Source: Candidatus Poseidoniales archaeon | GTDB lineage: Archaea > Thermoplasmatota > Poseidoniia > Poseidoniales > Poseidoniaceae | DNA length: 64,000 nt | Direction: 5' to 3' | NCBI GenBank assembly: GCA_038105035.1 | Contig: JAYOBT010000006.1 | Location: forward strand, 4,704 to 68,703 | In this document: in pieces, positions 1-64,000 of the stretch | How positions within the stretch are numbered: the stretch's first letter is position 1 | Layout: the number at the start of each line of letters is the position of its first letter | The notes under the pieces: generated by a model | The model's database searches: none | Told to the model about the DNA's origin: nothing | Seen by the model: only the letters and a program-made list of their open reading frames with translations | Made by a program: the position numbers and the translations under genes

Positions 1-83
1 AGATACCCGACTTGCGTCATGAGTATCATCAGTGTTACCAACAACAAGGATTTCTTCGTGTTTGCATAGCGTCCGCTGGCCAT
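1..83 (-). CDS. partial CDS (N-terminus only) running off the left edge; probable membrane or secreted protein
   Basis: Reverse-strand ATG at 83-81 followed by MASGRYANTKKSLLLVTLMILMTQVGY, open to the window edge. Basic N-terminus then a hydrophobic stretch. Not in the ORF track because no stop lies in the window. Sits 81 nt downstream of the SPFH gene on the same strand. Confidence 0.3.
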   Translation of the reverse strand, partial: MASGRYANTKKSLLLVTLMILMTQVGY

Positions 84-163
84 GCATTGAAGATTAACTC
101 ATCTATGTTATTGATTTATCCTATAGGAATAGGGTCGAAATGGAGTTTGAACGGGGGTGAATT

Positions 164-1198
164 TTATCCCGATGAATCTATTGTTTGTTGACGGCGCATT
201 CGTTTCTTCTCTTGGACCGATTCAAACATGGCCATGGCCATGCCCAAATCGTGTTGCTGCTTGCGTTCGCGTAGATCCAATTCCTTGCTTCGTAGGATGT
301 CAAGAACTTCGGCTTTGGACATGGCCTTGTTACGAGCAAGTTCAGCTTCATGGGCTTGGCTGCGATGCTTGTTGGCCCACTCTGCTTCTGCAATGGAGCC
401 TTCCGCCTTGATTTGAGCGATACGTGGTTCGGCCTTGGCTCGTTCAGTGGCTGCTTTTCCAGCCATTTGTGAACGAGCCGTATAATCGGCTCGACGTTGT
501 TGCGTAGCGAGTTGTGCATCGAAATGAATCTGTTCTCGTTCGGCTTGAATGGATGCATGTTCGGCCATGTTGTTGACATGTTCACGTTCAGCTTCAAGTC
601 GAACCTTGTCCGATTGTTTCCAGGTGATGAAGGTATGATCGATGCTCATACCAAACGATTCCACCGTACGTCGAAGGGCGAGGGATAGACCGATGTTGGC
701 ATCTTCGTTGGCTGCCTCTTGAACGAGATCATCGTTGGAATACTTCTGAATGGTTCGAGCCATGTAGGCTTGGGCTTCTGCAAGGAGCATGTTCTCAAGG
801 TCTTGAACACGAATCTCCATCATCCCATTGGCTGGAAGTTGGATGATACGTGCGATCTGTTCGCGTGTTGCAAAAAGACGTACGGTGGCTTGACCGCGAA
901 GTGTTTGATGATCGCTCGATTTGGATGCAAACGGGAGATTGACCGTGTACGGTCCAAGGAAGGCGAACAGGTAGGAACGTCGTCGCTTTCCTCCAAACAT
1001 GCGTCGTAGCATCGAGGTGGTTGGATTGGCTCGCATCACTTGTTGGGTCACAATTCCAGCGATGCGTCCGTTTTCGAGGACGACGCACACTTCGTTGGGA
1101 CGAAGTAAGATCGGTGTGTTTCTTGGTAGTTCTTTATCATGGACAAATCGAGCGATTTGGTCCGGGTCGGTTCTCCATCGGTATGTGTTTCGTGTCAT
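164..1198 (-). CDS. SPFH/band-7 (stomatin/flotillin-like) domain protein with a long A/E/R/Q-rich coiled-coil C-terminus
   Basis: 344-aa ORF with an ATG start. The N-terminal ~200 aa have the SPFH-like layout (ILLRPNEVCVVLENGRIAGIV..., ...ATVRLFATREQIARIIQ..., ...LAEAQAYMARTIQKY...). This is followed by a flotillin-like heptad-rich tail (EAEREHVNNMAEHASIQAEREQ...). No TM segment seen. Confidence 0.6.
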   Translation of the reverse strand: MTRNTYRWRTDPDQIARFVHDKELPRNTPILLRPNEVCVVLENGRIAGIVTQQVMRANPTTSMLRRMFGGKRRRSYLFAFLGPYTVNLPFASKSSDHQTLRGQATVRLFATREQIARIIQLPANGMMEIRVQDLENMLLAEAQAYMARTIQKYSNDDLVQEAANEDANIGLSLALRRTVESFGMSIDHTFITWKQSDKVRLEAEREHVNNMAEHASIQAEREQIHFDAQLATQQRRADYTARSQMAGKAATERAKAEPRIAQIKAEGSIAEAEWANKHRSQAHEAELARNKAMSKAEVLDILRSKELDLRERKQQHDLGMAMAMFESVQEKKRMRRQQTIDSSG

Positions 1199-1207
1199 TG
1201 TTTCACC

Positions 1208-1720
1208 TCAGTTTCGTAGATCGTCAAGCAGACGATTGCGTTCAGCAAAGTGACGGCGTGCTTTGTCAAGCACACCATCGATGATGTCAAGGTCGATGTT
1301 TCTGGTTTCAACATAGGCAGCCATGGTAGCGTTCAGATGCTGAGAAGCGTGTTCGAGCATGGCGATGGTTTCTCGATCATGTTCGATGAGCTTCTTGTGG
1401 ATTTTTCGCGTCATTCGACGTATGCCGTCGTGTTTTGGTCGGTTTTCACCAGCGATAGCAAACTGGGCATCTTCTGCGAAGGCTTTCAAATTATGCAGAA
1501 TGAATTGAATTCTATTCATTCCGTATTTCTCACCGTTTGCGTAGGCTCGCACCATCCATCGCTCAACTTGTCGATGCACTTGGTGAATACGTCGTCGAAC
1601 GTCTTCTCGTACTGCACGATCGGTTCGACGTACGCGTGTTTGCTCATATCCTTCATAGGCAGAAATTAACACCTTCATTCCGTTAACTGCTGCAGGAATG
1701 GCGAGAGATGCTGGTTCCAT
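1208..1720 (-). CDS. hypothetical all-helical basic protein (170 aa), probably co-transcribed with the SPFH gene
   Basis: Clean ORF with an ATG start, ending 9 nt upstream of the SPFH start. Charged, helix-favouring composition with no motif I recognise. Confidence 0.55.
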   Translation of the reverse strand: MEPASLAIPAAVNGMKVLISAYEGYEQTRVRRTDRAVREDVRRRIHQVHRQVERWMVRAYANGEKYGMNRIQFILHNLKAFAEDAQFAIAGENRPKHDGIRRMTRKIHKKLIEHDRETIAMLEHASQHLNATMAAYVETRNIDLDIIDGVLDKARRHFAERNRLLDDLRN

Positions 1721-1761
1721 ATAGGAGAATATCTCTCTGGTCCGTCTTAATGCTATTGGGA

Positions 1762-2214
1762 CTATTTCTTGAAACCGCGCTTCTTGAAACCACTTCTCTG
1801 ACTACCTTGTGTGCGTTGTCCTGCCTTGCGTTGTGAACGTGCTCGTCGGTCTCCTGTTCGAGGTCCTGCGGCTTGTTGTTCCTTTTCTGCAGCCTTGCGA
1901 TCTTTCTGCATTTGACGCCATTGGCCGCCAATGAGTTGGAGAACTTCTTCCTTGGAATTGGCACCAATGGATTGCTTGGCGCCTGAACTGCTAACCCACA
2001 GTCGACCTTCTTTGCCGTACGGTCGCTGTGGATGTGATGTGCCTTCCTCACGCTTGATTTTCTTGAGGCCGACTTTACGAGCTGCAAGATACAAGCCCTC
2101 GAGGTCGGGCTTGAGAACGGATGAGTCGCGGGGGACGCGACGTCCACCACGTCGAGACGTCTTTGCATCGAAGTAACCAGGCCAAACGCAGATACGGTCT
2201 GGATTGTGTTCCAT
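1762..2214 (-). CDS. srp19: signal recognition particle protein SRP19
   Basis: N-terminus ICVWPGYFDAKTSRRGGRRVPRD matches the SRP19 signature (IWPaYfD...SR.eGRRvp). Basic C-terminal tail. Sits next to S8e, as is common in archaea. Confidence 0.85.
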   Translation of the reverse strand: MEHNPDRICVWPGYFDAKTSRRGGRRVPRDSSVLKPDLEGLYLAARKVGLKKIKREEGTSHPQRPYGKEGRLWVSSSGAKQSIGANSKEEVLQLIGGQWRQMQKDRKAAEKEQQAAGPRTGDRRARSQRKAGQRTQGSQRSGFKKRGFKK

Positions 2215-2271
2215 CGTCTCGCCTCAGATTTGCCTCAAGGTCGAGAGGTATCAACCCAACGATGGTGATGT

Positions 2272-2652
2272 TCACTCAAGGAGAACGCCGTTGATGACGC
2301 CGTCCTTGCCAGGTCGGGACGTGATCTTGACGTTGCCTTCACTGGTTTCGATAACTGCACCCTTGACGAGGATGTTTCGTCGGACGTAGTTCGGATCGGA
2401 TTCGTTCTGAATCACGTTGATGATGTCAGCATTGACGGTCTTACCGGTCTTTGGATTGTTGACCGAGACCTTGTTGGCAGCCATAACACGAACCATGGTG
2501 TTGCCGCCAGCCTTGCGGTAGATCTTGCGTCGAGCCTCACCGACGAGAGCGAATTGCTTCTCGGTTGAGATTTCAGTCGAGCGCTTACCTCGTGCTTGTA
2601 CACGTCGTCCGCCGCTTGCTTTTTTCTTGGAAATTCCATGCCATTGTGCCAT
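2272..2652 (-). CDS. rps8e: 30S ribosomal protein S8e
   Basis: MAQWHGISKKKASGGRRVQARGKR... is the typical eS8 N-terminus. The ATG at 2652 is preferred over the upstream GTG at 2676 given in the ORF track. Confidence 0.9.
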   Translation of the reverse strand: MAQWHGISKKKASGGRRVQARGKRSTEISTEKQFALVGEARRKIYRKAGGNTMVRVMAANKVSVNNPKTGKTVNADIINVIQNESDPNYVRRNILVKGAVIETSEGNVKITSRPGKDGVINGVLLE

Positions 2653-2706
2653 GTGTCTCTCTCCTTGCATCGCCACCGACTTGCAGGGCGTATATCAAGG
2701 CAACCC

Positions 2707-3360
2707 CTAGGAGCAACGACCCGAATAGGTGGAAAGAAGTTCACCATCGTGGGCGATCAGACGTGCTTCAATCACATCACCAGGCTTCAATTGGGCAACC
2801 CCTTGAGGCGTTCCCGTGTAGAGCAAATCGCCGTTGGAAACGGGTGCCCACGCCATCAACGATGCAACTTGTTCAGCAGGCGTGATGCTCATCTCTGAGA
2901 GCGATGCTTGCTGCCAGCGTTCACCGTTGACATCGCATTCGATGCGAAGTGCCGTGGCTTCGTTGGTCAGCGCTTCGAGTCCGTGCCGCCACGGATAGAA
3001 GGTGCCGAGAACAGCCGCTTGTCGGAACGTCTTGCCTTTGGCCCATGGTAAGCCATCGGCTCGTAGAAGCGATTGTGCTGCTCGGTCGGTCAGATCGAGG
3101 CCAATGGCGACCGCATCAATGTCGCCGTGTTGCGTCAATCGGACAACGCATTCGGTTTCGAGGTGGACTTCTCCTGGATGTTTGGAGACGTGAAGGACAT
3201 CCGATTCGGTCTTGCAACCGTCCGGTTTAACGAAGAAAATGGGTTCGGGCGGTTGCTCGTTTCCAAGTTCCTTGGCATGGGCTGCAAAGGTTCGAATGGT
3301 GCACCATACGGCCATGAATTGCCCATTGGACGCCAGTTCTTGAACCGAAGGGTGAAACAT
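2707..3360 (-). CDS. fumarylacetoacetate hydrolase (FAH) family protein
   Basis: 217 aa. Contains IFFVKP..., ...HLETECVV..., and the C-terminal GDLLYTGTPQGVAQLKPGDVIEARL typical of the FAH fold (GD.i.TGTP.GV..l.pGD). Confidence 0.8.
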   Translation of the reverse strand: MFHPSVQELASNGQFMAVWCTIRTFAAHAKELGNEQPPEPIFFVKPDGCKTESDVLHVSKHPGEVHLETECVVRLTQHGDIDAVAIGLDLTDRAAQSLLRADGLPWAKGKTFRQAAVLGTFYPWRHGLEALTNEATALRIECDVNGERWQQASLSEMSITPAEQVASLMAWAPVSNGDLLYTGTPQGVAQLKPGDVIEARLIAHDGELLSTYSGRCS

Positions 3361-3380
3361 GGTCGACGTTTGGACGAGGT

Positions 3381-3890
3381 ATGGCGAAAGAATTCCAAGT
3401 CAAGAAACGGCGACCTGTGCGACGAAAGCACATCGCTCCATTGTTGAAGGAACTCGAAGAGGGGCTGAACATTGACCTAGCTGTGGATGGTGCATTTTTG
3501 GAAATGGCCAACTATGGACCGTGGCAACTGGTGTTTGTTGACAAAGTGGCCAAGACGATTGAAGTCAACGATGATGATGGTCGCCGTTGGGCGTTTTTGA
3601 CGCTTCGTGGCTTCTTGGAACATCCTGATTCGAAGCGCTGGGTTGCCGTCGATCACGGTGCGATTCCATTCCTGATGAACGGTGCTGACTGCATGGTCGC
3701 TGGTGTTCACGGTGCAGATGAGGACATCGAAGTGGGTGATCTTGTGTGGATTCGCGACAAGGAACACGGTCGACCGCTCGCACTTGGATGGGCCACCATG
3801 GCTGGAAGCGAGATGGTGGAAGCGTCCAAAGGCAAGGGCATCAAAACCATCCATTGGGTTGGCGATGAATTGTGGGACATGGAAGCATAA
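3381..3890 (+). CDS. PUA-domain RNA-binding protein (archaeal Tma20/MCT-1-like)
   Basis: 169 aa. The C-terminal half (VDHGAIPFLMNGADCMVAGV...GDLVWIRDKEHGRPLALGWATM) matches the PUA-domain pattern. Conserved neighbourhood with translation genes. Confidence 0.75.
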   Translation: MAKEFQVKKRRPVRRKHIAPLLKELEEGLNIDLAVDGAFLEMANYGPWQLVFVDKVAKTIEVNDDDGRRWAFLTLRGFLEHPDSKRWVAVDHGAIPFLMNGADCMVAGVHGADEDIEVGDLVWIRDKEHGRPLALGWATMAGSEMVEASKGKGIKTIHWVGDELWDMEA

Positions 3891-3922
3891 CTCAAATAGA
3901 TGAGTTGAACCTAATTTTATCC

Positions 3923-4480
3923 ATGCGAACCGTCATTGCCCTGACACTCATCGCTCTTCTCGCTGTTTCAACCACATCCTATGCTGCGAAAACAGCCGGC
4001 CAAGACAACGGTCCTGAAGCAGAAGACACACCGTTTGAATCCTATACTGCGACCTCACCATCCGTTAGTGGTGAAACGTGGACACTCGTTGTGGTCATGG
4101 ATGAAGCCCACATGAGCAACAACACAACCTTCGAGATCTCTTCGCAGATCTGTCTCAACGATGGTGTCTGTGACCCGCCAGTGGTTCAAGAGTTGACCAT
4201 TGATGGTGCAACACACACCACGTCCTTGACACCTCCAACCGACCACTCCTACGTCAACTGGCGAGTCAAGGCCATGTACGAAGACGATACCAAGGATTAC
4301 TTCCCATATGGCTCATGGTACACCATTTGGTCGAGTTGCTACTACGATGATGGCAGCTACTACGGCCCAGATGCTGAAGGCGATGGATGTGGTGAAGAGA
4401 GCGAAGATTCACCAGGCTTCACACTAATTCCTGTCCTCGCAGCCGTTGGCTTGGCCATCGCCGTTGCACGACGTGATTAA
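3923..4480 (+). CDS. secreted acidic protein with a PGF-CTERM-type archaeal sorting signal
   Basis: The ATG at 3923 gives a signal peptide, MRTVIALTLIALLAVSTTSYAAK. The C-terminus EESEDSPGFTLIPVLAAVGLAIAVARRD is a PGF motif, then a TM helix, then a basic tip. Confidence 0.7.
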   Translation: MRTVIALTLIALLAVSTTSYAAKTAGQDNGPEAEDTPFESYTATSPSVSGETWTLVVVMDEAHMSNNTTFEISSQICLNDGVCDPPVVQELTIDGATHTTSLTPPTDHSYVNWRVKAMYEDDTKDYFPYGSWYTIWSSCYYDDGSYYGPDAEGDGCGEESEDSPGFTLIPVLAAVGLAIAVARRD

Positions 4481-4878
4481 GCACAGTGTTCGACAAGTCG
4501 TTCGAGGAAACGACGGTGCTCACCGCCCCACATCTGAAGGATGACGGACAGTTTTGATTTGTCTGCATGAAGCATACCTTGGAAGAAACCAACACGGTCC
4601 AAATCGCTGTGGACCAATGGAAGATGCTCGTGCTCAATTTCGATGAGAAGGCCATCTTCGTGTTTGGAGATGTGGATTGAAGGATGTGTGATGGTATCCT
4701 CAACCACTTCAAACTCGACTCTCCTCGAGGAAAGGAATGCTTCAACGCCAGAAAACAGGGCTTCGACATCGATGCCCATTCCGTCCATGTCAGCACCATA
4801 GGAAGCAAGGAACGGTAGGTCCGTTTCGTTCTGTTCCATCAGATGATCCAGCCCACGAGCCATCTCATCTTCGTCCAT
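4477..4878 (-). CDS. hypothetical acidic cytoplasmic protein (133 aa)
   Basis: Start moved to the ATG at 4878 (MDEDEMARG...). The ORF-track start at 5010 would overlap the upstream 720-aa gene by 128 nt. This start leaves a 4-nt gap after that gene's stop. Confidence 0.5.
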   Translation of the reverse strand: MDEDEMARGLDHLMEQNETDLPFLASYGADMDGMGIDVEALFSGVEAFLSSRRVEFEVVEDTITHPSIHISKHEDGLLIEIEHEHLPLVHSDLDRVGFFQGMLHADKSKLSVILQMWGGEHRRFLERLVEHCA

Positions 4879-4882
4879 GGAA

Positions 4883-7045
4883 TCACGCAACCTGAGAGAG
4901 TTTGGTCCAACCGACCACGCGTCCATCGGTTGCATCGACGGCCACAGCAAACGTATGCGTGTAGATGCCTTCGTCCCATGTTCGTGAGAGGTCGAGCGTC
5001 GTTGCTCCAACGGTCGTACTGGTCAATTGGCCGAGCAAGTCGTTGGCGCCATCACCAGGGACGGCAACAAGGAAGCCGACGCGTGCATCGGCATGATAGG
5101 CACCACTCGTATCGAAGATGGCCTCAGAACCTGTCAATTGCGGGTATCGCTGCGTATCCGACAAGCGTTCTTCCAAGGCCGAGATGTTGGCCACGGGTGG
5201 GATCGATTCGCGATTGTGTGAAGCCAGTTCTTCGAACGAACCTTTGTCAAGATAGGTACAGTTGTCGCTTGTAGGCTCTCCAGTCAATTCGAACAAGACC
5301 CATCCGGATGTGTCGTCACGGTACACCCAAGACACGTTCCATTGTGTGGAAGCACCCGTTCGTTGATCGAGTCCACGCCAAATGTAGCCTCCATCGTCGA
5401 GTGCGGCTTTAGCGCCACTGGCTGAACCGCCGATGTAATCGAAACATTGCATGGCCTTCTCAAGCGTGTGTTCACGCATGCTGGAAGCATCGGGCGGATG
5501 GAGCTTGTCTTGACCACCCCAGTCTTCCTGAACGTCTTCGTCAAGAGCGAGAAGGTTGGCTCGTGGACGAATGTTGTAGTCCTTACCAAGATCGAGAACC
5601 TTTGACCCACGTGTCAGTTTGGTCGTCTTGAACGAATGATGCAGTTCCAATTCACCTTCTGGAAGTAGATAATCACCGAAGGCTTCCGAGAACGGAGAAC
5701 ACGAGGACTGCAAGGAACCATCGTTGGAAATAATCACATCTACGGTTTGTTGACTGGCCCATGGATTGTCTTCCTCTGCCCAAATCTCCATGGTGGCTGA
5801 ACCGAGACAGAGGCGTTCAATATCGACGTGGGTGGCAGCAATTTTCCACGCTTTGTCATCACCAAGTGTGTCTTGACCAACAACCCGCCATCGCCAACCC
5901 AATCGCTCACCGGATGCACCTTCTTCGATGACATCCGTTGCGAACAGGTCTTGCAATTCAATCGGTTGAAGCATCAAGGAAACGCCAGGAAGAATCACAT
6001 CGAGTGAACCCAACAAGCCACCAACATCGAACGTCTTGGCTGAGCCTTCGTAAGGCTTGTTGTCGATGGTTGCCGAGAAGTCGAATGCAGTTGACAGGGT
6101 CACTTGCTCCTTCAATTCGACGTGTCGCTTCGTGGTCAGGACTGCTTCACCTGGAACGTACGCACCGTCTTCTGCTTCAGGACAGCTGCCCTGATTGATG
6201 ACCGAGTAGGTGTTTCGACCAATGTCGAAATCGTCGAATTCGTAGGTGTTGGCAATCTCAACGGCCAACCAATCGTTGCTGCCGTACGGGCCTTGCGAGC
6301 GTACCGCTCCTAGGAGACTTTGTGAGGACACACCAACCAAGTCCTGGCTTGTTCCTTGACTGACCGATAAGGTTCCACGTCCTTGGTAATCCATGAAGAT
6401 GCGACAGTAGTCATCATCCGGTTCAAGGAAATTGAACACGAGGTCAAGGAATCCTTCGCTCGCCATGATGGCTGGACGGTCGCCAAGACCACCGGAAATG
6501 GTGTACTCCATTGTATCACCATACCGAAGCGGTTCGGCCGTAAACGGTTCCAATGAGGAATTGATGTACCACCATCCTGCTGCTCCAAGGAACAGTGAAA
6601 CGATGACGACAGCGATGACTTTTGGATCTTTGATCATGTCACCAAGGGTCGCAACATCCTGTCGCTTTGTCGCAACAGGCGTGAACACTTCCTCAGGTTC
6701 CTCATCGACGACATCAGCGACCAAAACCGCTTCGAGAACATCGTCTTCCTTCTCTTCAATGACGGCTTCTTTGACCGGTTCAGGTTCGTCATCTTCCATC
6801 GAAATGGTGGTCTCATCTTCGAGTGAGAGAATGATTTCTTCCTCCACCGCCTCCTCAGCAGTTTCAGCCTCAGACAAACCGACATCCGTGCGCGACAATC
6901 CTGCCTCAAGAAGACGGTCGACCAACTCGGCTTTCTTGCCGGATGTTGGAAGGTCGTTGATGACACACAGGGCCTTGAGTTTGGCCACTGTCAGCGATGA
7001 TGCTTCATCTGCCATCTGTTCACCTCGATTGATTCGATGGCTCAT
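4883..7045 (-). CDS. membrane protein: N-terminal cytoplasmic SAP (HeH) domain, acidic linker, one TM, ~550-aa extracytoplasmic domain
   Basis: LTVAKLKALCVINDLPTSGKKAELVDRLLEAGL fits the SAP consensus (L.kLkv.eLr..L..rgL...G.KaeLi.RL). The E/D-rich linker follows, then the TM helix VIAVVIVSLFLGAAGWWYI. An alternative start is MADEAS at 7015. Confidence 0.65.
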   Translation of the reverse strand: MSHRINRGEQMADEASSLTVAKLKALCVINDLPTSGKKAELVDRLLEAGLSRTDVGLSEAETAEEAVEEEIILSLEDETTISMEDDEPEPVKEAVIEEKEDDVLEAVLVADVVDEEPEEVFTPVATKRQDVATLGDMIKDPKVIAVVIVSLFLGAAGWWYINSSLEPFTAEPLRYGDTMEYTISGGLGDRPAIMASEGFLDLVFNFLEPDDDYCRIFMDYQGRGTLSVSQGTSQDLVGVSSQSLLGAVRSQGPYGSNDWLAVEIANTYEFDDFDIGRNTYSVINQGSCPEAEDGAYVPGEAVLTTKRHVELKEQVTLSTAFDFSATIDNKPYEGSAKTFDVGGLLGSLDVILPGVSLMLQPIELQDLFATDVIEEGASGERLGWRWRVVGQDTLGDDKAWKIAATHVDIERLCLGSATMEIWAEEDNPWASQQTVDVIISNDGSLQSSCSPFSEAFGDYLLPEGELELHHSFKTTKLTRGSKVLDLGKDYNIRPRANLLALDEDVQEDWGGQDKLHPPDASSMREHTLEKAMQCFDYIGGSASGAKAALDDGGYIWRGLDQRTGASTQWNVSWVYRDDTSGWVLFELTGEPTSDNCTYLDKGSFEELASHNRESIPPVANISALEERLSDTQRYPQLTGSEAIFDTSGAYHADARVGFLVAVPGDGANDLLGQLTSTTVGATTLDLSRTWDEGIYTHTFAVAVDATDGRVVGWTKLSQVA

Positions 7046-7098
7046 CCCCTATCAAGGATGGTGGTCAATGCGTCAACATTGACCTTCTTTTGTTCTGT

Positions 7099-8091
7099 TC
7101 AGGCTTGATACGGAACGTAGGAACCGTCCTCGGCTTGGACGTACACGGTTTGATCGTAGGTTCCATCCGGCATCTTGCGGAAGAAGTAGCCGTTTTCGGC
7201 TGGCTCAAACACTGGTTCTGTTGCTGCAACTTCAGCCGCTGGCTCTGGTTCTGCCGCCTGAGGTGGGCCACTCGGGCCTACTGCTGCGGGTGGTGGCCCA
7301 CTTGGTCCAGCCGCTGCGGGTGGGGGTCCACTAGGCCCTGCAGCCGTCTCGAGGACTTCTTCTTCGGTCGTCTTCTTGCTTGGCTCGGTCAAGGCTTTGA
7401 CACCTTCACCGTGGCGCTGTGCGCCAATGAATGCAAATCCTGAGAGGCCGAGGAAGAGCAATGCAAAGATGCCTGCCCAGATTTGATTGGGCCACATGCT
7501 TCCGTCGATCTCCATCGCACCAGAGAGTGTGTTTCCTCGGTCGTTGTTGTCAACGTACTCAGCAAACAGACACTGTCCACCACCATCAACATCGAATTCA
7601 AACACGAACACTTCGTCAACGATTGGCGCTTTGTCGCTGATTTGGAATTGATAATCATGCGTTGGATTCGATCGAGAATCACGCTTGATATCGAGAATAT
7701 CGCTCGAGAGACAATTGTCTGAATTCAACATGTAGACGGCGATTCGGGCGTTGGGATTGGCCGGCGGATTTGTCGCAGTAATCTCGACTTCAATCGGTAC
7801 ATCGGTGAAGTCTTCACCGTCGATGGGGGGTCCCCAGACGAATCCGAGATCCTGTTCGTATGTGTCACCCAAAGCAGCGGCAGTGAACGGGAATGGGAAC
7901 AACGCAAATCCGAACATTAAGGCGGCCAAACCAAGGTAAAGGAAGACGTTCCAACGGGAACGCTTGAGGGCTTCTTGACGCTCTTCAAGCGTCATTTCTT
8001 TCATCGCTTCTTCATGATGGTCATCAAGAGGAGGTACGGATTCTGTGGTTTCTTCCTCCGCTGGCTCGGCGGGTTGTTCCTCATCGGACAT
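7099..8091 (-). CDS. two-TM membrane protein with an acidic N-terminus and a C-terminal GPSGPP tandem repeat
   Basis: Start set at the ATG at 8091 (MSDEEQPAEP...). The ORF-track start at 8355 would run antisense through rimK. TM helices are WNVFLYLGLAALMFGFALFPF and IWAGIFALLFLGLSGFAFIGA. The tail reads AAGPSGPPPAAAGPSGPPPAAVGPSGPPQAA. Confidence 0.6.
   Translation of the reverse strand: MSDEEQPAEPAEEETTESVPPLDDHHEEAMKEMTLEERQEALKRSRWNVFLYLGLAALMFGFALFPFPFTAAALGDTYEQDLGFVWGPPIDGEDFTDVPIEVEITATNPPANPNARIAVYMLNSDNCLSSDILDIKRDSRSNPTHDYQFQISDKAPIVDEVFVFEFDVDGGGQCLFAEYVDNNDRGNTLSGAMEIDGSMWPNQIWAGIFALLFLGLSGFAFIGAQRHGEGVKALTEPSKKTTEEEVLETAAGPSGPPPAAAGPSGPPPAAVGPSGPPQAAEPEPAAEVAATEPVFEPAENGYFFRKMPDGTYDQTVYVQAEDGSYVPYQA
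7262..7345 (-). repeat. three tandem 27-30 nt coding repeats (encode A-A-G-P-S-G-P-P units)
   Basis: The + strand reads ggtgggccactcgggcctactgctgcg / ggtggtggcccacttggtccagccgctgcg / ggtgggggtccactaggccctgcagcc. Confidence 0.8.
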
Positions 8092-8146
8092 GTAGAAGGT
8101 CCAAAACGGCCGAGCATTTGAAATCCTCTCTGTTTTTCTTCTGACC

Positions 8147-9364
8147 ATGAGCGAGTTGAGAGAACAGGATGGGCTTCGCCTAGCCGTCTTGTCTCGCGGC
8201 GCTCGTCTGTACTCGACGCGACGTCTTGTCGAAGAAGCTCGAAAACGTGGACTTGATGTCAATGTTCTCGATCCGATGAGCTTCTCTCTGTTCGTTGATG
8301 ACAACGGCATTGATGTCATGCACGAAGGGCGTCCAGCGGCCTTTGATGCGGTCATTCCTCGTATTGGTCACTCCATCACGCGTCACGGTGTTGCCGTGCT
8401 TCGCCATCTTGAGCAAATGGGCATATGGACGGCCAACACAGGACAAGGCATTCTCCAGAGTCGAGACAAATTGCATGCTTCGCAACTGCTGGCTCGGAAC
8501 AAAATTCCAGTTCCACGCACCGTCTACGTTCGAGATACAGCCGATATCGAACATGCCATCGAAGCGGTTGGCGGCCTTCCAGTCGTCGTTAAGGTGACCG
8601 AAGGAACCCAAGGTCAAGGCGTGTTCTTACGCCACACCCATCACGAGACACGCAACCTTGTTCAGGGATTGTTGCACACCAAGAAGGCCATTCTCATTCA
8701 GGAATACATTGCTGAATCGCACGGTACTGATATCCGTGCCTTGGTCGTTGGCGACCGAGTCGTTGCTTGCATGCGTCGACGTGCCCGTGGACGTGAATTC
8801 CGAAGCAACTTCCACCTCAATGGAACCGTTGAACCGGTTGACCTCGACCCTGTTTTTGAAGAAGTCGCCTGTCGAGCAGCACGTGTTCTCGGCCTTCGAG
8901 TTGCTGGTGTCGATTTGCTCGAATCCGAAGACGGTCCGCTCGTTCTCGAAGTCAATTCAAGCCCAGGATTGGAAGGCATCGAGAAGGCCAGTGGTGTGAA
9001 CGTCGCTGGAGAGATCATCGATTTCGTCATCAACGATGCGGTCTTCACAGAGGTTGAGTTGGACAAGTTGCTGCGAACCGTTCCTGGTGAAGGTGTGTTG
9101 TCGATTCAACTGCTTCATCATCCGAATCTGATTGGTCATTCCATTGACGAAATCTTTGCCAACAGTGAGCAACCACCCGTCTATGCGCTCAGTCGAGGTG
9201 ACAAAATGATGTGGAATCCAGAACCAAGTGTCCAACTTCGTTACGATGATGTCTTGATTTGTTATGGTGAACTTGAATCGCTTCGAGCAACGCTACGTAA
9301 GGCGGTTTTGATGTCCCCACCGATCGCATCAGACTCGCCTTCGAGCGAAGAGACCAACGCTTGA
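8147..9364 (+). CDS. rimK: RimK-family ATP-grasp alpha-L-glutamate ligase fused to a C-terminal TrkA-C (RCK_C)-like domain
   Basis: Residues 1-300 match RimK throughout (LAVLSRGARLYSTRRL..., ...VVVKVTEGTQGQGV..., ...LIQEYI...G.DIRALVVGDRVVA..., ...RSNFHLNG..., ...AGVDLLES.DGPLVLEVNSSPGLEGIE). The last ~90 aa (LIGHSIDEIF...VYALSRGDKMMWNPEPSVQLRYDDVLICYGELESL) look like TrkA-C. Confidence 0.85.
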   Translation: MSELREQDGLRLAVLSRGARLYSTRRLVEEARKRGLDVNVLDPMSFSLFVDDNGIDVMHEGRPAAFDAVIPRIGHSITRHGVAVLRHLEQMGIWTANTGQGILQSRDKLHASQLLARNKIPVPRTVYVRDTADIEHAIEAVGGLPVVVKVTEGTQGQGVFLRHTHHETRNLVQGLLHTKKAILIQEYIAESHGTDIRALVVGDRVVACMRRRARGREFRSNFHLNGTVEPVDLDPVFEEVACRAARVLGLRVAGVDLLESEDGPLVLEVNSSPGLEGIEKASGVNVAGEIIDFVINDAVFTEVELDKLLRTVPGEGVLSIQLLHHPNLIGHSIDEIFANSEQPPVYALSRGDKMMWNPEPSVQLRYDDVLICYGELESLRATLRKAVLMSPPIASDSPSSEETNA

Positions 9365-9478
9365 TTCGCGTTCGGGATTTCATTCAACAGATTCATATGG
9401 AGGTGTGCTAACTGCACCTTGTCCGCAAGGACACGGGATGCACTTCCGCTTCGGCGGAATCAACGGCGATGATGCCAT

Positions 9479-10570
9479 ATGGAGAGAAAACACACACAGC
9501 CGAAGGCTCGACGACCGAGCCAGCTTCGTCTATCGGACGAAGACATTCAGCTTCCTCCACGTCTCGTTCACATCCAGAACCTTCCTTGGTTGGATTGTTA
9601 CGACCAACAACTGCGTACGGAGAACAAATCCGAAAACACGCGCAAAACCTACCTCAACGGTCTTCGCGCCCTTGTAGAAACAACCCTGCCTGGAGAGAAC
9701 GTCCTCTCTGAGCACGATCTTGAATCAATGGATGTGGCAACGCTTGCACAACGCCTCGAACCACTCAATGGACGCATCGACCGATGGACGCATTCGATGA
9801 GCGAATTGAGTCCATCAACCTACAATGCTCGTCTAGCGGCTGCTCGTCACATGATCAAGTGGCTCGGTCATCGATGGCCAGACCACCTCGTGCGCGCTCG
9901 AACAGGTCGTAAACTGCCACGAACACTCACTCGACGAGAATTGACTTCGGTGATTGAAGCGGCCAACACCTCTGAAAACGCCATCGCTTCTGTGGTCGTG
10001 ACGGTCTTGCTCGATACGGGTATGCGCGTTTCGGAATTGTGCAACCTGAATCTGTCCGACATTGAACTCGAAGGATTGCATGCGAAAGTCATCGGTGGAA
10101 AGGGTGACAAGGATCGTATCGTTTTGTTCACGCAACGGACCAAGAACTGCATCGATGCCTATCTTCCGATTCGAAATGCACGCATTCGTGATGACGATTT
10201 GCCGTTCCTCCTCAATCAAGCTGGACGACGTTTGCAACCTCGAGGTGTGCAACGTCTCATGGATCAACTGGCTTTGGAAGCGAATCTACCGAAAGGAAAA
10301 CTCACACCGCACGTCCTTCGCCACAACTTTGCGACTGGATTGCTCGAGCGTGGAGCCGATCTGGTCACCATTCAGCGACTGCTTGGTCACACCAGCATAG
10401 CCACCACACGTGTCTATCTCGACATCTCGGACCAAACCTTGCGAGAGGTCTACCATCGTGCGCAATCCATGCGTCAAACCATGGATGAGGAACAAGCACA
10501 ACGCGATGAGAAACTCACCGAACAAGAAGGTGGAACCGAAACGTTCGGTATTGACATCTCACGAACGTGA
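9479..10570 (+). CDS. xerA: tyrosine recombinase XerA/XerC/XerD family
   Basis: The C-terminal catalytic region is ...TGMRVSELCNLNLSDI..., ...GKGDKDRIV..., ...HVLRHNFATGLLERGADLVTIQRLLGHTSIATTRVYLD (R..HxxR..Y). The N-terminal SAM-like core-binding domain contains NTRKTYLNGLRAL. Confidence 0.85.
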   Translation: MERKHTQPKARRPSQLRLSDEDIQLPPRLVHIQNLPWLDCYDQQLRTENKSENTRKTYLNGLRALVETTLPGENVLSEHDLESMDVATLAQRLEPLNGRIDRWTHSMSELSPSTYNARLAAARHMIKWLGHRWPDHLVRARTGRKLPRTLTRRELTSVIEAANTSENAIASVVVTVLLDTGMRVSELCNLNLSDIELEGLHAKVIGGKGDKDRIVLFTQRTKNCIDAYLPIRNARIRDDDLPFLLNQAGRRLQPRGVQRLMDQLALEANLPKGKLTPHVLRHNFATGLLERGADLVTIQRLLGHTSIATTRVYLDISDQTLREVYHRAQSMRQTMDEEQAQRDEKLTEQEGGTETFGIDISRT

Positions 10571-10741
10571 TCGCTTTCGCTTTTCGATAGCATCAGGACC
10601 CGCCCATTCACGATGTGGGGTCACATCTTGACCAGAATGTCCAGGAATCGGACAATGCTTTCCAGAACGACATCGAGAACAATTTTCCTTTGGAGGCAAT
10701 TCAACGGTCTTTCGCAAACGACCGTACTTCCTCCTTGGCAT
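10559..10741 (-). CDS. possible small basic zinc-knuckle-like protein (60 aa)
   Basis: The ATG at 10741 gives MPRRKYGRLRKTVELPPKENCSRCRSGKHCPIPGHSG...KRKRSRS. It has a C-x2-C-x4-H-C-x4-H cluster flanked by basic termini. It lies 48 nt downstream of the HhH gene on the same strand and overlaps the xerA 3' end by 12 nt. No homolog recalled. Confidence 0.35.
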   Translation of the reverse strand: MPRRKYGRLRKTVELPPKENCSRCRSGKHCPIPGHSGQDVTPHREWAGPDAIEKRKRSRS

Positions 10742-10789
10742 GGACAACCATCGGTCAAGACGGTTTTACAATGTAGCGCTCAAATCGAC

Positions 10790-11230
10790 TTACTTCTTGT
10801 TGAACCAAGGCATATCGGTTACATTTCGTGGAACCTTCAAGGTCTTGCCCTTGCGTCCATCATCGGATTTTTCCGACTTGACTTTGTGATCTCCCTTGGC
10901 TTTCTCAACGGTCTTTTCTGCAACCTTCTTGCCAGCTGCAGTGGCTTTGGAAGCAGCCTTCTTGGTGGACGAAGCGGCTTTCTTTGCGGTTGACTTCGCC
11001 TTTGCAACAGTTTTCTTGGCAGCGGATTTGGCACTCTTCTTGGCCACGGCTGCAGCCAACTTGGCTGCACTTGCCTTGTTCAATCCAGCCTTCTCAAGTC
11101 CAGCCTTTCCAGCCTTAGCAATCTTTGCAGCCGTATTCAATCCAGCCGCTTGGAGTTTCTTTGCCGTCGCTGCGCCTACGCCTGGTAGTTCAGTCAAGTC
11201 TTCGCCTTTGGAACCAGTCTTCTTTGCCAT
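10790..11230 (-). CDS. helix-hairpin-helix DNA-binding protein with a Lys/Ala-rich histone-H1-like body
   Basis: LTELPGVGAATAKKLQAAGL is an HhH motif. It is followed by ~90 aa of AKK/KKA low complexity (KKSAKSAAKKTVAKAKSTAKKAASSTKKAASKATAAGKK). Confidence 0.7.
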   Translation of the reverse strand: MAKKTGSKGEDLTELPGVGAATAKKLQAAGLNTAAKIAKAGKAGLEKAGLNKASAAKLAAAVAKKSAKSAAKKTVAKAKSTAKKAASSTKKAASKATAAGKKVAEKTVEKAKGDHKVKSEKSDDGRKGKTLKVPRNVTDMPWFNKK

Positions 11231-11364
11231 GGTCTCGCCTGACCAACCATACCATCGAGTATTCTTGAACTATTCCACGATATTTATTTGCACTCGAAAA
11301 TGGAAAACCAAGCTGTTTATCGATATGGAATGGGATTAAGAATTATCAACGCTTACGCTGAACA

Positions 11365-14300
11365 ATGCGCCCGAAAACAGCCTTAGCGATTGCCGTTTTG
11401 TTTTTCTTGAATGCCTTTTCTGCATCTTTTGCAACCATTCCGACCCAAAGTGATGCCGAATTGTTCTTCCCTGAAGCCTCTGAAACCAGTGCCCGGAACA
11501 GTTCCTGTGGTACGAATTCGACCCTGACCGATCTCATGGTTTGGACTGATGCGACAAGTTACACGCAAGGTGCTTCTCCGACAGCATACTTCGTTGTGAA
11601 CTGCAGTGTAAACGGTGACTTTTACGAACTCACCGTGACAACAAGTGGCCCAGGATGGCAGAACGGAGATTATTGGAATTGGACCGAGTCCAATGCCTAT
11701 GAATCGTTCAATACAACATGGAACAACCTCTCAGCAGGCACCTACTGCATCAACGCAACGTTGTATCACCTCCCCAGTGGAGGCAGTTGGCAAGTTGCTG
11801 ACTCAGAATATCAGTGCTTCACGATCACATCAACAACTGGAGGAGGCGGAGGTTCCTCGACCTACGTTCCAAACGGAAGCCTTTCGATCTATGGCGTCTC
11901 TTCGAACTACTCGAGCGGTTCAAACGTTACTGCCTTCTTCGATTACACCAGCCTCGATGTTGGCGTGACCTATGGTGAGATGTGGTATCTCACCGATGCC
12001 AACGGAAACGTTGTGCAAGGCTATGGTGTGAACCAAACCTGGAATGCAACCGCGTCATACACCAATTCAACGGAAACCCTTGGAAATCTCGCCAATGGTA
12101 CATATTGCATTACAGCAACGCTTTACACCGTTTATTCCAACGGTACAGCAATCATTCTCGACACCGTAACAACCTGTTTCACCATTGGTTCAACAACCCC
12201 AACCACAGGCTGTGGATACGACTGGAGTCTTGTATCGCTTTCCGTTTATCCAAACGACATTGCCTTCGTACCGGGAGAGGATCACAACGTCAGCATCTAT
12301 TCTCAGTGCAATCTGTACGATGAAAATATGGTGATTATATACAACGTCACCGATACATCAAGCGGTCAAACACTGAGTTACGGAAGTTGGCAATGGGTTC
12401 CGACCTCAACCAGTGATACACATTACTTCGAAAATCTGAATCTCGTAACAGGCGTTTATCACGTCCAAATTGGACTGTACCACTACAATGGTGCAGCAAC
12501 ATACACCATGTTGGATTCTGTGAATTACAACTTCACGGTTGCTCAAACTTCAACGATCAACGAAACGCTGGATATTGATTTCAACTCGATGAGCTACACG
12601 ACTGGTCAGAGTGTTGCGGCAACAGTGGAAGCATTTGATCTGCAAACATACTCGAATTATACCGTTACTTGGGTCTTGCTCGATGGCAGCGCCGTTGTCG
12701 ATTCAGGAAACTACACCATTGATACCTTTAATCTGAATGAAAGTATGGAGTCTCTTCTCTTCACAGCAGGGGCAAACGGAACATATTGTCTCAGCGCGAA
12801 ACTCTTCGATGTGAACGGAACCATGGTCGCTCAAGACGATACATGCTTCAACGTGGGTTCAACCACACCACCGAACAATGGAGGCGGAGGCAATGGTTCG
12901 ACCGATGTAGGAAACAATGCAACCAATCCGGTTATGCCTGTTTTCAATTGCTCAAACATTGCATGGAACTTGACGACCAACATCACCATCAATGATTGCT
13001 GGAACATGACCGATGCGTTCTGGTTTGAGTTCAATCAATCCGGTTCGATTGTTTGGATTGATCCTGTTGTTGCCGTCGGATACAATTACATCGTTTACAG
13101 CGGTCACTTGATGACCTCTGTAACCGTTCCAACAGGATACGGTGACGATGTCTTCGACCTCTATCTGTGGGATGGAACGGCTTGGTATGATTCGAACACA
13201 GATCTCTATGGAGGCGTAACGCACACCTTTGCAACACCGCTCGATCGAATGTCGATTCGTGGTATTGAAGCCTATGAAATGCTTGACCCAACCGACCCAA
13301 CGGTCTTCGTCACTGGATTGACGTTCAGCACCGCAGGAACAGTCGTCATGATCATGGATCCAATCACTGAGAATTACACCATGCAAGGCTGTGGCTACGA
13401 CCCAGCCTACACCGACCTAATGATTTGGACCGATTTGCAAGCATATGTGCAAGGTGCAACAACCTATGCTGATTACTACGTAAACTGCAGTGTGAACACC
13501 AAGGATTACGAATTGCACGTCTTTGCATACTCTGCGAGTGGTTCGTCATGGAGCGACTACGATGTATGGAACTGGACGGAAACCGACAGTTACGAGATGA
13601 TGGACGATGATTGGACGAACCTTGACCCTGGCACGTATTGTATCAACGCCACCCTGTACATGGTCAGTGGCGGTGCCTACCAATTCGTTGACTTCGAATT
13701 CACCTGTTTCACCGTGACTGCCAACAACAACGGTGGTGGAAACAACGGAACACTCGATCCTTGTGGCTTGAACAGTTCCTATACCACAATCATGAGTTGG
13801 TCGGATGCACAATCCTACAATTACGGTGACAGCCAAAACCTCAGCTTTTACGTAAATTGTACACGAATTGGTGACTCCTACACGCTCGAATACCATGTCT
13901 ATGACATCACAGACCCTGCGAACTACGTTGTCGCAGGAAGTTACTCTTGGCTTGCAACCATCACTTACCAGAGTTGGAATGACATCGTCATTGGTCTAAC
14001 CCCTGGCGATTACTGTGTACATTCCAACCTGTATCAGGCAGGTACCTATCTCACAGATGATGGAGGAACAACCAACTGTTTCACCGTTGTTGGAACGACA
14101 GTAAATACCCCTCCAACATTGGCTGCAACCCAGCAAGCTCTGATTGCTTATGCGGGCGATCCTCTGGATTGTTATGCAAACGGTATGGTTTTCATTGACC
14201 CCGATAACGATCCTGATAATTCCAACATCGATTGGTACGTCAACGGAAATTCAGTCGCTTCAGGTGTTCAAGCCATCCTACCATCTGGTTCTGTCTCACT

Positions 14301-14766
14301 CGGCGACACCCTCTACTGTGAGGCGACTGCGCATGATGGAATTACAAGCGGCAACACCTTGCAACGACACTACTACGTCGTCCCTTCCAACAACACTGCT
14401 CCAACAGTGTCTGGTGTAACCATTTCACCGACTTCACCGGAAGAGACCGATCCACTCACTTGTTCGTACACGTACAATGACCCAGAGAACGATCCAGATG
14501 CTTCAATTATGATCTGGTCCATCAATGGCGTTGCAACAACAACGCAAGGATCGACCTTGACCACTGGCTATGCCGCAGGCGATTTCGTCACATGCAGTGT
14601 GACAGCATTTGACGGCACCTCAGCAGGAAACACGGCAACGGGTACTGTTTTGGTCTTCTCACCAGGATCTGGCGGAGGTTCGACACCAACAATCGGCGTT
14701 CTCGGAACACTGGCTGTCTTGAGTGTTGCTTTCTTGCTCGTTTCTCGAAAAGAGCTTGAAGAATGA
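11365..14766 (+). CDS. large secreted, membrane-anchored surface protein built from repeated Cys-containing beta-rich modules; probable glycoprotein or adhesin
   Basis: Signal peptide MRPKTALAIAVLFFLNAFSASFA. There are at least 7 modules ending in YC(I/V/L).A.L(Y/F)....CF(T/N)(I/V), two of them near-duplicates (TDLMVWTDATSYTQGA.. and TDLMIWTDLQAYVQGA..). I count about 40 N-x-S/T sequons by eye. Two C-terminal DP.ND-type Ig-like modules follow, then the C-terminal TM IGVLGTLAVLSVAFLLV plus a charged tip. Confidence 0.75.
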   Translation: MRPKTALAIAVLFFLNAFSASFATIPTQSDAELFFPEASETSARNSSCGTNSTLTDLMVWTDATSYTQGASPTAYFVVNCSVNGDFYELTVTTSGPGWQNGDYWNWTESNAYESFNTTWNNLSAGTYCINATLYHLPSGGSWQVADSEYQCFTITSTTGGGGGSSTYVPNGSLSIYGVSSNYSSGSNVTAFFDYTSLDVGVTYGEMWYLTDANGNVVQGYGVNQTWNATASYTNSTETLGNLANGTYCITATLYTVYSNGTAIILDTVTTCFTIGSTTPTTGCGYDWSLVSLSVYPNDIAFVPGEDHNVSIYSQCNLYDENMVIIYNVTDTSSGQTLSYGSWQWVPTSTSDTHYFENLNLVTGVYHVQIGLYHYNGAATYTMLDSVNYNFTVAQTSTINETLDIDFNSMSYTTGQSVAATVEAFDLQTYSNYTVTWVLLDGSAVVDSGNYTIDTFNLNESMESLLFTAGANGTYCLSAKLFDVNGTMVAQDDTCFNVGSTTPPNNGGGGNGSTDVGNNATNPVMPVFNCSNIAWNLTTNITINDCWNMTDAFWFEFNQSGSIVWIDPVVAVGYNYIVYSGHLMTSVTVPTGYGDDVFDLYLWDGTAWYDSNTDLYGGVTHTFATPLDRMSIRGIEAYEMLDPTDPTVFVTGLTFSTAGTVVMIMDPITENYTMQGCGYDPAYTDLMIWTDLQAYVQGATTYADYYVNCSVNTKDYELHVFAYSASGSSWSDYDVWNWTETDSYEMMDDDWTNLDPGTYCINATLYMVSGGAYQFVDFEFTCFTVTANNNGGGNNGTLDPCGLNSSYTTIMSWSDAQSYNYGDSQNLSFYVNCTRIGDSYTLEYHVYDITDPANYVVAGSYSWLATITYQSWNDIVIGLTPGDYCVHSNLYQAGTYLTDDGGTTNCFTVVGTTVNTPPTLAATQQALIAYAGDPLDCYANGMVFIDPDNDPDNSNIDWYVNGNSVASGVQAILPSGSVSLGDTLYCEATAHDGITSGNTLQRHYYVVPSNNTAPTVSGVTISPTSPEETDPLTCSYTYNDPENDPDASIMIWSINGVATTTQGSTLTTGYAAGDFVTCSVTAFDGTSAGNTATGTVLVFSPGSGGGSTPTIGVLGTLAVLSVAFLLVSRKELEE

Positions 14767-14781
14767 TGCAGCAGTTTCGGG

Positions 14782-14985
14782 TCAATCAATGCTGAAACCC
14801 ATTGCGATGCAATCGACACACTTCTCGACGTTCATCGTACCGATTTCGTCGGTTCGACCACAGCGATGACAGTATCCAATGTGATTGATGATGCTCTTGC
14901 TTTGACTAGGCTGCACAGGCCTGTTGTAACACCATCCTAATATGAAGACTTGTTCAGTCCTTAGGTGACATTCATGTGGTTGCAC
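14782..14985 (-). CDS. possible small zinc-ribbon protein (67 aa, GTG start)
   Basis: Contains CHRCGRTDEIGTMNVEKCVDC (CxxC-x13-CxxC). It is the only ORF filling the 209-nt gap. The start is GTG and would overlap the neighbouring divergent gene if that gene uses its GTG at 14976. Confidence 0.25.
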   Translation of the reverse strand: MQPHECHLRTEQVFILGWCYNRPVQPSQSKSIINHIGYCHRCGRTDEIGTMNVEKCVDCIAMGFSID

Positions 14986-14999
14986 GGTACCCGTTTGTC

Positions 15000-15785
15000 A
15001 TGGACGTCGACCTTCATCCGGAACGTTCCATCCTCCACGCACAGGTTCGTAAAGCGAAAGCGAGTCATTGCGTTGATGAGGCTGGACGGTTTCTACGGCC
15101 TTCGACCTTCCGAGGACCCTCATCGAAAGTCTACCTCGGTGATGTTGCCGAAACGCTGCTTCGCTGTTCCACCGGTGCTGAAACGCCGACGTTTACGCAG
15201 CCTCCAGGTTTTGATGAGCAACGTTGGATCATGGAGTATACTGCAGGTTCGATTTACGTCACCATTCAATCCCTACCTTACTGGGGCTTTGGATTGTTGA
15301 CCTCTGGTTATCGAAACGAAGTGGTCATTCGAGGTCCGGTCGAAGAACGAGCACGCTTGGTTCACGATTGGGTTGCAGCCTTGCAACACAATCCATGGGA
15401 ATTTGCGCATCGCGGTTCGGCCAAGAAAGCACTCGATCTTGCAAGCAGTTCGCTCAAAACGAACGAAGACAACTGGCGTTCGCATCAAACGCGTGCTCGC
15501 AGTGTGTTGAACGAAGCCATCGCATCGCTTGAGCATCACATCGACCGTATTGAGAAGAAGGGGAATGTTGGGGCCGAAATGATCGAGCTTGCAAGGCTTG
15601 AAATCGACTTAGCACAACAAGCCCTTGCTGATGACAATACGCCTGCTATCGAACGTGCTCTTTCACGCGGGGAGGCCGTATTGTTGGTTCCGGTTGAAGA
15701 CGATGAAGAGGAAGCACACGGCTCGGTGCTGACCATCGAAGACGACATTCCCTTCGTCGATTTGAGCGATGATGCCTCCGAGTGA
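15000..15785 (+). CDS. hypothetical cytoplasmic protein with a helical, acidic C-terminus
   Basis: The long ORF starts at a GTG at 14976 in the track. The first ATG is at 15000 (MDVDLHPERS...). No recognisable motif. Confidence 0.55.
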   Translation: MDVDLHPERSILHAQVRKAKASHCVDEAGRFLRPSTFRGPSSKVYLGDVAETLLRCSTGAETPTFTQPPGFDEQRWIMEYTAGSIYVTIQSLPYWGFGLLTSGYRNEVVIRGPVEERARLVHDWVAALQHNPWEFAHRGSAKKALDLASSSLKTNEDNWRSHQTRARSVLNEAIASLEHHIDRIEKKGNVGAEMIELARLEIDLAQQALADDNTPAIERALSRGEAVLLVPVEDDEEEAHGSVLTIEDDIPFVDLSDDASE

Positions 15786-15834
15786 CCGCGCGTTGCGTTG
15801 ATAAAGGGAAGGCAACTCGGAGGGATTGGTCCAC

Positions 15835-16020
15835 ATGGCAAAGAAGTCGGAAGGAAGCGGAATCCAGCAAGCAGCAGGATTGATTCGATACTTCGATGAG
15901 GAGTCGGAAGAATCGATGAAGATTTCACCGTTCCAAGTCTACTTTGCTTGTTTCGTCATTGGTGGCTTCTTTTACCTCGTCAACGAGGGCGTTGTTCAAG
16001 CCATCATGGACTTGTTCTGA
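15835..16020 (+). CDS. secG: preprotein translocase subunit Sec61-beta (archaeal SecG)
   Basis: MAKKSEGSGIQQAAGLIRYFDEESEESMKISPFQVYFACFVIGGFFYLV matches the aGL.RYfdee...ki.P..V pattern plus a C-terminal TM anchor. GGAGGG lies 10 nt upstream of the ATG at 15835. Confidence 0.85.
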   Translation: MAKKSEGSGIQQAAGLIRYFDEESEESMKISPFQVYFACFVIGGFFYLVNEGVVQAIMDLF

Positions 16021-16024
16021 GCCC

Positions 16025-16462
16025 TTACATCGGACGAATCAGAACGATTTTTTGTTCCTGTTCAGCCATGCATTTCGCAACATGCATCGCTGATGCGAGA
16101 TTGATGGTCGCACCAATCGTTCGTGTTCCTTCTTCTTCGTGAAGGACCAATCGATGTGTGAGTTGATGCAGGACGTCTTGATCGATTCGCTCAAAGACCC
16201 ACTTTTCATCTTCGATTCGTACCAGAGCCGGAACATCAACAAGTGGCCCCATGCTTTGTTCAATGGTCTTGCTTCGTGCTTCTAAGCCAGCAAGATCTCG
16301 AAGTGGTTGCCAACGACGTCGCCGTGTTGGTGCTTTGATTCTACGATTTTTTTCAACGCCTGCGCGAAACGCTCTGCTCATTCCCATCCCATCCAGAAAT
16401 CCGAAGATTTCTAGTTGTTGCATCGCCATCTGGCATATAACAAGCGCGACAAGATTGTCCAT
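16025..16462 (-). CDS. hypothetical protein (145 aa)
   Basis: Start set at the ATG at 16462 (MDNLVALVICQ...) to avoid a 150-nt overlap with the upstream gene. No motif recognised. Confidence 0.5.
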   Translation of the reverse strand: MDNLVALVICQMAMQQLEIFGFLDGMGMSRAFRAGVEKNRRIKAPTRRRRWQPLRDLAGLEARSKTIEQSMGPLVDVPALVRIEDEKWVFERIDQDVLHQLTHRLVLHEEEGTRTIGATINLASAMHVAKCMAEQEQKIVLIRPM

Positions 16463-16491
16463 GAAACAGTCAATTTCAAACCGATATTGTA

Positions 16492-17619
16492 TCAATCCAC
16501 ACGGAACAAGCATTCTGTTGGACGTTTGAAGAACACATGACGGTATTTGGCAATCAAACGATAGCCAATGTTGCGCAGTGGTAATGGAATCGCCCAAAGT
16601 ACGGGGAACCACATCTTGTAGTACCAACGCATGTACAACACGCAACGAATACCTGCGGCTGAACGGATGTAGGGTTTGCCGTTTCGAATCAAATACACGG
16701 AATCTGCATTGCGTAACTTCGCTGGAAGTGTTTCGATAACTCGCTGTGCATCTTCATGGAGAATCGGTCGATAACCCAGCTGTTTGCCTTTCGCCAAGCG
16801 TTTGTCAAGGAACGTCGCAAGACGATGACAAAGGCCACAGTCACCATCCAAGAACAGGAAATCACGTTGATCGCTCACCTCAATACGTTCAGCCACTTCA
16901 ATCGACCACGTTTTGACGGGAAGTCCTTTGGAGATATGAACCACATCTGGGGAAAGGACGTCCAATCCCATCTTGTACGATTCGAGCAACGTGTTCGTTT
17001 CAAGTTCGACCCCACCTTCTTGGAACGACCAAGGTTGATGATGCACGTAGGCGCGTCGAAGGCAACCTTCGTGTTCGGTGTACAGGCAGTAACGTTCGAA
17101 GAGGAAGTATTCCAATGAATCAGGTTCAGCCGATTGCATCGAACCTTTGGCATTCGACGTTCCTCGCAATTCTGCACCATCGCTTGATCGGCGCGATTGC
17201 CATTGCAAGGTATCTCCACTGCGTTTCACTTTGGCTTTTGCATAGCGATACGCAAGACCGTATGCTCGAGGGGCATGGAAACAGGTGACAAGACTTTTCG
17301 CGTCCAACGTAAGGAAGAAAACGCCCGGTTGTCCGTCCTTGACGACGTAGGTGCGCACATTGAATTCAGCAAAGGTGGAGATACCTGGAACAGCAGGCAA
17401 TCCTCGCGGCCGTACATTCTTCATGATGAATGGAATCACGCCAACGTAGGCTTCACCTTCGAACACATCGATCTCCAATCCATCTGGAAGGTGTGGTTGC
17501 AGTCGTTCAGCGTCAACCTTCCAGTGCATGAAAGTCAGGTCACGCCATTCTTGCGAGACGGCATAAGGGCGGTTTGGCATTGGGAACGGAAGATGTCCGT
17601 CCTCACGCTTTGCGCCCAT
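16492..17619 (-). CDS. fusion protein: N-terminal DUF2071 (YqjF-like) domain plus C-terminal DCC-family thiol-disulfide oxidoreductase (DUF393)
   Basis: The N-terminal half (WRDLTFMHWKVDAERLQPHLPDGLEIDVFEGEAYVGVIPFIMKNVRPRGLP...FAEFNVRTYV) is the DUF2071 pattern. The C-terminal FLFLDGDCGLCHRLATFLDKR is the DG.C.LC motif of the DCC family. Confidence 0.75.
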   Translation of the reverse strand: MGAKREDGHLPFPMPNRPYAVSQEWRDLTFMHWKVDAERLQPHLPDGLEIDVFEGEAYVGVIPFIMKNVRPRGLPAVPGISTFAEFNVRTYVVKDGQPGVFFLTLDAKSLVTCFHAPRAYGLAYRYAKAKVKRSGDTLQWQSRRSSDGAELRGTSNAKGSMQSAEPDSLEYFLFERYCLYTEHEGCLRRAYVHHQPWSFQEGGVELETNTLLESYKMGLDVLSPDVVHISKGLPVKTWSIEVAERIEVSDQRDFLFLDGDCGLCHRLATFLDKRLAKGKQLGYRPILHEDAQRVIETLPAKLRNADSVYLIRNGKPYIRSAAGIRCVLYMRWYYKMWFPVLWAIPLPLRNIGYRLIAKYRHVFFKRPTECLFRVD

Positions 17620-17650
17620 GCCTTGCCCAAGCCGTGCTCATGTTTGAACA

Positions 17651-18982
17651 TCATTGACGGCTTCTTGTTGCATGACGCAGATCGAGCATGGAGGAAAACA
17701 CGCACAGCGCAGCACCCATTGGAAGTGCGTAGCGCAAGCCTTCACCGCTCAACAAGACCACAGCCAGCGTGATTATTGCCAGTAGGGCAATCGTGGCCAT
17801 TTGGTAAACTGGAGGTGAAGGTGCAGATGCTTCCAAGGCCCATGACAGGGGCGTCGTTGCCATGATGGCAAACCATGCCCCGAGAACGAGGAACGGAGCA
17901 TGCTCAAACATGAGGAACCACAGCAATGGTCCAAACATCAAGCTCCAGCGAACCCAGTTGAGTTCAGGTCGCGGGCCATCGTCAAAACCAAGCAACGGAA
18001 GCAGCAACACACCTGCCATCAAGGCACACATCCATCCAACCAACCACAACGAAGAACGTACGGAGATCGCATCCGGCGTCTGTTGATTCTGCATGAGGAG
18101 GCTTGTAACCAGCAACAGAAGGGCAACACTCACACCGATGCTCCACGCAAGCGCTTTGCTTCGACCGTTCCCGGCACCGAGGTGCGGGTCAACGTCACGA
18201 TGTGGAACCACGAACACGTGAAGATTGAAGGCGACGATGACCCACAACCACAACGTCGCTGTTTGGTCATCTTGTCTCGGATTAGTCCACCATGAGGCAT
18301 CAAAGACACCAGATTCGAGAAACGCCATGAACAGATAGACGAAGGCCGTGAATAGCAATGGCGACATTGGGAGATAGAAGCGTTGCTGATGGTGTCGCAG
18401 ACCACGTTGTGGGGCATGTGCATTGAGCATACCTGTGATGACAACCAATTGAACCAAAACAAGAAACACAACGCTCCAGAGATCGACCTGTGGTGCTGGC
18501 ATGGAGATCAATGGCAGCGTCTCTGGAGCGATGTAGGCCGAATCGTCGAAGACCAACGTCGATGAAATCAACAGCATAAGGGCCAAGCTTCGCTTGAGTT
18601 TTTGCAGTCCTTCAACCGACCATGCCTGACGTGATCCTTGCCCGTTCCATGCAAACAGATAGACGAGTGGAAGAACCATCCACTCAACCAATCCGTCGCC
18701 CGCAAACAAAACATGCAGTCGCTCGGTCATGCTCGAGCCGCTGTCCAAGTAGGCTGCCACCTCAAGGTGCGTGGTATCATGAGAGAAGAGAGCAGAAATA
18801 CGTAGTGAGATGATGACAGCAAGCAGAGCGAATGGAAGCCATCGCAATACCCGAAGCAAGGATTCACTCTTGTTGCGTGCGAAAGTTTCCACCGACTTGG
18901 GAAACATCCACATGGCGATGGACCCGAAGAAGAGCGGGACCAACCAAGGCATGTCATCGCCCAGCATGAACCGACCACACAT
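17651..18982 (-). CDS. polytopic integral membrane protein (~12 TM), function unknown
   Basis: 443 aa, almost entirely hydrophobic helices separated by short loops. The true start could be M6 or M11. Confidence 0.6.
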   Translation of the reverse strand: MCGRFMLGDDMPWLVPLFFGSIAMWMFPKSVETFARNKSESLLRVLRWLPFALLAVIISLRISALFSHDTTHLEVAAYLDSGSSMTERLHVLFAGDGLVEWMVLPLVYLFAWNGQGSRQAWSVEGLQKLKRSLALMLLISSTLVFDDSAYIAPETLPLISMPAPQVDLWSVVFLVLVQLVVITGMLNAHAPQRGLRHHQQRFYLPMSPLLFTAFVYLFMAFLESGVFDASWWTNPRQDDQTATLWLWVIVAFNLHVFVVPHRDVDPHLGAGNGRSKALAWSIGVSVALLLLVTSLLMQNQQTPDAISVRSSLWLVGWMCALMAGVLLLPLLGFDDGPRPELNWVRWSLMFGPLLWFLMFEHAPFLVLGAWFAIMATTPLSWALEASAPSPPVYQMATIALLAIITLAVVLLSGEGLRYALPMGAALCVFSSMLDLRHATRSRQ

Positions 18983-19043
18983 TCTCGCGCTATGATGCTA
19001 ACGGCTTCGTAAGACACAAAGGGGCGCGTCTTCAGGGACAGGT

Positions 19044-20753
19044 ATGGGCGAGCGCAGTGGTGAGGACGGTCTCCTTGCCCAAGCAGAAATTGCACCGCTC
19101 ACCGGCCTTGCAGAATCGCTTGGTCTTGACCGCAATGAATGGATTGAAACGGCAACCAAACCTCTTCCAGAAACGCTACGCCTCACCATGAACCACTACG
19201 ATGTGGAGTGGACTCGGCAGCAACTTCTCGAGATGGGTGCCACGCCTCTGTCTTGGTCGGTTGGGAACGAAGCCTATCAACTCCCCTTTGCTCGAGGCCA
19301 AGCTCCTCGCGATGGAACACGTGAACTGCTCGCCTTGCTTCACGACACGGGACGTGTGACACGACAAGAAGCGGCCAGTATGCTTCCGATTCTGGTGCTT
19401 GATCCACAACAGGACGAACTTCTTCTGGACCTCTGTGCAGCTCCAGGTTCGAAAGCCACCCATGCAGCAGAACGTATGGCGCCAAGCGGTGTCGTCGTTG
19501 CCAACGAACCGATTTCTGGTCGCGTCAACATGCTGGCGAGCAACCGAGGACGATTGTCGCTCCACAATGTGATCATCACCCAACACGATGGTCGTCACGT
19601 TGGACGTATTCCGAAACCAGGCTTCGATGCCATCGTCGCCGATGTCCCATGTACGGGAAGCGCCACATCTCGCAAGAACAAGGATGTGTGGTGGAGTTGG
19701 TCACCAAAAGGTGGGCGAACGATGTTCCAATTGCAAGTTGATATCGCTACCAGAGGAGCACAGTTGCTTCGACCCGGTGGGATGATGGTTTACTCCACAT
19801 GTTCCATCGACCCTGTCGAAAACGAGGCGGTCATCAGCGAGTTGGTTCGTAAGTGTCCATGGATGGAAGTTGTTGGAATCGATGAATCCAAGGTTGAAGG
19901 CTTGGTTTGGCATCAGGGCTTGACCTCATGGATACCACTCGATGAGAATGGAAAGGTCCCCGAACAACCAGAAGATGTTCCGTTCTTTGATGAACGATAC
20001 CTGCCGCCTAAGGAGCAAGAACTGCTTGCAGCATTGCCAAAGACCCGTCGATTGTATCCACAAGACAACAACACGGGTGGCTTCTATGTGGCCCTACTTC
20101 GACATCGAGAGGATGCCACCCCTGAAGGCGTTGCCAAGACGTTCATCGATAAGTTGGCCAAGCGACGTGAGGACTCCGGATGGGAGTCACGCCTCCTTGA
20201 CAAGCCGGGAACCAATCGCCACACCGTCCATGCTGCCGAAGAGGGAGAAGCCGCTATTGTCATGGAACAATGCCAATTGATGGATGCTGGGTTCTCGTGG
20301 TGGAAGCGTGGCAAGCGTATGGCTGTCGCTCCGAAACTTGTTCATGACCGTATTTGGGCACAAGAAACGCCAAACAAACGCGGCGATCGATGGCCAGGTG
20401 GAACCTTCCACCCACTGCAAGTGCTCCATGTAGGCCTGCCTGCATTTGTTTCCAAAAACGGCAACTGGCGGGCTCGACAAGAATCCATTCCTCTGCTCTA
20501 TTCACAACTCTCCGAGACAATTACGCACATCGAACACGATGTCTTGATGCGTCTTCTCAACAATGAGGCCCTGGAACCAGACGTGGTGTTCGGACAACAA
20601 GACCCGCCACAAGGTGCCTTCCTGCTGCGATGCATCCATCATACTGGCTCTCTTATCATCAACGCATGGTGCGGTACAAGAATCACGCTGATGCTTGACA
20701 AGGCTGAACGGCGCTTGTTGTCGATTCGTTTGGGTTTGGAGGAAGAGGAATGA
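19044..20753 (+). CDS. NOL1/NOP2/Sun (RsmB/Trm4-like) RNA cytosine-C5 methyltransferase with a ~230-aa C-terminal extension
   Basis: LLLDLCAAPGSKATH (SAM motif I), VVANE, FDAIVADVPCTGSATSRKN (motif IV, PC), and MVYSTCSIDPVENEAVI (motif VI, TC). Confidence 0.85.
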   Translation: MGERSGEDGLLAQAEIAPLTGLAESLGLDRNEWIETATKPLPETLRLTMNHYDVEWTRQQLLEMGATPLSWSVGNEAYQLPFARGQAPRDGTRELLALLHDTGRVTRQEAASMLPILVLDPQQDELLLDLCAAPGSKATHAAERMAPSGVVVANEPISGRVNMLASNRGRLSLHNVIITQHDGRHVGRIPKPGFDAIVADVPCTGSATSRKNKDVWWSWSPKGGRTMFQLQVDIATRGAQLLRPGGMMVYSTCSIDPVENEAVISELVRKCPWMEVVGIDESKVEGLVWHQGLTSWIPLDENGKVPEQPEDVPFFDERYLPPKEQELLAALPKTRRLYPQDNNTGGFYVALLRHREDATPEGVAKTFIDKLAKRREDSGWESRLLDKPGTNRHTVHAAEEGEAAIVMEQCQLMDAGFSWWKRGKRMAVAPKLVHDRIWAQETPNKRGDRWPGGTFHPLQVLHVGLPAFVSKNGNWRARQESIPLLYSQLSETITHIEHDVLMRLLNNEALEPDVVFGQQDPPQGAFLLRCIHHTGSLIINAWCGTRITLMLDKAERRLLSIRLGLEEEE

Positions 20754-21889
20754 GGGCCTACATCGTCCTGTTCCTCGTTGCTCTCCTGCCGCTCGCATCT
20801 GCTGCAACAAGCATTCACATCGAGTGGGATGTTGAGCAACCCGTTGATGATGACCGTCGTTATGTCGAACATTTTCCCAGTTCAACGGTTGAATGCACGG
20901 ATTGTGTGCAAACGACCAACGATGACATCGTCGTAAATTGGTGGAGATACAGCGACCAAACCGGCTCCTCATGGCCTGATGACGATGCGAATCTCCGAGC
21001 TGGACTGATGGGCGTTGAGTTGAATCAAAGCCGTTCCATTATCAACGGGAACGGTGAGGAAGAGCGGCAACATCTCATCGACATCCAAGGAACACTATCG
21101 ATCCGTTCGGAACTTGAAGACCAGTACTTTCTTGTTGCCAATTTGACGGTCGAACCATTGGTTGATCTTCGCAACGACGTCATCATGCAATTCCTGTTCG
21201 TCGAAGAGCAGAGTACCGATCAACACGGGCGTGAGTTGTCCTATCTTGTTCGTGATTTGACATCGGAGGTTGGTTTCTTTCGAACCGCAGGCAACATCTC
21301 AGAGGTGAACGTTACCGTTTCGTATGAACACCTCTTTGCTGCAGGCGTTGACCTTGTCGATGAGCGCTATGGCTGGAAGGTGTTCATCGTCGTCATGGGT
21401 GCGGAATCGGCTTCCCTCGACTCCCCTGGTGTTATCGCTCTCTACGAAACGTCGGTACCAACTTCGAGTGAGCAACTTAGCTTCATCGATTATTTACCAC
21501 CCATCGTGTTCATCGCAGTCGCCCTTGTTATCGTGTTCTCTGTCGTTCGTAGTTCGTTCAATCAGGAACATGGCTTGCCTGAAATCCGAGCACGCTGGAA
21601 GGATGGGGCCGATCCGGCCATCACCATCGAAATCGATGCCAAGCGTCGGGATGTTGCCATCCAAGGATGTGAAGCCTCCGAGCCGTGGTCCATGCGAGGT
21701 GGTGTGAAACGAAGCACCATCGAATCCGGATCAACAACGAATTTCGATGTTCGATTCAAAAAATGGCATCAACAAGGTTTGGTTTTGAAATTGAAGATGG
21801 AGGTCGACACGCTCGGTGGATGGACCCAAAACATCCGCTTACCGGTTCGCAGCAAAGCCGAACGAAGCGTTGAAGATGAGCAAGACTAA
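20750..21889 (+). CDS. hypothetical type-I membrane protein (signal peptide, ~240-aa ectodomain, TM, ~100-aa cytoplasmic domain)
   Basis: MRAYIVLFLVALLPLASAAT is the signal peptide. The TM is LPPIVFIAVALVIVFSVV. Its ATG overlaps the methyltransferase stop (ATGA). Confidence 0.6.
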   Translation: MRAYIVLFLVALLPLASAATSIHIEWDVEQPVDDDRRYVEHFPSSTVECTDCVQTTNDDIVVNWWRYSDQTGSSWPDDDANLRAGLMGVELNQSRSIINGNGEEERQHLIDIQGTLSIRSELEDQYFLVANLTVEPLVDLRNDVIMQFLFVEEQSTDQHGRELSYLVRDLTSEVGFFRTAGNISEVNVTVSYEHLFAAGVDLVDERYGWKVFIVVMGAESASLDSPGVIALYETSVPTSSEQLSFIDYLPPIVFIAVALVIVFSVVRSSFNQEHGLPEIRARWKDGADPAITIEIDAKRRDVAIQGCEASEPWSMRGGVKRSTIESGSTTNFDVRFKKWHQQGLVLKLKMEVDTLGGWTQNIRLPVRSKAERSVEDEQD

Positions 21890-21898
21890 CGTCTGCTC

Positions 21899-22354
21899 AT
21901 GGACCTCGATACGACCGACCGTGACCTCTTGGCAGCCTTGCTCGAAGATGCACGCATCAGCCAGCGTGGGCTTGCAAAGCGTGTTGGTGTTGCTCAAGGG
22001 ACCATCACCAATCGTTTACGGCGTCTCGAAGAGATGGGCATCATCAAAGGGTACACTGTGCTTCTCGATGCTGAAAGCATCGGTTGGACCATGACCGTCA
22101 TCACAGGCCTGCGCATCCAGAAAGGATCGATGATCGATGTTCAGCAACAAATCGCTGCGGACCCTCGTGTCTTCGCAGTATACGATGTGACAGGTGATTA
22201 CGACTCCATGGTGCTTGCACGCGTTCGTGGCCGGAAAGACCTCGACGACTTGACCAAGACTGTCTTCACCTTACAGGGTGTCCAGCGTTCCTTTACGCAG
22301 GTCGTCTTGAACACGGTCAAAGAAGATGGACGTGTCGTTCCGCCGAGCGAATGA
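21899..22354 (+). CDS. Lrp/AsnC family transcriptional regulator
   Basis: DRDLLAALLEDARISQRGLAKRVGVAQGTITNRLRRLEEMGIIKGY is the HTH. It is followed by a RAM-type ligand domain (...VTGDYDSMVLARV...). Confidence 0.9.
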   Translation: MDLDTTDRDLLAALLEDARISQRGLAKRVGVAQGTITNRLRRLEEMGIIKGYTVLLDAESIGWTMTVITGLRIQKGSMIDVQQQIAADPRVFAVYDVTGDYDSMVLARVRGRKDLDDLTKTVFTLQGVQRSFTQVVLNTVKEDGRVVPPSE

Positions 22355-22356
22355 TA

Positions 22357-22821
22357 TCATTCCTCATCTTGACGGATGATGGCTTCCATGTCCATGTGAG
22401 GGGCTAGCGCACCTGCGAGACCGCCCAAACTTTCCACCACTCGGGTTTCGGGTTTGAGCGTCTTCATCAAATTCTTCCGTAGGTCCTCGTCGATCATCAC
22501 ATCGAACGACTCGAGACGGCGGCGAAGATTGGATTGCAACTTTCCTCCAGTCCGGTCCCAATCCATCAGGAGGGTCATGGTCGAGCGCCTGTCGTTCGTT
22601 CGCGTCCCGTAGGTTTCGTAAAGATACGCAGCCAATCGATCCATTCCCCAGCCGCGATTGACGACCTCAATGGGGCCGACGAATCCAAGTCGAAGCAATG
22701 CTGCTTTGTCCCTCGGACCTTCGACGATGATGGCAAATCCTTCCTCGCGATTGCGGTACCTCGCCTCACCCAAGGCTTTTCCAGCAGACTGGAATCGCTC
22801 AATGGTGTTGGTTGGGTCCAT
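22357..22821 (-). CDS. small Toprim-domain protein (archaeal RNase M5/primase-like family)
   Basis: Start set at the ATG at 22821 (MDPTNTIERF...). FAIIVEGPRDKAALLRLGF and LLMDWDRTGGKL are the Toprim E and DxD motifs. Confidence 0.7.
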   Translation of the reverse strand: MDPTNTIERFQSAGKALGEARYRNREEGFAIIVEGPRDKAALLRLGFVGPIEVVNRGWGMDRLAAYLYETYGTRTNDRRSTMTLLMDWDRTGGKLQSNLRRRLESFDVMIDEDLRKNLMKTLKPETRVVESLGGLAGALAPHMDMEAIIRQDEE

Positions 22822-22988
22822 CTTTGCACCTGAAACTCGGACGATGGAATCTCTCTTGAAGATGTGTGAAATTGCGAAAGAACATACATTCATATGATAG
22901 AAAATTGAGGTCAAGAATTTCACTCTGGTGCTCGCTTTACGCCAACGCTTAAAGTGGGCCCTCTCGCCCCTTAGAACAAGGTGCAACC

Positions 22989-23966
22989 ATGCCAGCGGAA
23001 GATACCGTTTTCTACGTGCTTTACGACAAATACATGTTCTGGTCAATTCTTGTAGCGATTTTCACTTTTGGATGGCTCTTTACCGCCATGTTGCGCTACC
23101 GTGACGGTGTTGAACCAGATACCACAAAACTCGACCACATCGAGGTTGGCGCCTTCCCTGTGGATCGGCATAACACGAAACTGGAAGCCATGTTCTACAT
23201 CCTTCCAACCATCCTTGTTGTTTGGCTCACCATTCTTGCCCTCGGCTCCAACACAGCCGTTTGGAACCCTGACACCGAGGACTCCTTCGAGATCAACATC
23301 AACGCCTACCAATGGTACTTCGAATTCGACTATGCTGAGCAACTCACATGGGAAGACACCGACACTGGAATTGATGTCCAGTGGGACCAAGGTATCATGC
23401 AAGTCGATGCCTCTGGCAACCCTGATGCTGCGAGCATCGAAGTCAAGCTCGACAATCAGAAGTCTGACTATGAGATCAACAACGGTTCAAGCCTCATGGC
23501 CATCACAGCGACCTATGATCTTGGTCGACACACCTACGTCAAGGTCTTCGATGCTGAAGGTGCTTTGATTCACACATGGGAGCACATCCCTCGAGGACAC
23601 ACATTCATCACACCTTCTGAGCCAATGATCGTTCCTTGCGACCAACTCGTTGACGCGACCATGAAGTCCAGAGGTATCGAGGGCGATGAGCGCAACGTTG
23701 GTGTTCAACACGCCTTCTGGGTTCCAGAATGGGGAATGAAGGAAGACTTCGTTCCTGGGCTCGAAGCAGGTACAACACTCTACTTCATGCCAGACGATGC
23801 TGGCACTTTCCCAATCCGCTGTGCTGAGTACTGTGGTCTTCAGCACTCTGTCATGACCGGTCAGGTCATGGTCGTCGCTCCAGAAGGTACAACCTGTGAC
23901 TACGACTCCGGTGTCAAGAAGACAAACACGGACACGTCTGGAGACGATTATGGAGGTGAAATGTGA
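22989..23966 (+). CDS. coxB: heme-copper (cytochrome c/quinol-type aa3) oxidase subunit II, with a ~90-aa insertion in the cupredoxin domain
   Basis: Two N-terminal TM helices. QWYFEFDY, then the insertion, then VQHAFWVPEWGMKEDFVPG and the CuA motif CAEYCGLQHSVM. Confidence 0.85.
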   Translation: MPAEDTVFYVLYDKYMFWSILVAIFTFGWLFTAMLRYRDGVEPDTTKLDHIEVGAFPVDRHNTKLEAMFYILPTILVVWLTILALGSNTAVWNPDTEDSFEININAYQWYFEFDYAEQLTWEDTDTGIDVQWDQGIMQVDASGNPDAASIEVKLDNQKSDYEINNGSSLMAITATYDLGRHTYVKVFDAEGALIHTWEHIPRGHTFITPSEPMIVPCDQLVDATMKSRGIEGDERNVGVQHAFWVPEWGMKEDFVPGLEAGTTLYFMPDDAGTFPIRCAEYCGLQHSVMTGQVMVVAPEGTTCDYDSGVKKTNTDTSGDDYGGEM

Positions 23967-26347
23967 TGCGACGACGCGTTGTCGGCATCCTTTCCCTGCT
24001 TCTTGTCGCCTTGATGTTGGTCCCTCAATTTAGTGCCCTCCCAGGTGGAATTGGTGCTGCAGGAAACGCTGGTTGTTCCTGTCACGCTGGTGGCGATGAT
24101 GGTTCAACCGCCATCCTCGTTGAGGGCCTTCCTGAAACCTTCAATGCAAGCGAGAGTTACGTCTTCACCATCACACTCGTCAACGACGAGATGACACTCT
24201 ACGGTAACGGTGACCCAGCCCAAGGCTGGAGCGGCGTCCAAGGTGGATTCCGAATCGTCCTTGAGGGCGGTGGAAGCGTTACCACCATCGATCCATCCTA
24301 CAGCCAAGTTGTTGATGGTGGATTAACACACTCAGAGGACGGAAACAAATTCCGTTCATGGGACTTTGAATTCCAAGCACCTGTCAGCGATGCTGCAACC
24401 GTTGAGATGACCATCATCGGTAACGCCGTTAGCGGTGGTGCAGTCAGTGGCGGTGCAACCGGTGCTGGTGATGGTACAGCCAACGATTACTGGAACGTCC
24501 AGACCGTTGTCGTCCCAGGATTGAACGCTGAAGCCAAAGGGCCAAGCGCACCTCCATTGGTCATCCTCTTGACCGCTGTTGGACTGTCCATCTCCATTAT
24601 CCTCCTTGGAACGATGTGGGTCTTCTACCGACGCAGCCCTGAAACATTCACCGTTGGAAGTTTCTGGAGCTACCTCAAGCCGTGGTTGACCACAACAGAC
24701 CACAAAGAAGTCGGTATCCTCTACTTCTTGTTTGGATTCTTCTTCTTCCTCGTTGGTGGCGTTCTTGCGCTCTTGTTCCGTATTCAACTCGCTCTCCCAG
24801 AGAACGATTTCCTAACGCAGCAAGAGTACAACTCGTTCTTCACCTTGCACGGAACGACCATGATTTTCCTTGGTGCTATGCCAATGATCGCTGGATTCCT
24901 CAACTACGTTCTACCGCTCCAAATCGGTGCAAAGGACCTTGCTTTCCCTCGAATCAACGCCATGGGTCTTTGGCTTCTCGTCTTCTCAGCACCACTCATC
25001 TTCTCAGGAATTTGGTCTGGCGAAGGTGCGGACATTACGTGGGTCATGTATCCACCATACTCCTCACTGAGCAACGCTGGAGATTACGGTGCCAATGCAG
25101 GAACGACAGCGTTCATTGCAGGTATGCTGATGCTGGGTGCATCATCGACACTGGGTGGTGTCAACTTCATCACCACGGTGTTCACCATGCGAGCTCCTGG
25201 TATCACATGGATGAAGATGCCACTCTTCACTTGGTCTGCCTTCGTCAGCGTCTTCATGCTGTTCATGTCCTTGCCAGCACTCATCATTGGTGTTGCCTTC
25301 CTGATGTTTGACCATACGATAGGTTCGACGTTCTTTACAGGCGGAGGCGATCCGTTGCTGTTCCAACACCTGTTCTGGTTCTTCGGCCATCCTGAGGTCT
25401 ACGTTGTTATCATTCCAGCCTTTGGTATCGTTTCCGAAGTACTAGCGACGAGTGCGCGACGTTCCATCTTCGGCTACAAGTCGATGGTCTTCGCCATGGC
25501 GGGTATCGGTATCGTCGGGTTCATCGTTTGGGGGCACCACATGCTCACCTCGGGTATGGACCCATTCTGGCGTGCTGCCTTCATGATCACGACCATGGCG
25601 GTTGCGATTCCAACCGGTGCGAAGATCTTCAACTGGTTGATGACACTCTGGGGCGGCTCACTGGTCATGAAGACCCACACGCTTTGGGCTCTTGGATTCC
25701 TTATCACCTTCACACTCGGAGGTATCTCTGGAATGTTCTTCCCTGTTGCAGGGCTTGACACGCACTTCCACGATTCCTACTTCGTCGTTGCTCACTTCCA
25801 CTACGTGTTTATCGGCGGTACGGTGTTCGCACTGTTCTCTGGCGTCTACTACTGGTACCCGAAAGCAACTGGACGCAAGCTCAACGAGACACTTGGTCTC
25901 TGGCACTTCTTGATTGGATTCGCTTCCTACAACGCTGCCTTCTGGCCAATGCACGCTCTTGGTATCCAAGGTATGCCTCGTCGAACCCACTCCTACACCG
26001 TAGAGAGTGGCTTTGCCGAGTACAACATGGCGATCACCATCTTTGCCTTCATCTTCGGATTGAGCCAACTCCTTCTGGTTTGGAACCTCGTCTATTCCGG
26101 AAAGAACGGCGAAAAGGCTGGCAAGGACCCGTGGGGCGGTTGGTCCCTCGAGTGGTCCACCACTTCGCCACCACCAACTCCTTCCTTCCACGTCATTCCT
26201 ACACAGCGTGACATGAACGAAATCTACGGCCACCATGCTGAAGACTCGATGAAAGAGAAGCTGTGGAAAGGCAAGAAGAAAGGTGATGCAGCCAAGAAAT
26301 CCACTGTGGTGAGTGCTGTACTCTCCACCTCAGGGGAGGAGATTTGA
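23966..26347 (+). CDS. coxA: heme-copper oxidase subunit I fused to an N-terminal ~230-aa extracytoplasmic domain
   Basis: The ATG at 23966 overlaps the coxB stop (TGATG). From about residue 235 the canonical subunit I is present: TTDHKEVGILYF, WFFGHPEVYVVIIPAFG, GHHMLTSG, VAHFHYVFIGG. The N-terminal part is a signal/TM segment, a beta-rich domain with GCSCH, and an extra TM. Confidence 0.9.
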   Translation: MRRRVVGILSLLLVALMLVPQFSALPGGIGAAGNAGCSCHAGGDDGSTAILVEGLPETFNASESYVFTITLVNDEMTLYGNGDPAQGWSGVQGGFRIVLEGGGSVTTIDPSYSQVVDGGLTHSEDGNKFRSWDFEFQAPVSDAATVEMTIIGNAVSGGAVSGGATGAGDGTANDYWNVQTVVVPGLNAEAKGPSAPPLVILLTAVGLSISIILLGTMWVFYRRSPETFTVGSFWSYLKPWLTTTDHKEVGILYFLFGFFFFLVGGVLALLFRIQLALPENDFLTQQEYNSFFTLHGTTMIFLGAMPMIAGFLNYVLPLQIGAKDLAFPRINAMGLWLLVFSAPLIFSGIWSGEGADITWVMYPPYSSLSNAGDYGANAGTTAFIAGMLMLGASSTLGGVNFITTVFTMRAPGITWMKMPLFTWSAFVSVFMLFMSLPALIIGVAFLMFDHTIGSTFFTGGGDPLLFQHLFWFFGHPEVYVVIIPAFGIVSEVLATSARRSIFGYKSMVFAMAGIGIVGFIVWGHHMLTSGMDPFWRAAFMITTMAVAIPTGAKIFNWLMTLWGGSLVMKTHTLWALGFLITFTLGGISGMFFPVAGLDTHFHDSYFVVAHFHYVFIGGTVFALFSGVYYWYPKATGRKLNETLGLWHFLIGFASYNAAFWPMHALGIQGMPRRTHSYTVESGFAEYNMAITIFAFIFGLSQLLLVWNLVYSGKNGEKAGKDPWGGWSLEWSTTSPPPTPSFHVIPTQRDMNEIYGHHAEDSMKEKLWKGKKKGDAAKKSTVVSAVLSTSGEEI

Positions 26348-27693
26348 TGGGCGGAGGAGGCGGCAGCGACGTCAAGAACGCTGTCTGGATGCGTGCTCTG
26401 ATCATGGCAGGTATGATTCTCGGTTTTGCCGTCGTCTCATACGTCGGTCTCGGTGTTGTTGTTGCTGATGTGAAGCACCACACTTGGGAAGACGAAGAAG
26501 CACACTATTACGAGGTCAAGAAAGAGTGGCAAGATGCTGTCGATGCTGGTGAAATTCAAAGCGATGACAAGGATGCTGATCTGTACAAAGCCAAGGAAGA
26601 AGCCCATCATCATGAGATTGATGCGCACCTCTCTTATCTTACATACCGAGTTGCTGGATTGGCAATTCTCTTTGTTGGAATCATCTTCACAGCCTTCCTG
26701 GTCATCAGTGGAATCATGAATTCTTCACGACCAGATGAGCATCACGATGACCATCATGGTCACGATGAGCACGAGCATCATGGTTCGGCTTCGCCGATCA
26801 TCTTCTCGTTCGGTTGTCTGTTGTTCCTTCTCGGATTCCCTGACTTCGCTGACGGCCTGCACGGCCTGATGATGGGAAGCGCCAAGGGTACCATTGCAGA
26901 CCTCTCCGTCTCAATGATCGGATTGACCGTCGTCACGGTTGGTATCGCCAACTGGTGGCGAGAAGACCTCCCGTTCAACGGCTACGGTGAGCAACTCGCA
27001 ACCTCTGATCCATTTGCAGGACAACACATCCGCAAAGCAGGCATCTGGGTCTTCTTGATGTCTGAAGTGATGGTCTTCGCTACCTTCTTCTCATCCTACC
27101 TACGTATGCGTACCGAGTGGTGCACAAAGTGGGCGCTCGATGATGGCAAGTGTACCCTTGCTGAAGGCGAGTCCGTGGTCATGACTGCGTCGGATTATCT
27201 CCGGCCTGGTGGTGCTGCTGGCACAGGTGACTTCTGGACCATGCTACCTGGAGCTGTCAACACCTTTGCGTTGATTATTTCCTCATACACCATTGTCTTG
27301 GCACTCAAGGTTGCCAAGTCGCACGATTACAAAATGCCAGGTGGCTTGCTCGGCAAGATGATGCCAACCAAGAAGGCAGCCATTCGCAACTACCTCATCA
27401 TCACCCTCGCATTGGGTACAATGTTCATTGTTCTCAAGTTGGTTGAGTGGAGCCATCTCATCGCAGAAGGCTTCACCGTCGGAACCGAACAAGGTTCAAT
27501 CTTCTATGTGGCAACTGGTGCACACGGTGTTCACGTCTTCGCTGGATTGTTGGTCATGCTCTACATGGTCTTCAAGGCCGACACGGTTGAGTGGAACGAG
27601 GAGAACGCACAGGGAATCGAATACTTCGGTCTCTACTGGCACTTTGTCGATTTGGCTTGGGTTGTTATCTTCCCAGCCTTCTATCTGTATTGA
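26347..27693 (+). CDS. coxC: heme-copper oxidase subunit III with a ~215-aa N-terminal extension (extra TMs plus a His-rich loop)
   Basis: The ATG at 26347 overlaps the coxA stop (TGATG). The C-terminal ~230 aa match subunit III (GAHGVHVFAGLLVMLYM, YWHFVDLAWVVIFPAFYLY). Confidence 0.85.
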   Translation: MGGGGGSDVKNAVWMRALIMAGMILGFAVVSYVGLGVVVADVKHHTWEDEEAHYYEVKKEWQDAVDAGEIQSDDKDADLYKAKEEAHHHEIDAHLSYLTYRVAGLAILFVGIIFTAFLVISGIMNSSRPDEHHDDHHGHDEHEHHGSASPIIFSFGCLLFLLGFPDFADGLHGLMMGSAKGTIADLSVSMIGLTVVTVGIANWWREDLPFNGYGEQLATSDPFAGQHIRKAGIWVFLMSEVMVFATFFSSYLRMRTEWCTKWALDDGKCTLAEGESVVMTASDYLRPGGAAGTGDFWTMLPGAVNTFALIISSYTIVLALKVAKSHDYKMPGGLLGKMMPTKKAAIRNYLIITLALGTMFIVLKLVEWSHLIAEGFTVGTEQGSIFYVATGAHGVHVFAGLLVMLYMVFKADTVEWNEENAQGIEYFGLYWHFVDLAWVVIFPAFYLY

Positions 27694-27698
27694 GGTGA
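27692..27698 (+). promoter_or_regulatory. Shine-Dalgarno-like GAGGTGA upstream of the coxD-like gene
   Basis: GAGGTGA lies 4 nt upstream of the ATG at 27703 and overlaps the coxC stop. Similar GGAGG/AGGTGG elements precede the SCO1, Sec61-beta, rpoD and rps13 genes. Confidence 0.5.
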
Positions 27699-27702
27699 AA
27701 TT

Positions 27703-28068
27703 ATGGGCGAACACAAGTTGATTATGGGCAAAGACATTTACTTCTGGAACTTCATCGTTTTGATGCTGTTTACACTGTTTGAAGTTGGGGCGGTTTTCTT
27801 TGAAGAGGTTCCTGGAACGGACATTCCAATTTCGCTGACAGCGGTGTGGGCGATCCTCATCGTTGTTGGAATCGTCAAGGGATTCGGCATCGGTGCGTTC
27901 TTCATGCACCTTTGGGACGATCCTCGAATCTACCTTCGAGTAGCCATGTTCCCAACACTCTTCGTCTTGTTGATGCTTTGGGGAATTGGCCTTTCCAACC
28001 CTGAAGGTGTTACTGGGCTTCCTGGATGGTGCACACCAAACTGGGATTCATTAGTGACCGAGCGCTGA
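27703..28068 (+). CDS. small 3-TM oxidase subunit IV-like protein (prokaryotic COX4 family)
   Basis: 121 aa with three hydrophobic helices. The KGFGIGAFFMHLWDD motif resembles the FMHL signature of prokaryotic subunit IV. Its position is between coxC and SCO1. Confidence 0.6.
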   Translation: MGEHKLIMGKDIYFWNFIVLMLFTLFEVGAVFFEEVPGTDIPISLTAVWAILIVVGIVKGFGIGAFFMHLWDDPRIYLRVAMFPTLFVLLMLWGIGLSNPEGVTGLPGWCTPNWDSLVTER

Positions 28069-28077
28069 GGGGGACTA

Positions 28078-29604
28078 ATGCGAACCATCGCTGTCTTCAT
28101 CACCGGATTGCTGTTGTCGGTCGTTCTTGCTGGAGCACCTGTATCTGCCTACAACGGCATTCAGTTGAGTTATGCCAGTGTGGGCAATTTCACATTGGTC
28201 GATCAAAACAATTCTGAATACAAGCTATCGGATGCAACAGAAGAAATCGTGGTCGTCTCGTTCTTCTTCACACGCTGTCCTGACGTATGTCCGGTCATCA
28301 CCCAGAATCTCAAATTGGTTCATGATACGCTTCCAGAAGAACTTGAAGACAATGTGGGCTTCGTTGCCATCACCCTCGATCCAAAGTACGACACACCTGA
28401 AGTTCTGACCGACTACATGGATCGACACGGCGTTGATTGGCCTCACCTTACAGGCCCGACCGAGGATGTCAAGGACGTTTGGTCACGCTTCGCTATCTAT
28501 GCTGAGGAATACATCACCGATGCACACGATGACAACGTCAGCGACATGGAAGGTCAAGTTCATGATTCCAGCGTCGTTTATGTTCGACCTGATGGTACTG
28601 CTGAGGAACTGATGTTCCTTCCGACGGGCATGACCATGACCTCTGCAGCGGCTGCAGAAGCAGGTTGGTCGCTCAATACATCAGACACACAATACGGTAC
28701 GATGATCAACGGAATCGAAGGCTACGACTCACCAGCAGACTGGAGTTGGTGGTGGAGTCTCAAATTGTTTGATGAGGCAACACAACGTTGGGAAGATTCT
28801 CCTGTTGGTGTTGATTCCGTGAACGCACTTGAAGAAACGCACCTTGCATGGTATGCGACCAACGCTAACATCAGTCTCCTCGAACCACCAATGGGCGACA
28901 CACCGAGCGTTCAAGTCGTCTTCCCAGACAATACGACCTCCTTCACGAATGTTTCCACATTCACTGGTTACCACCTCACACAAGGTGCCTTTGATGGCGC
29001 TGAAATCGACGTTGATGTTCAGGACAGTCAGTTTGGCCACTTCCTGAACAGCATCGACAATGTTTCCGCTCCAGCCGACTGGAGTTGGTACTGGGAACTT
29101 CATACATGGAACGACACCTCAGCACAGTGGGAAGACTCCATGGTCGGCATGGATGGAATCGATGATCCGATGGCCATCGCTTGGGCTTCCAACAACACGA
29201 GCAACGATGCCATACCACTCCCAGGCTTTGCTGTCGTTGAAGACAGTGAGTGCAACGGACATGGTTGGGTCATGGGATCGGGAAGCAGGGCGCACTGCAT
29301 GTGCGACGCTGGCTACGAATGGGCCGAAGACGACATGCTCACATGCATCCCTGTTGAATCTGAACCAGAATACACTGTTGGGCATTTTGCCTACACCTAC
29401 ATTCTCGATGAGGACAAGAAACCTCGTGTCCGATACGTCGACGATTCATGGCTCGCTTCTGATTTCGTTGAGGATGTTGTCGAACTCGCTGAGCGAGAAG
29501 GCATCATCTCAAATGAATCGGAAGGCATCCCTTCGATTGGACTCCTTGTCTCCGTCGCAGTCGTCTCAATGGCTGCGATTTCTCTGCGATCAAAATCTGA
29601 GTAA
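28078..29604 (+). CDS. SCO1/SenC copper chaperone fused to two W-rich (DUF4430-like) modules, an EGF-like Cys module and a C-terminal TM anchor
   Basis: VVVSFFFTRCPDVCPVITQNL (CxxxC) and QVHDSSVVYVRPDG (conserved His) define the SCO domain. This is followed by the repeats ..SPADWSWWWSLKLFDEATQRWEDSPVGVDS.. and ..APADWSWYWELHTWNDTSAQWEDSMVGMDG... Then comes CNGHGWVMGSGSRAHCMCDAGYEWAEDDMLTC and the TM IGLLVSVAVVSMAAI. Confidence 0.8.
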   Translation: MRTIAVFITGLLLSVVLAGAPVSAYNGIQLSYASVGNFTLVDQNNSEYKLSDATEEIVVVSFFFTRCPDVCPVITQNLKLVHDTLPEELEDNVGFVAITLDPKYDTPEVLTDYMDRHGVDWPHLTGPTEDVKDVWSRFAIYAEEYITDAHDDNVSDMEGQVHDSSVVYVRPDGTAEELMFLPTGMTMTSAAAAEAGWSLNTSDTQYGTMINGIEGYDSPADWSWWWSLKLFDEATQRWEDSPVGVDSVNALEETHLAWYATNANISLLEPPMGDTPSVQVVFPDNTTSFTNVSTFTGYHLTQGAFDGAEIDVDVQDSQFGHFLNSIDNVSAPADWSWYWELHTWNDTSAQWEDSMVGMDGIDDPMAIAWASNNTSNDAIPLPGFAVVEDSECNGHGWVMGSGSRAHCMCDAGYEWAEDDMLTCIPVESEPEYTVGHFAYTYILDEDKKPRVRYVDDSWLASDFVEDVVELAEREGIISNESEGIPSIGLLVSVAVVSMAAISLRSKSE

Positions 29605-29648
29605 TCGAGCGAAAAGAGTTTGATAGAGGGCGTTGTCGCAAAAGCACT

Positions 29649-29733
29649 GCGGAGGTCGCATAGCCAGGTATTGCGCCGGATTTGAAATCCGGTGTCTTAT
29701 GACTCGGGGGTTCAAATCCCTCTCTCCGCGCCA
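29649..29733 (+). tRNA. tRNA-Ser (anticodon UGA), class II with a long variable arm, CCA encoded
   Basis: Manual fold. Acceptor stem GCGGAGG/TCTCCGC. Anticodon stem CCGGA/TCCGG with loop TT-TGA-AA. Variable arm GTC-TTAT-GAC. T-arm GGGGG-TTCAAAT-CCCTC. Discriminator G plus CCA. Confidence 0.85.
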
Positions 29734-29781
29734 TCCATTTCAAGAGAAGCATTCACAAACTCTAGGACCTCTCAACCGGAT

Positions 29782-31245
29782 ATGGGCCGAGTGTTGCTAG
29801 GCATTCTTCTTGCATCCACCATTCTTCTCGCTGGTTGTCTTGCACCCGTTTCACCCGATTGGGGGAGCGACATTTCCGTTGAACGAAACGGCGATGGTTC
29901 CTTCACGTTCACATCTTCAATGGCCGGTCAAACCGTGAATTCACAATACGATGAGCGCGGTTGTACCGATGGAACTGTGAATGCGGATCAAACTGGAAAA
30001 ATCAAATTCGAAGGATACATGAGTGCGAGCCAAATTTACGAGTCGCACGATTCTGAACTGTTGAACGAAGATGTGGCTTTTGCTACTGCTGCAGCGATTG
30101 CCGTTCACTCCATGCCGTTCGCTGATGCAAAGAATCTCCAATCGGGAGAAGGAGAGCGGGTCGAAGTGAAGGATTGGACCGATCCTGTCGGCCCAAAGAC
30201 TGGAGCAGGTACAGCAAACCTTGAGAAAATCGATAGTGAATCGGACAGCAAGTGGTTCGTTCTTGGATTGATTCCAGCTTCTGAGAACATCAATGATGGT
30301 GTTGCTGCACTCGGAAAATACCACCAACCAGTCCGTATCACAGGATATCTTGTCGAGAGCACAAATGGTGGGTCTCCTGTGGGAGGCATCTGGAGCGGTC
30401 CAAATGACGTCCAGGTATCACAAGATTGTGTTGCACGAACTGGAAATCAAAACATTGCTCAGGTCTATGTCCTTGTCACAAAGATCGAACTCGCCGACAG
30501 CGTTGTTAGCCTTGACGGTGAACATGAAGATGAGTACACCTTTGGTGATGTATCGATGCTCGGTCGTACAGGATTCATTCTCTTCTTGCTCGTTGTCGGT
30601 GCAGGTGGTGCAGTTGGTGCCTACATGTATTCCTCACTTCGACTCAGAATGAGTGCTCGAAGTGTCGCTCTTACCCTCCTTGGCAAAGAGGGTGTCGAAA
30701 AGGCGGCTCAAGTTCGTAAGGACGTCAAAGATGCGAAGCGCTCTGGAATGACAACACCTGATGAGCGACGGGCTGAACAACGCAAACAAAGCAAACCTAC
30801 TGAGACCCCTAAGAAGTCGAAAAAGAACGAAGACGATGGATTCGGTTCCTTCTCAATCGATAGTGCACTTGGAAGCGCTAGTTCATCACCTTCACGCTCA
30901 GAATTCGGTTCTGGAAGTTCTGTCGTTGCCTCTGATGATGCGAATCGCGTCGAGAAACAAATCAAAGACAGCGAACCTTTCGTCCCCCCATCCTCAACCT
31001 TTGGTGGAGGCGCTCCTGTCTCAAGTTCCTCTCCCTCTGCACCGACATCAGTGCCTTCATCCAGCGCTCGGTCCTCAGAGCCAGCGAAGACCTCTGAACC
31101 TGCTGACAAACCAAAGCCTCGACGTCGTAGAGCTGTTCGAAAGCAGGCCGAGCCCGAACCTGAGCCTGAAGCAGAACCAGAACCTCAACGACAGAAAGAG
31201 TTCTGGAACGATGATGAAGAAGAGTTCTCGGACTTCAGTTTCTAA
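29782..31245 (+). CDS. lipoprotein-like membrane protein with a ~190-aa disordered S/P/K/E-rich cytoplasmic tail
   Basis: Start set at the ATG at 29782, because the track start lies inside the tRNA. MGRVLLGILLASTILLAGC has a lipobox-like LAGC. The TM is GFILFLLVVGAGGAVGAYMY. The tail ends in EFWNDDEEEFSDFSF. Confidence 0.6.
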   Translation: MGRVLLGILLASTILLAGCLAPVSPDWGSDISVERNGDGSFTFTSSMAGQTVNSQYDERGCTDGTVNADQTGKIKFEGYMSASQIYESHDSELLNEDVAFATAAAIAVHSMPFADAKNLQSGEGERVEVKDWTDPVGPKTGAGTANLEKIDSESDSKWFVLGLIPASENINDGVAALGKYHQPVRITGYLVESTNGGSPVGGIWSGPNDVQVSQDCVARTGNQNIAQVYVLVTKIELADSVVSLDGEHEDEYTFGDVSMLGRTGFILFLLVVGAGGAVGAYMYSSLRLRMSARSVALTLLGKEGVEKAAQVRKDVKDAKRSGMTTPDERRAEQRKQSKPTETPKKSKKNEDDGFGSFSIDSALGSASSSPSRSEFGSGSSVVASDDANRVEKQIKDSEPFVPPSSTFGGGAPVSSSSPSAPTSVPSSSARSSEPAKTSEPADKPKPRRRRAVRKQAEPEPEPEAEPEPQRQKEFWNDDEEEFSDFSF

Positions 31246-32279
31246 GCCCAAGAGACGTCCTTTGCGCCTCTGAAGATGATTTGATCCTGATGCCACTCCA
31301 ATGTTGCAGGTAGTTGCAACAACGGTTCACCATCGGCTTGGATAAACGTTGGATGTCCAACTGGAGCATCCGAAGGTTTCCCATCCTTGTCAACAGGTCG
31401 AAGCGAAACACGATTGACATCGATTTGTTCGATGCCCCACTTACCAACGTGCTTTCCTTTCTTGACCGGGCCCATGAGTGAGAGCATTTGCAAGCGACTC
31501 AGACGATAGGCGAGGACGATGGAGCCATCCTTACGGGTTGGATACATGTTGGGAACAACGCGATAGCCTCCGCCAAAGGTCTCTCCTGTCGTCACCGTCA
31601 TCATAGTCAAATCGTGAATCGTTGGCTCGGCATCATCCAAAGTCATCTCGACCTTTCTACGTGGCCAGAACGGAATGGTTGTTACACCGAGATAGGTGTA
31701 CTTCTTCGGACCTTTGATCCATTTTGCTCGACGGAGTTTGGCTCGACTGATGGCCGAGGTAATACCTGCATCGGACTCAAGGAAGACCCATCGGACGGTC
31801 CGACCTTCGTGCTTCACTTCCCCATCCCAAGCGTTGGAAGGTGGACTCGGATACCCATCGAGTGTGGGTGCTGCAACACCTTCGAGTCGCCAAGCTCCAC
31901 AACTTCGATCCACACCATCCGCGAGAATGTCGAGTGCTGCGTTGAGATTGTTTCGTGGAATACCATGGGTAATGCAACAATCGTTTCCTGAACCAAAAGG
32001 AATCTGTCCTAATGGAATCGGTGATCCCCGAAGGCCAGATGCAACTTCGTGGACGATGCCATCGCCTCCGACGGCGACAACAAGTGGTGATTCCTCCCCA
32101 CTGGCTTCAATTTCAATACGAATCTGATGAGCAAGTTCAGCACCATGACCTATGCGTTCGGTCATGTGTTCAACGACATCAAATCCACGCTCAATCAATC
32201 GTTTTTTGATGCCTGGCCAAGCCTTACCACAACGAAAGTCCCGACTTGCAGGATTGATGATAAAATGTGCTTTGACCAT
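31242..32279 (-). CDS. diacylglycerol kinase catalytic-domain (YegS/LCB5-like) lipid kinase
   Basis: FIINPASR..., ...LVVAVGGDGIVHEV..., ...IPFGSGND... are the DAGK_cat motifs. Confidence 0.75.
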   Translation of the reverse strand: MVKAHFIINPASRDFRCGKAWPGIKKRLIERGFDVVEHMTERIGHGAELAHQIRIEIEASGEESPLVVAVGGDGIVHEVASGLRGSPIPLGQIPFGSGNDCCITHGIPRNNLNAALDILADGVDRSCGAWRLEGVAAPTLDGYPSPPSNAWDGEVKHEGRTVRWVFLESDAGITSAISRAKLRRAKWIKGPKKYTYLGVTTIPFWPRRKVEMTLDDAEPTIHDLTMMTVTTGETFGGGYRVVPNMYPTRKDGSIVLAYRLSRLQMLSLMGPVKKGKHVGKWGIEQIDVNRVSLRPVDKDGKPSDAPVGHPTFIQADGEPLLQLPATLEWHQDQIIFRGAKDVSWA

Positions 32280-32374
32280 ACGGTTTGCTGATTCTTACAC
32301 GGTTTCAATGTATCCATGGATGAACGAACAGACTCATCAACTCGATACCTTTCGGAATCGTTGAGGACCCCTCG

Positions 32375-33397
32375 ATGTGGACTGAGGAAGACGAGGCATT
32401 CATGCAACGTGCGTTGGACGTTGCTGAGCGTGGCCGCGGTCGCGTCGCTCCCAATCCGTTGGTAGGATGCGTTCTCGTCAAGGATGGTGAAGTCATTGCG
32501 GAAGGATGGCACGACCACCTTGGAGGCCTCCATGCTGAACAGATGGCCATCCATGATGCTGAATCAAAAGGAAAGTCCCCGAATGGTGCAACGGCTTACG
32601 TTACGTTGGAACCGTGCAATCACTATGGTAGGACTCCTCCTTGCACCGAAGCACTGCTTTGGTCTGGCGTCAAACACGTGATCGTTGCCCATCCAGATCC
32701 AAACCCAACCGTTCGTGGGAAAGGCTTCCAAGTGCTCGAAGATGCTGGAATTTCAGTTCAATCAGGACTTCTCGAACACCGTGCTGCTGAGCAAATGAAG
32801 CCGTTCTTGCACTGGTGCGAACATCGCCGACCAATGGTCACGGTCAAACTCGCAGTCGATGCGAACGGGTCGGTGGATGATCGTAGCGAAGAAGCACAAC
32901 GTTTCACCAGTGAGGCATGTCTCGATGAAGTTCATCGCTTGAGAAAGGATTGCGATGCTATCCTCGTCGGAGCTGAAACGATTGAACGCGACAATCCTTC
33001 ACTCACCGTTCGTCGGATTGAGACAGAACGTCAACCGCTTCGGATCATCCTCGACCCACAAGAACGAACCAATCGAGAAGCCATCGTTTACACGGATGGT
33101 CACGAAACTGTGCAAATCGGAGCAGATTACAACGGCTTGCTTCCTCTACTCAACCGCTTAGGAGATATGGAAAAGCAACGACTGCTCATCGAAGGAGGTC
33201 CTACGACCATCCATTCCTTCCTCATGGAAGGGTTGGTAGATGAATTCTATCTGGTTCAAAGCAAGGTTGTACATCAGGAACCTGTCCAATCCAACATCGA
33301 TCAAGACGTGTTAAGTCAGGCAGGATTGTCACTGCATCGAACTGAAACATGGGGCGAAGAGTCGGTTCAAGTTTGGTTGCGAAAGGCTTCGCAGTGA
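32375..33397 (+). CDS. ribD: bifunctional riboflavin biosynthesis protein RibD (pyrimidine deaminase plus reductase)
   Basis: HAEQMAI and TLEPCNHYGRTPPC are the CDA zinc motifs. The C-terminal RibD_C reductase domain shows VTVKLAVDANG..., ...ILVGAETIERDNPSLTVR..., ...LLIEGGPTT. Confidence 0.9.
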   Translation: MWTEEDEAFMQRALDVAERGRGRVAPNPLVGCVLVKDGEVIAEGWHDHLGGLHAEQMAIHDAESKGKSPNGATAYVTLEPCNHYGRTPPCTEALLWSGVKHVIVAHPDPNPTVRGKGFQVLEDAGISVQSGLLEHRAAEQMKPFLHWCEHRRPMVTVKLAVDANGSVDDRSEEAQRFTSEACLDEVHRLRKDCDAILVGAETIERDNPSLTVRRIETERQPLRIILDPQERTNREAIVYTDGHETVQIGADYNGLLPLLNRLGDMEKQRLLIEGGPTTIHSFLMEGLVDEFYLVQSKVVHQEPVQSNIDQDVLSQAGLSLHRTETWGEESVQVWLRKASQ

Positions 33398-33410
33398 TGT
33401 GAAGATTGAG

Positions 33411-33484
33411 CGGGCGATGCAGGATTCGAACCCACGTCTCCGGCTCCGAAGGCCGGAAGGATATCCAGACTACCCTAATCGCCC
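33411..33484 (-). tRNA. tRNA-Arg (anticodon UCG)
   Basis: Reverse complement GGGCGATTAGGGTAGTCTGGATATCCTTCCGGCCTTCGGAGCCGGAGACGTGGGTTCGAATCCTGCATCGCCCG. Acceptor stem GGGCGAT/ATCGCCC. Anticodon stem CCGGC/GCCGG with loop CT-TCG-GA. T-loop TTCGAAT. No encoded CCA. Confidence 0.85.
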
Positions 33485-33542
33485 AACCCATCCGAGTTGG
33501 CTCCCCTTTTTGAAGGAGTTGGCTCTGTCGATTCTGAGAACC

Positions 33543-33959
33543 TCACCAACCGCCTTCGAATACGATGAGCAAGAAGATTATTGGCGCAATATAGAGTGCT
33601 AACGTAATGTAGCCAAGGGTCAAACCGATGATACCCTGCGCACGGCCAATACCGATTTGCTTGCCTCTTGCAGCTCCAATGTGACCGAAGATGATGCCAA
33701 GAAGACCAAACAACCAGCCAACGAGGCATGTGAGGCCTTCAACGAATGGACCCGCTATGGTGAGTGCAATCCCTGTAATTCCGAGAGTAAGACCTGAGTT
33801 TGCCATCCCATTCGATATTGGACTTTGTTGTAGGATGATTTGGTTGTTTGGAAGGGCGTTGATTTGACCAGCCAGGGTTGACTGGGAAGGTGCGGATTCC
33901 TGAACCTGCGCCGTTTGGATAACAACCGATTTAGGTTGCTTCTGCTCGCCATTCGTCAT
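33543..33959 (-). CDS. DUF4190-like small membrane protein (138 aa), paralog 1
   Basis: Q/S-rich N-terminus, then TM helices with the GLLGIIFGHIGAARGKQIGIGRAQGIIGLTLGYITL pattern typical of DUF4190. Confidence 0.65.
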   Translation of the reverse strand: MTNGEQKQPKSVVIQTAQVQESAPSQSTLAGQINALPNNQIILQQSPISNGMANSGLTLGITGIALTIAGPFVEGLTCLVGWLFGLLGIIFGHIGAARGKQIGIGRAQGIIGLTLGYITLALYIAPIIFLLIVFEGGW

Positions 33960-34018
33960 GATGGGAAGTCAACTTCCTCAGTAATCAAGATGTTCCCGTC
34001 AAACATTTCGAACTCGGT

Positions 34019-34435
34019 CTAAATCGACGCACCGGCTCCAATCGATCCGAGCAGAAGGAAAGGGAGAAGATAGCCAGCAAGTGTCAGGTATCCAAGAACC
34101 AAACCAGCCACACCTTGGCCTCCGCCAACACCGGTCTTGCTTCCTTGTGAAGCCCCAATGTGTCCGAAGATAACAGCGAGAAGAGCGAACAACCAACTGA
34201 CCAAGAAGAAGAAACACAAGAACGGAATAAATCCGAGAAGGAAGGTTGTAATGGCGAGAATTCCCATCACCAATCCAGTTGTTGCAGCACCGTTACCGCT
34301 GTTTTGAGCGACCATGATGTTCTGAGCCATCATCGGTTGTGCTTGCCCATAGAGCATCGGTTGAACGGGTTGCGACATGGGCATGGTCTGAATCGGAATA
34401 GATGCAGGTTGCCCATTCGGCTGCTGCGGTTGCAT
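34019..34435 (-). CDS. DUF4190-like small membrane protein (138 aa), paralog 2
   Basis: Start set at the ATG at 34435 (MQPQQPNGQP...), because the track start overlaps pckA. Q/P/M-rich N-terminus. ALLAVIFGHIGASQGSKTGVGGGQGVAGLVLGYLTL parallels paralog 1. Confidence 0.65.
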   Translation of the reverse strand: MQPQQPNGQPASIPIQTMPMSQPVQPMLYGQAQPMMAQNIMVAQNSGNGAATTGLVMGILAITTFLLGFIPFLCFFFLVSWLFALLAVIFGHIGASQGSKTGVGGGQGVAGLVLGYLTLAGYLLPFLLLGSIGAGASI

Positions 34436-34472
34436 GCTTGATGCTATGCATCTCGGATATTCAAGATGACGG

Positions 34473-36065
34473 TCAAACAGCCTTTGGCGCTGCTTGGTTG
34501 ACAGCATCTGATACTCCAGCAGCGTATCGCTCGAAATTCTCGTTGAACATGTTGGCGAGTTTTTCCGCTGTCGCATCGTAGGCCGTCTTGTCATCCCATG
34601 TGGTACGTGGCTGCAAGACGTCGCTTGGAACATCTGGGCATGAGGTTGGAACTTCGAAACCGAAACGGTCGTCCTTGACGTACGCAACGTTGTCAAGTTC
34701 ACCATCGAGAGCTGCGTTCAACATAGCACGAGTGTATCGGATCTTCATTCGGTTTCCGACACCGTATGGGCCACCATTCCAGCCGGTGTTGATGAGCCAA
34801 GCCGTCGATCCGTGCTGTTCCATCTTTGCAGAGAGGAGGTCAGCGTAGACGCCTGGATGCATAGGCATGAACGGTTCACCAAAGCAGGCAGAGAAAGTTG
34901 CTTGTGGTTCTTTGACACCAACTTCGGTTCCTGCTACCTTTGCGGTGTAGCCAGAAATGAAGTGGTAGGCTGCCTGTTCTGGCGTGAGACGAGAAATCGG
35001 TGGAAGAACGCCGAACGCATCACAAGTCAGGAAGATGACGTTCTGAGGATGGCCTCCGCGTGAATCCATGGTACGGTTGTCGATGAATTCGATTGGGTAA
35101 GAGCCTCGTGTGTTCTGAGTCTTACTGACATCAGTAAAGTCAGGCACACCGCTTCCATCGAGAACAACGTTCTCAAGAACAGTCCCTCGACGCCGAGTTG
35201 TTCCGAAAATTTCAGGCTCATCTTCCTCTGACAAGTCGATGAGTTTCGCATAGCAGCCACCTTCGAAGTTGAAGACACCGTTGGCACCCCATCCGTGCTC
35301 ATCATCACCGATGAGGGCACGCTTTGGATCGGCTGAAAGTGTGGTCTTTCCTGTTCCTGAAAGACCGAAGAAAATCGCCGTGTTTTCACCGTTGGTGTTC
35401 GCAGAACAGTGCATTGGGAGGATACCCTTCTTCGGTAGAATTAGGTTCATGACCGAGAAAATCGATTTCTTAATCTCTCCAGCATATCGTGTTCCACCGA
35501 TGATGACTTCCCCAGCAGCATAGTTGACGATGACGAAACATTGTGAGTTGAGCGCATCGTCATCAGCTTCGAAATGTGGTGCGTGGAAGACAGTGAATTC
35601 TGGTGTGTGCGATGCAAGTTCTTCATCCGATGGTCGAATGAACATGTTGCGGGCGAAGGTGCTGTGCCATGCATTGTGCGTAATGACACGGATTGGTAGT
35701 GCTTCGCTTGGCTCTGCTCCACATGCCAAGTCCTGAACGAACAAGGCGTCCTGCTCGGAAAGGAAGCCAACAACCTGGGCTCGCATGCGCTCAAAAGTGG
35801 CGAGATCGGTTGAGACATTCACATCTCCCCAATTGACGTCGTCATGTGTGGATGCTTCATCGACGATGTACTTGTCGTTCGGGGAACGGCCGGTGCGTTC
35901 ACCCGTCTCGGTGACGAGTGCTCCGTGAGCACTCAAAACGCCTTCATTTCTTGATAAGGAAATGTCGATCAGTGCATCGGTATTGAGGTTCCAATGAACC
36001 TCACCTTTCGCATTGATACCATGTGCCGAAAGAGGGGTTGATGTCGGGGTGGAGGTCTCCGCCAT
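34473..36065 (-). CDS. pckA: phosphoenolpyruvate carboxykinase (ATP)
   Basis: 530 aa. Contains GRSPNDKYIV, FFGLSGTGKTTLS (kinase-1a), IGDDEHGW and NTGWNGG. Confidence 0.9.
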   Translation of the reverse strand: MAETSTPTSTPLSAHGINAKGEVHWNLNTDALIDISLSRNEGVLSAHGALVTETGERTGRSPNDKYIVDEASTHDDVNWGDVNVSTDLATFERMRAQVVGFLSEQDALFVQDLACGAEPSEALPIRVITHNAWHSTFARNMFIRPSDEELASHTPEFTVFHAPHFEADDDALNSQCFVIVNYAAGEVIIGGTRYAGEIKKSIFSVMNLILPKKGILPMHCSANTNGENTAIFFGLSGTGKTTLSADPKRALIGDDEHGWGANGVFNFEGGCYAKLIDLSEEDEPEIFGTTRRRGTVLENVVLDGSGVPDFTDVSKTQNTRGSYPIEFIDNRTMDSRGGHPQNVIFLTCDAFGVLPPISRLTPEQAAYHFISGYTAKVAGTEVGVKEPQATFSACFGEPFMPMHPGVYADLLSAKMEQHGSTAWLINTGWNGGPYGVGNRMKIRYTRAMLNAALDGELDNVAYVKDDRFGFEVPTSCPDVPSDVLQPRTTWDDKTAYDATAEKLANMFNENFERYAAGVSDAVNQAAPKAV

Positions 36066-36178
36066 GGCTTTGGCTACCGCGGACCCTCTTTGTCCCTTTC
36101 TCTTCGGCCGTGATAAAATCCGTGCAAAACTTTGGGAAAGGGAGAAGGTTTCAAACGGGACTCTGCTAGGACATTGGT

Positions 36179-39100
36179 ATGGAGGAGGACGGTCTAGACC
36201 ACGACCCTGTGGAAGACGATGTTCTCCGCCAGAAAGAATTCCGCCGAGGTGGAGGAATCGACCTCGGCCAATTCATGATTCAAGAGCCTGAAAACGATGT
36301 GAAAATCGAAGAGGTCGTTCCAGAGAAGGAAACGGACGAAGCTGTTGGGGAAATCGCTTCTTTGTTCAGTTCTGAAGACGAACAAACCGACGAGCCGGGT
36401 GCCATCAAGCGTGATGGAACCGTCGATGAAGCCGCAGCACCAGACAGTGTGACCGATATGGCGGTTCATGGCGAGCGGCGGCTCGGTTATGGCCTTCTTG
36501 CGGGAATGGTTCTTGTCTGGTCTGTTTTGGGCTGGGTGGTAGGAACCGCATTGCCTCCCTTCCTCGGAGGGCCGTTGCTCATCATTATGGGCCTCTCCGG
36601 ATTATGGGCTGGAGAAAAATGGATTCCAAATCCAGCGATGCACCTTCTCGGTGTGACATGGGTCATCATTTCGATGAAAATCTTGTACGGATTTGCCCTC
36701 GATGTGCATCACTGGGGTTGGCTGGATGCTTCACCGCTTGGCGCAGATCTCTCGCTCGGCATCTTCTTGCTTGCGTTGATTGGTTTCAACGTCCTCATTG
36801 CTCAACGCCACGATGATGATGCCATCGCTGCACAAGCGACATTGGTTTTACTCGCTCTTGGGAGCGCAACTGGAGCTCTGTACGACGAACTTGGTGTTGC
36901 AGGAATGATTCTACTTGGCACCTTATCCATGCATGGTCTCGCTCTCCATCGAAAGTCAGGAAACCTAGCAAGTCTCGGCATTGCCGTATCCTATCTCTGG
37001 ATCGGACTGCATGCCTTCTCCAACGATTGGACCATCGCCAGCATCGAAATCGTTTCCTTCGATGATGACCTTCTGTTGTTCATGCTGATGTTTGCAGTGA
37101 CCGCAACCAACTCCGTAATGGCAACACAGTTCCACAAAGCCGAGAATTGGTTCTCGGCTGCTGCGAAAGCCCTCGGTCTCGGCAAACCAGGTTTGTGGGC
37201 CATCTCTGTTGGTCTTGGAATGATTGGAGCATTGCTTTCGATTGCAGCGAATCGAGACGAGACCGGTTATGCACTCGCTCAACTGCTGTTGCTCATGAGC
37301 GCCTTTGGTGGCTCCTATCTCGCTGTACGTGGCGTTGAGTGGAGGCGTCTCGCCCCGTTCATCTTGTTCCCAGCACCGTTCCTTCTGATTCTCGTGATCC
37401 TTCTCAATTTGGAAGTCGTTACCGTCGACATTGCCAATTTGAGCGCTTACAGCATCTATGCGATTCTCACAGCCCTTCTCACGACCATCGCACTGCTTCG
37501 CAATCAGCAGGCAGTTTCCGATCACGTTCTATGGATGGGTGGCATCATCATCGTTATCCTTCTAACCGTCTTGATTCCGGCAGATACCGATGGTTGGCGA
37601 CTCCTCGCCTCTCAAGCAATTGTTTGGCTTGGTCTTGCATGGCTTGGGGTCCAACGCAAATCTCCTTCCATCTCTGGAGTTGCCGTTCTGATGCCATGGG
37701 TTTGGTTGTTGATGTTTGCAACCGATGTTGAATCCCGGATGTTTTCGAACGATTTCATTCCTGTCGTCCTCGACGAGCAGCATGTTGCAGCATGGATGCT
37801 GTTGCTCGTTGTTCAGCAACTCTATGTCAACCTGAGTCAAGGTCAGGCGACGTTGAATCTTGCTGGACGATTGGCGGGTTTGAGCGAACTCGGTGCTCGA
37901 GCTCGTGATTCTGGGCTCTTGCAATTGTGGAACCTTTCGTTCGTTCTTTCTCTCGTTTCGGTATGGGGCATCACTCGCGTCGGAGGCATGCCCGCTTGGG
38001 GTCTTATCGGCATCATGGCAGCGGTCCTTGTCTTCCATGGAACCTTGGTCGCCCTCGGCCAACATCGTGGACAACCAAGAACCATGTTGGTCGCATGGAG
38101 CATCTTTGCACTTCACTTCGGATGGAAATTCGGCCATACCTCGATGTTTGCTGCTACGATGGTCGCTGGATGTTCCCTGATGTTGGTTCATACCGATCGG
38201 TTCCTGAGCGACAAAGACAACGCAAAGCGGAACCAAACCAACAGCATCGTCACCTACCAATTACTCGCTATGAGTGCCCTCCTAGCCATTCCAGCATTGA
38301 GGAACGAAGCATCGCTTGAGTTGACCAATGCGGATTGGTTCCCACAAGATGGGCAAGATGCCATGATGATGGGTCTCATCTCAATGGGGACGCTGTTCCA
38401 TTACCTAAGCCGTGTCACAAAGATGGACAAGTTGCTTCCACCAACGCTTGCAACAGTCGCCATGATTGGTTTGATGTTGTTCACTGGCACTGCACTCGAA
38501 CTTCAATTACTGACCATTATGGCATTGCTCAGTTTCGTTGGTTCAGGCGCTTACCTAGCCTTCCAAGGTGAATGGCGCTCAGGTATGCGTTCCGTCGCTC
38601 GACGCGATGAACGTTTGCGAGAAATTGAAACCAAACAGCGTACACAGATTGCATACAATCAGACACGTGAGGAGACGGGCGTTCAGTTCATCGATCCGAA
38701 GATGATCGAACTCGCTGAAAAGCAGAAGAAGCGTGCTAAACGTGCTGGCTCCACGGGTGAGATGGATCTTGAATTGGGGGATATCCAACACCGCCCCAGC
38801 ATCGTTCTCTCCTTCATTGGTGTGACGATTTTTGCCTCAACGTTCTTTGCCTACCTCAGTGGTTCTGGCATAATCGCCTTGTTGCTGATGGGTGGTATGT
38901 CCTTCCTGTTCATCAGTTTAGCACGATTGCGAGCCGATTCGCTCAACCTCCGCTTGGTCGACGTTCTCGGTGTCGAGATTCCCATTGCCGTCACGATGGC
39001 TGGTTTGGTGTTGGTTCATCTGGCATCACGAATGACGCAAGGTAGTGTGTTCCTCGAGGATCAGTATGATTTGCTAATTCTCATTGCTGGCTTGGTCGCT

Positions 39101-39976
39101 TTGGCTGGTTTTGCAATGGTAGGGCGAAACGACCTGGGCGTACGGATACCAAACGTCCTCGACATGGTCGTTGGTTTGTTGGTCATCGATCGCCTGTTTG
39201 GTGTTCTCGCTGGTGGCGAACTTCCGATTCCAACCCTTACGAATCCTCTCGAGTTTGCCGAGATGTCATGGATGGTCCCAGTCATCGGCAACGAAGTCCT
39301 GTTGATAGGTGCAGCTCTGCTGTGGAACTGGGTTGAGCGTGAACGTCAGAAACGCAATTTGCAAGACCATCGTGGTGCGCTTGGTCGTATCTCCTACGGA
39401 TTGTCTATTCTCCTTCTTTCGTTTGGACCAGCAGCCTTGGTTGCCCTTGCACTGATGTTTTTGCGTGGGTGGGAATGGAAGCAGCCAGCCGTCTTGATGA
39501 TTGGATTCATCGTTCTCCCAGTGGCCCTCAACGAACTTGTCTGGTGGGTCGAAGATGAATTCAGTCTTACCTTGTTCGAAATGTGGATGTCATCGATTGC
39601 AATTGGTACACTTGGCCTCATCGCAGGAGGACTTGCAACCTACACCAATCAGGGTCTATGGGTTTCAGCATCGCTCTGGGTTGCTCAGGTGCTCTTCATC
39701 GTCACAGGACTTCTATCGCCATCGTTGCTGTTGTTCGTCCTTCTGACCCTCGCCATGTCGACAACCTCGTGGGTGATTGGCGTGCTTACCTTACGCCGGG
39801 GATGGCGTATTGTTGGATTCCTCAACCTTGTTCTTGCATGGATCGTCGCTAGCGTGCTCATCTTCCAAGGCATGACATCCCTCGCAGCCCTGGCTCTGCT
39901 GCTCGCAACCGCAACTTTGCTTGCCATCATCACCTATCTAACGCAATCACGAGACGAATTGCTCGCATCTCAGTAA
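36179..39976 (+). CDS. giant polytopic membrane protein (1265 aa, roughly 30 predicted TM helices), function unknown
   Basis: Acidic ~100-aa N-terminus, then near-continuous hydrophobic helices. One ~90-aa charged loop interrupts them (RRDERLREIETKQRTQ...KQKKRAKRAGSTGEMDLELGD). No catalytic motif recognised. Confidence 0.65.
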   Translation: MEEDGLDHDPVEDDVLRQKEFRRGGGIDLGQFMIQEPENDVKIEEVVPEKETDEAVGEIASLFSSEDEQTDEPGAIKRDGTVDEAAAPDSVTDMAVHGERRLGYGLLAGMVLVWSVLGWVVGTALPPFLGGPLLIIMGLSGLWAGEKWIPNPAMHLLGVTWVIISMKILYGFALDVHHWGWLDASPLGADLSLGIFLLALIGFNVLIAQRHDDDAIAAQATLVLLALGSATGALYDELGVAGMILLGTLSMHGLALHRKSGNLASLGIAVSYLWIGLHAFSNDWTIASIEIVSFDDDLLLFMLMFAVTATNSVMATQFHKAENWFSAAAKALGLGKPGLWAISVGLGMIGALLSIAANRDETGYALAQLLLLMSAFGGSYLAVRGVEWRRLAPFILFPAPFLLILVILLNLEVVTVDIANLSAYSIYAILTALLTTIALLRNQQAVSDHVLWMGGIIIVILLTVLIPADTDGWRLLASQAIVWLGLAWLGVQRKSPSISGVAVLMPWVWLLMFATDVESRMFSNDFIPVVLDEQHVAAWMLLLVVQQLYVNLSQGQATLNLAGRLAGLSELGARARDSGLLQLWNLSFVLSLVSVWGITRVGGMPAWGLIGIMAAVLVFHGTLVALGQHRGQPRTMLVAWSIFALHFGWKFGHTSMFAATMVAGCSLMLVHTDRFLSDKDNAKRNQTNSIVTYQLLAMSALLAIPALRNEASLELTNADWFPQDGQDAMMMGLISMGTLFHYLSRVTKMDKLLPPTLATVAMIGLMLFTGTALELQLLTIMALLSFVGSGAYLAFQGEWRSGMRSVARRDERLREIETKQRTQIAYNQTREETGVQFIDPKMIELAEKQKKRAKRAGSTGEMDLELGDIQHRPSIVLSFIGVTIFASTFFAYLSGSGIIALLLMGGMSFLFISLARLRADSLNLRLVDVLGVEIPIAVTMAGLVLVHLASRMTQGSVFLEDQYDLLILIAGLVALAGFAMVGRNDLGVRIPNVLDMVVGLLVIDRLFGVLAGGELPIPTLTNPLEFAEMSWMVPVIGNEVLLIGAALLWNWVERERQKRNLQDHRGALGRISYGLSILLLSFGPAALVALALMFLRGWEWKQPAVLMIGFIVLPVALNELVWWVEDEFSLTLFEMWMSSIAIGTLGLIAGGLATYTNQGLWVSASLWVAQVLFIVTGLLSPSLLLFVLLTLAMSTTSWVIGVLTLRRGWRIVGFLNLVLAWIVASVLIFQGMTSLAALALLLATATLLAIITYLTQSRDELLASQ

Positions 39977-41559
39977 GCAACGGGATTGAACGTACGCAGC
40001 AAGAGGTTCTGAACCGAACGCATCAGAAGCATGGCATCGAACCCTGGTTCAGGCTCAGAAAAGCGTAAACTGATGCTCGTCTTCTCTTGCGTTCCACTGT
40101 TTCTTAATCCAAAACTGACGTCCATGCCATTGAATTGACAGCGCAGAAGCATCAAATTGGCCTCACCCTCCAGTCCCATGCGTTGCCAGTTTCCAACCTG
40201 ACCTGCGAGTTCCAAGTGTGTTCGAACCATCGCTTCAACAGTATCCGCAAGTTCATTTCGACCGTCCCACATCCAACGGTTTGGATTCTTGACGCTCAGT
40301 CGCTTCTTCCATCCTTTTTCCATCGATTCAGTTCCTGTGCTTTCGAAGGCAAGCAAGGCAAGAAGCAAGGTCATCGCTCCATCGCCAACAAGACTCCATC
40401 GATTGCTTTCGGATGGATGCGGTGATGGAAGAACGATGTGACCCGAATCCTCAATACCGAACAGGAGTGGTTGCTGTTCCTGATTTGGTATGTATGGGGC
40501 AAGAGCATGCGACAACCATCGATCACCAACGGCTGTTTCGAAACCTTGCATGTTGGCATCTTCTTCGATGTTGGATAGGAGTTTGAGATTCGACTCAATG
40601 CTTGCAGCGACGTTCCATGCCATTGGACAAGCACGAAGAACTGCATCTGCGATATCATCACCATCGACTACTTCGACTCCGTCGTTGGTTTCACGAACGA
40701 GCAAGCAACGATCCCCGTCACCGTCGAGAGCAGCACCCAGAAGTGTTCCAATGCCTTGACTTGTCAAGGATTGAATCAAGAGATGTCCGCTCGTGCTCAA
40801 TTCATCCCAATTCCACGATTGCCCCGGAGAGAGTTCTCCTGCTCCACATCCATCGTTCATGGCTGGTGCATTCTGACTGACTTCCTCAACAGAGATTCCT
40901 TGCTGTTGCAGCCAAGTCGCTAACCAATGTGCTGCATGCCCTTTCGAAGAGTCCAACAGCAAACCATTGGAGGGCAACGCCGCTCCAAAAATGGGCTGAA
41001 GCAGAGCAAGTCGGCGCTCCAACCATGCTGCGTGATCAACCGTATGTTCCGAGTCCGGCTTCATCCATGCTTGTCGGTCAACATCGTCGATTTCACGGTC
41101 TTCTTGCGACAACGCGTACGCTGTTTCCGAGACCAGTGTTTCGTAAGCAGGCATGGATTTTCGACCGTGCGCATCAAACACTTTGATGCCTGAATCGTCC
41201 ACAGGATTGTGGCTTGCAGTGATCATGCAGCCGAGTCGAGATTTGGTTTCAAGAACAGCATAATGCAACATCGGTGTTGAAACACAACCGATGTGAACCA
41301 CTTCACAATTGGATGCATGGAAGCCAAGTGTCAACCATGCTGCAAGCGTTGCATTGTGCGGTCGGTCGTCCCATCCAATGACAACCTGACTGCCTTCGCC
41401 GTCTTCAGGCAAACAACGTCCAAGAGCTTCACCGAGCAGTTTCATCAATTGTGGTGTAAGTTGACGTTCGTCAACGACGCGTTCCAATGCACCCTCGTCG
41501 TCGCACGCATCAAGAGAAACACGTCCACGGATTCCATCGGTTCCGAACAGATTGGACAT
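39970..41559 (-). CDS. phosphohexomutase family enzyme (GlmM/phosphoglucosamine mutase-like), long form
   Basis: MSNLFGTDGIRGRV, the active-site loop TASHNP, and the Mg site ALDGDGDRCLLV. At 529 aa it is longer than typical GlmM. Confidence 0.8.
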   Translation of the reverse strand: MSNLFGTDGIRGRVSLDACDDEGALERVVDERQLTPQLMKLLGEALGRCLPEDGEGSQVVIGWDDRPHNATLAAWLTLGFHASNCEVVHIGCVSTPMLHYAVLETKSRLGCMITASHNPVDDSGIKVFDAHGRKSMPAYETLVSETAYALSQEDREIDDVDRQAWMKPDSEHTVDHAAWLERRLALLQPIFGAALPSNGLLLDSSKGHAAHWLATWLQQQGISVEEVSQNAPAMNDGCGAGELSPGQSWNWDELSTSGHLLIQSLTSQGIGTLLGAALDGDGDRCLLVRETNDGVEVVDGDDIADAVLRACPMAWNVAASIESNLKLLSNIEEDANMQGFETAVGDRWLSHALAPYIPNQEQQPLLFGIEDSGHIVLPSPHPSESNRWSLVGDGAMTLLLALLAFESTGTESMEKGWKKRLSVKNPNRWMWDGRNELADTVEAMVRTHLELAGQVGNWQRMGLEGEANLMLLRCQFNGMDVSFGLRNSGTQEKTSISLRFSEPEPGFDAMLLMRSVQNLLLRTFNPVAY

Positions 41560-41568
41560 GAGCTTCCC

Positions 41569-42249
41569 TCAACGTAGCACGGTCTCATCAGCATGATATC
41601 CACTTACGGTCGTATTTGGGTGTACCATGCATGATTTTCCAAGAACGGTTCCTGGGTTGGTGACAGCATTGCAACCGAGTTGTGCATCATCACCAAGGAC
41701 AGCTCCAAATTTACGCAATCCCGTTTCTCTTCGAACATTGTCAAGCCAGATGCCAATCTGTTGACCATCGTTGCGAAGGTTCGACAACTTGACCCCTGCG
41801 CCAAGGTTCACGTTGGATCCGAGAATGGAGTCACCAACATAGTTGAAATGTGGTGCCTTTGCACCAGAAAGGAACAACGAATGCTTCGATTCACTGGCAT
41901 GACCAAGGAGACTACCCGGCATCATCCACGTGTATTCTCGAACATACGCATGCGAGCGAATGGTTGCACTGGCTTCAATCAAACATGGTCCAATCAAATG
42001 GACATGAGGTTCGATGGTGGCTCCTTCTTCGACGTGCACAGGACCTTTTCGCTCATCGATGGTAACGTAATCAACGCCTTGAGGATGCTTCGAGCCTACA
42101 TCTGAAAGCTTGGCATCGAGTTGATGTTTCAAGCCAGAAGGATTGTTTGGATCGAGCAGTGACCAAGCAGGCTCGCTCGAATTCATCATGCTGCGAGCAA
42201 CATCCGATGAAAAAAGAGCCTCAGCTTTGACACCTGAAGGCCAGTCCAT
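41569..42249 (-). CDS. left-handed beta-helix (hexapeptide-repeat) acyltransferase, GlmU C-terminal-domain-like, without a nucleotidyltransferase domain
   Basis: Repeated [LIV]-G-x4 hexapeptides (IGPCLIEASATIRSHAYV, VGDSILGSNVNLGAGVKLSN, LGDDAQLGCNAVTNPGTVLGKSCMV). Ends 10 nt from the mutase gene. Confidence 0.7.
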   Translation of the reverse strand: MDWPSGVKAEALFSSDVARSMMNSSEPAWSLLDPNNPSGLKHQLDAKLSDVGSKHPQGVDYVTIDERKGPVHVEEGATIEPHVHLIGPCLIEASATIRSHAYVREYTWMMPGSLLGHASESKHSLFLSGAKAPHFNYVGDSILGSNVNLGAGVKLSNLRNDGQQIGIWLDNVRRETGLRKFGAVLGDDAQLGCNAVTNPGTVLGKSCMVHPNTTVSGYHADETVLR

Positions 42250-42285
42250 GCCTCATCGAGAGACCTCGCCACATTGAATGTTTGG

Positions 42286-42546
42286 TCATCCCATGGCGTG
42301 ATAGATGCGCTTGCCTGTGGTTGCATCAAGTTTGAAGCCGATGCGGTTCTTCATATGACGCGGGATGAAGTATCCGATCTTTCGCGCGGTTAAACCATGA
42401 TTCCTCATTTTGCGTTCGTTCGACAAGTATGCAACAATATCCGCTGCCGAGCAACCTGGTCGATCTTCGATGTAGGTTGCAATCTCTGCCTTGAGGCGTT
42501 CCAATCGTGCCTCTTTTTGTGTGCCTTTTCCTTTCATTGCGGCCAT
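42286..42546 (-). CDS. small hypothetical protein (86 aa), possibly winged-helix
   Basis: The ATG at 42546 gives MAAMKGKGTQKEARLERLKAEIATYIEDRPGCSAADIVAYLSNERKMRNHGLTARKIGYFIPR... The rest of the 233-aa track ORF is antisense to thioredoxin and is discounted. Confidence 0.45.
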   Translation of the reverse strand: MAAMKGKGTQKEARLERLKAEIATYIEDRPGCSAADIVAYLSNERKMRNHGLTARKIGYFIPRHMKNRIGFKLDATTGKRIYHAMG

Positions 42547-42652
42547 ATAGTAAAGTTGTCTTTGGAAGTATATGACACATCGATGGGACCTCCTTGGGCA
42601 TCCCATGATTTTGCCGGCAAAGGTTCTTGAAACGACGGCCGACCGTTCTTCC

Positions 42653-42982
42653 ATGGGCGAAGTAAAAGCGGTCACAGATTCGGAGTTTGAAGGCGCACTC
42701 AGCGAGAACGAATGGGTTCTCGTTGATTTCTGGGCAGAATGGTGTGGGCCGTGCAAGGCCATTGCTCCTATCTTGAACGATCTTGCATCCGAACGTGATA
42801 TTCTCGTTGCCAAGGTCGATACCGATGCCAACACCATGCACGCTGCTCGACTCGGCGTACGTGGAATCCCTGCTCTCTTCTTGTTCCGAAACGGAACCAT
42901 GGTCGACAACAAAAGCGGAATGATGTCCAAGGCTGCTTTGACCTCTTGGGTCGACAACCACATGACTGCTGATGACTTCTGA
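42653..42982 (+). CDS. trxA: thioredoxin
   Basis: VLVDFWAEWCGPCKAIAPIL contains the WCGPC active site. A start at the ATG at 42653 gives the canonical ~109-aa length. Confidence 0.9.
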   Translation: MGEVKAVTDSEFEGALSENEWVLVDFWAEWCGPCKAIAPILNDLASERDILVAKVDTDANTMHAARLGVRGIPALFLFRNGTMVDNKSGMMSKAALTSWVDNHMTADDF

Positions 42983-42983
42983 A

Positions 42984-44534
42984 TCACTTGATTCGTTGCC
43001 GGCGTTCTGTTTCTGCAGAACCAACTTCACGTACAAGACGTTCACGTAGAGCTTCATGCAACCACATGCCTTGCTCCAACTCAATGAGGAGGCCATAATC
43101 GATCAATCGTTGTGGAGGCGTACCGTCCCAATCCAAACTGTTCGCAAGGGATTTCCAAGGAATCGGTTTTTCCGAAAGGGCGAGCGTTGCTAAGAGTTCT
43201 CGCTCATCGTCTGGCAGAGGTGCTAAGATTTCTTCATCCAAGAACCGCAACCAATCTTCGTGCGTTGGTTTGCCATACAATTCGAGCATTTCGATGGCTA
43301 GCGGATGTCCGCCTGTTCGCTCGTGAACATCGCTCGGGTCAACATCGTTGAGGTCAAGTTCGTCCAACCATTGTGAGGTTTCATCCAAGGATAGACCGGA
43401 AAGAGGCAACTCTTCGACAATGTCTCGAGTGTGAACATCTCTTCGATCGTAGAAGTCCAATGACGTTCGAGAGATGAGAACGAAGCGCAACGGCGTTTTC
43501 TGGGAGATTTGCAGCAATGCTCCAAGGAGATTCTTCGATTCAGATGCAATGTGATGGACGTCATCAAGAACAATCAACCAGTATGGAGGAGGGCCGCCGG
43601 GTGCGATGGAGAAGCGCTCTCGAACCGTATACGCGTCCGTCAAGTATGCAAGCAATCGACGTCGCCACGTATCAACGTCCAATGGAGCACCTGGGCGCAG
43701 AGGAAGCGTCTCAATGAGATTGTATGGGTCGTGTTTTTCATCAATACCGAATCGATGCAAAAGACTGACGGCAAGCCCAACTTCACGGTCCCAAGGTTGG
43801 CAAGGGTACCAACAGATGGACAAATTCGGTTGCTCGTCTTGCCTGCCTGCCAACCATTCTGCGACAAGCGTCGACTTTCCAATTCCTGCAATTCCAGAAA
43901 CAACAGCGAAGGCAGAACGCCCCTCAAACCATTCATCCAAACGCTCGAGTTCATCATCTCGTCCACGCATTTTTCGAGTCTGGGGGGCGCTTGTGTGATA
44001 GGTTGCATGGACGCCAGCGAGCGGCTGGAGGCGCCCTGGAGGAGGAGTTGTGTCTTCATCATCCTGCTTTTTGATAAGACCGAAACGAATGTCGCCCCAT
44101 GTAAGAACACCTTCATGTTGAGCGTGAAGAAGAACTTGCAACAACGACATGTCCGAGGCCAGACGATTGGCAGCATCCTTTGATTCAATTTCGAGAAGTT
44201 GCCCGTCCTTGTCCCGTACCAAGACCTTGGTTTCACCCAATTTATTGGTCCGAAGCTTGGCCATGTCACGTCCGTCCTCGGTCAATTGCCATGTCTTCTG
44301 ACGACGATCATCGTTCTGAATTGAACGGGTATGTTCGCTAACCCAACCTTTGCGAACGAGATCCCGCATCGTACGACTCACGTTGGGTGGATGTTGGGCG
44401 CAGGCTTCCGCAATCCCTGGGCGAGTTAATGCGGCTGTGACGATGAATCGGTCGGCGAGATGGTCATGGTGCAAGAGGTGGAGCAAGACGCGGTCTGAGA
44501 CAGCGACGTTGACTTTTGGAAGCCCCTCGGCCAT
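42984..44534 (-). CDS. wHTH plus STAND/AAA_16-type P-loop NTPase signalling protein
   Basis: N-terminal MarR-like wHTH (RPGIAEACAQHPPNVSRTMRDLVRKGWV). GRDDELERLDEWFEGRSAFAVVSGIAGIGKSTL is Walker A and YWLIVLDDVHHI is Walker B. A helical C-terminal region follows. Confidence 0.7.
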   Translation of the reverse strand: MAEGLPKVNVAVSDRVLLHLLHHDHLADRFIVTAALTRPGIAEACAQHPPNVSRTMRDLVRKGWVSEHTRSIQNDDRRQKTWQLTEDGRDMAKLRTNKLGETKVLVRDKDGQLLEIESKDAANRLASDMSLLQVLLHAQHEGVLTWGDIRFGLIKKQDDEDTTPPPGRLQPLAGVHATYHTSAPQTRKMRGRDDELERLDEWFEGRSAFAVVSGIAGIGKSTLVAEWLAGRQDEQPNLSICWYPCQPWDREVGLAVSLLHRFGIDEKHDPYNLIETLPLRPGAPLDVDTWRRRLLAYLTDAYTVRERFSIAPGGPPPYWLIVLDDVHHIASESKNLLGALLQISQKTPLRFVLISRTSLDFYDRRDVHTRDIVEELPLSGLSLDETSQWLDELDLNDVDPSDVHERTGGHPLAIEMLELYGKPTHEDWLRFLDEEILAPLPDDERELLATLALSEKPIPWKSLANSLDWDGTPPQRLIDYGLLIELEQGMWLHEALRERLVREVGSAETERRQRIK

Positions 44535-44636
44535 GTCCCGCTGTGGAGAATATCACGTTCAAGCGTTGCGATTCCATGATGCCAAATTTAAACACAAAGA
44601 CCACAACCCCTAATAATAGATAAGTGACGCGTTGCC

Positions 44637-47600
44637 ATGCAATCTAACGTGCCTCATCGGAAACCCCTGAGCGTCCTGCTCATCCTTCTGATGATTGGCG
44701 TTGTACTTACACCATTGAGCGCACACGCTGCGGATTCGGATGGAGACGGTGTCGACAACTCTGTCGACGATTGCCCATATGCTAGCGGTACATCGACGGT
44801 CGATCGAGATGGGTGCCCCGATCGTGATGGCGATGGTACGTCCGACTTGATGGATGGTTGGACGAGTCAGAATCCAAATTTCGTTCTCAATGCAAACAAT
44901 CCACGTAGCTCTGATTTCAACGATGTTGATTTCTCTCCGAACGGCTCGGAAGTTGCAACTTCAAGTGATGACGGATACATCCGAATCTGGAACACCTCAA
45001 CTGGGCAAAACACGCGCTCCGTTATCGCTGTCTCAGGCGGAGGTACAGGAAAATTGTCGTGGTCTGCAGATGGTCGCTTCATCGGCGTCACTTCTCAGGC
45101 TGCAGATGAATTTGACATCTTTTATGCATCCAACCTGACATCCGTCCATGGTGCTTTGTCATCCGACGTTGGCGGAGGCGACTACACCTATGACATTGAT
45201 ATCTCTCCTGACGGTTCTAAGGCTGCTGTAGCCATTGGCCGGTCTGGAAACGGAGGCACAAACGGTGTTGTCCGAGTTGTGGATGTTATCAATGGCACCG
45301 TTATGCAGAATCTCAATCCAGGTGGCGAAGACCGATTCCATTCCGTTGATTTCTCACCAAGTGGCTCGCACATGGCCATCGGAACGGTTGGCGATTACTA
45401 CGTCGTTGATGCTTCGAGTTGGGCAACGACCCGAAGTGAAAGCGCTCCTGCAGGTACTGTCAACTCCATTGCATGGTCTCCAAGCGGAGAGCACATCGCC
45501 GTGTGTGAAGGCTACGTCAACAGCCAGGGCGGCTCCCGATTGCGTCTCTTTGAGGTCGATGTATGGACCAACATACAGACCATCGCAGGTTCAACCTCTT
45601 GTTATGCAACTGACTTCTCGCCGGATGGCAACCAAGTTGTCTTCGGTATGGGATGGTATGCAGCAGATGGTGCAACGGCGAAGATCTATGAGGTCTCGAG
45701 TGGAACGCTCATTGACACATTTTCACAGAGTCGTCCTGGAGGATGTACATCAACAAACAACAACCAGTGCGGGCAAAACAACGGCGTCTCGTGGTCGCCC
45801 GATGGAGTCTACATCGCCCAAGCATTTGGCCGAAACAACGAGGGATTCTACATTTGGAAGAGCGACCTCGACCCGGACAACGATGGTTGGAACACCACCG
45901 ATCAAGGCGACGGTAAGGTCGATGAATTCCCAGATGATGGCACACAGTGGGCAGATTCTGATGGAGATGGATACGGCGACAACCCTGCCCCTGCACTCAA
46001 CCCTGACGAATGCCCACTTGTCTTCGGAAACTCAACCATGGACCGATTTGGCTGTCCTGATGCTGATGGCGATGGTTACTCAGACGAAAACGACTGGGCG
46101 CCGAGCAACAAAGAGCAGTGGATTGATACAGATGGCGACGGCCATGGTGACAACTATCTCTACGACATAGCCTCCAATCAACTCCATCTCAACCAGCGAG
46201 GTGATGCATTCCCGAACGACGATACGCAATGGAACGACACTGACGGTGACGGTTACGGCGACAACTACGAAGATGTCTCTTGGAACGAATACCGTGCACC
46301 TGAGTGGCCTGGTGAAATCATTGTTGGCGCTCAGAGCATCGACGTTTTCCCACTCGATCGAACCCAGTGGAGGGATACCGACGGAGATTGGGTTGGCGAT
46401 GAGCAAATGAGCGATCGAGCGGATGGTTGTCCAACGGTTTGGGGCAACTCAACCTACGACCGACTCGGATGCATTGACACCGATGGCGACGGCTACTCCG
46501 ATCCAGATGCAGGATGGCCCACACGAACTGATTGTTACGGAGCAGACGCGTTCCCGAACGATCCGACGCAATGGTGCGACGAGGACAACGATGGTTTCGG
46601 AAGCAACCCTGACGGAAACAACGCAGACGATTGTCCAAATCAAGCCGGACCTTCCTCCGAAGACCAATATGGATGTCCTGACCGAGACGGGGATGGTTAC
46701 TCGAATACGGGCGATCCATTCCCAGACGATGGCACGCAATGGGAAGATTCGGACGGTGACAACTACGGTGACAATCCTGATGGAAACAATCCAGACTTCT
46801 TCCCCGACGATGCATCACAATGGCGAGATTCCGATGGCGATGGGTATGGCGACAATCCTGGTGGCACCAACGGAGATCGATTCCCGAACGACCCAACGCA
46901 ATGGTCCGATGCTGACAACGACGGTTACGGAGACAACTTTGTCGATACCGATGGCGATGGCATTTCAGAAGGAAACTCCGACGTTTGTCCACAGACCTAT
47001 GGCGAATCCAACTCGGCATCATCCCGTGGATGCCCAGATTCCGATGGTGACGGTTTCACCGATCCTGAAGACGCCTTCCCGGACCAACCGCTCCAGTGGG
47101 CCGACCAAGACGGTGATGGTTTTGGCGACAACGTCCAGTTCACCGATGGTGACGAGTGCATCGATGTCTACGGCAAGAGCACGGAGAACGGTGTTCAAGG
47201 CTGCCCTGATTCCGATGGTGATGGTCATGCCGATCCCTTCGGTGACTTCGTTCCCAAATCCGATTGTACAGGTGCAGACGCCTTCCCGGACGACCCACTT
47301 CAGTGGTGTGACAAAGACGGTGATGGTGTTGGTGACAATTATGTCTTTACGAACATCACCGTTCCTGACGAAGAGAATACTGGATTGATGATTGAGCTTT
47401 GCGAACAAATTGGCGATGCCTTCCCGAACGATGCCACGCAATGGGCTGACATGGATTGCGATGGCCGCGGTGACAACAGCACCGGTATCGCTCCAGACGC
47501 CTTCCCACTGCGTAAGACACAGCAAGACGACAACGATGGTGATGGATACGGAAACAACTTCACAAACGGTGCATATCAACCGGACGAATGCCGAAACGAG

Positions 47601-48113
47601 TTTGGAACATCAACCACGGATAGGTACGGTTGTCCAGACAGTGATAGCGACGGTATGTCCGACTTGAACGATCCGTGCAAGTGGGACCCTGCCGTTTCAG
47701 TAGGTATTCCCGGGCAAGTCACGTGTTCGATTACAGAAGATCCAAACAAAGCCGACGAGGAAGAGACGGTTGCTGAAGTCGAGGCAAAATCATCCAATGT
47801 GATGCTGTATGCGATGGGCGGTATCATTGCGTTCATGCTCGCAGCCATTCTTGTTGCTATGCTCGCTCGACAAGCAAGTCGCAACAAGATGATGCGAGAG
47901 CGAGCCATCGAGCGAAAGGCCGAGGAACAGTTCATGGATGAAGAAGAGCGCCGCCAACAATGGATCGACTACTACGTCGCTAACGGTGAATTCGACAAAG
48001 CACGTGAACTTGGTTGGGTTGATCCTGCATCGCTTCCAGCATGGAAACAGCATGAGATTCAGCAACAAGAAGCACTCCAAGCATCCATCCCATCCATGCT
48101 TGACCTGGATTGA
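44637..48113 (+). CDS. giant surface protein: signal peptide, 2 TSP3 repeats, 7-blade WD40-like propeller, ~20 TSP3-like Ca-binding repeats, TM, ~80-aa cytoplasmic tail
   Basis: Signal peptide LSVLLILLMIGVVLTPLSAHA. Blades include FSPNGSEVATSSDDGYIRIWN, WSADGRFIGV, ISPDGSKAAV, FSPSGSHMAIG, WSPSGEHIAV, FSPDGNQVVFG and WSPDGVYIAQ. Repeated D.DGDG(Y/F/H)(G/S)D(N/P) units follow. The TM is VMLYAMGGIIAFMLAAILVAML. Confidence 0.85.
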   Translation: MQSNVPHRKPLSVLLILLMIGVVLTPLSAHAADSDGDGVDNSVDDCPYASGTSTVDRDGCPDRDGDGTSDLMDGWTSQNPNFVLNANNPRSSDFNDVDFSPNGSEVATSSDDGYIRIWNTSTGQNTRSVIAVSGGGTGKLSWSADGRFIGVTSQAADEFDIFYASNLTSVHGALSSDVGGGDYTYDIDISPDGSKAAVAIGRSGNGGTNGVVRVVDVINGTVMQNLNPGGEDRFHSVDFSPSGSHMAIGTVGDYYVVDASSWATTRSESAPAGTVNSIAWSPSGEHIAVCEGYVNSQGGSRLRLFEVDVWTNIQTIAGSTSCYATDFSPDGNQVVFGMGWYAADGATAKIYEVSSGTLIDTFSQSRPGGCTSTNNNQCGQNNGVSWSPDGVYIAQAFGRNNEGFYIWKSDLDPDNDGWNTTDQGDGKVDEFPDDGTQWADSDGDGYGDNPAPALNPDECPLVFGNSTMDRFGCPDADGDGYSDENDWAPSNKEQWIDTDGDGHGDNYLYDIASNQLHLNQRGDAFPNDDTQWNDTDGDGYGDNYEDVSWNEYRAPEWPGEIIVGAQSIDVFPLDRTQWRDTDGDWVGDEQMSDRADGCPTVWGNSTYDRLGCIDTDGDGYSDPDAGWPTRTDCYGADAFPNDPTQWCDEDNDGFGSNPDGNNADDCPNQAGPSSEDQYGCPDRDGDGYSNTGDPFPDDGTQWEDSDGDNYGDNPDGNNPDFFPDDASQWRDSDGDGYGDNPGGTNGDRFPNDPTQWSDADNDGYGDNFVDTDGDGISEGNSDVCPQTYGESNSASSRGCPDSDGDGFTDPEDAFPDQPLQWADQDGDGFGDNVQFTDGDECIDVYGKSTENGVQGCPDSDGDGHADPFGDFVPKSDCTGADAFPDDPLQWCDKDGDGVGDNYVFTNITVPDEENTGLMIELCEQIGDAFPNDATQWADMDCDGRGDNSTGIAPDAFPLRKTQQDDNDGDGYGNNFTNGAYQPDECRNEFGTSTTDRYGCPDSDSDGMSDLNDPCKWDPAVSVGIPGQVTCSITEDPNKADEEETVAEVEAKSSNVMLYAMGGIIAFMLAAILVAMLARQASRNKMMRERAIERKAEEQFMDEEERRQQWIDYYVANGEFDKARELGWVDPASLPAWKQHEIQQQEALQASIPSMLDLD
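45864..47678 (+). repeat. coding array of ~20 degenerate thrombospondin type-3-like (DxDxDGxxDxxD) calcium-binding repeats
   Basis: Units seen include DSDGDGYGDN (twice), DTDGDGYGDN, DADGDGYSDE, DTDGDGHGDN, DRDGDGYSNT, DQDGDGFGDN and DKDGDGVGDN. Spacers are of the F-P-x-D-x-T-Q-W type. Confidence 0.85.
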
Positions 48114-48167
48114 TTTACGCATGGTTTGTACCGTTGCCCTTTAAATCAATGAGAACTATGCAAAACC

Positions 48168-50747
48168 ATGGGAGAGGGGCGTATGCGTCGTCTTGTTGCA
48201 ACATCCATGGTGATGTTGCTCGTTCTTCTCATCCCAGTAAGTGCTGAAGAAACTGCCACGGTTCGTCTCGAAATCGAGACATTGGATGAGAATTCCAAGC
48301 CTTGGTATGGCGCAGGAGATCGTGTTCTTTTCGCCTCTTCCATCGTCAACGAAGGTGCTGCAACCTCAATCACTGAAGACCCGTCATGTGGCGTCATCAT
48401 GCGTGTGGCCGATGCAGCGGGTACAACCATTCTTGACGAAGGCACAACATGTCGAGGACAAAGCCGTGGTCTTGACATCGGAGCAGGTACAACAGATCTG
48501 GACCAACATTCTTGGGATTTGACCGATCAAGATGGTGAACTGGTTTCTGCAGGACTCTATTCCATCAGCATCGAACTTGCAGGATCTGGACTTTCAGCAA
48601 CATCCGAAGTTATGGTTCAACAAAACGCTGGCATTCCACCAGAGTTGATCTTCTCAACCTCCATCGCACATCGAGAAGATGTGTTGTCCCTTGGTGAGCC
48701 ATTCGTCGTCGCTTACGAACTTCACAACCCAACGTCGGAAGCTATCGACATCAGTGGTCTTGATGCTTGTCAACTTCTGATTTCCTTTGAAGAGCAACAG
48801 CTCGGCCCATCATGCAATGCAGGCACAACGACCATCGATGCCTATGCTGTTCTCGGATTGGGCCACACCATGCACCAAGCGACATCAATCGACGCCCCCA
48901 CGCTAACGATTGAAACGCCTGATGCTCAAGTCATCGGTTCGTTCGAACTCTCTGTACAAGATGACGAAACCCTCTCAACTCCGCTTGATGCCTCGGTCAA
49001 CACACTCTCGACCTCCTTCCTCCAAGGCGAATTGTTTGGAGGTTCCCTTACGCTTGAAAACGATGGAAGCGAGAACGAACTGTTGCGCTTCACCAACACA
49101 TGTCGCGCCAGCTATTGGATTGCAGGTGGCGACGGTGTTGTGTTCGATTCTCTCGATCAAGCCAACTGTCGAGCGGCTGAGCTCGACGTGATCGTGGGTG
49201 CATCCTCGCAAACCACATTCCCTCTTCAGTCCTGGGCTTTTGTCGATGAAACCGGTTGTTCCATGTTGAGCGGTGACTACGTCCTCGTCGCTGAAATACC
49301 CGAATTCGGTTACGCTGCCTCAATGGATGTTGACTACCGTCGCATTCAGTCCACAGATTGTGGGACCGTATCCGAACCTCTCACATCTCTGTCCATCGAT
49401 CTTGATGACAACGATGAAGCATTGTTCGAATTGCAACTCGTTGGAATGGACGAGGAAACCGATATTCGCTGGCTGGAAATCTGCAAGGCATCGCTCCAAT
49501 TGTGGAACCTTGACCTCACTGAGAAGGTCATTGAAAAGAACGTCCTCTGCAACAGTGATGTTCAGGTCGACCAAGCCCTTCGAATCTCCTCAGAGGATGT
49601 TCTTCGATTCGAACTTGAAGAATTGAACACCTTCGAGTACCAAGACGCGGAATATCGAGTTCGAATCGATCTGGCAACGGACCAAGATATGATGCTCGAG
49701 TATGAATTCTCGTGGCCGTTGAACGTCGATGTTGAAGAAGCGGTGATTGTTGAAGAAGACGTCGCAGCAGACGCTCCAATCGTTCTCGTCGATGGTGTTT
49801 GGAGTGGCGTCTTGACACCAGACGGAACCTGCTGGATGCTTGAAAACGATGCAGGCGTCATTCACATGCTCGCAGATGCGACCATGGCTTCTTGGGCACC
49901 AGAGCGTGGATTGACGGGCACCTACCAAGCCCAACAAACAGATGCAAACCAGGCTTGTACACGATTCACCGCTGACAGTTTCACATTTGTCGGAATTGTA
50001 CAGGAAATTCCATTGATTGAAGAATCGCCCGCTGTCGAAGAATCATCCATCGTCGAGAACGAAGTTGTCGAGCAAGAAGCGCTCCCCGCCTGGGCACCAC
50101 AAGCGGTGACTGTACTCACAGTAAGCGCGATTCTCTCCATGCTTGGCTTTGCTGCTTTCAACAACGAAGCGATTCGTATCTCGACCACTCTCACAGGATT
50201 GTGGTTCCTCGGTCTGATCGGTAAAACCTCAGAGACAAGCGATGGGCGATTCCAACGCGGACGACTGCTTGGTTACCTTACAGCAAACCCTGGTTGTCAC
50301 TTCCGTGCTCTCTTGTCTGCTTTGGACATGAGCAACGGACAACTCTCTCATCACCTTCGAGTTCTCGAACAAGAAGAAAGCATCTGGCGACGTAAGGACG
50401 GTCGCTTGGTACGCTACTACCCATTGACCAACACGCTCCATCCATTGCTTGAGGATGATGCACTACCAGTGCCAATTCTCGCTCCTGATCCTCTTTCGCT
50501 TCAAGGCAAAATTCTGGTTTTGCTCGATCATGACAGTCAAATGGGAGACTTCCCTACCCAAGCTGAACTCGCAAAGCGACTCGACAAATCCCAACAACTC
50601 ATCTCCCACCATCTCCGTACCTTGGAGAAATACGGCCTCATCGAAGGACGACGTATGGGCATGCGCAACCGCTACAAACTCACCAAGGAAGCAATGTTCC
50701 TTTTGGAGACCAGCGAAGCATACGTACAGAACGAGATGAACCTCTGA
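48168..50747 (+). CDS. membrane-anchored transcription regulator: ~630-aa extracytoplasmic Cys-paired Ig-like repeats, 2 TM, two C-terminal ArsR-type winged-helix domains
   Basis: Signal/TM MRRLVATSMVMLLVLLIPVSA. TMs are AVTVLTVSAILSMLGFAAF and LTGLWFLGLIG. wHTH 1 is GRLLGYLTANPGCHFRALLSALDMSNGQLSHHLRVLEQEESIWRRKDGRLVRYYPL. wHTH 2 is QGKILVLLDH...FPTQAELAKRLDKSQQLISHHLRTLEKYGLIEGRRMGMRNRYKLT. Confidence 0.75.
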   Translation: MGEGRMRRLVATSMVMLLVLLIPVSAEETATVRLEIETLDENSKPWYGAGDRVLFASSIVNEGAATSITEDPSCGVIMRVADAAGTTILDEGTTCRGQSRGLDIGAGTTDLDQHSWDLTDQDGELVSAGLYSISIELAGSGLSATSEVMVQQNAGIPPELIFSTSIAHREDVLSLGEPFVVAYELHNPTSEAIDISGLDACQLLISFEEQQLGPSCNAGTTTIDAYAVLGLGHTMHQATSIDAPTLTIETPDAQVIGSFELSVQDDETLSTPLDASVNTLSTSFLQGELFGGSLTLENDGSENELLRFTNTCRASYWIAGGDGVVFDSLDQANCRAAELDVIVGASSQTTFPLQSWAFVDETGCSMLSGDYVLVAEIPEFGYAASMDVDYRRIQSTDCGTVSEPLTSLSIDLDDNDEALFELQLVGMDEETDIRWLEICKASLQLWNLDLTEKVIEKNVLCNSDVQVDQALRISSEDVLRFELEELNTFEYQDAEYRVRIDLATDQDMMLEYEFSWPLNVDVEEAVIVEEDVAADAPIVLVDGVWSGVLTPDGTCWMLENDAGVIHMLADATMASWAPERGLTGTYQAQQTDANQACTRFTADSFTFVGIVQEIPLIEESPAVEESSIVENEVVEQEALPAWAPQAVTVLTVSAILSMLGFAAFNNEAIRISTTLTGLWFLGLIGKTSETSDGRFQRGRLLGYLTANPGCHFRALLSALDMSNGQLSHHLRVLEQEESIWRRKDGRLVRYYPLTNTLHPLLEDDALPVPILAPDPLSLQGKILVLLDHDSQMGDFPTQAELAKRLDKSQQLISHHLRTLEKYGLIEGRRMGMRNRYKLTKEAMFLLETSEAYVQNEMNL

Positions 50748-50826
50748 ATTCGATTCGCTGAGGTGGATTGAAGAAGGATAGCATGGAGGCGTGTTTAGCG
50801 TAGGATGTGTCGACGTGTCGGATGAG

Positions 50827-53640
50827 ATGAAGACGACGGATGAAGTTGCATGGCAACAAGCATGGACCGATGCTAACGTCTTCGGTTCAAGTGATGATGC
50901 ATCCAAACCGAAATTCTACTGTTTGGAAATGTATCCGTATCCTTCCGGAAAAATGCACATGGGACACGTTCGAAACTATTCGATTGGCGATGCTGTTGCC
51001 CGTTACAAGCGGATGAAAGGTTTCAACGTCCTTTACCCAATGGGATTTGATTCGTTTGGAATGCCTGCAGAAAATGCTGCCATAGCTGAAGGTGGGCATC
51101 CTCATGACATCACCGAGAAGAACATGGCCTCCATTACGGAACAGATCAAGCGCATGGGATTCTCGTACGACTGGAGTCGATTGGTCAAGAGTCACGATCC
51201 GAATTATTACAAGTGGAACCAATTGTTCTTCACCCGCTTTTTCAATTCAGGACTCGCCTATCGTGAGTTTGCTCCAGTCAATTGGTGCGAATCCTGTTCA
51301 ACGGTCCTTGCCAACGAACAAGTCAAAGCGGGCCGATGCTGGCGATGCAACGGTCCTGTACGACAAAAGGACATGAGCCAATGGTTCATTGACATCACCA
51401 AGTACGCTCAACAATTGCTCGATGGACTCGATACCATCGAGTTTCCAGAAAGTGTTCGGTTGATGCAAGAGGACTGGCTTGGCCGTTCCGAAGGAGCAGA
51501 AATCGAATTCGGTATTGAAGGGAGTGAGGAAACCATCCGCGTTTTCACAACCCGGCCTGACACCCTGTTTGGCGTCACCTTCGTCACGCTCGCACCGGAA
51601 CACCCCCTTGCAGAACAACTGGTCAAAGGGACCGAGTATGAGGCGGGCTGGCAAGCCATGCACGATGTGTATGCCAACATGAGCGAGTTCGATCGAATCA
51701 AGAATCTCAACAAGAAGGAAGGTGTTTCTCTCGGGCGCTTTGCTATCCACCCGCTTACTGGTGAGAAAATTCCAATCTGGGCAGGTAACTTTGTTCTCGC
51801 TACCTACGGAACGGGAGCTGTCATGGCTGTTCCTGGTCATGATGAACGCGATTTTGACTTTGCCAAAACATACGATTTGCCAATCAAGCGTGTGCTCATC
51901 GAAAACGAGAACGATGATGCTGATGAAGAACTTGAATCAGCCTATACGGAAGATGGATACATGGTTCATTCAGGAATGGATGGATTCGATGGCCGCTTCG
52001 GAGATGCTGCGCGTACGGCTGTTATCGATGCCCTCGAAACCGCTGGAAAGGGCGATCGTCGAGTCAATTGGAAGATTCGCCCTTGGCTCATCAGTCGCCA
52101 GCGTTACTGGGGCACACCGATTCCAATCATCCACTGTGAGGACTGTGGAGCCGTTCCTGTTCCTGAAGATCAACTGCCAGTTGAACTTCCACGCGACGTT
52201 GTCTTCGATGGGAAAGGAAATCCATTGGAAACATCAGAATCATTCCTTAACGTAGATTGCCCCAAGTGCGGTAAGCCTGCACGAAGAGAAACCGATACGA
52301 TGGATACGTTTGTTGATTCATCGTGGTACTTCTTGCGCTATACCGATGCCAACAACCTCGAACAATGGTACGATGCAGACATCGCTGATTATTGGATGAA
52401 CGTTGATTTCTATTGTGGGGGAATCGAACATGCACAAATGCACCTGATTTACGCCCGTTTCTACACCAAGGCGCTTCGCGATCTTGGCTTCCATAGTATT
52501 GATGAACCATTCAACGAATTGCTCTGTCAAGGCATGGTCAACAAGAGCGCCCCTTTCTGTGAAACCTGTTCCGTGACCCTCTCGGTCGATCATGCTGGCT
52601 CACCATGTCCGCATTGCAATTCACCACTCGGTGAACGCTCTGCAAAAATGAGCAAATCGCTCGGTAACACGGTTTCTCCTGAACAGATGATCGAACAATT
52701 CGGGGCCGATACGGTTCGCTTGTTCATTCTCTTTGCTGCAAATCCGACCGCTGGAATGGACTGGTCCGATTCCGCTGTTGAAGCCAATCATCGAGTGATG
52801 CAACAACTGCAAACGATGCCTGACCAACTCCTTGGATGGAACAAGCCTGCCCATTCCATCGATGATTGGATGATGGCTCGACTCCGACAACGCCTCCAAC
52901 AATGGTCCGATGCGATGGACCGATACGACTTGCGTCGAGCTGTCGAATGCTCCCACTATGACATGGTCAAAGACATCAACTGGTACGTACGTCGCGGAGG
53001 AGGCAATGCTGAAATCGGCCGAACATTGCTTCACTCATGGACCCACATGATCGGCATCGCCACACCGCATCTTGCAGAAGATTGGTGGGCGCAACTTGGT
53101 GGAGAGGGACTCCTCGCTACGCATGTCATGGACGACATTCAGGCCGTCAGCGAAGAAGATCAGGCCGTCCTCGATGGAGAAGCATTGATTCGAGATCTCC
53201 TCGAACAAGCACGAAAAGTTCGCAGTGTTGCTGAGCGACACATCGATGGGGAAGCAACATCGCTCACCATCGTCACCTCCGCACCATGGAGAAACACCAT
53301 GGCAGAAATGGCATTAACACATCTTTCCGAAGGAAACAACGTCAAGACCTTCATGGGCATTTTGACCCAATCCGAACTCGCTCAAGGTGAAACACGGGGT
53401 GAACGACTCGGATTCTGGAACAAGCGCATGCTACCTCAAGTGTTCAAGTGGGACGATGAAAAGAAGCGAATTCTTCTTTCAACACTTGATGAAACACAGG
53501 TCTATGCTAATGCTTCCAACTTCATCGCAGAAGAACTCGGTCTTGCATCGGTACGCATCGTCCGTGGTGAAGGCGAAGAGGATGAAACAGGGAAAGCAGG
53601 CGTTGCGATGCCACTTTCACCCGCATTCATCTATGCTTGA
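50827..53640 (+). CDS. leuS: leucyl-tRNA synthetase
   Basis: The first in-frame ATG is at 50827; the track start at 50791 is GTG. Contains [15 protein letters not shown] (HIGH), TRPDT, [19 protein letters not shown] (CP1 editing) and KMSKS. Confidence 0.9.
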   Translation: [937 protein letters not shown]

Positions 53641-56336
53641 GTCTCTTCTCCGACCGGTTCCGAAGAAGCCTCAGGCGCAGTTGCTGGTTCGGTTTCAAGT
53701 GTTGGAACCGCTTTCTGTTGTGGTTGATTCGTCGGTGCCTTGACTGGTTTGAACGTGAAATAGCCAGCAACACAAGCAAGAGCGAGTGCAACCAAGATCA
53801 GAATTTGATTGATTCCAAAGGAAGAATCAGAACTTTCACTCTTGTTCTCAACAATGATCAAAGTACAACCATCCGAATCGACCTGTTCGCCAAGAGGTGT
53901 TGAAGGGCATAGGTCATCATCGTTCAGGATTCCATCGGAATCAGAATCAGCTTGTTCGGAGGAACATCCCGCACCATTGACAACAGTACTCAATGGTGTC
54001 CTTGGACAGATATCGGCATCGTTGAGAACTCCGTCTGCATCGTCGTCCACGTCTTCTTCACCATCGACACATCCGTCCGCATCGAAGTCTTGGGAAGGCA
54101 ACACTGGTCCAACAAGACCACGCGGGCACAGGTCGAAGATGTCTTCGAAACCATCGCCATCGTCATCGTCGTCTTCTTCGTCATCATGGCAACCATCCTG
54201 ATCACGATCGAGTGATGTATCGGTCGCATTCCAATCTCGGAACCCCTTTGGACACATATCGAGCTGGTTCGATCCAATCATATCGAGCATCATATCGTTG
54301 TCATCATCAAGGTCGTTGATGCTGTCTTGACAACCATCACGATCCCAGTCGTTCATTTCTGTTGAATCCCACAAAGCGAGATCACGTGGACAACCGTCCT
54401 CGATGTTGACGATTCCATCCCCATCCTCATCCAAGTCGCAAGCATCGCCAATGGAGTCACCATCAAGGTCTTCCTGTCCAGCGTTTGAAGTGCTTGGACA
54501 GTTGTCACGTTGATCAACAAAACCATCTTCATCCGTATCGAAGTCTGAACATCCATCTCCCTCAACGTCGGTTTCCAGAGTTGAGACCCATCCGATTGGA
54601 CCCTTCGGACACGAGTCAAGGTGGTCGTAGACTGTGTCGTTGTCATCATCAAAATCCTCGTCTGCATCACGGCATCCATCGCTGTCGTGATCGGTTGAAC
54701 CGCTGCTTGTCCAGCCAACTTCGCCTTGTTGACAGACGTCAAGATCGTCAGCAATCCCATCGTTATCGTCGTCATCATCGCAGACATCACCAAACACATC
54801 CGATTCGAAGTTCGCTTGGTCTGAATTGGACACTCTTGGACAATTGTCGATACCATCGAGCACACCGTCACCATCAAGATCGGTCTCATAGTGCCAGACA
54901 CCACCATCTTGTCCACCTACTGAAACCACAGAATGGTTACCGTACATACCTGAATCTTCGAATGAGAAGGCGATAAGAGAACCACCTGAAGAAGAGGAAA
55001 CCATGTCGTAAACACGGTCCCGGCCATCGCTTCCACCAGTGAGCGCCCACAACCAACCATCATTGAAATCGTATTCACCGAGGAAAATGTCGGTTCCAAA
55101 GTACCCCGTATCATCGTCGTAGTCAACCAAGGTTTCGCCACCGAGGGTGAACGTATACGTTGTCACACCAGCATAGATGACCGAACCAGATGCTGTTCGA
55201 TATGCTGCACTGTACATATCGTAACCCGAACCACCCTCAACAATGAGTCCGTCCCAGGCCCCATTGGTGGTGATGTCGGCTCGGAAAGCATCGAACCATT
55301 GTGTGGTCTCACTGTAATCCGTCCCGAACGTCGAATTGCCCTCAATGGTTCCGTAGACTTGCACATCCAATCCAGCCCCTGCAACGCAGCCGTTGACCAG
55401 GTCGTCGCCTGTGCCACCCGCTTGTTGCAACCAAATCCAACTGGCCGCATCGTATTTGGCGACAACGATGTCACCGCCACCGTTTGAATCAATAGAACCA
55501 ACCTCATCGAATGCGAGTTGTCCAATGAACGTGAAGGCGATGAACGTATCACCAACGCTGTTCTGACAGAAGCCACCAAAGGGCTCAACACCGTCTTCTG
55601 ACATGGCAGTAAATCCGTTGGTGAAGGTTCCGTATTCATCGAAAAGCATCACTGCAAGACTGGATTGGGAGCCACCAGCAAAAATGGTCTGATTCATATC
55701 AAGAAGTTCCTTGAACAATACACTCACATGGATTCGATCGTATTCATCAACAAACATATCGAACATCAAAATCTCTTGTTGGTTAGAGATGGAAACAGCC
55801 CATTGCCAACCAGTTTCAACGTCGTATCGAGCGATGTAGGCATTGCCCTCGTCAGAATCTGAATCCTTGTCCAATGTTGGAAGAGACCCCAAGGTCATGT
55901 TGCATTGAAGGCCTGCACTGCCAAGGCAATAATTGCCTGCAATGATGAAATCACCATCGCTCATCAAAGCAAGAGCATCCACGGAATCGACTCCGATGCT
56001 ACCGAACGATTCACTGAAATTCCAATCGTTGGTCTCGTTCGAGATGGCAATGAAACCATCCATGTCATCGAATCCAAGCTGGTTGGAATCGTGTCCGTTA
56101 TCGCCAATCAAGATTGAAGAAGTGAAACTACCGCCAACGAGAACGGAGTTGTTGGATAGAGGTGCAAGTGCATTGATGGAATCTTCTCCAAAGCCACCAA
56201 CTGTGACTGCCCATCCCAACGGTTCCGACTCCTCACCGTTGAATTGTGGAGAAATTTCAGCATCGAGAACCTCTGCTTGAGGGTGAGGCATTGTTGCGAG
56301 AAGGAGTGCAAAAACGATGAACAATGGACGAAGCAT
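53631..56336 (-). CDS. giant surface protein: signal peptide, SBBP-like beta-propeller region, ~10 Cys-containing TSP3-like repeats, C-terminal TM
   Basis: Start set at the ATG at 56336 (MLRPLFIVFALLLATMPHPQA). The N-terminal half has repeated ..GG.G.D......D.....G.F.. propeller-like units. Next come DLDGDGVLDGIDNCP, DHDSDGCRDADEDFDDDND, DLDEDGDGIVNIEDGCP and DSDSDGILNDDDLCP. The TM is ILILVALALACVAGYFTF. Confidence 0.8.
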   Translation of the reverse strand: MLRPLFIVFALLLATMPHPQAEVLDAEISPQFNGEESEPLGWAVTVGGFGEDSINALAPLSNNSVLVGGSFTSSILIGDNGHDSNQLGFDDMDGFIAISNETNDWNFSESFGSIGVDSVDALALMSDGDFIIAGNYCLGSAGLQCNMTLGSLPTLDKDSDSDEGNAYIARYDVETGWQWAVSISNQQEILMFDMFVDEYDRIHVSVLFKELLDMNQTIFAGGSQSSLAVMLFDEYGTFTNGFTAMSEDGVEPFGGFCQNSVGDTFIAFTFIGQLAFDEVGSIDSNGGGDIVVAKYDAASWIWLQQAGGTGDDLVNGCVAGAGLDVQVYGTIEGNSTFGTDYSETTQWFDAFRADITTNGAWDGLIVEGGSGYDMYSAAYRTASGSVIYAGVTTYTFTLGGETLVDYDDDTGYFGTDIFLGEYDFNDGWLWALTGGSDGRDRVYDMVSSSSGGSLIAFSFEDSGMYGNHSVVSVGGQDGGVWHYETDLDGDGVLDGIDNCPRVSNSDQANFESDVFGDVCDDDDDNDGIADDLDVCQQGEVGWTSSGSTDHDSDGCRDADEDFDDDNDTVYDHLDSCPKGPIGWVSTLETDVEGDGCSDFDTDEDGFVDQRDNCPSTSNAGQEDLDGDSIGDACDLDEDGDGIVNIEDGCPRDLALWDSTEMNDWDRDGCQDSINDLDDDNDMMLDMIGSNQLDMCPKGFRDWNATDTSLDRDQDGCHDDEEDDDDDGDGFEDIFDLCPRGLVGPVLPSQDFDADGCVDGEEDVDDDADGVLNDADICPRTPLSTVVNGAGCSSEQADSDSDGILNDDDLCPSTPLGEQVDSDGCTLIIVENKSESSDSSFGINQILILVALALACVAGYFTFKPVKAPTNQPQQKAVPTLETEPATAPEASSEPVGEETQA

Positions 56337-56436
56337 AGTCTTGTGATGAACTGCCACTTCATGAAGGTGTTGCGTTACAGTCCATTCACTTGTTTGTGAC
56401 GATTGGTTCAAAGACGGTCGACGTCGAGGTCCAACC

Positions 56437-57483
56437 ATGTCCCAAGGTCGTAAGCCAAAACGCAGCGGTCAGGGGCGGCAACGAAACCGTCGTCGCTACG
56501 GCGGCCCGCGCAAAGCCAATCTGATTGAACAATCGAAGAAAGAACTTCTCGAATACAATCAACGAGCCAACAACCGATTCGATTATGAGAAAACAGGTAT
56601 CCAGCCGGTCGGATTACCAGATGATTCATCAAACGCGAAATCCTTCTCATTTACGTGGAAATGCAACCCAGTCCGCCTCACGGATGAAGAGAAAATGGCC
56701 GATTTTGTCGTTCGCAAGGGTGAATTCGGTTGGCTCGATGATGACCGTGTCGATGAGATCGCGAACTTTGCTGAACCTCTTTCTATCTCAGCAGACCAGG
56801 CCCTGTCCCTTCGCTCAGCTCTTCTCCAGCAGAAGACCGTCTATGGCCACTCAACCATGCGGAATCGTGGTCGTCAAATCCACCGTGATTACAAGCAAGG
56901 AATGTCGGTGGTCGATTTGTCCAAGAAATACGACTTCCCCCCGATGAACATCTTTCGACAAATCCTCGCCGAGAAAGGATGGTCGAAGACGAAAATCAAG
57001 GAAGCCGTTCGGGCACCATCTCGTTTTTCAGAACGTGAACGAAAAGAATTCGAAGCTGCAGAGGAAGCTGATCGAGTCTCAAACGTTGACCAAAGCGAGA
57101 CCCACCTTCGGGCCGATGTGTTTGAGAACATTCTTGCCGATTGGTTTGAAGAGCAAGGTGTGCGACTTCGCCGTCAACCTGAACTTGTCAAAGAACAATC
57201 GATTGAGATCGGCGGTCCAAAACTAACGCCAGATATTCTGTTCCTCGACCATGTTGAGATCAATGGCCAACCGGTTGCATGGATTGATGCAAAACACTTC
57301 TACGGGGCTGATGTTGGGTTCCAACGCAAGAAGATGTCCAAACAAATGATGCGTTACATCAACGAATGGGGAAGTGGAGCCATCGTTTTCAGGCATGGAT
57401 TCTCAGAAAATCTGTACATGGCTGGCGTGACCATGTTGGACGCCAGTCCTTTGGACCTCTCTGAATTGCAAGACCGACCTTAG
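56437..57483 (+). CDS. TPD-motif PD-(D/E)XK nuclease-fold protein (CDIN1/C15orf41-like) with a basic N-terminal tail and HTH-like middle region
   Basis: The C-terminal region is ...ADVFENILADWFEEQGV...KLTPDILFLDHVEINGQPVAWIDAKHFYG: a helix E, then PD, then D-A-K. The middle region is YKQGMSVVDLSKKYDFPPMNIFRQIL. The N-terminus is MSQGRKPKRSGQGRQRNRRRYGGPRK. Confidence 0.6.
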   Translation: MSQGRKPKRSGQGRQRNRRRYGGPRKANLIEQSKKELLEYNQRANNRFDYEKTGIQPVGLPDDSSNAKSFSFTWKCNPVRLTDEEKMADFVVRKGEFGWLDDDRVDEIANFAEPLSISADQALSLRSALLQQKTVYGHSTMRNRGRQIHRDYKQGMSVVDLSKKYDFPPMNIFRQILAEKGWSKTKIKEAVRAPSRFSERERKEFEAAEEADRVSNVDQSETHLRADVFENILADWFEEQGVRLRRQPELVKEQSIEIGGPKLTPDILFLDHVEINGQPVAWIDAKHFYGADVGFQRKKMSKQMMRYINEWGSGAIVFRHGFSENLYMAGVTMLDASPLDLSELQDRP

Positions 57484-58511
57484 TCAACTCGCTGCGGAGC
57501 GATTCGGGTAACAAGTGAGTCCAAGTCAATGGAACGGAGGCGCTCGGAAAGATGTCGTAAATCACCCTCGTCAAGAGGTTGATTGGCTTTCGCAGGAAGG
57601 AGGACACACGATGTTCCAAGCATACACAATCGTGCCCTAATCTGTGCTTGAAGATTCAATTCGTTAATCGTAGATTGAACTGAAGCGAGCATCGATTGCC
57701 TAGAAGGCTCTTCCAACATCTTGGACATTCGGCCAAACGTTTGTGCTTCCTTCAACAGTTCATTCCAAATCGATGCATCCCATCGTTTCGAAGCGAGACG
57801 GTCCACTGCAGCATCGCCTGCACGTGTAATGCTTGATTTCCAGTCAGGATGATCGATGTATTCCGATGTATGCTTGGATTCACTTGATTGCCAAACCAAT
57901 AGGACATGCGAGTCGAGTGAGAAACTTTGAGCAACCCCAGGAGAAGGCGGAGAACCTGGATGTGTTCGAAGTTCAACACCTCCAACATAGAGCCCGAGTA
58001 CGTCGCCGAGACCTCCAGAATATCGTCGTTCAATGTGATGAGCAGCTCTGAAGTACTGCGGTATCGACCCTTTCTCAGTCATTTGATAACAAGCCAAAGC
58101 CAGTGCTGAAAGACCTGCAGCAGACATACCAAACCCTTGACTGAGTGGTAATTCGATTTCAACTTGAATGGAATAATTGGCATCCATTGGAAGAAGACGC
58201 GCTTGGCGCAGTTCATCGATGAGATCGTCGTACATTTGCTGACTGAGTGATTCATTCGGTATGTGCGCATTGATGATGACTTCGGTGATACCCTTCGATT
58301 TGACATCGGGAATGTCTTGATCCCAACCAGCCATCTCTTGGCCTGCTTCGATAACCTCACTTCGACCCGTTTCCTGAATTGAGACGGAAACACCATGCTC
58401 AAGACAAAGACCTGCTCCCCGACTTCCTTGATTTCGGGGGAGAAGAGCATCGTCATGGATTGAAAACAGCAAGGTGATGTGTCCACCAACCCGAACTGTT
58501 GCCATAGTCAT
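57480..58511 (-). CDS. pantoate kinase (archaeal CoA pathway, GHMP superfamily)
   Basis: GGHITLLFSI...GSRGAGLCLEHGVSV, LPLSQGFGMSAAGLSALALA and GGLGDVLGLYVGGVELRTHPGSP parallel the remembered Thermococcus pantoate kinase motifs (HITAFF, GSLGAGV, GFGNSAGGAL, GGLGDVIGQLAGGIEVR). Confidence 0.75.
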   Translation of the reverse strand: MTMATVRVGGHITLLFSIHDDALLPRNQGSRGAGLCLEHGVSVSIQETGRSEVIEAGQEMAGWDQDIPDVKSKGITEVIINAHIPNESLSQQMYDDLIDELRQARLLPMDANYSIQVEIELPLSQGFGMSAAGLSALALACYQMTEKGSIPQYFRAAHHIERRYSGGLGDVLGLYVGGVELRTHPGSPPSPGVAQSFSLDSHVLLVWQSSESKHTSEYIDHPDWKSSITRAGDAAVDRLASKRWDASIWNELLKEAQTFGRMSKMLEEPSRQSMLASVQSTINELNLQAQIRARLCMLGTSCVLLPAKANQPLDEGDLRHLSERLRSIDLDSLVTRIAPQRVD

Positions 58512-58559
58512 GCCATCTCATCAAGAATCATCAAGATGGCGGAAGGTCCGGTGTTCGAA

Positions 58560-59492
58560 TCAAGCAAATGCTCGACCGAGATCGTCGCCAAGGGCGGTGA
58601 AGCGGGACTTCAATTCCTCGATGGCGCTGTTGAAGACAGCCTCAGGAGCCAATGAACCATCGGTCTCAAAGGAGAAGACGAAACTACCGTCAACCTTGTT
58701 GAAAACAATCGCCTCATCGAAGTCTGCATCTCGACCGGTGCCGTGACCGACTTGATGGAGAGCCTTCTCGAGGTCGAGAACGGTTGAAACATCGTCGCAC
58801 TTCTTGTTGCTGAAGAGTTTCGCATCAATGGCTCGACCGTCACTGGTCTTGAGGTCAAGATCAAAGAGAACGGAGGCCTTCTTCGGCTTCTTGAGTTCTG
58901 CTACGTAACGTGGTTGGAAGGTGACGGCAGATGCAGCGGACCACTTGGCGTGGTCTCGGCCTCGACCGAGTGTTGCAAACGCAATGAACTCGAGGAACTG
59001 TCCTTGAGCAAGGTATGTGATTGGGATGGATTGCATTTCTTCACTGATGTCGAAGGCTGGGTCTGATACATTGGTCAAATCGCCTGCACGAACAACTCGG
59101 TACGGCTCATCACTGTCAGAAGATGGGCCTTGGACGTTGAGTGTGTACAAGACTTGACAGGTTGGGCAACCCTTGTCTTCTTCTGCAAGATCCATGCAGT
59201 TCTCACATTCGTCCGGGAACGCCATGCCCTCATCGGGTTGTGTTGGAATAGGAACCATAGCCAATCGGTGAGCAATGACTTCATCTGGAAGTGCGTTCAC
59301 GGATTCGTAAATTTCGCCACGATTGTTGTCTTGATTGACACCGAGTGTGAACATGACCTTGCTGATGGCCATTTTAGGGACATCAGCCATGATCGCACGT
59401 CGAAGTGCATTCACCTGGGATGCATCAGTATCTTCGATAAGGATCTTCATTTTGTTTCCTTTAGGATAACCGTCAACAACGCTTGCCTTCAT
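58560..59492 (-). CDS. rpoD: DNA-directed RNA polymerase subunit D (Rpo3)
   Basis: KILIEDTDASQVNALRRAIMADVPKMAI and the Cys cluster CENC...CPTC. The ATG at 59492 is preferred because GGAGG (59500-59504) sits 7 nt upstream. The track start at 59498 is 1 nt from that element. Confidence 0.85.
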   Translation of the reverse strand: MKASVVDGYPKGNKMKILIEDTDASQVNALRRAIMADVPKMAISKVMFTLGVNQDNNRGEIYESVNALPDEVIAHRLAMVPIPTQPDEGMAFPDECENCMDLAEEDKGCPTCQVLYTLNVQGPSSDSDEPYRVVRAGDLTNVSDPAFDISEEMQSIPITYLAQGQFLEFIAFATLGRGRDHAKWSAASAVTFQPRYVAELKKPKKASVLFDLDLKTSDGRAIDAKLFSNKKCDDVSTVLDLEKALHQVGHGTGRDADFDEAIVFNKVDGSFVFSFETDGSLAPEAVFNSAIEELKSRFTALGDDLGRAFA

Positions 59493-59507
59493 ATTCATTC
59501 CTCCAAA

Positions 59508-59891
59508 TCAGACACGTCGTCCACGTCGTCCACCCTTTTTCTTGGTGCCGTCGTGAGCGATTGGTGTAACATCCTCGATTCGAGTGATGGTCATACCTGC
59601 ACGTGTCAGTGCTCGAATAGCTGCTTGTGCACCAGGTCCAGTGTTGTTGGACTTGTTACCTCCAGGTGCACGATACTTGACGATGAGTTGTGTGAATTCC
59701 TTGTCCTTGAGCATGTCAGCAAGACGCTCTGCAGCACGAGTAGCAGCGAATTGGCCACCACTGTCCTTGGAGGACTTGACAACCTGTCCACCGGAGCAGG
59801 TTCCAATCGTCTCAGCACCGGTCAAATCGGTTGCTGTCATGAGGATGTTGTTGTAGGACGAGAAGATGTTGACGATGGCTCGACGTGTCAT
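59508..59891 (-). CDS. rps11: 30S ribosomal protein S11 (uS11)
   Basis: [25 protein letters not shown]...[31 protein letters not shown]. Its start overlaps the S4 stop (ATGA). Confidence 0.9.
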
Positions 59892-60547
59892 CAGGCTTCA
59901 CCTCCATCTTCTGCGCTTGGTGCTGCTGCTGCAGCTTCAGCGACTTCATCGGCGAATGGCTTGGTTGCTTCTGGATCGACTTCTTCTTCGTCGACAGCAT
60001 ACTCAGCCATTTCACGGCGTCCGTCAATGGCCTTGCGGATGTCATGATCTGGGTTGTTGAGTTCGCTTGATGGGTGGTATTGGATGATCTCTTCCTCGTC
60101 ACGGGTGACAGGATAGGAAGGGATTGTGACCTTTTGGTCGCCAATGCAAATGTGACCGTGGGTTACCAGTTGTCGTGCTTGCTTGAGTGAGCAAGCAAGA
60201 CCCTTGTAGTAGACTTGTGCTTGGAGACGTCGGTTGAGGATGTCCTCTGCGTTGAGCGAGAGAATGTCGTCAAGAGATGCTTCCTTGGTGATGAGGCCCT
60301 TGTGGTGAAGAGAACGAAGAAGGTCGTCCTTCTCTCGCATTCCGTGACCCTCGGTGGTGTCAATCATACCGATCAAGCGCATGGCTTGACGTCGATGGCG
60401 GCGGAGTTGGGACTTGGCCTTCCAAATCTCACGCATGTTCTTCAAGCCGTGATTGGCTTGGATGAGATGCTCTTCTTCGATTCGTGCCTTCTTCCATGGA
60501 TGCGGAGGCGTATCGAACTTTGGTCTGGAAAACTTTGGCTCACCCAT
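59891..60547 (-). CDS. rps4: 30S ribosomal protein S4 (uS4) with a ~45-aa acidic/Ala-rich C-terminal extension
   Basis: [18 protein letters not shown]...[41 protein letters not shown] (S4 domain). The tail is ...[34 protein letters not shown]. Confidence 0.9.
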
Positions 60548-60559
60548 ACTTCATCACCC

Positions 60560-61030
60560 TCATGCTTTCTTTCGGCTTACACCGAGCGTTAGGCCACCAC
60601 GGCCATTGCTTCGTCCGCGCTGACCACGGACCTTGTTGCCGCTAGCGTGGCGAACACCACGGTAGCACTTCATGGTTCGAAGACGGTTGATGTCTTCTTC
60701 GAGTGTGAGTTTGACCTCTTGTCCGGTCAAGTGGATGTCGTTGCCGGTTTCAACATCGGCCGCACGGTTAACCATCCAGTAAGGAACGTTGTTGACGTAA
60801 TCCTCGATCGCAAGTCGGAGTGTTTCTTGCTGCTCTGGGCTGAGGTGGCCAGCCATTCGAGCAGGGTCGAATCCAGTGGACTTGCAGATTTGGATAGCAC
60901 TACGTACGCCGATTCCCTTCACCGAGGTCAATGCAGATGAGAGCGGCTTGAGACCGTCCATATCCGTATCAGCCATTCGGAGAATGTATGAAAAATCGTC
61001 GCCGAGTTCCTCTTCTTTTCCTTTTGCCAT
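60560..61030 (-). CDS. rps13: 30S ribosomal protein S13 (uS13)
   Basis: ILRMADTDMDGLKPLSSALTSVKGIGVRSA...YRGVRHASGNKVRGQRGRSNGR. AGGTGG lies 6 nt upstream of the ATG. Confidence 0.9.
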   Translation of the reverse strand: MAKGKEEELGDDFSYILRMADTDMDGLKPLSSALTSVKGIGVRSAIQICKSTGFDPARMAGHLSPEQQETLRLAIEDYVNNVPYWMVNRAADVETGNDIHLTGQEVKLTLEEDINRLRTMKCYRGVRHASGNKVRGQRGRSNGRGGLTLGVSRKKA

Positions 61031-61117
61031 TCTTGTCCACCTAACGTTGCGACATGATGTCGAGCAAGTTTCCGACCAACCTCCCCTATATCAAGACCGC
61101 GATGCAGGGGTCCGATT

Positions 61118-62395
61118 TCAGGTATCAGAATTATGAGGATATTGAACACAAAGGAGGAGATGATTTGAGGTTGTATGTCGCGTCAAAAACGCTTTCCTGC
61201 GGCCTTGTCGGTTGCGAAGCTGTCGATCGATGCTTCCTTGCAGACGAGGTTGAAGCGTCGCTTCAAGACCACAACGAATCGTCAACGCCGAAATGTCGTT
61301 GTCGAGGGCAGTTGCAACAATCGTGTCGATGTTGGCCTCATTAAGAGGAACATCGAGGAGTTCGACAACCCGGCCTGAGGCGACAACAAATGGGTGGGTA
61401 TCGTCTTTCAACGGCCCATTGTGATGAATGCGTGGACGGCGAGGTGATGCATCTGCCCATCGAACATCCGAAGCAGTACTCAGTTGCTCGCTTAACCATG
61501 CATCAACAAGTCCACTCTCGACCAAAGCCGCATCAAGAATCGTCACCCATTCGTTTCGACGTACTGGCTGCAAACCAACTCGTTCAAATTGAATTGTTTC
61601 CTGTTGTTCGATGACGGCATCCTCGCCGCCAAAAGTACGTGAGAGACGAACAAATCGCTTGCTGATAGCAGGGGTTGCAACACCACCAAGCCAGAGTTCA
61701 AGTCGATCCACACGTCCACCCCCACGAGACATCCACGTCCACGTCCGCTCAATGTCTGGCCAGAACGAATCAACGATGGCTTCAACGCCATCTCGAAGTT
61801 CTTGCGTCAATCGAGGAGAGAGGTCGAGCACGATACAAGGTCCACGGCTGGTGGAGGCAAGATACGGTTTCCATGCTTCGAACACGCTCGGCAGGTTGGG
61901 TTGCATCTCGTCAAGGTCGTGCGTTCGTGAGTTACGTGGACGAGCAGGGTCAAGCATGAGCACTGCAACACTGTTCGATTCAAGCCCAACCGCTGAAGCG
62001 ATAGCATCGCTCGCAGTTCCATCACCTGATACGACGAGCGAACGACGGTGCCATCCTTGATCGTACGAAGCGTAGTGACGAGCTACAGTGTTGAGATTCA
62101 GACAACTCGCAACTGCACGGTCACGGTCCAGTTCAATCCCGAGAGCGGGTTGCTTGAGACGTGAAGCATAAGCCGCCAATTGTATCCCTGAGCCACAAGC
62201 GCAATCGAGCAGCTTTCCCTTCGGCAGGTCGAATTGCGCCAAATAATCCGCTCGTGTCATGGCTACTTGCCATGGTGTTGCGAGTGGTTTTCCCTCACTC
62301 GCATGAAAAAACGAAAGATCGCTGAACGATGCATCTGGAACCGATAGACCCGTTTCGGTCTGTTCAGATGGCACCAGAACATCCAATTCAGTCAC
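61118..62395 (-). CDS. class I SAM-dependent methyltransferase (TGS1/Methyltransf_15-like layout) with a ~220-aa C-terminal domain
   Basis: LLDCACGSGIQLAAYA (motif I), LGIELDRDRA (motif II), and VLMLDPARP (motif IV position). The start is GTG at 62395, abutting the pyrE stop. The next Met is 45 codons in. Confidence 0.65.
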   Translation of the reverse strand: MTELDVLVPSEQTETGLSVPDASFSDLSFFHASEGKPLATPWQVAMTRADYLAQFDLPKGKLLDCACGSGIQLAAYASRLKQPALGIELDRDRAVASCLNLNTVARHYASYDQGWHRRSLVVSGDGTASDAIASAVGLESNSVAVLMLDPARPRNSRTHDLDEMQPNLPSVFEAWKPYLASTSRGPCIVLDLSPRLTQELRDGVEAIVDSFWPDIERTWTWMSRGGGRVDRLELWLGGVATPAISKRFVRLSRTFGGEDAVIEQQETIQFERVGLQPVRRNEWVTILDAALVESGLVDAWLSEQLSTASDVRWADASPRRPRIHHNGPLKDDTHPFVVASGRVVELLDVPLNEANIDTIVATALDNDISALTIRCGLEATLQPRLQGSIDRQLRNRQGRRKAFLTRHTTSNHLLLCVQYPHNSDT

Positions 62396-63016
62396 CTACT
62401 GAGCGATATCGGAGCGCGTAAGGATGCTTTCGAACGGAATTCCTGCTTCTGCAAAGGCCTCAACACCGCCTTCTTCTCGATCGAGAATGCTGATGACTGC
62501 GATAACATCGCACGAGGTGGTCTCACGAATGCGTTCAACAGCTTGTATCGAGGAACCTCCGGTCGTGGTGACATCTTCGAGAATGACGATGCTACCGCCG
62601 CCTGCAATGGAAGCACCCTCGATACCTGGTGGATTGTTGGTCTTTCGACCGCCTCGCCCCTTTGGGGATTTGCGGACCATGAATCCTTTCCGATGATTCG
62701 ATTCGGCACCGGTGATAACAATCGCCGTTAGCGGGACTGCACCGAGCTCAAGGCCTCCGACAAAATCGGGGCCGAGGTCGTCCAATCGATGGTTGAAGAG
62801 GTGAGCGAGTAATTTCGAGGATTCGGTATGCATCATCACGGGCTTCATGTCGAAAAACCAGCGTGATTGACGACCGGATGCAAGCGTGAATGCATCATCT
62901 GAGCCACCATCGAGGAACGCAAGTTCTCGGACGAGTTCGACCAATCGGTTCCACTCTGGTAACGATTTCAACGATGCATGAACGCTCATGCTCTGATGCT
63001 GTGGCATCCAACGCAT
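62396..63016 (-). CDS. pyrE: orotate phosphoribosyltransferase
   Basis: FTLASGRQSRWFFDMK and the PRPP loop IVILEDVTTTGGS. The start could also be M4 or M10. Confidence 0.85.
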   Translation of the reverse strand: MRWMPQHQSMSVHASLKSLPEWNRLVELVRELAFLDGGSDDAFTLASGRQSRWFFDMKPVMMHTESSKLLAHLFNHRLDDLGPDFVGGLELGAVPLTAIVITGAESNHRKGFMVRKSPKGRGGRKTNNPPGIEGASIAGGGSIVILEDVTTTGGSSIQAVERIRETTSCDVIAVISILDREEGGVEAFAEAGIPFESILTRSDIAQ

Positions 63017-63101
63017 GAATGTTGGGCTGGTAAAGGAGATGCGGTCCCGCCGATTGCATCATAAAGTCTCGACAACAACAGAGGAACAGGGGTCGAAGTT
63101 C

Positions 63102-64000
63102 ATGTCAAAAGAAGCATCGACCAACCAACTCAACCCTTTGATTGGCGTTGATGTTCCAAGGCTTGAGAAAGAAATGGAGCGCTACCAACAGATTCTCGAC
63201 GAACATGCCGATCATGCATACAGAGTCGCCGAAGAAGCGCGAAATCTTGGCCTTGACCCGAAACCGTTCGTCGAGATTCCACGCGCCAACGATCTCGCAG
63301 GTCGAACTGAAAAATTGTTGATTGAACATTTGGAGTCCTATCCAGTTGCAGACGATATTCGAGCCCTCCTTGCGGAATATGACCGTGAAACGACCTCGAT
63401 TATGATGGCCCAACGCGTTGCCAAAGGGTTCAGAGAGAAAGGATACGACATGGTCAAATCCATCGATGTTGGCTTGCGCGTCGGTCTTGCAATCTTGACC
63501 GAAGCGGTCCTCGTCGCTCCTCTGGAAGGCATCAGTGAAGTTCGCTTGTTGAACAACGTCGATGGATCTCCGTTTGTCTCCGTCCATTTCGCTGGACCCA
63601 TTCGCGCTGCGGGAGGGACGGCGCAAGCTCTTGCTGTTCTCATTGCTGATATGATTCGACGTGAATTGAATGTCGGGCCATACATTCCAAGCGATGGTGA
63701 AGTCGAGCGGGTCAAGGAAGAATTCGGCTTGTATCGAGGGAACCTGCAGTACCGTCCATCTCCTGCTGAAATCGACGAAATCGTACGAGCCTGCCCTGTC
63801 ATGATCAACGGTGAATCAACCGAGTCAATCGAATGTGCTGGATACGGTCGTGTTCGCAACATCGACGAAGCGCGTATTCGCGGTGGTGTCCTCCTCGTCA
63901 TCGGAGAAGGCATGTGTTTGAAGGCACCAAAAATCCAGAAACATACCGAACGACTCAAGGTCCCCGGATGGGATTTCATCTCCAAATTTGCATCCAAAGG
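63102..64000 (+). CDS. polC: DNA polymerase II (PolD) large subunit DP2, N-terminal ~299 codons, open at the right edge
   Basis: My own translation from the ATG at 63102: MSKEASTNQLNPLIGVDVPRLEKEMERYQQ...LVAPLEGISEVRLLNNVDGSPFVSVHFAGPIRAAGGTAQALAVLIADMIRRELNVGPYIPSDGEVERVKEEFGLYRGNLQYRPSPAEIDEIV...IRGGVLLVIGEGMCLKAPKI. It has the conserved DP2 N-terminal motifs (FAGPIRsAGGTaQA, LQY.PS..E, RGG..LV..EG..LKA.K). It is absent from the ORF track because there is no stop in the window. Confidence 0.85.
   Translation, partial: MSKEASTNQLNPLIGVDVPRLEKEMERYQQILDEHADHAYRVAEEARNLGLDPKPFVEIPRANDLAGRTEKLLIEHLESYPVADDIRALLAEYDRETTSIMMAQRVAKGFREKGYDMVKSIDVGLRVGLAILTEAVLVAPLEGISEVRLLNNVDGSPFVSVHFAGPIRAAGGTAQALAVLIADMIRRELNVGPYIPSDGEVERVKEEFGLYRGNLQYRPSPAEIDEIVRACPVMINGESTESIECAGYGRVRNIDEARIRGGVLLVIGEGMCLKAPKIQKHTERLKVPGWDFISKFASK

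What the first reader, a model, noticed from the sequence alone, without database searches (positions are those of the whole stretch)
22989..29604. Heme-copper oxidase operon with no cytochrome c motif and extra modules on four of five products
The genes coxB, coxA, coxC, a subunit-IV-like gene and SCO1 are tightly coupled, with TGATG overlaps at 23966 and 26347 and SD-like elements before the last two. I found no CxxCH motif in any of the five products, so a caa3-type fused cytochrome c is absent. Instead there are four additions:
- CoxB has a ~90-aa insertion in its cupredoxin domain.
- CoxA has a ~230-aa external N-terminal domain.
- CoxC has a ~215-aa N-terminal extension with a His-rich loop.
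- SCO1 carries ~320 extra residues.

The electron donor and the role of the added domains are open. The added modules may form a lineage-specific electron-entry or metal-delivery structure on the outer face of the oxidase.
Basis: partly seen in the sequence, partly recalled or inferred. Interest (0 to 1): 0.65.

Follow-up and report, generated by a model that had tools for sequence, protein, structure and literature searches.

The report
Archaeal oxidase with fused Reeler-like domain
This is the oxygen-respiring enzyme operon of a marine group II archaeon: it has no cytochrome c part, but its main subunit carries an outward-facing extra domain with an invariant Cys-x-Cys-His site that may bind a cofactor and may be how electrons or copper reach the enzyme.

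Summary
The window carries coxB-coxA-coxC-coxIV-sco1 of a Poseidoniaceae (marine group II) archaeon. The genes are translationally coupled. None of the five products has CxxCH, and neither do 222 orthologous products. All four additions are real, but they are not equivalent.

Only the CoxA N-terminal domain is kept in every related lineage sampled. It is a Reeler-like beta-sandwich (NCBIfam choice-of-anchor V) tethered by one extra membrane helix. That motif is shared by thousands of mostly stand-alone, surface-anchored relatives, a few of which have CxxCH or Cx4CH instead.

The bacterial relatives the scan recovered have a cytochrome c domain on CoxB. These archaea lack it.

The other three additions are lineage-variable:
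- CoxB has an insertion of about 95 residues.
- CoxC has a four-helix extension whose His-rich loop is probably cytoplasmic.
- SCO1 has about 275 extra residues inserted inside the fold: two tandem repeats plus an EGF-like module.

My best reading, which is inferred and not shown, is that the CoxA domain holds a cofactor and feeds electrons to CuA. Copper handling and a purely structural role remain open. I rate it a new variant of a known enzyme, of moderate interest.

The parts
22989..23966 (+). coxB, subunit II (325 aa). It has two transmembrane helices and a CuA cupredoxin domain, and no cytochrome c domain.
   Evidence: PF00116 and TIGR02866. CuA ligands H241, C278, C282, H286 and M289, and the QW109 entry Trp, were read from the sequence. 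No CxxCH.
23340..23624 (+). Insertion of about 95 aa in the CoxB cupredoxin domain (residues about 118-212), specific to Poseidoniaceae.
   Evidence: The alignment with marine group IIb-like and Myxococcota CoxB shows the gap. It is the least conserved stretch of CoxB, at 0.43-0.71 identity per 20-residue bin. No Pfam family matches.
23963..26347 (+). coxA, subunit I (794 aa; the likely ATG start is at 23966). It is an A1-type heme-copper oxidase core with an N-terminal addition.
   Evidence: PF00115, E = 1.4e-143, residues 250-697. Invariant H296, D325, H476, E478, Y480, H525, H526, K554, H611 and H613. Foldseek gives 40-44% identity to the subunit I chains of aa3 oxidases.
23963..24037 (+). 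Signal peptide or N-terminal helix of CoxA (residues 1-25).
   Evidence: Hydrophobic helix at 2-18 in the model. The conserved PQF-x-A motif lies before the domain. Cleavage is inferred.
24038..24550 (+). Reeler-like (choice-of-anchor V) beta-sandwich ectodomain of CoxA (residues about 26-196).
   Evidence: NF041895, 55.9 bits against a cut-off of 42. AlphaFold2 pLDDT 87.3, pTM 0.84. The best structural matches are F-spondin reeler domains, E about 1e-4. Pfam Reeler matches 38 of 120 family members. Present in all full-length orthologs seen, down to 47% identity.
24071..24085 (+). The G37-C38-S39-C40-H41 motif, a candidate cofactor or metal site.
   Evidence: Invariant in 25 of 25 oxidase-fused domains and in 139-140 of 140 family representatives. 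The spacing varies in a few relatives: CxxCH, Cx4CH.
24329..24331 (+). His123 of the T-H-T/S motif, a candidate second ligand.
   Evidence: His in 135 of 140 representatives and Gln in 4. Invariant in the oxidase-fused set.
24554..24634 (+). Extra transmembrane helix (residues 198-224) that tethers the ectodomain to the canonical N-terminus of subunit I.
   Evidence: Helix 198-224 in the AlphaFold2 model, followed by the TTDHK segment.
26344..27693 (+). coxC, subunit III (449 aa; the likely ATG start is at 26347).
   Evidence: PF00510. Residues 231-449 align to five-helix actinobacterial CtaE.
26344..27018 (+). N-terminal extension of CoxC (residues 1-225) with about four hydrophobic helices.
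   Evidence: No COX3 match before residue 231. Identity among Poseidoniaceae is 0.37-0.88. CoxC is only 308-357 aa in the marine group IIb-like loci.
26728..26784 (+). His/Asp/Glu-rich loop RPDEHHDDHHGHDEHEHHG (residues 129-147), predicted to be cytoplasmic.
   Evidence: Sequence. Conserved at 0.71-0.79 within the family. The membrane side is inferred from helix parity and the positive-inside rule.
27703..28068 (+). coxIV, a small subunit IV-like membrane protein (121 aa).
   Evidence: PF03626, E = 5.5e-10. Syntenic in all loci examined.
28078..29604 (+). sco1, a copper chaperone for CuA (508 aa) with an N-terminal signal or anchor and a C-terminal transmembrane helix.
   Evidence: PF02630, E = 2.1e-27. 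C67-x3-C71 and His436 align to the SCO ligands.
28525..29361 (+). Insertion of about 275 aa inside the SCO fold (residues about 150-428): two tandem repeats of about 105 aa plus an EGF-like Cys module.
   Evidence: The split alignment to solved SCO structures gives query 35-149 and 429-462. The alignment with a canonical 217-aa SCO1 shows the gap. The repeats are 32% identical over 108 aa, E = 1.8e-17. EGF-type families match only weakly, E = 0.03-0.06.

Best explanation
Shown. This is the A1-type (aa3-like) heme-copper oxidase operon of a Poseidoniaceae archaeon. It has a CuA-bearing subunit II that lacks a cytochrome c domain, and a SCO1 copper chaperone as the last gene.

Shown. Subunit I carries a Reeler-like ectodomain (NCBIfam choice-of-anchor V). 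It sits behind a signal peptide and ahead of one extra transmembrane helix. This was true in every related lineage sampled. The domain has an invariant Cys-x-Cys-His segment and a second conserved His.

Inferred. The Cys/His site holds a redox-active cofactor, either a copper centre or a covalently bound heme-like group. The tethered domain then acts as a built-in electron-entry relay or docking module next to CuA. This is the role the fused cytochrome c domain plays in caa3 oxidases. Electrons would come from the Rieske/cytochrome b complex of these archaea, which lacks cytochrome c1, either directly or through a membrane-anchored blue copper protein.

The CoxB insertion, the CoxC extension and the SCO1 insertion are later, lineage-level elaborations. 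They are not required for this scheme.
For: - Identity and A1 signatures are established.
- No CxxCH occurs in any of 222 archaeal orthologous products, whereas 9 of 9 Myxococcota CoxB recovered in the same scan carry a C-terminal CxxCH domain.
- The CoxA ectodomain is present in all full-length relatives, at 47-94% identity.
- G-C-x-C-H, T-H-T, N-x-V-N-G and D-x-W are conserved in over 90% of 140 family representatives.
- Cys-Cys spacing varies (CxCH, CxxCH, Cx4CH) while the His immediately after the second Cys is kept. Heme c sites show the same pattern.
- One relative fuses the domain to a plastocyanin-type copper domain.
- In locus L076 a stand-alone paralog and a small anchored blue copper protein sit next to a cox operon whose CoxA also has the domain.
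- Published work reports no cytochrome c families in Thermoplasmatota, no blue-copper gene beside complex IV in Poseidoniales, and a Rieske/cytochrome b pair without cytochrome c1 in marine group II (PMC9287336, PMC6336850).
- From established knowledge: permanent fusion of electron carriers to oxidase subunits is common (caa3, cbb3), whereas fused assembly chaperones are not.
Against: - No cofactor is shown.
- CxCH is not a known heme-binding motif.
- A survey of archaea places a cytochrome c biogenesis factor family in a Halobacteria-specific module (PMC9258230).
- The fold matches adhesive Reeler domains, not cupredoxins or cytochromes.
- Several relatives carry the domain at the tip of adhesin-like repeat stalks or with type IX secretion tails.
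- Only 1 of 8 stand-alone family proteins looked up sits near respiratory genes.
- The blue copper protein next to cox in L076 shows that a separate donor can coexist with the domain, so the domain may not be the carrier.
- I had no model coordinates, so its distance from CuA is unknown.
- The motif arm has lower model confidence (pLDDT 52-85).
Confidence: 0.4

Rival explanations
1. Copper capture or delivery. The Cys-x-Cys-His/His site binds copper ions and passes them to SCO1, CuA or CuB. It would be a tethered chaperone or scavenger suited to copper-poor seawater. The enlarged SCO1 would belong to the same metal-delivery apparatus.
For: - Cys2-His sites are typical of copper chaperones. SCO uses CxxxC plus His, and Cox11 uses a CFCF motif on an Ig-like fold (established knowledge).
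- sco1 is in the operon and is itself elaborated close to its copper site.
- No Cox11 or CtaG gene lies in the operon.
- Eukaryotic Reeler domains occur in Reeler-DOMON-cytochrome b561 metal reductases, where the function of the Reeler part is unknown (bioRxiv 10.1101/2023.09.01.555970).
- Head-on-a-stalk architectures in relatives would suit binding something from the environment.
Against: - Assembly factors act transiently and are not normally fused stoichiometrically to the catalytic subunit.
- Stand-alone family members are not next to copper-homeostasis genes in the 8 contexts seen.
- There is no sequence or fold match to Cox11, PCuAC or SCO among the top 50 of the Foldseek matches.
- A relative with a canonical, unlinked 217-aa SCO1 still keeps the CoxA domain.
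Confidence: 0.2
2. Structural or adhesive role only. The Reeler-like domain is a surface module that stabilises the complex, contacts the S-layer or glycans, or shields the CuA side. The conserved Cys/His residues form a disulfide or a structural metal site. Electrons arrive from an ordinary blue copper protein encoded elsewhere in the genome.
For: - The closest folds are extracellular-matrix Reeler domains.
- Family members occur with CARDB, fn3, Big_7 and SprB repeats, with type IX tails and with PGF-CTERM anchors, as surface proteins do.
- Genomic contexts are mostly non-respiratory.
- A conserved N-x-S/T sequon (FNAS) fits a glycosylated ectodomain.
- A small anchored blue copper protein sits next to cox in L076.
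- Genes annotated as halocyanin and plastocyanin are transcribed in marine group IIb (PMC9723583).
Against: - Near-absolute conservation of C-x-C-H plus His across thousands of divergent relatives is unusual for a purely structural surface module.
- The fusion persists from 94% down to 47% subunit I identity.
- No blue copper gene was found in the window or within 10 kb of cox in Poseidoniaceae.
- The halocyanin and plastocyanin genes of marine group IIb are automatic names for proteins of 777 and 2641 aa.
Confidence: 0.3

Closest known systems
caa3-type cytochrome c oxidase (for example Thermus thermophilus, PDB 2YEV, and the Myxococcota operons recovered here)
   Same: - A-type oxidase with a CuA subunit II, subunit III and a small subunit IV.
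- A redox-carrier-sized extra domain is permanently tethered on the outer face.
- Subunit I shares about 40% identity.
   Different: - Here the extra domain is on the N-terminus of subunit I, not the C-terminus of subunit II.
- It is a Reeler-like beta-sandwich, not a class I cytochrome c.
- It has CxCH instead of CxxCH.
Actinobacterial aa3 oxidase of the bcc-aa3 supercomplex (PDB 6ADQ, 7QHM, 8OVC)
   Same: - These are the best matches for subunit I among solved structures (44% identity by structure comparison), and for subunits II and III by sequence.
- CtaC also has an insertion at the same point of the cupredoxin domain.
- CtaE has five helices.
- The system has no soluble cytochrome c.
   Different: - Actinobacteria receive electrons from the dihaem cytochrome cc subunit QcrC. 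Marine group II has no cytochrome c1 or cc reported.
- The Reeler-like domain, the four-helix CoxC extension and the SCO1 insertion are absent in actinobacteria.
Blue-copper-dependent archaeal oxidases (Sulfolobus SoxM with sulfocyanin; haloarchaeal and Thermoplasmatales complex IV with adjacent blue copper proteins)
   Same: - Archaeal CuA oxidases that work without cytochrome c.
- A membrane-anchored copper protein is the likely donor. L076 shows such a gene next to a cox operon of the present type.
   Different: - Poseidoniales coxA is reported to be of separate, bacterial origin (PMC9287336).
- No blue-copper gene is adjacent to cox in Poseidoniaceae.
- The fused domain does not have a cupredoxin fold.
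Reeler domain (PF02014) and NCBIfam NF041895 choice-of-anchor V; eukaryotic Reeler-DOMON-cytochrome b561 proteins (SDR2/FRRS1, CG8399)
   Same: - Same fold and detectable sequence relationship.
- In CYBDOM proteins the Reeler domain also sits on the outer face of a membrane electron-transfer protein.
   Different: - The solved F-spondin Reeler domains lack the His at the T-H-T position, and their alignment does not cover the CxCH arm.
- The function of the Reeler part in CYBDOM proteins is unknown.
- No paper in the library links Reeler to a heme-copper oxidase.
Cox11/CtaG copper chaperone for CuB
   Same: A membrane-tethered Ig-like beta domain with a C-x-C copper-binding motif (CFCF) that acts on subunit I. 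This is from established knowledge and was not tested here.
   Different: - No sequence or structural match appears among the top 50 of the Foldseek matches.
- Cox11 is a separate protein, not a fusion.
- The motif here is followed by an invariant His and paired with a second His.

Membership tests
A1-type heme-copper oxygen reductase (aa3-like cytochrome c oxidase) | Subunit I has the six His ligands of heme a, heme a3 and CuB, plus the cross-linked Tyr. | tested here: met
   H296, H476, Y480, H525, H526, H611 and H613 are invariant in 66 sequences. Positions were checked.
A1-type heme-copper oxygen reductase (aa3-like cytochrome c oxidase) | D-channel Asp and the Glu of the GHPEV motif, and the K-channel Lys. 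| tested here: met
   D325 in GAKDLAFPRIN, E478 in WFFGHPEVY and K554 in TGAKIF are all invariant. This agrees with the published A1 assignment.
A1-type heme-copper oxygen reductase (aa3-like cytochrome c oxidase) | Subunit II has a binuclear CuA site (H, CxxxC, H, M). | tested here: met
   H241, C278, C282, H286 and M289 are present, and the QW109 Trp is conserved.
A1-type heme-copper oxygen reductase (aa3-like cytochrome c oxidase) | Oxidises cytochrome c. | not testable with these tools
   The donor is unknown. No cytochrome c gene was seen in the window, and cytochrome c families are reported absent from Thermoplasmatota.
caa3-type oxidase | Cytochrome c domain (CxxCH) fused to the C-terminus of subunit II. 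| tested here: not met
   CoxB ends after the cupredoxin domain. No CxxCH was found in 222 archaeal products, against 9 of 9 Myxococcota CoxB.
NCBIfam NF041895 choice-of-anchor V / Reeler-like domain | Score above the curated cut-off of the family model. | tested here: met
   55.9 bits against a cut-off of 42 for CoxA. All 120 aligned relatives match the model.
NCBIfam NF041895 choice-of-anchor V / Reeler-like domain | Reeler beta-sandwich fold and a Pfam PF02014 match. | tested here: inconclusive
   Fold: the top Foldseek hits are F-spondin reeler domains, E about 1e-4, TM-score 0.45-0.61. PF02014 matches 38 of 120 relatives but not the window's own domain.
c-type cytochrome | CxxCH (or a known variant) heme-attachment motif. 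| tested here: not met
   The motif is C-S-C-H. Only a few distant relatives have CxxCH or Cx4CH.
c-type cytochrome | Covalently bound heme, and a maturation system in the genome. | not testable with these tools
   No whole genome was at hand. The only indirect evidence is from the literature.
Cupredoxin blue copper protein | Cupredoxin fold with His, Cys, His and Met ligands in a C-terminal loop. | tested here: not met
   For the CoxA ectodomain there is no PF00127 match and no cupredoxin among the top 50 of the Foldseek matches. A true example exists in L076.
SCO1/SenC copper chaperone | Thioredoxin-like fold with CxxxC and a distal His ligand. | tested here: met
   PF02630, E = 2.1e-27. C67-x3-C71 is present, and His436 aligns with the ligand His of solved SCO proteins and of a canonical paralog-type SCO1.
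Cox11/CtaG | PF04442 domain with the CFCF motif. | tested here: not met
   No Pfam or NCBIfam hit on any product, and no fold match among the top 50 of the Foldseek matches.

The most novel reading that the evidence does not exclude
The Reeler-like choice-of-anchor V domain is a previously unrecognised class of cofactor-binding redox domain. Its cofactor would be either a heme attached through an unprecedented Cys-x-Cys-His motif, possibly by an unknown maturation route, or a new Cys2His2 copper centre.

In marine group II archaea this domain would have replaced the cytochrome c domain of an acquired caa3-like oxidase, becoming the hard-wired electron entry point. That would also give the thousands of stand-alone anchored relatives, and perhaps the Reeler part of eukaryotic CYBDOM reductases, a function in electron or metal transfer.
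Probability: 0.25. Interest if true: 0.85.

Novelty: new variant of a known kind. Interest (0 to 1): 0.55.

Why it matters
Marine group II archaea are among the most abundant planktonic archaea and have not been cultured. How electrons pass from their Rieske/cytochrome b complex, which lacks cytochrome c1, to their oxidase is an acknowledged gap.

A conserved ectodomain hard-wired to subunit I, with an invariant Cys/His site, is a concrete and testable candidate for that missing link, or alternatively for copper supply to the enzyme.

The same domain family is large, is curated only as "choice-of-anchor V", and has no assigned function. A result here would therefore annotate thousands of surface proteins. 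It could also shed light on Reeler domains attached to eukaryotic transmembrane reductases.

If the domain proves to be purely structural, the locus is simply the ordinary oxidase operon of this lineage with lineage-specific decorations.

Tried and rejected
- The search for related loci with the N-domain alignment failed because the alignment had no stretch conserved enough. I used the full CoxA protein instead.
- A word-indexed search with the N-domain alone found only near-identical fragments. The exhaustive profile search was needed to see the family.
- Foldseek on the full CoxA model returned only subunit I chains, so the domain was modelled separately.
- Cytochrome f-like, cupredoxin and Cox11 folds for the domain were rejected: none is in the top 50 listed matches.
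- I looked for a blue copper or cytochrome c gene in the window or the flanks. Motif scans, Pfam on ten neighbouring genes, and a local profile search over 1.1 Mb of related loci found none near Poseidoniaceae cox operons.
- The extra 1.2 kb between the Lrp and Toprim-like genes in many relatives is an unrelated 406-aa gene.
- I suspected the SCO1 repeats were DUF4430-like, from memory. Pfam does not support this even at E = 10. EGF-type hits to the Cys module are weak and below the cut-offs.
- The "QVHDSSVVYVRPDG" segment (SCO1 residues about 158-172) looked like the SCO His strand. However, alignments to solved SCO proteins and to a canonical SCO1 place the ligand His at 436.
- The last homolog search, with the L076 blue copper protein, found only 9 relatives, none attributable to Poseidoniaceae.
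- Genes annotated "halocyanin" and "plastocyanin" in marine group IIb turned out to be automatic names on very large proteins, so they neither settle nor exclude a canonical donor.
- Whether cytochrome c maturation genes are present in this organism could not be tested.
- Sigma-70 promoter and terminator scans gave no more sites than shuffled sequence.
Full report
**What is there**

The region 22989-29604 holds five + strand ORFs of 325, 794, 449, 121 and 508 aa. They match COX2, COX1, COX3, prokaryotic subunit IV and SCO1/SenC. The stop and start codons of coxB/coxA and of coxA/coxC overlap as TGATG. GGAGG-like elements sit 5-10 nt before coxA, coxC, coxIV and sco1. A tRNA-Ser gene follows at 29649-29733.

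The closest proteins come from Candidatus Poseidoniaceae/Poseidoniales metagenome-assembled genomes, at up to 99% identity. The window therefore belongs to a marine group IIa archaeon. More than 40 related loci keep the same gene order: RsmB-like methylase, a 379-aa membrane protein, Lrp, a Toprim-like gene, coxB-A-C-IV-sco1, a 517-aa membrane protein, a DAG-kinase-like gene and RibD. They also keep the same enlarged product sizes.

**The oxidase core is ordinary**

Subunit I has all the heme and CuB ligands, the cross-linked Tyr, the D-channel Asp, the Glu of GHPEV and the K-channel Lys. All are invariant in 66 sequences. This is the A1 type already reported for Poseidoniales (PMC9287336).

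Subunit II has a complete CuA site and the conserved entry Trp. Among solved structures, the closest subunit I chains by structure comparison and the best sequence matches for CoxB and CoxC are from the actinobacterial aa3 oxidase of the bcc-aa3 supercomplex.

**No CxxCH, but a CxCH**

None of the five products has CxxCH, and neither do 222 orthologous products from related archaeal loci.

All nine Myxococcota CoxB proteins picked up by the same genome scan carry a C-terminal CxxCH domain, so they are caa3-type. Their CoxA is a plain 552-563 aa. These bacteria were recovered through shared peptide patterns and are not necessarily the true sister group. Published work does place Poseidoniales coxA with bacterial sequences.

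**The CoxA addition**

Residues 1-25 form a signal-peptide-like helix. Residues about 26-196 form a beta-sandwich. Residues 198-224 form an extra transmembrane helix that leads into the canonical cytoplasmic N-terminus of subunit I.

- The domain passes the curated cut-off of NCBIfam NF041895, "choice-of-anchor V".
- Modelled alone with 120 relatives, it gives pLDDT 87.3 and pTM 0.84.
- Its best structural matches are the Reeler domain of F-spondin, E about 1e-4.
- A sequence profile of the family also finds those chains weakly.
- Pfam Reeler matches 38 of the 120 relatives.

The domain is present in every full-length relative of CoxA that I saw, from 94% down to 47% identity. This includes three marine group IIb-like loci and a further lineage, L076.

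G29, G37, C38, C40, H41, H123, N154, V156 and G158 are invariant in the oxidase-fused set, and D175 is nearly so.

**The wider family**

An exhaustive profile search found 4197 cluster representatives (E ≤ 0.001). Most are proteins of 200-230 aa with a signal peptide and a C-terminal anchor resembling PGF-CTERM or a transmembrane helix.

In 140 of them, G-C-x-C-H, T-H-T, N-x-V-N-G and D-x-W are each 90-100% conserved. A few have CxxCH (CTPCH, CMPCH, CGNCH), Cx4CH or longer spacings. All retain the His directly after the second Cys. This pattern resembles heme c sites, but a disulfide loop or a metal site would fit it equally well.

Larger members attach the domain to CARDB, fn3, Big_7 or SprB repeats, or to type IX secretion tails. 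One attaches it to a plastocyanin-type copper domain.

Of the eight stand-alone family proteins whose gene neighbourhoods I looked up, seven are unrelated to respiration. The eighth, L076, places a stand-alone paralog and a small PGF-CTERM-anchored blue copper protein (CEPHVGIGM ligand loop) divergently next to ctaB-coxB-coxA-coxC-coxIV. That CoxA also has the fused domain.

**The other three additions vary between lineages**

*CoxB.* An insertion of about 95 aa (residues about 118-212) follows the QW strand. It is found in Poseidoniaceae. It is absent or much shorter in the marine group IIb-like loci (CoxB 214-271 aa) and in bacteria. It is the least conserved part of the protein and matches no Pfam family.

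*CoxC.* Residues 231-449 align to five-helix CtaE. Residues 1-225 add about four hydrophobic helices, an acidic segment and the loop RPDEHHDDHHGHDEHEHHG.
- Five-helix subunit III starts on the cytoplasmic side (established topology), and the basic residues lie at 206-230 and at the N-terminus.
- The His-rich loop therefore falls on the cytoplasmic side, and the acidic 42-98 segment falls outside (inference).
- A cytoplasmic His/Asp/Glu loop near subunit III could act as a proton-collecting or metal-binding patch. This is speculation.

*SCO1.* Alignments to solved SCO proteins split into query 35-149 and 429-462. A canonical 217-aa SCO1 from a relative aligns across the same gap, which puts the copper-ligand His at 436.
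- The extra is therefore an insertion of about 275 aa in the loop before the ligand His.
- It consists of two tandem repeats (32% identical over 108 aa, E = 1.8e-17) plus a Cys-rich module that is only weakly EGF-like.
- The protein also has a C-terminal transmembrane anchor.
- The insertion holds seven of the protein's eleven N-x-S/T sequons, which fits an exposed glycosylated module.
- One marine group IIb-like lineage has the short SCO1 unlinked from the operon. Two others have the long form.

**Donor question**

No cytochrome c or cupredoxin gene lies in the window or within 10 kb of cox in Poseidoniaceae.

- Published work reports no cytochrome c families in Thermoplasmatota, and blue copper genes beside complex IV in other orders but not in Poseidoniales.
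- It also reports a Rieske/cytochrome b pair without cytochrome c1 in marine group II.
- The "halocyanin" and "plastocyanin" transcripts reported for marine group IIb are automatic names on proteins of 777 and 2641 aa.
- A cytochrome c biogenesis factor family is reported as part of a Halobacteria-specific module, which argues against classical heme c maturation here.

**Interpretation**

The identity and architecture of the locus are firmly established. The function of the ectodomain is inferred.

I rate a cofactor-bearing electron-entry or docking module as most likely (0.4). The reasons are:
- the invariant Cys/His site;
- the permanent fusion to the catalytic subunit in every related lineage sampled;
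- the absence of the cytochrome c domain that the recovered bacterial relatives have;
- the association with cox and a blue copper protein in L076.

A structural or adhesive role (0.3) and copper capture or delivery (0.2) remain credible. The fold is that of adhesive Reeler domains. Many relatives look like surface proteins unlinked to respiration. No cofactor or geometry could be tested.

**Novelty**

The operon and the domain family are both present in public annotation. I found no paper in the library that connects a Reeler-like domain with a heme-copper oxidase. The function of Reeler domains in eukaryotic Reeler-DOMON-cytochrome b561 proteins is also stated to be unknown. This is a new variant of a known enzyme, with a testable and potentially more novel cofactor hypothesis.

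Noticed in passing
L076:1548-8636: A different Thermoplasmatota-like lineage (57% GC; CoxA 47.6% identical to the window's). It has ctaB-coxB-coxA(760 aa, with the Reeler-like domain)-coxC-coxIV on one strand. On the other strand are a 159-aa PGF-CTERM-anchored blue copper protein and a 211-aa stand-alone choice-of-anchor V paralog in which the second conserved His is Gln.
   Followed up: partly
L077:8001-9944 (protein P0180): A 647-aa surface protein that combines the CxCH choice-of-anchor V domain, three CARDB repeats, a plastocyanin/azurin-type copper domain and a tail resembling PGF-CTERM.
   Followed up: partly
L070:6001-7368: Two choice-of-anchor V genes in tandem, followed by two genes of 383 and 316 aa with no known family.
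   Followed up: no
L072:3427-5132, L073:89-2920 and L078:2360-5696: A stand-alone choice-of-anchor V gene recurs in three archaeal contigs. It lies next to ftsZ and radA in L073 and L078, and after an OsmC gene in L072 and L078. Some marine archaea therefore carry an unfused copy at a fixed, non-respiratory position.
   Followed up: no
alignment A3: 66 of 120 family members also match NF041894, the Myxococcus MXAN_6652 family with MXYO-CTERM anchors. Myxococcota is also the phylum of the caa3-type cox operons recovered by the CoxA scan.
   Followed up: no
L003:6914-8134 (also in L004, L005, L007, L009 and others): Many Poseidoniaceae relatives have a 406-aa minus-strand gene between the Lrp gene and the Toprim-like gene. 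The window and its closest relatives (L001, L034, L050) lack it.
   Followed up: partly
window 20750-21889 and 29692-31245: Two acidic membrane-anchored proteins of 379 and 517 aa, with no Pfam family, flank the oxidase neighbourhood. They keep their positions across Poseidoniaceae although their sequences diverge quickly (27-93% and 34-89% identity).
   Followed up: partly
window 22357-23046 (- strand): The longest ORF of the Toprim-like gene would overlap the coxB start by 58 nt. Orthologs are 151-182 aa in many loci, so the real start is probably the ATG near 22821.
   Followed up: partly
window 23634-23636 and 23895-23897 (CoxB Cys216 and Cys303): Two Cys residues, in PCDQ and in the C-terminal TTCDY, are conserved together in marine group IIa and in two of the three marine group IIb-like CoxB proteins. 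Both are absent from the third, which suggests a disulfide that clamps the cupredoxin domain.
   Followed up: no
window 11365-14766, 44637-48113, 48168-50747, 53631-56438: Several very large, highly acidic, lysine/arginine-poor secreted proteins (859-1158 aa). Pfam was run only on the first and gave no clear match. They are typical of marine group II surface proteins.
   Followed up: no
window 16492-17619 (- strand): The only real gene in the window with CxxCH (CGLCH) is a DUF2071 plus DCC1-like thiol-disulfide oxidoreductase fusion. It is not a cytochrome.
   Followed up: yes
window 7262-7339: The only tandem repeat in the window: a 30-nt unit in 2.6 copies, inside the 418-aa minus-strand ORF at 7099-8355.
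   Followed up: no

What the first reader, a model, noticed from the sequence alone, without database searches (positions are those of the whole stretch)
23966..24661. Novel-looking Cys-x-Cys-His domain fused to the N-terminus of oxidase subunit I
Before the canonical 12-TM CoxA core there are three elements: a signal/TM segment, a ~170-aa beta-rich Gly/Val/Thr-rich domain, and an extra TM helix that restores topology. The domain contains a single GCSCH motif (nt 24074-24085), which is C-x-C-H rather than the heme-c motif C-x-x-C-H. It ends in a W.FEF.AP......V.M.I.GNAV.G pattern. That pattern reminds me of Reeler/DOMON-like extracellular domains, some of which bind heme or metals. A redox or metal-binding domain covalently attached to subunit I, on the side where electrons normally arrive at CuA, could be the missing electron-entry module.
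Basis: partly seen in the sequence, partly recalled or inferred. Interest (0 to 1): 0.7.

Follow-up and report, generated by a model that had tools for sequence, protein, structure and literature searches.

The report
Conserved Cys-x-Cys-His domain on archaeal oxidase
Marine Group II archaea, abundant ocean microbes in which no cytochrome c has been found, carry an outward-facing Reeler-type beta-sandwich with an invariant Cys-x-Cys-His motif fused to the front of the main subunit of their oxygen-reducing enzyme; it probably holds a metal or haem cofactor and may be how electrons (or copper) reach that enzyme.

Summary
ORF 23966..26347 encodes a signal peptide, a ~160-aa beta-sandwich with GCSCH, one extra TM helix, and a complete A-type CoxA core.

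It is not an assembly artefact. The same fusion occurs in 35 species-level Poseidoniales genomes and in 30 further metagenome loci from divergent lineages.

The domain is not unclassified. It passes NCBIfam NF041895 (choice-of-anchor V), a family with no papers found, and is a remote Reeler-domain homologue: the fold matches the F-spondin reeler domain, and bacterial relatives pass Pfam PF02014.

C-x-C-H is present in all 193 full-length archaeal members held. A second His (H123) is present in about 97%. These are the only Cys in the 794-aa protein and the only His in its first 235 residues. Bacterial relatives have C-x-x-C-H at the aligned position.

The family is tied to the oxidase in three ways: fused to coxA, free-standing just downstream of fused coxA, or free-standing just downstream of a Sco1 gene. 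Every neighbouring CoxB examined keeps an intact CuA motif, and no cytochrome c or cupredoxin was seen nearby.

Best reading (0.4): a cofactor-binding electron-entry module, copper favoured over covalent haem. Main rival (0.3): a built-in copper chaperone. The cofactor itself is untested.

The parts
22989..23966 (+). coxB (subunit II, 325 aa). It has a complete CuA motif (H241; C278-x-E-x-C-G-x2-H-x2-M) and the QW electron-entry Trp motif. A 91-aa insertion (aa 116-206, nt 23334-23606) follows directly after that motif.
   Evidence: PF00116 E 1.9e-7; motifs located
23966..26347 (+). Fused gene: choice-of-anchor V / Reeler-like ectodomain + TM0 + CoxA core. The ORF listing starts it at GTG 23963; the likely start is ATG 23966, overlapping the coxB stop codon.
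23966..24037 (+). Signal peptide / N-terminal hydrophobic segment (residues 2-25; MRRR, h-region, FSA|LP)
   Evidence: Hydropathy peak at 6-24. Free-standing homologues have the same segment followed by a C-terminal anchor.
24038..24520 (+). Extracytoplasmic 9-strand beta-sandwich domain (residues 26-186). It is a member of NCBIfam NF041895 and a remote Reeler homologue.
24074..24085 (+). C38-S39-C40-H41, preceded by the invariant G37 at nt 24071. These are the only two Cys in the 794-aa protein. The middle residue is free to vary: 13 different amino acids occur there across the family.
24242..24253 (+). G94-G95-F96-R97. G95 is invariant and F96 is 97% conserved. Residue 97 covaries with residues 31-35 and with residue 120.
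24320..24334 (+). G120-L-T122-H123-S124. T122 and H123 are 95-97% conserved, and H123 is the only other His in residues 1-235. Inferred to be part of the same site as C-x-C-H.
24359..24436 (+). It covers strands 7-8 and contains the invariant W133 and the conserved P140, N154, V156 and G158.
24431..24481 (+). Gly/Ala/Ser-rich loop of variable length (residues 157-173). It is modelled with low confidence (pLDDT below 50 for residues 160-170).
24521..24550 (+). Short linker (residues 187-196, GLNAEAKGPS...)
24551..24634 (+). Extra transmembrane helix TM0 (residues ~197-224). It returns the chain to the cytoplasmic side before CoxA TM1.
   Evidence: Hydropathy peak at 199-217; helix at 198-224
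24683..26200 (+). CoxA core, A-type. Haem a/a3 and CuB ligand motifs are present: LHGT at residue 295, GHPEVY at 475, WGHHM at 523, AHFHY at 610.
   Evidence: TIGR02891 matches residues 241-746; PF00115; motifs
26344..27693 (+). coxC (subunit III, 449 aa) with a long N-terminal extension that includes a His-rich stretch, PDEHHDDHHGHDEHEHHG (nt 26731-26784)
   Evidence: PF00510
27703..28068 (+). coxD (subunit IV, 121 aa)
   Evidence: PF03626
28078..29604 (+). Sco1/SenC copper chaperone (CPDVC motif). It is fused to two W-rich repeats (starting at nt 28741 and 29080), a Cys-rich module (nt 29248 onward) and a C-terminal TM helix.
   Evidence: PF02630 E 2.1e-27

Best explanation
The N-terminal extension is an extracytoplasmic Reeler-fold domain. 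It is tethered to oxidase subunit I by one extra TM helix and carries a single conserved cofactor site built from C38, C40, H41 and H123.

I think it most likely acts as the oxidase's built-in electron-entry module, functionally like the cytochrome c domain of caa3 oxidases or a tethered cupredoxin. In that reading it accepts electrons from the cytochrome b/Rieske complex or from a membrane-anchored free-standing paralogue and passes them to CuA in CoxB. I favour copper (a Cys2His2-type thiolate centre) over a covalently bound haem as the cofactor, by roughly 60:40.

Shown here:
- the anatomy and the topology logic;
- family membership and the Reeler relationship;
- the presence of C-x-C-H in every full-length member held and the near-invariance of H123;
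- order-wide conservation of the fusion;
- genomic linkage of the family to cox and sco genes;
- intact CuA in every partner CoxB examined.

Inferred: that a cofactor is bound at all, which cofactor it is, and the direction and partner of electron transfer.
For: 1. The fusion is real and old. It is a continuous ORF in all 35 Poseidoniales loci from species-representative genomes, with domain identity of 44-97%. It appears again in 30 of 50 analysable metagenome loci that were found with a profile of free-standing members. Fused representatives down to roughly 30% domain identity still carry a full COX1.

2. There is a cofactor-like signature.
- G37, C38, C40 and H41 are invariant and H123 is 97% conserved across 65 diverse members.
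- 188 of 193 members have exactly two Cys in the domain, so there is no other disulfide partner.
- The residue between the two Cys is unconstrained.
- The window protein has no other Cys at all, and no other His in residues 1-235.

3. The conserved elements probably form one site. APC-corrected mutual information on 258 sequences (effective number 137) recovers beta-sheet registers such as 65-136/69-132 and 49-155/51-153. Its top-ranked pairs link residues 31-35, just before C-x-C-H, to residue 97 (next to G95-F96) and to residue 120 (three residues before H123).

4. Bacterial relatives keep the 'CH' and vary only the Cys spacing (C-x-x-C-H). That pattern is typical of haem-c motifs, and both spacings are also classic Cu(I) motifs (my own knowledge).

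5. The family is linked to the oxidase. A second free-standing copy lies directly downstream of the fused coxA in L049, L050, L064, L106 and L075. Another free-standing copy lies directly downstream of a Sco1 gene in six loci. The other recurrent neighbours are ctaA, ctaB, coxB, coxC, coxD and sco.

6. A donor is needed and none is known. All 29 neighbouring CoxB proteins keep C-x-E-x-C-G-x2-H-x2-M, and most keep the QW Trp motif. No cupredoxin or cytochrome c was seen in the window or among the recurrent neighbours that were annotated. In the literature, no cytochrome c was found in any Thermoplasmatota genome analysed, blue copper proteins sit next to complex IV in other orders with Poseidoniales not listed among them, and MGII lacks a canonical bc1 complex (PMC9287336, PMC6336850).

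7. From my own knowledge, extra redox domains permanently fused to haem-copper oxidase subunits are, in characterised cases, electron donors (caa3), not assembly factors.
Against: - There is no direct evidence for any cofactor. I had no access to model coordinates, so the distances between C38, C40, H41 and H123 were not measured.
- C-x-C-H is not a known haem-c motif. No cytochrome c maturation system is known in this phylum, and I did not test for one.
- No copper centre has been described in a Reeler fold, and no papers were found on the subject.
- The domain shows no sequence match to cupredoxins, cytochromes, DOMON, Cox11 or PCuAC.
- Counting strand directions suggests the conserved site sits at the membrane-distal end of the sandwich. 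Reaching CuA would then need re-orientation on a linker of only about 10 residues.
- The free-standing paralogues I examined are not next to cytochrome b/Rieske genes.
- Flavobacterial relatives are T9SS surface cargo with no respiratory gene context.
- Adjacency to Sco1 fits a copper-trafficking role at least as well.
Confidence: 0.4

Rival explanations
1. The domain is a built-in copper chaperone or scavenger. It binds Cu(I) through C38, C40 and H41 (plus H123) and hands it to the oxidase's own CuB and/or CuA sites together with Sco1. That would make it a functional analogue of Cox11 (CFCF motif, Ig-like domain, TM anchor) or of PCuAC, kept in cis because copper is scarce in the open ocean.
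For: - Both C-x-C and C-x-x-C are classic Cu(I) motifs (my own knowledge), and this role needs no maturation system.
- Sco1 is in every cox operon examined.
- A free-standing family member sits immediately downstream of a small lipoprotein Sco1 in six loci. This resembles the sco-pcuC gene pairs of bacteria (the comparison is from my own knowledge).
- No Cox11 or PCuAC homologue was seen in the operon.
- One free-standing subfamily has a predicted mature N-terminus of Ser-Ser-His, an ATCUN-like X-X-His Cu(II) motif. Its conserved upstream partner is a membrane protein with a predicted N-terminal His.
- CoxC carries a His-rich loop and Sco1 carries extra ectodomains, so the operon seems decorated with possible metal-binding modules.
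Against: - Chaperones act sub-stoichiometrically. As far as I know, none is fused to a haem-copper oxidase subunit.
- Permanent 1:1 fusion across all lineages of organisms with small genomes looks more like a catalytic part.
- The six Sco1-adjacent loci represent only about three distinct lineages, and sibling loci lack the Sco1 gene.
- There is no sequence or top-50 fold match to Cox11, PCuAC, CopC or YcnI.
- This role leaves the electron donor to CuA unexplained.
Confidence: 0.3
2. The domain has no cofactor. It is a structural, adhesive or glycan-binding Reeler domain that, for example, contacts the S-layer or cell envelope or shields the oxidase. In this reading the two Cys form a strained C-x-C disulfide, and the conserved Trp, Arg, Asn, Asp and Gln residues form a sugar or calcium site.
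For: - Characterised Reeler domains (F-spondin, insect Reeler proteins) are adhesion or pattern-recognition modules with no known cofactor (my own knowledge).
- The family is named for surface proteins with interchangeable anchors, and members here carry PGF-CTERM, T9SS or TM anchors.
- The conserved W133, W137, W177, R131, Q115, N154, N157, D159 and D175 resemble a carbohydrate- or Ca-binding surface.
Against: - A purely structural disulfide rarely tolerates a change of spacing (C-x-C to C-x-x-C) while the next residue stays strictly His.
- The second conserved His, and the covariation that ties the motif region to it, point to a ligand set.
- The repeated, specific linkage to cox and sco genes is not expected for a generic adhesion module.
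Confidence: 0.2
3. The domain is a true c-type cytochrome, with haem attached covalently through an unprecedented C-x-C-H motif and ligated by H41 and H123. In architecture it is like cytochrome f: signal peptide, N-terminal haem motif, beta-sandwich, C-terminal TM helix. This is a cofactor variant of the best explanation, listed separately because it makes distinct predictions.
For: - Bacterial relatives have canonical C-x-x-C-H at the aligned position.
- The region of the family profile around the motif gives weak, non-significant matches to haem-c sites in PDB cytochromes (E 0.03-5).
- Cytochrome f appears among the Foldseek hits (E 2.6e-4 to 1.6e-3).
- The 'CH' pair is invariant while the Cys spacing varies.
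Against: - From my own knowledge, a one-residue spacing is not among natural or engineered haem-c motifs.
- The literature reports no cytochrome c in Thermoplasmatota.
- The TM-scores to cytochrome f are poor (0.26-0.32).
- No Pfam cytochrome family is matched.
Confidence: 0.15
4. The fusion is an assembly or frame-fusion artefact that joins a separate secreted-protein gene to coxA.
For: None found. Some database entries are partial and are annotated only as 'choice-of-anchor V domain-containing protein' because their contigs end inside the gene.
Against: The same uninterrupted ORF is present in 35 independently assembled genomes and in 30 metagenome contigs from many studies. The linker and TM0 are conserved.
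Confidence: 0.01

Closest known systems
NCBIfam NF041895, choice-of-anchor V domain proteins (for example T9SS cargo of Nonlabens and Leeuwenhoekiella, and PGF-CTERM or TM-anchored ~200-aa proteins of marine Thermoplasmatota)
   Same: The window domain scores above the family cutoff (57.5 against 42 bits). It shares the signal peptide, the beta-sandwich, and the conserved GGF, TH, W..W.AP and GN.VNG motifs.
   Different: Here the variable C-terminal anchor is replaced by a TM helix that runs on into a whole CoxA. Archaeal members have C-x-C-H where bacterial members have C-x-x-C-H. The family has no known function and no literature was found.
Reeler domain (Pfam PF02014; F-spondin reeler domain, PDB 2ZOT / 2ZOU / 3COO)
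   Same: These are the best structural matches (E 3e-5, target-normalised TM-score 0.54-0.60). A family profile hits the Spondin-1 sequence (E 4e-4). Bacterial family members pass the Pfam gathering score.
   Different: The window domain itself gives no PF02014 hit at E up to 1. Identity to F-spondin is 13-16%. The F-spondin reeler domain has no known cofactor, and the N-terminal C-x-C-H segment lies outside the aligned part of the profile (profile positions 23-125).
CYBDOM proteins (SDR2/FRRS1, Drosophila CG8399): Reeler + DOMON + cytochrome b561
   Same: A Reeler-type ectodomain is attached to the N-terminus of a haem-containing transmembrane redox enzyme and faces outward.
   Different: The membrane partner is different (b561 rather than a haem-copper oxidase), no DOMON domain is present here, and the role of the Reeler domain in CYBDOM proteins is itself unknown.
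caa3-type cytochrome c oxidases (cytochrome c domain fused to subunit II)
   Same: An A-type oxidase with CuA carries its own tethered extracytoplasmic domain, in a position where it could feed CuA. Some lineages also have a second membrane-anchored copy beside the oxidase genes, which resembles the anchored cytochromes c of Bacillus (the comparison is from my own knowledge).
   Different: The extra domain is on subunit I rather than II. It is a beta-sandwich rather than an all-helical class I cytochrome c. The motif is C-x-C-H, and the cofactor is unproven.
Copper chaperones of oxidase assembly: Cox11/CtaG (CFCF motif), Sco1 (CxxxC plus His), PCuAC
   Same: All are TM-anchored or lipid-anchored extracytoplasmic beta-rich domains. 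The ligand set of two Cys plus His resembles Sco1 and Cox11. The family shows gene adjacency to Sco1.
   Different: There is no sequence or top-50 fold similarity. The H(M)x10Mx21HxM motif of PCuAC is absent, since the domain has only two Met. The domain is permanently fused to its presumed client.
Cytochrome f
   Same: The order of parts is the same: cleaved signal peptide, cofactor motif near the mature N-terminus, beta-sandwich, C-terminal TM helix. It appears among the Foldseek hits.
   Different: Structural superposition is poor (TM-score 0.26-0.32, rmsd 13-15 A). There is no Pfam match. The motif is C-x-C-H rather than C-x-x-C-H, and the domain is not encoded with cytochrome b/Rieske genes.

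Membership tests
NCBIfam NF041895 choice-of-anchor V domain | HMM score at or above the curated cutoff (42 bits) | tested here: met
   57.5 bits, E 1.6e-15, residues 17-164 against profile positions 3-141 of 150. NCBI names close homologues the same way.
NCBIfam NF041895 choice-of-anchor V domain | N-terminal signal peptide and a C-terminal membrane or cell-surface anchor of variable type | tested here: met
   Signal-like segment at residues 2-25 and a TM helix at 197-224. Relatives carry PGF-CTERM, T9SS or TM anchors. Here, unusually, the 'anchor' continues into CoxA.
Pfam PF02014 Reeler domain | HMM score at or above the gathering threshold (21 bits) | tested here: not met
   The window domain gives no hit at E up to 1. 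Bacterial family members do pass (28.7-41.5 bits) and one archaeal member reaches 18.4 bits. The window domain is therefore a remote superfamily relative, not a Pfam-level member.
Pfam PF02014 Reeler domain | Reeler beta-sandwich fold | tested here: met
   The top Foldseek PDB hits are 2zot, 2zou and 3coo (E 3e-5, TMt 0.54-0.60) for a model with pLDDT 82.7.
c-type cytochrome | C-x-x-C-H (or C-Xn-C-H with n of 2 or more) haem attachment motif | tested here: not met
   The window protein and all 193 full-length archaeal members held have C-x-C-H. Only the bacterial relatives and two unassigned relatives (P0209, P0213) have C-x-x-C-H.
c-type cytochrome | Covalently bound haem, and a cytochrome c maturation system in the organism | not testable with these tools
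   Only 64 kb of the genome is available. The literature reports no cytochrome c (PF00034/PF01322) in Thermoplasmatota. Ccm and Ccs genes were not surveyed.
Cupredoxin / CuA-type copper centre | Cupredoxin fold with a C-terminal C-x(n)-H-x(n)-M ligand loop | tested here: not met
   No Pfam cupredoxin hit. A motif scan of the window finds the pattern only in CoxB and in the Cys-rich module of Sco1. The domain has a different ligand arrangement (C-x-C-H plus a distant His).
Cox11/CtaG (PF04442) and PCuAC (PF04314) copper chaperones | Family HMM match, and the CFCF or H(M)x10Mx21HxM motif | tested here: not met
   No hits at E up to 1, and neither appears among the top 50 fold matches. The domain has only two Met. 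The resemblance is functional at most.
DOMON (haem- or sugar-binding beta-sandwich) | DOMON-family HMM match or a top structural match | tested here: not met
   No DOMON, EB_dh or CDH-cytochrome hit in Pfam or among the top 50 Foldseek hits.
A-type haem-copper oxidase subunit I (CoxA) | COX1 HMM match; His ligands for haem a, haem a3 and CuB; the GHPEVY His-Tyr/Glu motif | tested here: met
   PF00115 E 1.4e-143. TIGR02891 scores 639.3 bits, just under the equivalog cutoff of 670.75. The LHGT, GHPEVY, WGHHM and AHFHY motifs are present. PMC9287336 classifies Poseidoniales coxA as subfamily A1.

The most novel reading that the evidence does not exclude
The domain defines a new class of extracytoplasmic redox centre: a Reeler-fold beta-sandwich holding either a copper-thiolate site (Cys2His2) or a haem attached through a never-before-seen C-x-C-H motif. 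Fused to subunit I, and helped by membrane-anchored free-standing paralogues, it would replace cytochrome c or cupredoxin as the electron route to CuA in Marine Group II (and related) archaea. It would also give the Reeler domain superfamily, including the Reeler domain of eukaryotic CYBDOM reductases, its first cofactor-based function.
Probability: 0.35. Interest if true: 0.85.

Novelty: new variant of a known kind. Interest (0 to 1): 0.62.

Why it matters
Marine Group II archaea are among the most abundant heterotrophs of the surface ocean and have not been cultured. Their respiratory chain, as reconstructed from genomes, has a gap: cytochrome b and a Rieske protein are present, but no cytochrome c1, no cytochrome c, and no blue copper protein next to the oxidase. 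Yet the oxidase keeps a CuA site, which needs a one-electron protein donor.

A strictly conserved cofactor-like domain welded to subunit I is an obvious candidate to fill that gap, or else to explain how the enzyme gets its copper in copper-poor seawater. It has free-standing paralogues in the same gene clusters and next to Sco1.

The domain is small and soluble, so it can be expressed and tested directly. That makes an open question experimentally tractable.

A result would also give a first biochemical handle on a family with roughly 500 sequence clusters (choice-of-anchor V) and possibly on the Reeler domain in general. If the cofactor turned out to be haem, C-x-C-H would extend the known rules for c-type haem attachment.

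Tried and rejected
- Direct sequence searches of the domain gave nothing. Pfam at E up to 1 and phmmer against PDB sequences both returned no hit. Only NCBIfam and profile or fold methods worked.
It was repeated with a narrower alignment, A5.
- Gene context of the free-standing 'SSHG' subfamily (P0185, P0170, P0202) and of two C-x-x-C-H relatives (P0213, P0209) showed no respiratory or metal-handling genes. The only finding was a conserved 166-169-aa membrane protein upstream in two lineages.
- The flavobacterial locus L036 has housekeeping neighbours only.
- Literature searches found nothing on 'choice-of-anchor V', on CXCH with haem (two unrelated papers), on reeler with CXXCH, on reeler with haem or copper as a cofactor, or on c-type cytochromes or blue copper proteins in MGII.
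- Cytochrome f homology was considered and rejected as a membership claim. The TM-scores are poor and there is no sequence signal. Only the order of parts is alike.
- DOMON, Cox11, PCuAC and cupredoxin membership were considered and rejected.
- A second copy of the domain in the window was looked for with a family HMM. None was found.
- I could not obtain coordinates of the AlphaFold model. The geometry of the putative site was therefore inferred only from strand order and from covariation.
- The second structure job was not used, because confidence values alone would not settle whether the domain docks onto CoxB.

Full report
**What is there.** The window comes from a Marine Group II archaeon of the family Poseidoniaceae. 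The closest loci from species-representative genomes are 92-97% identical over the domain.

The finding lies at the 5' end of a single ORF, 23963..26347 (+), 794 aa. The real start is probably the ATG at 23966, for two reasons. Homologues begin MRRR, and this ATG overlaps the TGA stop of the upstream coxB (ATGTGATG), which suggests translational coupling.

The protein has six parts:
- a signal-like segment, residues 2-25;
- a Gly/Ala/Val/Ser/Thr-rich domain, residues 26-186;
- a short linker;
- one extra TM helix, residues ~197-224;
- a complete A-type CoxA core (PF00115 at residues 250-697, E 1.4e-143; the LHGT, GHPEVY, WGHHM and AHFHY motifs);
- a short C-terminal tail.

The CoxA N-terminus is cytoplasmic (established knowledge). 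CSCH is at nt 24074-24085, and the W.FEF.AP......V.M.I.GNAV.G pattern is at residues 133-158.

**It is not an artefact.** All 35 Poseidoniales loci retrieved from species-representative genomes carry the same uninterrupted fusion wherever the contig allows it to be seen. Domain identity ranges from 97% down to 44%. C-x-C-H is present in all 33 loci whose N-terminus is intact (CSCH, CTCH, CACH or CFCH).

The gene order rsmB, orf379, asnC, orf229(-), coxB, fused coxA, coxC, coxD, sco, orf517 is conserved in every long locus.

A metagenome scan seeded with free-standing family members returned 73 loci. Of the 50 that could be analysed, 30 were again fusions to COX1 (720-780 aa). They come from several divergent lineages with different operon layouts, for example ctaA-ctaB-coxB-fusion-coxC-coxD.

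**What the domain is.** Pfam finds nothing in the domain, but NCBIfam NF041895 (choice-of-anchor V) matches above its cutoff (57.5 against 42 bits).

An exhaustive profile search found 499 clusters at 50% identity with E of 1e-3 or better. Most are ~200-aa proteins with a signal peptide, the domain, and a C-terminal TM or PGF-CTERM anchor.

An AlphaFold2 model built on 52 sequences gives a confident 9-strand beta-sandwich (pLDDT 82.7). Its best PDB matches are the F-spondin reeler domain (E 3e-5, TMt 0.54-0.60).

Three sequence results agree with that:
- Bacterial relatives, which are flavobacterial T9SS cargo, pass the Pfam Reeler gathering score.
- A mixed family profile hits the Spondin-1 reeler sequence (E 4e-4).
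- One archaeal member reaches 18.4 bits against Reeler.

'Novel-looking' needs qualifying, because the domain belongs to a catalogued family, although one without characterisation. I found no paper on that family.

**The motif.** Across 65 diverse members, G29, G37, C38, C40, H41, G95 and W133 are invariant. H123, in a conserved T-H-T motif, is 97% conserved.

All 193 full-length members held have C-x-C-H. Of these, 188 have exactly two Cys in the domain, the middle residue takes 13 different identities, and a His equivalent to H123 is present in 186.

In the window protein these are the only two Cys in 794 residues and the only two His in residues 1-235.

Bacterial relatives, and two unassigned ones, have C-x-x-C-H at the aligned position.

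APC-corrected mutual information on 258 sequences recovers plausible strand registers. Its strongest pairs tie residues 31-35, just upstream of the motif, to residue 97 (next to G95-F96) and to residue 120 (three residues before H123). This suggests that the C-x-C-H segment, the GGF strand and the TH strand form one site. That is an inference, because I could not read the model coordinates.

**Link to the oxidase.** The family occurs in three oxidase-related settings:
- fused to coxA;
- as a second free-standing copy immediately downstream of the fused coxA (L049, L050, L064, L106, L075);
- as a PGF-CTERM-anchored copy immediately downstream of a small lipoprotein Sco1/SenC (PF02630, E 3.4e-21, CYNTC motif) in six loci from about three lineages.

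Every CoxB encoded next to a fusion keeps the full CuA motif, and most keep the QW motif that contains the electron-entry Trp of characterised oxidases (the role of that Trp is from my own knowledge). In the window's CoxB, a 91-aa insertion follows this motif directly.

Neither the window nor the recurrent neighbours that were annotated include a cupredoxin or a c-type cytochrome.

Published genome surveys agree:
- MGII have cytochrome b and a Rieske protein but no canonical bc1 complex (PMC6336850).
- No Thermoplasmatota genome analysed has cytochrome c (PF00034/PF01322).
- Blue copper proteins flank complex IV in the other orders, and Poseidoniales is not listed among them.
- Poseidoniales coxA is of subfamily A1 and of bacterial origin (PMC9287336).

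**How it most likely works.** The site is invariant, has two Cys and two His as candidate ligands, has no other Cys available as a disulfide partner, faces outward, and is wired genetically to cox and sco genes. This argues for a bound cofactor.

Two functions fit:
- Electron entry, confidence 0.4. The oxidase needs a one-electron donor and none is known. In characterised oxidases, extra domains permanently fused to a subunit are donors (caa3, my own knowledge). The free-standing anchored paralogues beside the operon would play the part of anchored cytochromes c.
- Copper chaperone or scavenger, confidence 0.3. The ligand set resembles Sco1 and Cox11, and the Sco1 adjacency resembles bacterial sco-pcuC pairs. 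One subfamily has a predicted ATCUN-like Ser-Ser-His N-terminus, with a partner membrane protein that has a predicted N-terminal His. The operon also carries other possible metal-binding additions.

On the identity of the cofactor I favour copper. Both C-x-C and C-x-x-C are Cu(I)-type motifs, copper needs no maturation system, and Sco1 could load it.

Covalent haem remains possible. The evidence for it is the C-x-x-C-H in bacterial relatives, the invariant 'CH', the cytochrome f-like order of parts, and the weak cytochrome f fold hits. However, a one-residue spacing would be unprecedented, and the phylum is reported to lack cytochromes c.

A cofactor-free structural or glycan-binding role gets 0.2. 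It fits what is known of animal Reeler domains and the Trp/Arg/Asn/Asp-rich conserved surface. It explains the Cys/His pattern and the gene linkage poorly.

**Comparison and novelty.** The closest filed family is NF041895, and membership is met. The Reeler fold is met, but Pfam-level Reeler membership is not met for this sequence.

In function the closest systems are these:
- caa3 oxidases, though there the domain type is different and it sits on subunit II;
- eukaryotic CYBDOM reductases (Reeler + DOMON + cytochrome b561), where the Reeler role is also unknown;
- the copper chaperones Cox11, Sco1 and PCuAC, with which there is no homology.

I rate it a new variant of a known kind: a haem-copper oxidase whose subunit I carries a conserved Reeler-type ectodomain, apparently cofactor-binding, that the literature I could search does not describe.

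**Limits.**
- No cofactor was demonstrated.
- No atomic distances were available.
- The rest of the genome was not available, so cytochrome c maturation genes, cupredoxins and Cox11 could not be surveyed.
- Signal-peptide cleavage sites are predictions.
- The metagenome loci carry no taxonomy.

Noticed in passing
window 26344..27693 (coxC); His-rich stretch at nt 26731-26784: Subunit III is 449 aa, with a long N-terminal extension of about 200 aa that has extra hydrophobic segments. Two loops are acidic and His-rich (HHTWEDEEAHYY... and PDEHHDDHHGHDEHEHHG). These could bind metal. Only the C-terminal ~100 aa match PF00510.
   Followed up: partly
window 28078..29604 (sco): The Sco1/SenC domain (CPDVC motif) is fused to two W-rich tandem repeats of about 110 aa (WSWWWSL... 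and WSWYWEL...), a Cys-rich EGF-like module (ECNGHGWVMGSGSRAHCMCDAGYEW...C) and a C-terminal TM helix. This architecture is conserved across Poseidoniales (376-630 aa). The function of the added modules is unknown.
   Followed up: partly
window 23334..23606 (inside coxB): A 91-aa insertion sits in the cupredoxin domain of CoxB, immediately after the QWYFEFDY strand that carries the electron-entry Trp. That is the face where cytochrome c docks in characterised oxidases. Other fused lineages have shorter CoxB proteins (214-250 aa) without this insertion.
   Followed up: partly
L037-L041 (for example L038 7489..8600, L040 5482..6606): The free-standing 'SSHG' subfamily of the domain (~200 aa, found for example in Poseidonia sp.) has a predicted mature N-terminus of Ser-Ser-His-Gly, an ATCUN-like X-X-His motif. 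It is preceded, 10-13 nt upstream, by a conserved 166-169-aa multi-TM protein with a predicted N-terminal His (..A|HGG[ED]D; 40% identity between lineages). The pair may handle copper.
   Followed up: partly
L036 5911..6669; P0214-P0223: Flavobacterial relatives (Leeuwenhoekiella, Nonlabens) are ~255-aa proteins made of a signal peptide, a Reeler domain with SGSPGD....C-x-x-C-H, and a T9SS sorting domain. They would be surface proteins carrying a haem-c-like motif. Their gene neighbours are housekeeping genes only.
   Followed up: partly
window 20750..21889 (orf379) and ~29780..31245 (orf517): Two secreted or membrane-anchored proteins with no Pfam match flank the cox cluster in every Poseidoniales locus. 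orf379 has a signal peptide, an ECTDC motif and one TM helix. orf517 has a lipobox-like LAGC, one TM helix and a long low-complexity tail. The start that the ORF listing gives for orf517 (29692) overlaps tRNA-Ser, so the true start is further downstream.
   Followed up: no
window 29649..29733 (+) and 33410..33484 (-): tRNA-Ser(TGA) lies directly after sco and marks the end of the cox-sco cluster. tRNA-Arg(TCG) lies after ribD.
   Followed up: yes
L006 and L008; P0162 and P0164: There are database labelling problems. Two contigs carrying this archaeal gene at 92-95% identity sit in bins labelled Salipiger bermudensis and Rhodobiaceae, which is probably bin contamination. Several fused proteins are named 'cbb3-type cytochrome c oxidase subunit I', although the GHPEVY motif and the CuA-bearing CoxB show they are A-type.
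   Followed up: no
window 16492..17619 (-): A DUF2071 domain is fused to a DCC1-like thiol-disulfide oxidoreductase (DCGLCH). This is the only other real-looking C-x-x-C-H in the window, and it belongs to a cytoplasmic DxxCxxC redox motif rather than a haem site.
   Followed up: partly
window 11365..14766, 36179..39976, 17651..18982: Large ORFs of 1133, 1265 and 443 aa have no Pfam match at E of 1e-5 or better. A ~1270-aa ORF also lies next to PEPCK in the Poseidonia loci L037 and L038, as the 1265-aa ORF does in the window, but I did not compare the two sequences.
   Followed up: no
L046, L048, L052, L053 and others (position -1 or -2 relative to the free-standing PGF-CTERM copy): A ~1200-1250-aa secreted protein with thrombospondin-type-3-like Asp-rich repeats and a C-terminal TM helix is the conserved upstream neighbour of the PGF-CTERM family members, with or without the intervening Sco1 gene. 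It was not run against Pfam.
   Followed up: no

Follow-up and report, generated by a model that had tools for sequence, protein, structure and literature searches.

Genomes of marine group II (MGII) archaea contain many Ca-dependent adhesion and thrombospondin genes, described as 'thrombospondin genes' and 'Ca-dependent adhesion domains' at the level of gene presence only (Rinke et al. 2019, PMC6461757; Orsi et al. 2015, PMC4511931). The TSP3 (PF02412) surface proteins of MGII are secreted, membrane-anchored giants with acidic DxDxDGxxD Ca-binding repeats, present in many copies per genome and with a proposed role in attachment. TSP3 repeats also occur in the Myxococcus surface proteins TraA/TraB and MtsC, which function in cell-cell recognition and cohesion, and TraA combines a polymorphic recognition head with a conserved body. 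Abundant planktonic prokaryotes carry hypervariable cell-surface genes ('metagenomic islands', the constant-diversity model). On the regulatory side, STAND proteins of the MalT/PH0952 type (6mfv) consist of an AAA_16/NOD module, a helical arm and a DNA-binding effector domain, MalT being a transcription switch, and in ToxR and CadC a single polypeptide senses outside the cell, is anchored in the membrane and binds DNA in the cytoplasm.

We analyzed positions 42984-56336 of a 64,000-nucleotide stretch of DNA (the window) from a Candidatus Poseidoniaceae archaeon (marine group II, MGIIa). A sequence-only reading of this DNA had proposed a surface-adhesion island of two regulators and two giant proteins around leuS. 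Its five open reading frames (STAND, G1, Sensor, leuS and G2) were found at the coordinates first given, with all of the claimed genes and domain layouts where it had placed them. The features, in window coordinates, are:

42984-44534, minus strand: wHTH-STAND NTPase (STAND), 516 aa, N-terminal wHTH matches plus AAA_16, single-copy Poseidoniales core gene
44535-44636, no strand: STAND/G1 divergent intergenic region (alignment of 28 genus loci), two blocks invariant within the genus
44553-44567: STAND-side block TCACGTTCAAGCGTT, about -20 to -33 of STAND
44600-44616: G1-side block ACCACAAnnCCTAATAA, TATA-like, about -27 to -20 of G1
44637-48113, plus strand: G1, type-I membrane protein, 1158 aa
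44877-45866, plus strand: variable head cassette of G1 (WD40 propeller), G1 residues ~81-410
48114-48167, no strand: G1/Sensor intergenic region (alignment of 21 genus loci), invariant GTTTGTACCGTTGCCCTTTAA at 48124-48144
48168-50747, plus strand: Sensor, predicted membrane-tethered one-component regulator, 859 aa
50815-53640, plus strand: leuS, housekeeping leucine-tRNA ligase (TIGR00396, 901.7 against a cutoff of 548.4; bacterial-type)
53631-56336, minus strand: G2, type-I surface protein, Poseidoniaceae-restricted
56337-56436, no strand: G2/TPD divergent intergenic region (alignment of 15 genus loci), conserved blocks ACTGCCACTTCATGAAGGTGTTGCGTT (toward G2) and GACGATTGGTTCAAAGACGGTCGA (toward TPD)

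G1 and G2 share with the MGII TSP3 proteins their acidic, putatively Ca-binding repeats and their design as secreted, anchored giants, but the published accounts of those proteins are without the STAND-G1-Sensor-leuS arrangement, the propeller heads and the head-cassette polymorphism (PMC6461757, PMC4511931). G1 is made up of a signal peptide, short TSP3-like repeats, a WD40 propeller (PF00400, 48.3 bits against 27; many WD40 propeller families also match in part, across residues 88-395), an acidic TSP3-like stalk of ~630 aa, a TM and a conserved cytoplasmic tail of 76 aa. Although it contains 18 DxDxDGxxD motifs, Pfam TSP_3 (PF02412) scores 16.6 bits on it, under the cutoff of 25, so the repeats are a divergent TSP3-like subtype and in this differ from the PF02412 proteins of MGII. 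G2 has a signal peptide, a putative SBBP/CylK-like beta-propeller (residues 40-486, mature numbering) and a Cys-bearing TSP3 array (PF02412, 65.1 bits against 25, in four stretches), followed by a TM and a tail that is short and of low complexity; NCBI annotates its orthologues as 'thrombospondin type 3 repeat-containing protein'. The grammar claimed for both giants therefore holds for signal peptide, propeller, TM and tail, and needs qualification at the sub-cutoff array of G1.

The N-terminal domain of G2 is, as modeled, a beta-propeller: the AF2 model has a pLDDT of 88 and, in Foldseek, matches the CylK propeller best (E 2e-15, TMq 0.67). There is no direct Pfam match to SBBP (PF06739) in the head; remote homologues (E 1e-11 to 1e-13) carry PF06739. 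The orthologue lengths of 901-909 aa confirm the proposed G2 start at 56336, and the 10-nt overlap of the G2 and leuS 3' ends (53631-53640) is real. For leuS itself, the start is likely the GTG at 50815, since in the alignment ATG/GTG-TCG-GA is conserved and a TAA lies in the upstream frame of several relatives. G1 and G2 resemble one another at the level of motifs only (BLASTP E 0.002), which bears out the view that they are not recent duplicates. The case for two Ca-binding surface proteins is good, and most likely they serve in Ca-dependent recognition or attachment.

The Myxococcus proteins resemble the giants of this locus in their TSP3 repeats, and TraA, with its variable head on a constant body, is a conceptual parallel to G1. 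Identity as an MtsC or TraB equivalog was ruled out, the scores being far under the family cutoffs (NF047638, 105.6 against 350; NF033763, 23.9 and 17.1 against 700). Unlike the Myxococcus proteins, the locus giants have no MYXO-CTERM or OmpA domain, and their archaeal host has no outer membrane. As in metagenomic islands, exposed parts of G1 differ sharply among otherwise near-identical genomes; in contrast to those islands, what is swapped in G1 is a single domain of a syntenic core gene rather than a whole island, and its allele lineages appear older than genera.

This head swapping is a new result of our follow-up. DNA identity to the closest relative falls from ~85% to 47-54% solely across the head stretch, with protein-level edges at residues 80/81 and ~410/420, and among pairs of genomes with a STAND identity of 95% or more, G1 head identity is anywhere in the range 42-99%. 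We found that: (i) in the head tree the species group comes out polyphyletic, and grouping by species is rejected (AU p = 4e-71); (ii) the stalk tree agrees with the species groups; (iii) one species group holds at least four old head lineages, the nearest relatives of each being in other genera; (iv) conservation is high in stalk, TM and tail, with 97.5% identity in the tail against 46% in the head; and (v) heads of the same type are about as diverged across genera (64%) as their flanks (59-65%), which indicates old alleles rather than recent transfer. The G1 head is thus an exchangeable cassette upon a conserved stalk, anchor and tail, with old allele lineages reassorted among close relatives, and its alleles appear older than genera. 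Such reassortment suits a surface domain for ligand binding or recognition under balancing or diversifying selection.

Of the two putative regulators, STAND matches AAA_16 (PF13191) with 48.6 bits against a cutoff of 32.6 at residues 190-352, and the PDB sequence that it matches best is that of the STAND protein PH0952 (6mfv; E 1.4e-6, residues 320-509). Repeat sensors at the C-terminus are typical of many STANDs but are not obligatory. None (TPR, WD40 or LRR) was found at the C-terminus of this one, where just ~100 helical residues follow the NTPase, and no effector domain was found besides the wHTH. It resembles the MalT/PH0952 type in its NTPase module and helical arm, and its wHTH parallels the DNA-binding effector domain of MalT; it differs in having 516 aa, no sensor repeats and an N-terminal wHTH, and in being an order-specific core orthologue. 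STAND is present in 148/151 Poseidoniales genomes and all 22 genera, single-copy and vertically inherited, with 47-98% identity within the order and a tree that agrees with the species groups. Relatives outside the order have 750-1000 aa and are 25-33% identical.

Sensor has a signal peptide, a ~610-aa ectodomain of about five predicted Cys-paired beta-sandwich modules (residues 30-615), a TM at 643-664, a juxtamembrane helix and two wHTHs, HVO_0163_N at 696-753 and ArsR-type at ~790-843 (PF24266, 51.6 against 31; HTH_5, 40.1 against 22; NF033788, 63.4 against 55). A cleaved signal peptide together with cytoplasmic wHTHs requires an odd number of passes, so the helix at 667-684 is probably not a full TM; the structure model is of low confidence over the cytoplasmic part. 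Sensor resembles ToxR and CadC in carrying sensing part, anchor and DNA-binding part on one chain, but in the inverted orientation, its predicted DNA-binding domain being C-terminal. That module belongs to the HVO_0163-like double-wHTH family (PF24266 plus ArsR), found on many proteins with differing N-termini; HVO_0163 itself is known by annotation only, as an ArsR-type regulator (PMC10294847). The module is near-invariant in Sensor and recurs as the C-terminal part of proteins 180-1460 aa long, from 350 representative clusters (E<=1e-10). What sets Sensor apart from both types is its ectodomain, a string of sandwiches with no known ligand, which evolves fast yet vertically, its tree agreeing with the species groups.

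The explanation that we favor, at a rough probability of 55% for all of its parts jointly, is that STAND, G1 and Sensor would form an old core immediately upstream of housekeeping leuS, in a long-conserved chromosomal neighbourhood of MGII archaea rather than a mobile island. The sensor-less STAND NTPase would be transcribed divergently from G1, whose exchangeable WD40 propeller would be held off the cell by a Ca-binding TSP3-like stalk, and Sensor would be a one-component regulator spanning the membrane, its five beta-sandwich modules facing outward and its two winged helices in the cytoplasm. G2, as a second surface-recognition giant with a stalked propeller, would have been added later, 3' of leuS, in the Poseidoniaceae lineage only; G2 and leuS would be neighbours of the unit and not parts of it. 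Of all this, gene content, architecture, distribution, synteny and the reassortment of heads were observed; Ca binding, adhesion or recognition and regulatory wiring of any kind are predicted. Consistent with this, the arrangement STAND<->G1->Sensor->leuS is maintained in 15/22 Poseidoniales genera of three families (including the two without G2, f2 and f3), and G1 orthologues (1140-1260 aa) are divergent from STAND in every case. Order and orientation of STAND, G1 and Sensor beside leuS are unchanged in every same-genus genome with enough contig, and the complete order is unchanged in all retrieved Poseidoniaceae loci of sufficient sequence. A composition scan found no anomaly across the locus.

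That STAND, G1 and Sensor may act as a functional unit is plausible, one possible link between them being that G1 is regulated from the divergent promoter region it shares with STAND. The conserved intergenic blocks occupy the positions expected of core promoters; at the family level, CCTTTTAT-type TATA boxes and a TTGAR element lie at the same positions as TCACGTTCAAGCGTT and ACCACAAnnCCTAATAA, which we take to be two putative core promoters. A TATA-like CCCTTTAA at about -30 to -23 relative to the Sensor start codon (ATG) suggests that Sensor is transcribed from a promoter of its own, into an mRNA with a short leader or none.

A possible, though clearly less probable, explanation is that the neighbourhood has no common function, stable gene order and densely packed giants having simply brought the genes together while STAND and Sensor regulate unrelated targets. 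The unrelated housekeeping neighbours leuS, TPD, GHMP kinase and RpoD are as syntenic as STAND, G1 and Sensor, so synteny does not discriminate at this locus. Furthermore, ORFs of at least 800 aa occupy 26% of the genome, ~72 of 125 such ORFs have an N-terminal hydrophobic segment and ~28 genome ORFs bear at least three TSP3-type motifs; chance could therefore place a pair of giants within 13 kb, and the layout from signal peptide to C-terminal TM is the default for giants of this genome. Full-length Sensor and G1 occur in an identical set of 15 genera and are jointly missing from seven small-genome genera, but these seven are one clade and the genes are adjacent, so that a single event accounts for the co-absence and it says little on functional coupling. 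STAND is still there in these genera, sited between a peptidase and Rpe, and its function cannot be confined to G1 and Sensor. What speaks against a mere neighbourhood is that STAND and G1 stay head to head, ~90-220 bp apart, across ~50% protein divergence and 15 genera, and that the remaining leuS upstream region is rearranged in the G1/Sensor-less clade.

The proposal of the sequence-only reading, in which all four genes make up one regulated Ca-dependent attachment system and Sensor and the STAND switch choose the adhesin displayed, now looks improbable. It draws on the synteny of all four genes throughout Poseidoniaceae and on a second wHTH-STAND paralogue (837 aa, on another contig) that also sits among giant secreted proteins and pilin-like genes. 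Against it, G2 was found solely in family f1 (68/75 genomes) and is missing from f2 and f3, where leuS directly adjoins the TPD gene, and one g12 sub-lineage has lost G2 and retains STAND, G1 and Sensor. Thus the predicted co-occurrence survives for STAND, G1 and Sensor and fails for G2, which is distributed independently, and for STAND, a core gene independent of both giants; joint losses of all four in several independent events were not found. Sensor ectodomain and G2 head have both strongly diverged in lineages L010, L014 and L018 and covary overall (partial Mantel r = 0.84), but the housekeeping control GHMP kinase matches this (r = 0.70), so the signal is largely an effect of phylogeny and rate. 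Finally, a search for an operator-like motif common to 44535-44636, 48114-48167 and 56337-56436, which the same reading had suggested, gave nothing beyond chance, and the idea that the regulators decide which adhesin is displayed is left without support.

Very unlikely, in our estimation, is that G1 is a polymorphic self/non-self or virus receptor rather than a substrate adhesin, its heads kept diverse by negative frequency-dependent selection and its tail signalling to STAND or Sensor. The old head lineages on a highly conserved stalk, TM and tail would fit, as would a STAND without sensor repeats of its own, but STAND remains where G1 is absent, and the likeness to Myxococcus TraB/MtsC is one of TSP3 repeats only. 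Least probable by far is an Avs-like anti-virus sensor unrelated to the surface proteins, for despite the STAND NTPase architecture and the hypervariable genes nearby, PADLOC models matched STAND, G1 and G2 in zero families, the only candidate effector is the wHTH, and a single-copy, vertically inherited, order-wide gene is unlike patchy defence genes.

Returning to the conserved STAND-G1-Sensor core that we favor, an unlikely further step would be that G1 is a polymorphic recognition receptor, with WD40 head alleles older than the Poseidoniaceae genera and a near-invariant cytoplasmic tail that feeds STAND or Sensor. If this were true, the heads would be under balancing selection, letting cells recognize kin or partners or evade viruses, and the three genes would constitute a type of archaeal circuit for outside-in signalling that is new to the literature.

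Five large genes lie within 42984-56436, and a thioredoxin gene converges on the first of them. The locus reads as follows.

42572-42982, forward strand: thioredoxin gene (trx; PF00085, 98 bits), running towards the stop codon of STAND
42984-44534, reverse strand: STAND, 516 aa; N-terminal winged helix (Crp/MarR-type matches) and AAA_16 NTPase
44637-48113, forward strand: G1, the WD40-headed giant, 1158 aa; signal peptide, two short acidic repeats, WD40 propeller (the head), long repeat array (the stalk), one C-terminal transmembrane (TM) segment
48168-50747, forward strand: Sensor, the membrane-tethered regulator, 859 aa; signal peptide, about five Cys-paired beta-sandwich modules, TM 643-664, HVO_0163_N winged helix-turn-helix (wHTH), ArsR-type wHTH
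50815-53640 (probable start), forward strand: leuS (TIGR00396, 902 bits)
53631-56336, reverse strand: G2, the second giant; signal peptide, beta-propeller of about 450 aa, Cys-bearing TSP3 array (65 bits), TM segment, short tail

The sequence-only reading took the four genes around leuS for a possible regulated, Ca-dependent surface-adhesion island. The genes and layouts that it described are present across 42984-56436, and the convergence of G2 on leuS with a 10-nt overlap is borne out. It also placed TSP3 repeats in both giants; this holds for G2 (65 bits), and for G1, where Pfam TSP_3 reaches 16.6 bits and stays below its cutoff, the 18 DxDxDGxxD motifs of the array are to be called TSP3-like and not canonical. 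The WD40 propeller of G1 is well above threshold (PF00400, 48.3 bits against a cutoff of 27), and its charged C-terminal tail is 76 aa long. The G2 propeller was modelled at pLDDT 88 with the CylK propeller as the best structural match (E 2e-15); SBBP is carried by remote sequence relatives of it, and the likeness between G1 and G2 is confined to their repeat motifs. For both giants the best reading is a predicted Ca-binding, membrane-anchored protein of surface recognition or attachment.

With regard to the two regulators, the NTPase of STAND scores 48.6 bits (cutoff 32.6), the solved structure that best matches STAND is that of archaeal PH0952, also a STAND protein (6mfv, E 1.4e-6), and no sensor repeats were found after the NTPase. 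In Sensor, a second short hydrophobic helix lies between the TM segment and the HVO_0163_N wHTH. The AF2 model has pLDDT 85-92 across residues 30-615, and Foldseek matched the modules only to strings of macroglobulin/Ig/FN3-like domains. The cytoplasmic double-wHTH is widespread as a C-terminal module: at E<=1e-10 it recurs in 350 representative clusters, joined to very different N-termini. Sensor is thus a new member of a Pfam-defined, functionally uncharacterised family.

The unexpected finding concerns the head of G1. Within the genus, the G1 stalk (79-98% identity), the G1 tail (71-98%) and the Sensor wHTH (83-100%) are conserved; the outward parts range far lower, namely 41-97% for the G1 head, 41-94% for the Sensor ectodomain and 43-95% for the G2 head. 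Relative to the closest relative (LeuS 96%, STAND 98% identical), DNA identity stands at about 85%, sinks to 47-54% along the WD40 propeller alone and recovers beyond it, with the protein-level boundaries (residues ~80/81 and 410/420) falling inside the conserved flanking acidic repeats. Among pairs at least 95% identical in STAND (68 loci), head identity was anywhere from 42 to 99%; that of the stalk was always at least 85%. Furthermore, the species group containing the window, set beforehand by STAND identity, forms one clade in the trees of STAND and of the stalk and occupies four places in the head tree, each beside heads of other genera; forcing its monophyly in the head tree cost 626 log-likelihood units (AU p = 4e-71). 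Where heads of the same type come from different genera, their divergence is close to that of the flanks (e.g. 64% versus 59-65%). From this, the allele lineages seem to be old ones that were reassorted, not recent imports. On these comparisons the G1 head resembles in its behaviour a cassette that recognises ligands or partners and is under balancing or diversifying selection. Some genomes have two G1-type genes, which stand in tandem in G071 (C27:18033-22726) and G150 (C3:8330-12975) and on separate contigs in G025; their heads share 36-43% identity with that of the window. A second full-length Sensor matching the second G1-type gene is absent from these three genomes.

The Sensor ectodomain also evolves fast, with a tree congruent with the species groups. 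It covaries with the G2 head (partial Mantel r = 0.84), but we do not take this as evidence of specific coupling because a GHMP kinase control largely reproduced the value (0.70) and the ectodomain tree is congruent. In one pair of loci (L016 of genome G023 and L018 of G022) that are 95-99% identical in LeuS, TPD (the gene beyond G2), the G1 stalk and the Sensor wHTH, all three outward domains have diverged jointly, to 55% (Sensor), 59% (G2 head) and 68% (G1 head).

The arrangement of the genes is deeply conserved. In a comparison of leuS neighbourhoods across 29 relatives, the order trx, STAND, G1, Sensor, leuS, G2, TPD, GHMP kinase, RpoD is complete in all genomes of the genus whose contig is long enough. 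In the other two Poseidoniales families compared (f2 and f3), four genomes keep STAND-G1-Sensor-leuS without G2, leuS adjoining the TPD gene, and nine small f3 genomes have none of G1, Sensor and G2 near leuS. All of the 80 public-genome loci retrieved via STAND that lie on long enough contigs show the STAND-G1-Sensor-leuS order. In an order-wide sample of 151 genomes from 22 genera, STAND was present in 148 genomes and all 22 genera, as a single copy at 47-98% identity; outside the order, wHTH-STAND paralogues are only 25-33% identical and 750-1000 aa long. The G1 head and full-length Sensor share one distribution: 15 genera have both, and seven genera with small genomes have neither. These seven possess only shorter C-terminal relatives of Sensor, 350-390 aa long and encoded at other loci. 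The G2 head is restricted to Poseidoniaceae (68 of 75 genomes), and all seven genomes there without it belong to one genus, g12. In a g12 locus (L121, genome G041, 5061-7109), G2 and leuS are separated by an extra 682-aa TSP3-repeat ORF; surface-protein genes seem to favour the 3' side of leuS.

For functional coupling, this co-occurrence proves less than appears. The seven genera without G1 and Sensor form one clade in the STAND tree, i.e. one change, and because the genes are adjacent a single deletion accounts for their joint absence, as would a single gain in the sister group. STAND is kept in that clade, flanked by an S15 peptidase and a ribulose-phosphate epimerase, so it has a role independent of G1 and Sensor. 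Synteny is as strong for unrelated housekeeping neighbours as for the candidate module. The proposed four-gene co-occurrence stands for the STAND-G1-Sensor-leuS order across 15 genera and fails for G2, found only in Poseidoniaceae, and for STAND, which persists without G1 and Sensor.

Nor is the setting exceptional. The window's genome, a MAG of 1.86 Mb that is 86% complete, has 125 ORFs of at least 800 aa (26% of its DNA); about 72 of them have an N-terminal hydrophobic segment and many a C-terminal one, and about 28 ORFs genome-wide carry at least three TSP3-type motifs. At such density two such proteins within 13 kb are not unusual, nor is their shared grammar of signal peptide, TM segment and tail. 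Elsewhere in this genome (C64:15275-38129), a second wHTH-STAND paralogue of 837 aa lies among giants of 1463, 1806 and 1916 aa, near three genes with archaeal pilin-like N-termini, a suggestive association, albeit one that so many giants would produce fairly often. Within the window, a 1265-aa ORF (36179-39976) has no Pfam match.

The intergenic regions point to separate promoters. Invariant within the genus are TCACGTTCAAGCGTT and ACCACAAnnCCTAATAA between STAND and G1, GTTTGTACCGTTGCCCTTTAA between G1 and Sensor, GGTGGATTGAAGAAGGA between Sensor and leuS, and two blocks between G2 and TPD. Two elements are retained across genera, namely TATA-like CCTTTTAT, some 25 nt ahead of G1, and TTGAR, some 27 nt ahead of STAND. 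These would be back-to-back core promoters with short or absent leaders, and Sensor appears to have its own promoter. TTTAAA at 44586 was discarded as the G1 TATA box, being unconserved; it is CCTAATAA (44609-44616) that is conserved. Likewise, we rejected a shared-operator role for the invariant 15 nt ahead of STAND, as this block is single-copy in the window and not enriched near other genes; it fits a core promoter, since only TTGAR at a fixed distance is kept at family level. The genus-invariant blocks do not recur at the locus's other genes, and the check for a motif common to the upstream regions found none beyond chance: shared words reach 6-7 nt at most among the four regions (P = 0.4-0.9 when compared with shuffles). 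At 56350-56376, 14-40 nt upstream of G2, there is a perfect 10-bp palindrome, CTTCATGAAG; it is kept in most genus members and altered in two loci (L010 and L014), whose G2 heads are of a different class.

Among the neighbours, leuS most likely starts at GTG 50815, where the sister clade has ATG; starts at 50791 and 50827 are disfavoured. The codons before 50815 are unconserved, with an in-frame TAA in six relatives. LeuS has a mixed match pattern: residues 18-801 match a bacterial-type model (902 bits) and the C-terminal third (618-947) archaeal-type models (279-335 bits). A 233-aa ORF overlapping the STAND stop (42286-42987, reverse strand) was rejected as a fifth module gene, being an antisense artefact despite apparent co-conservation; its last 86 codons may be a separate small gene downstream of thioredoxin, with paralogues on contigs C72 and C74.

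Given the conserved head-to-head STAND/G1 pair and the adjacent membrane-tethered regulator, we consider a STAND-G1-Sensor three-gene unit plausible, at roughly 40-45%; G2 is a later, family-specific neighbour. The proposal that the two regulators select which of two adhesins is displayed is unsupported, and we regard it as quite improbable. A mobile or foreign island does not fit the flat GC (0.49-0.54 across the locus) and vertical inheritance of the genes. A defence function for STAND is unlikely for a vertically inherited core gene with no PADLOC match and no effector domain.

That marine group II archaea (MGII) possess thrombospondin-type and Ca-dependent adhesion genes has already been reported, as presence of the genes only (PMC6461757, PMC4511931). 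All component families and the MGII "thrombospondin adhesins" are already known; a literature search on HVO_0163 and hypervariable MGII surface proteins found nothing specific. As far as our searches show, the new points are that STAND-G1-Sensor-leuS is conserved as an arrangement at the level of the order, and that alleles of the G1 head are reassorted at the level of the domain.

MGII are the surface ocean's most abundant archaea and are still uncultured. For their recognition of particles, algae, other MGII cells or their viruses, the locus offers a concrete, conserved candidate, in which two regulators flank a stalked propeller protein with an outward-facing head that close relatives have swapped. 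If the link between the regulators and G1 is false, the locus is one more set among the many known MGII surface giants. If it is true, the locus would provide a testable handle on MGII niche and host specificity, and would exemplify the reassortment of alleles at domain level within a syntenic core gene of archaea.
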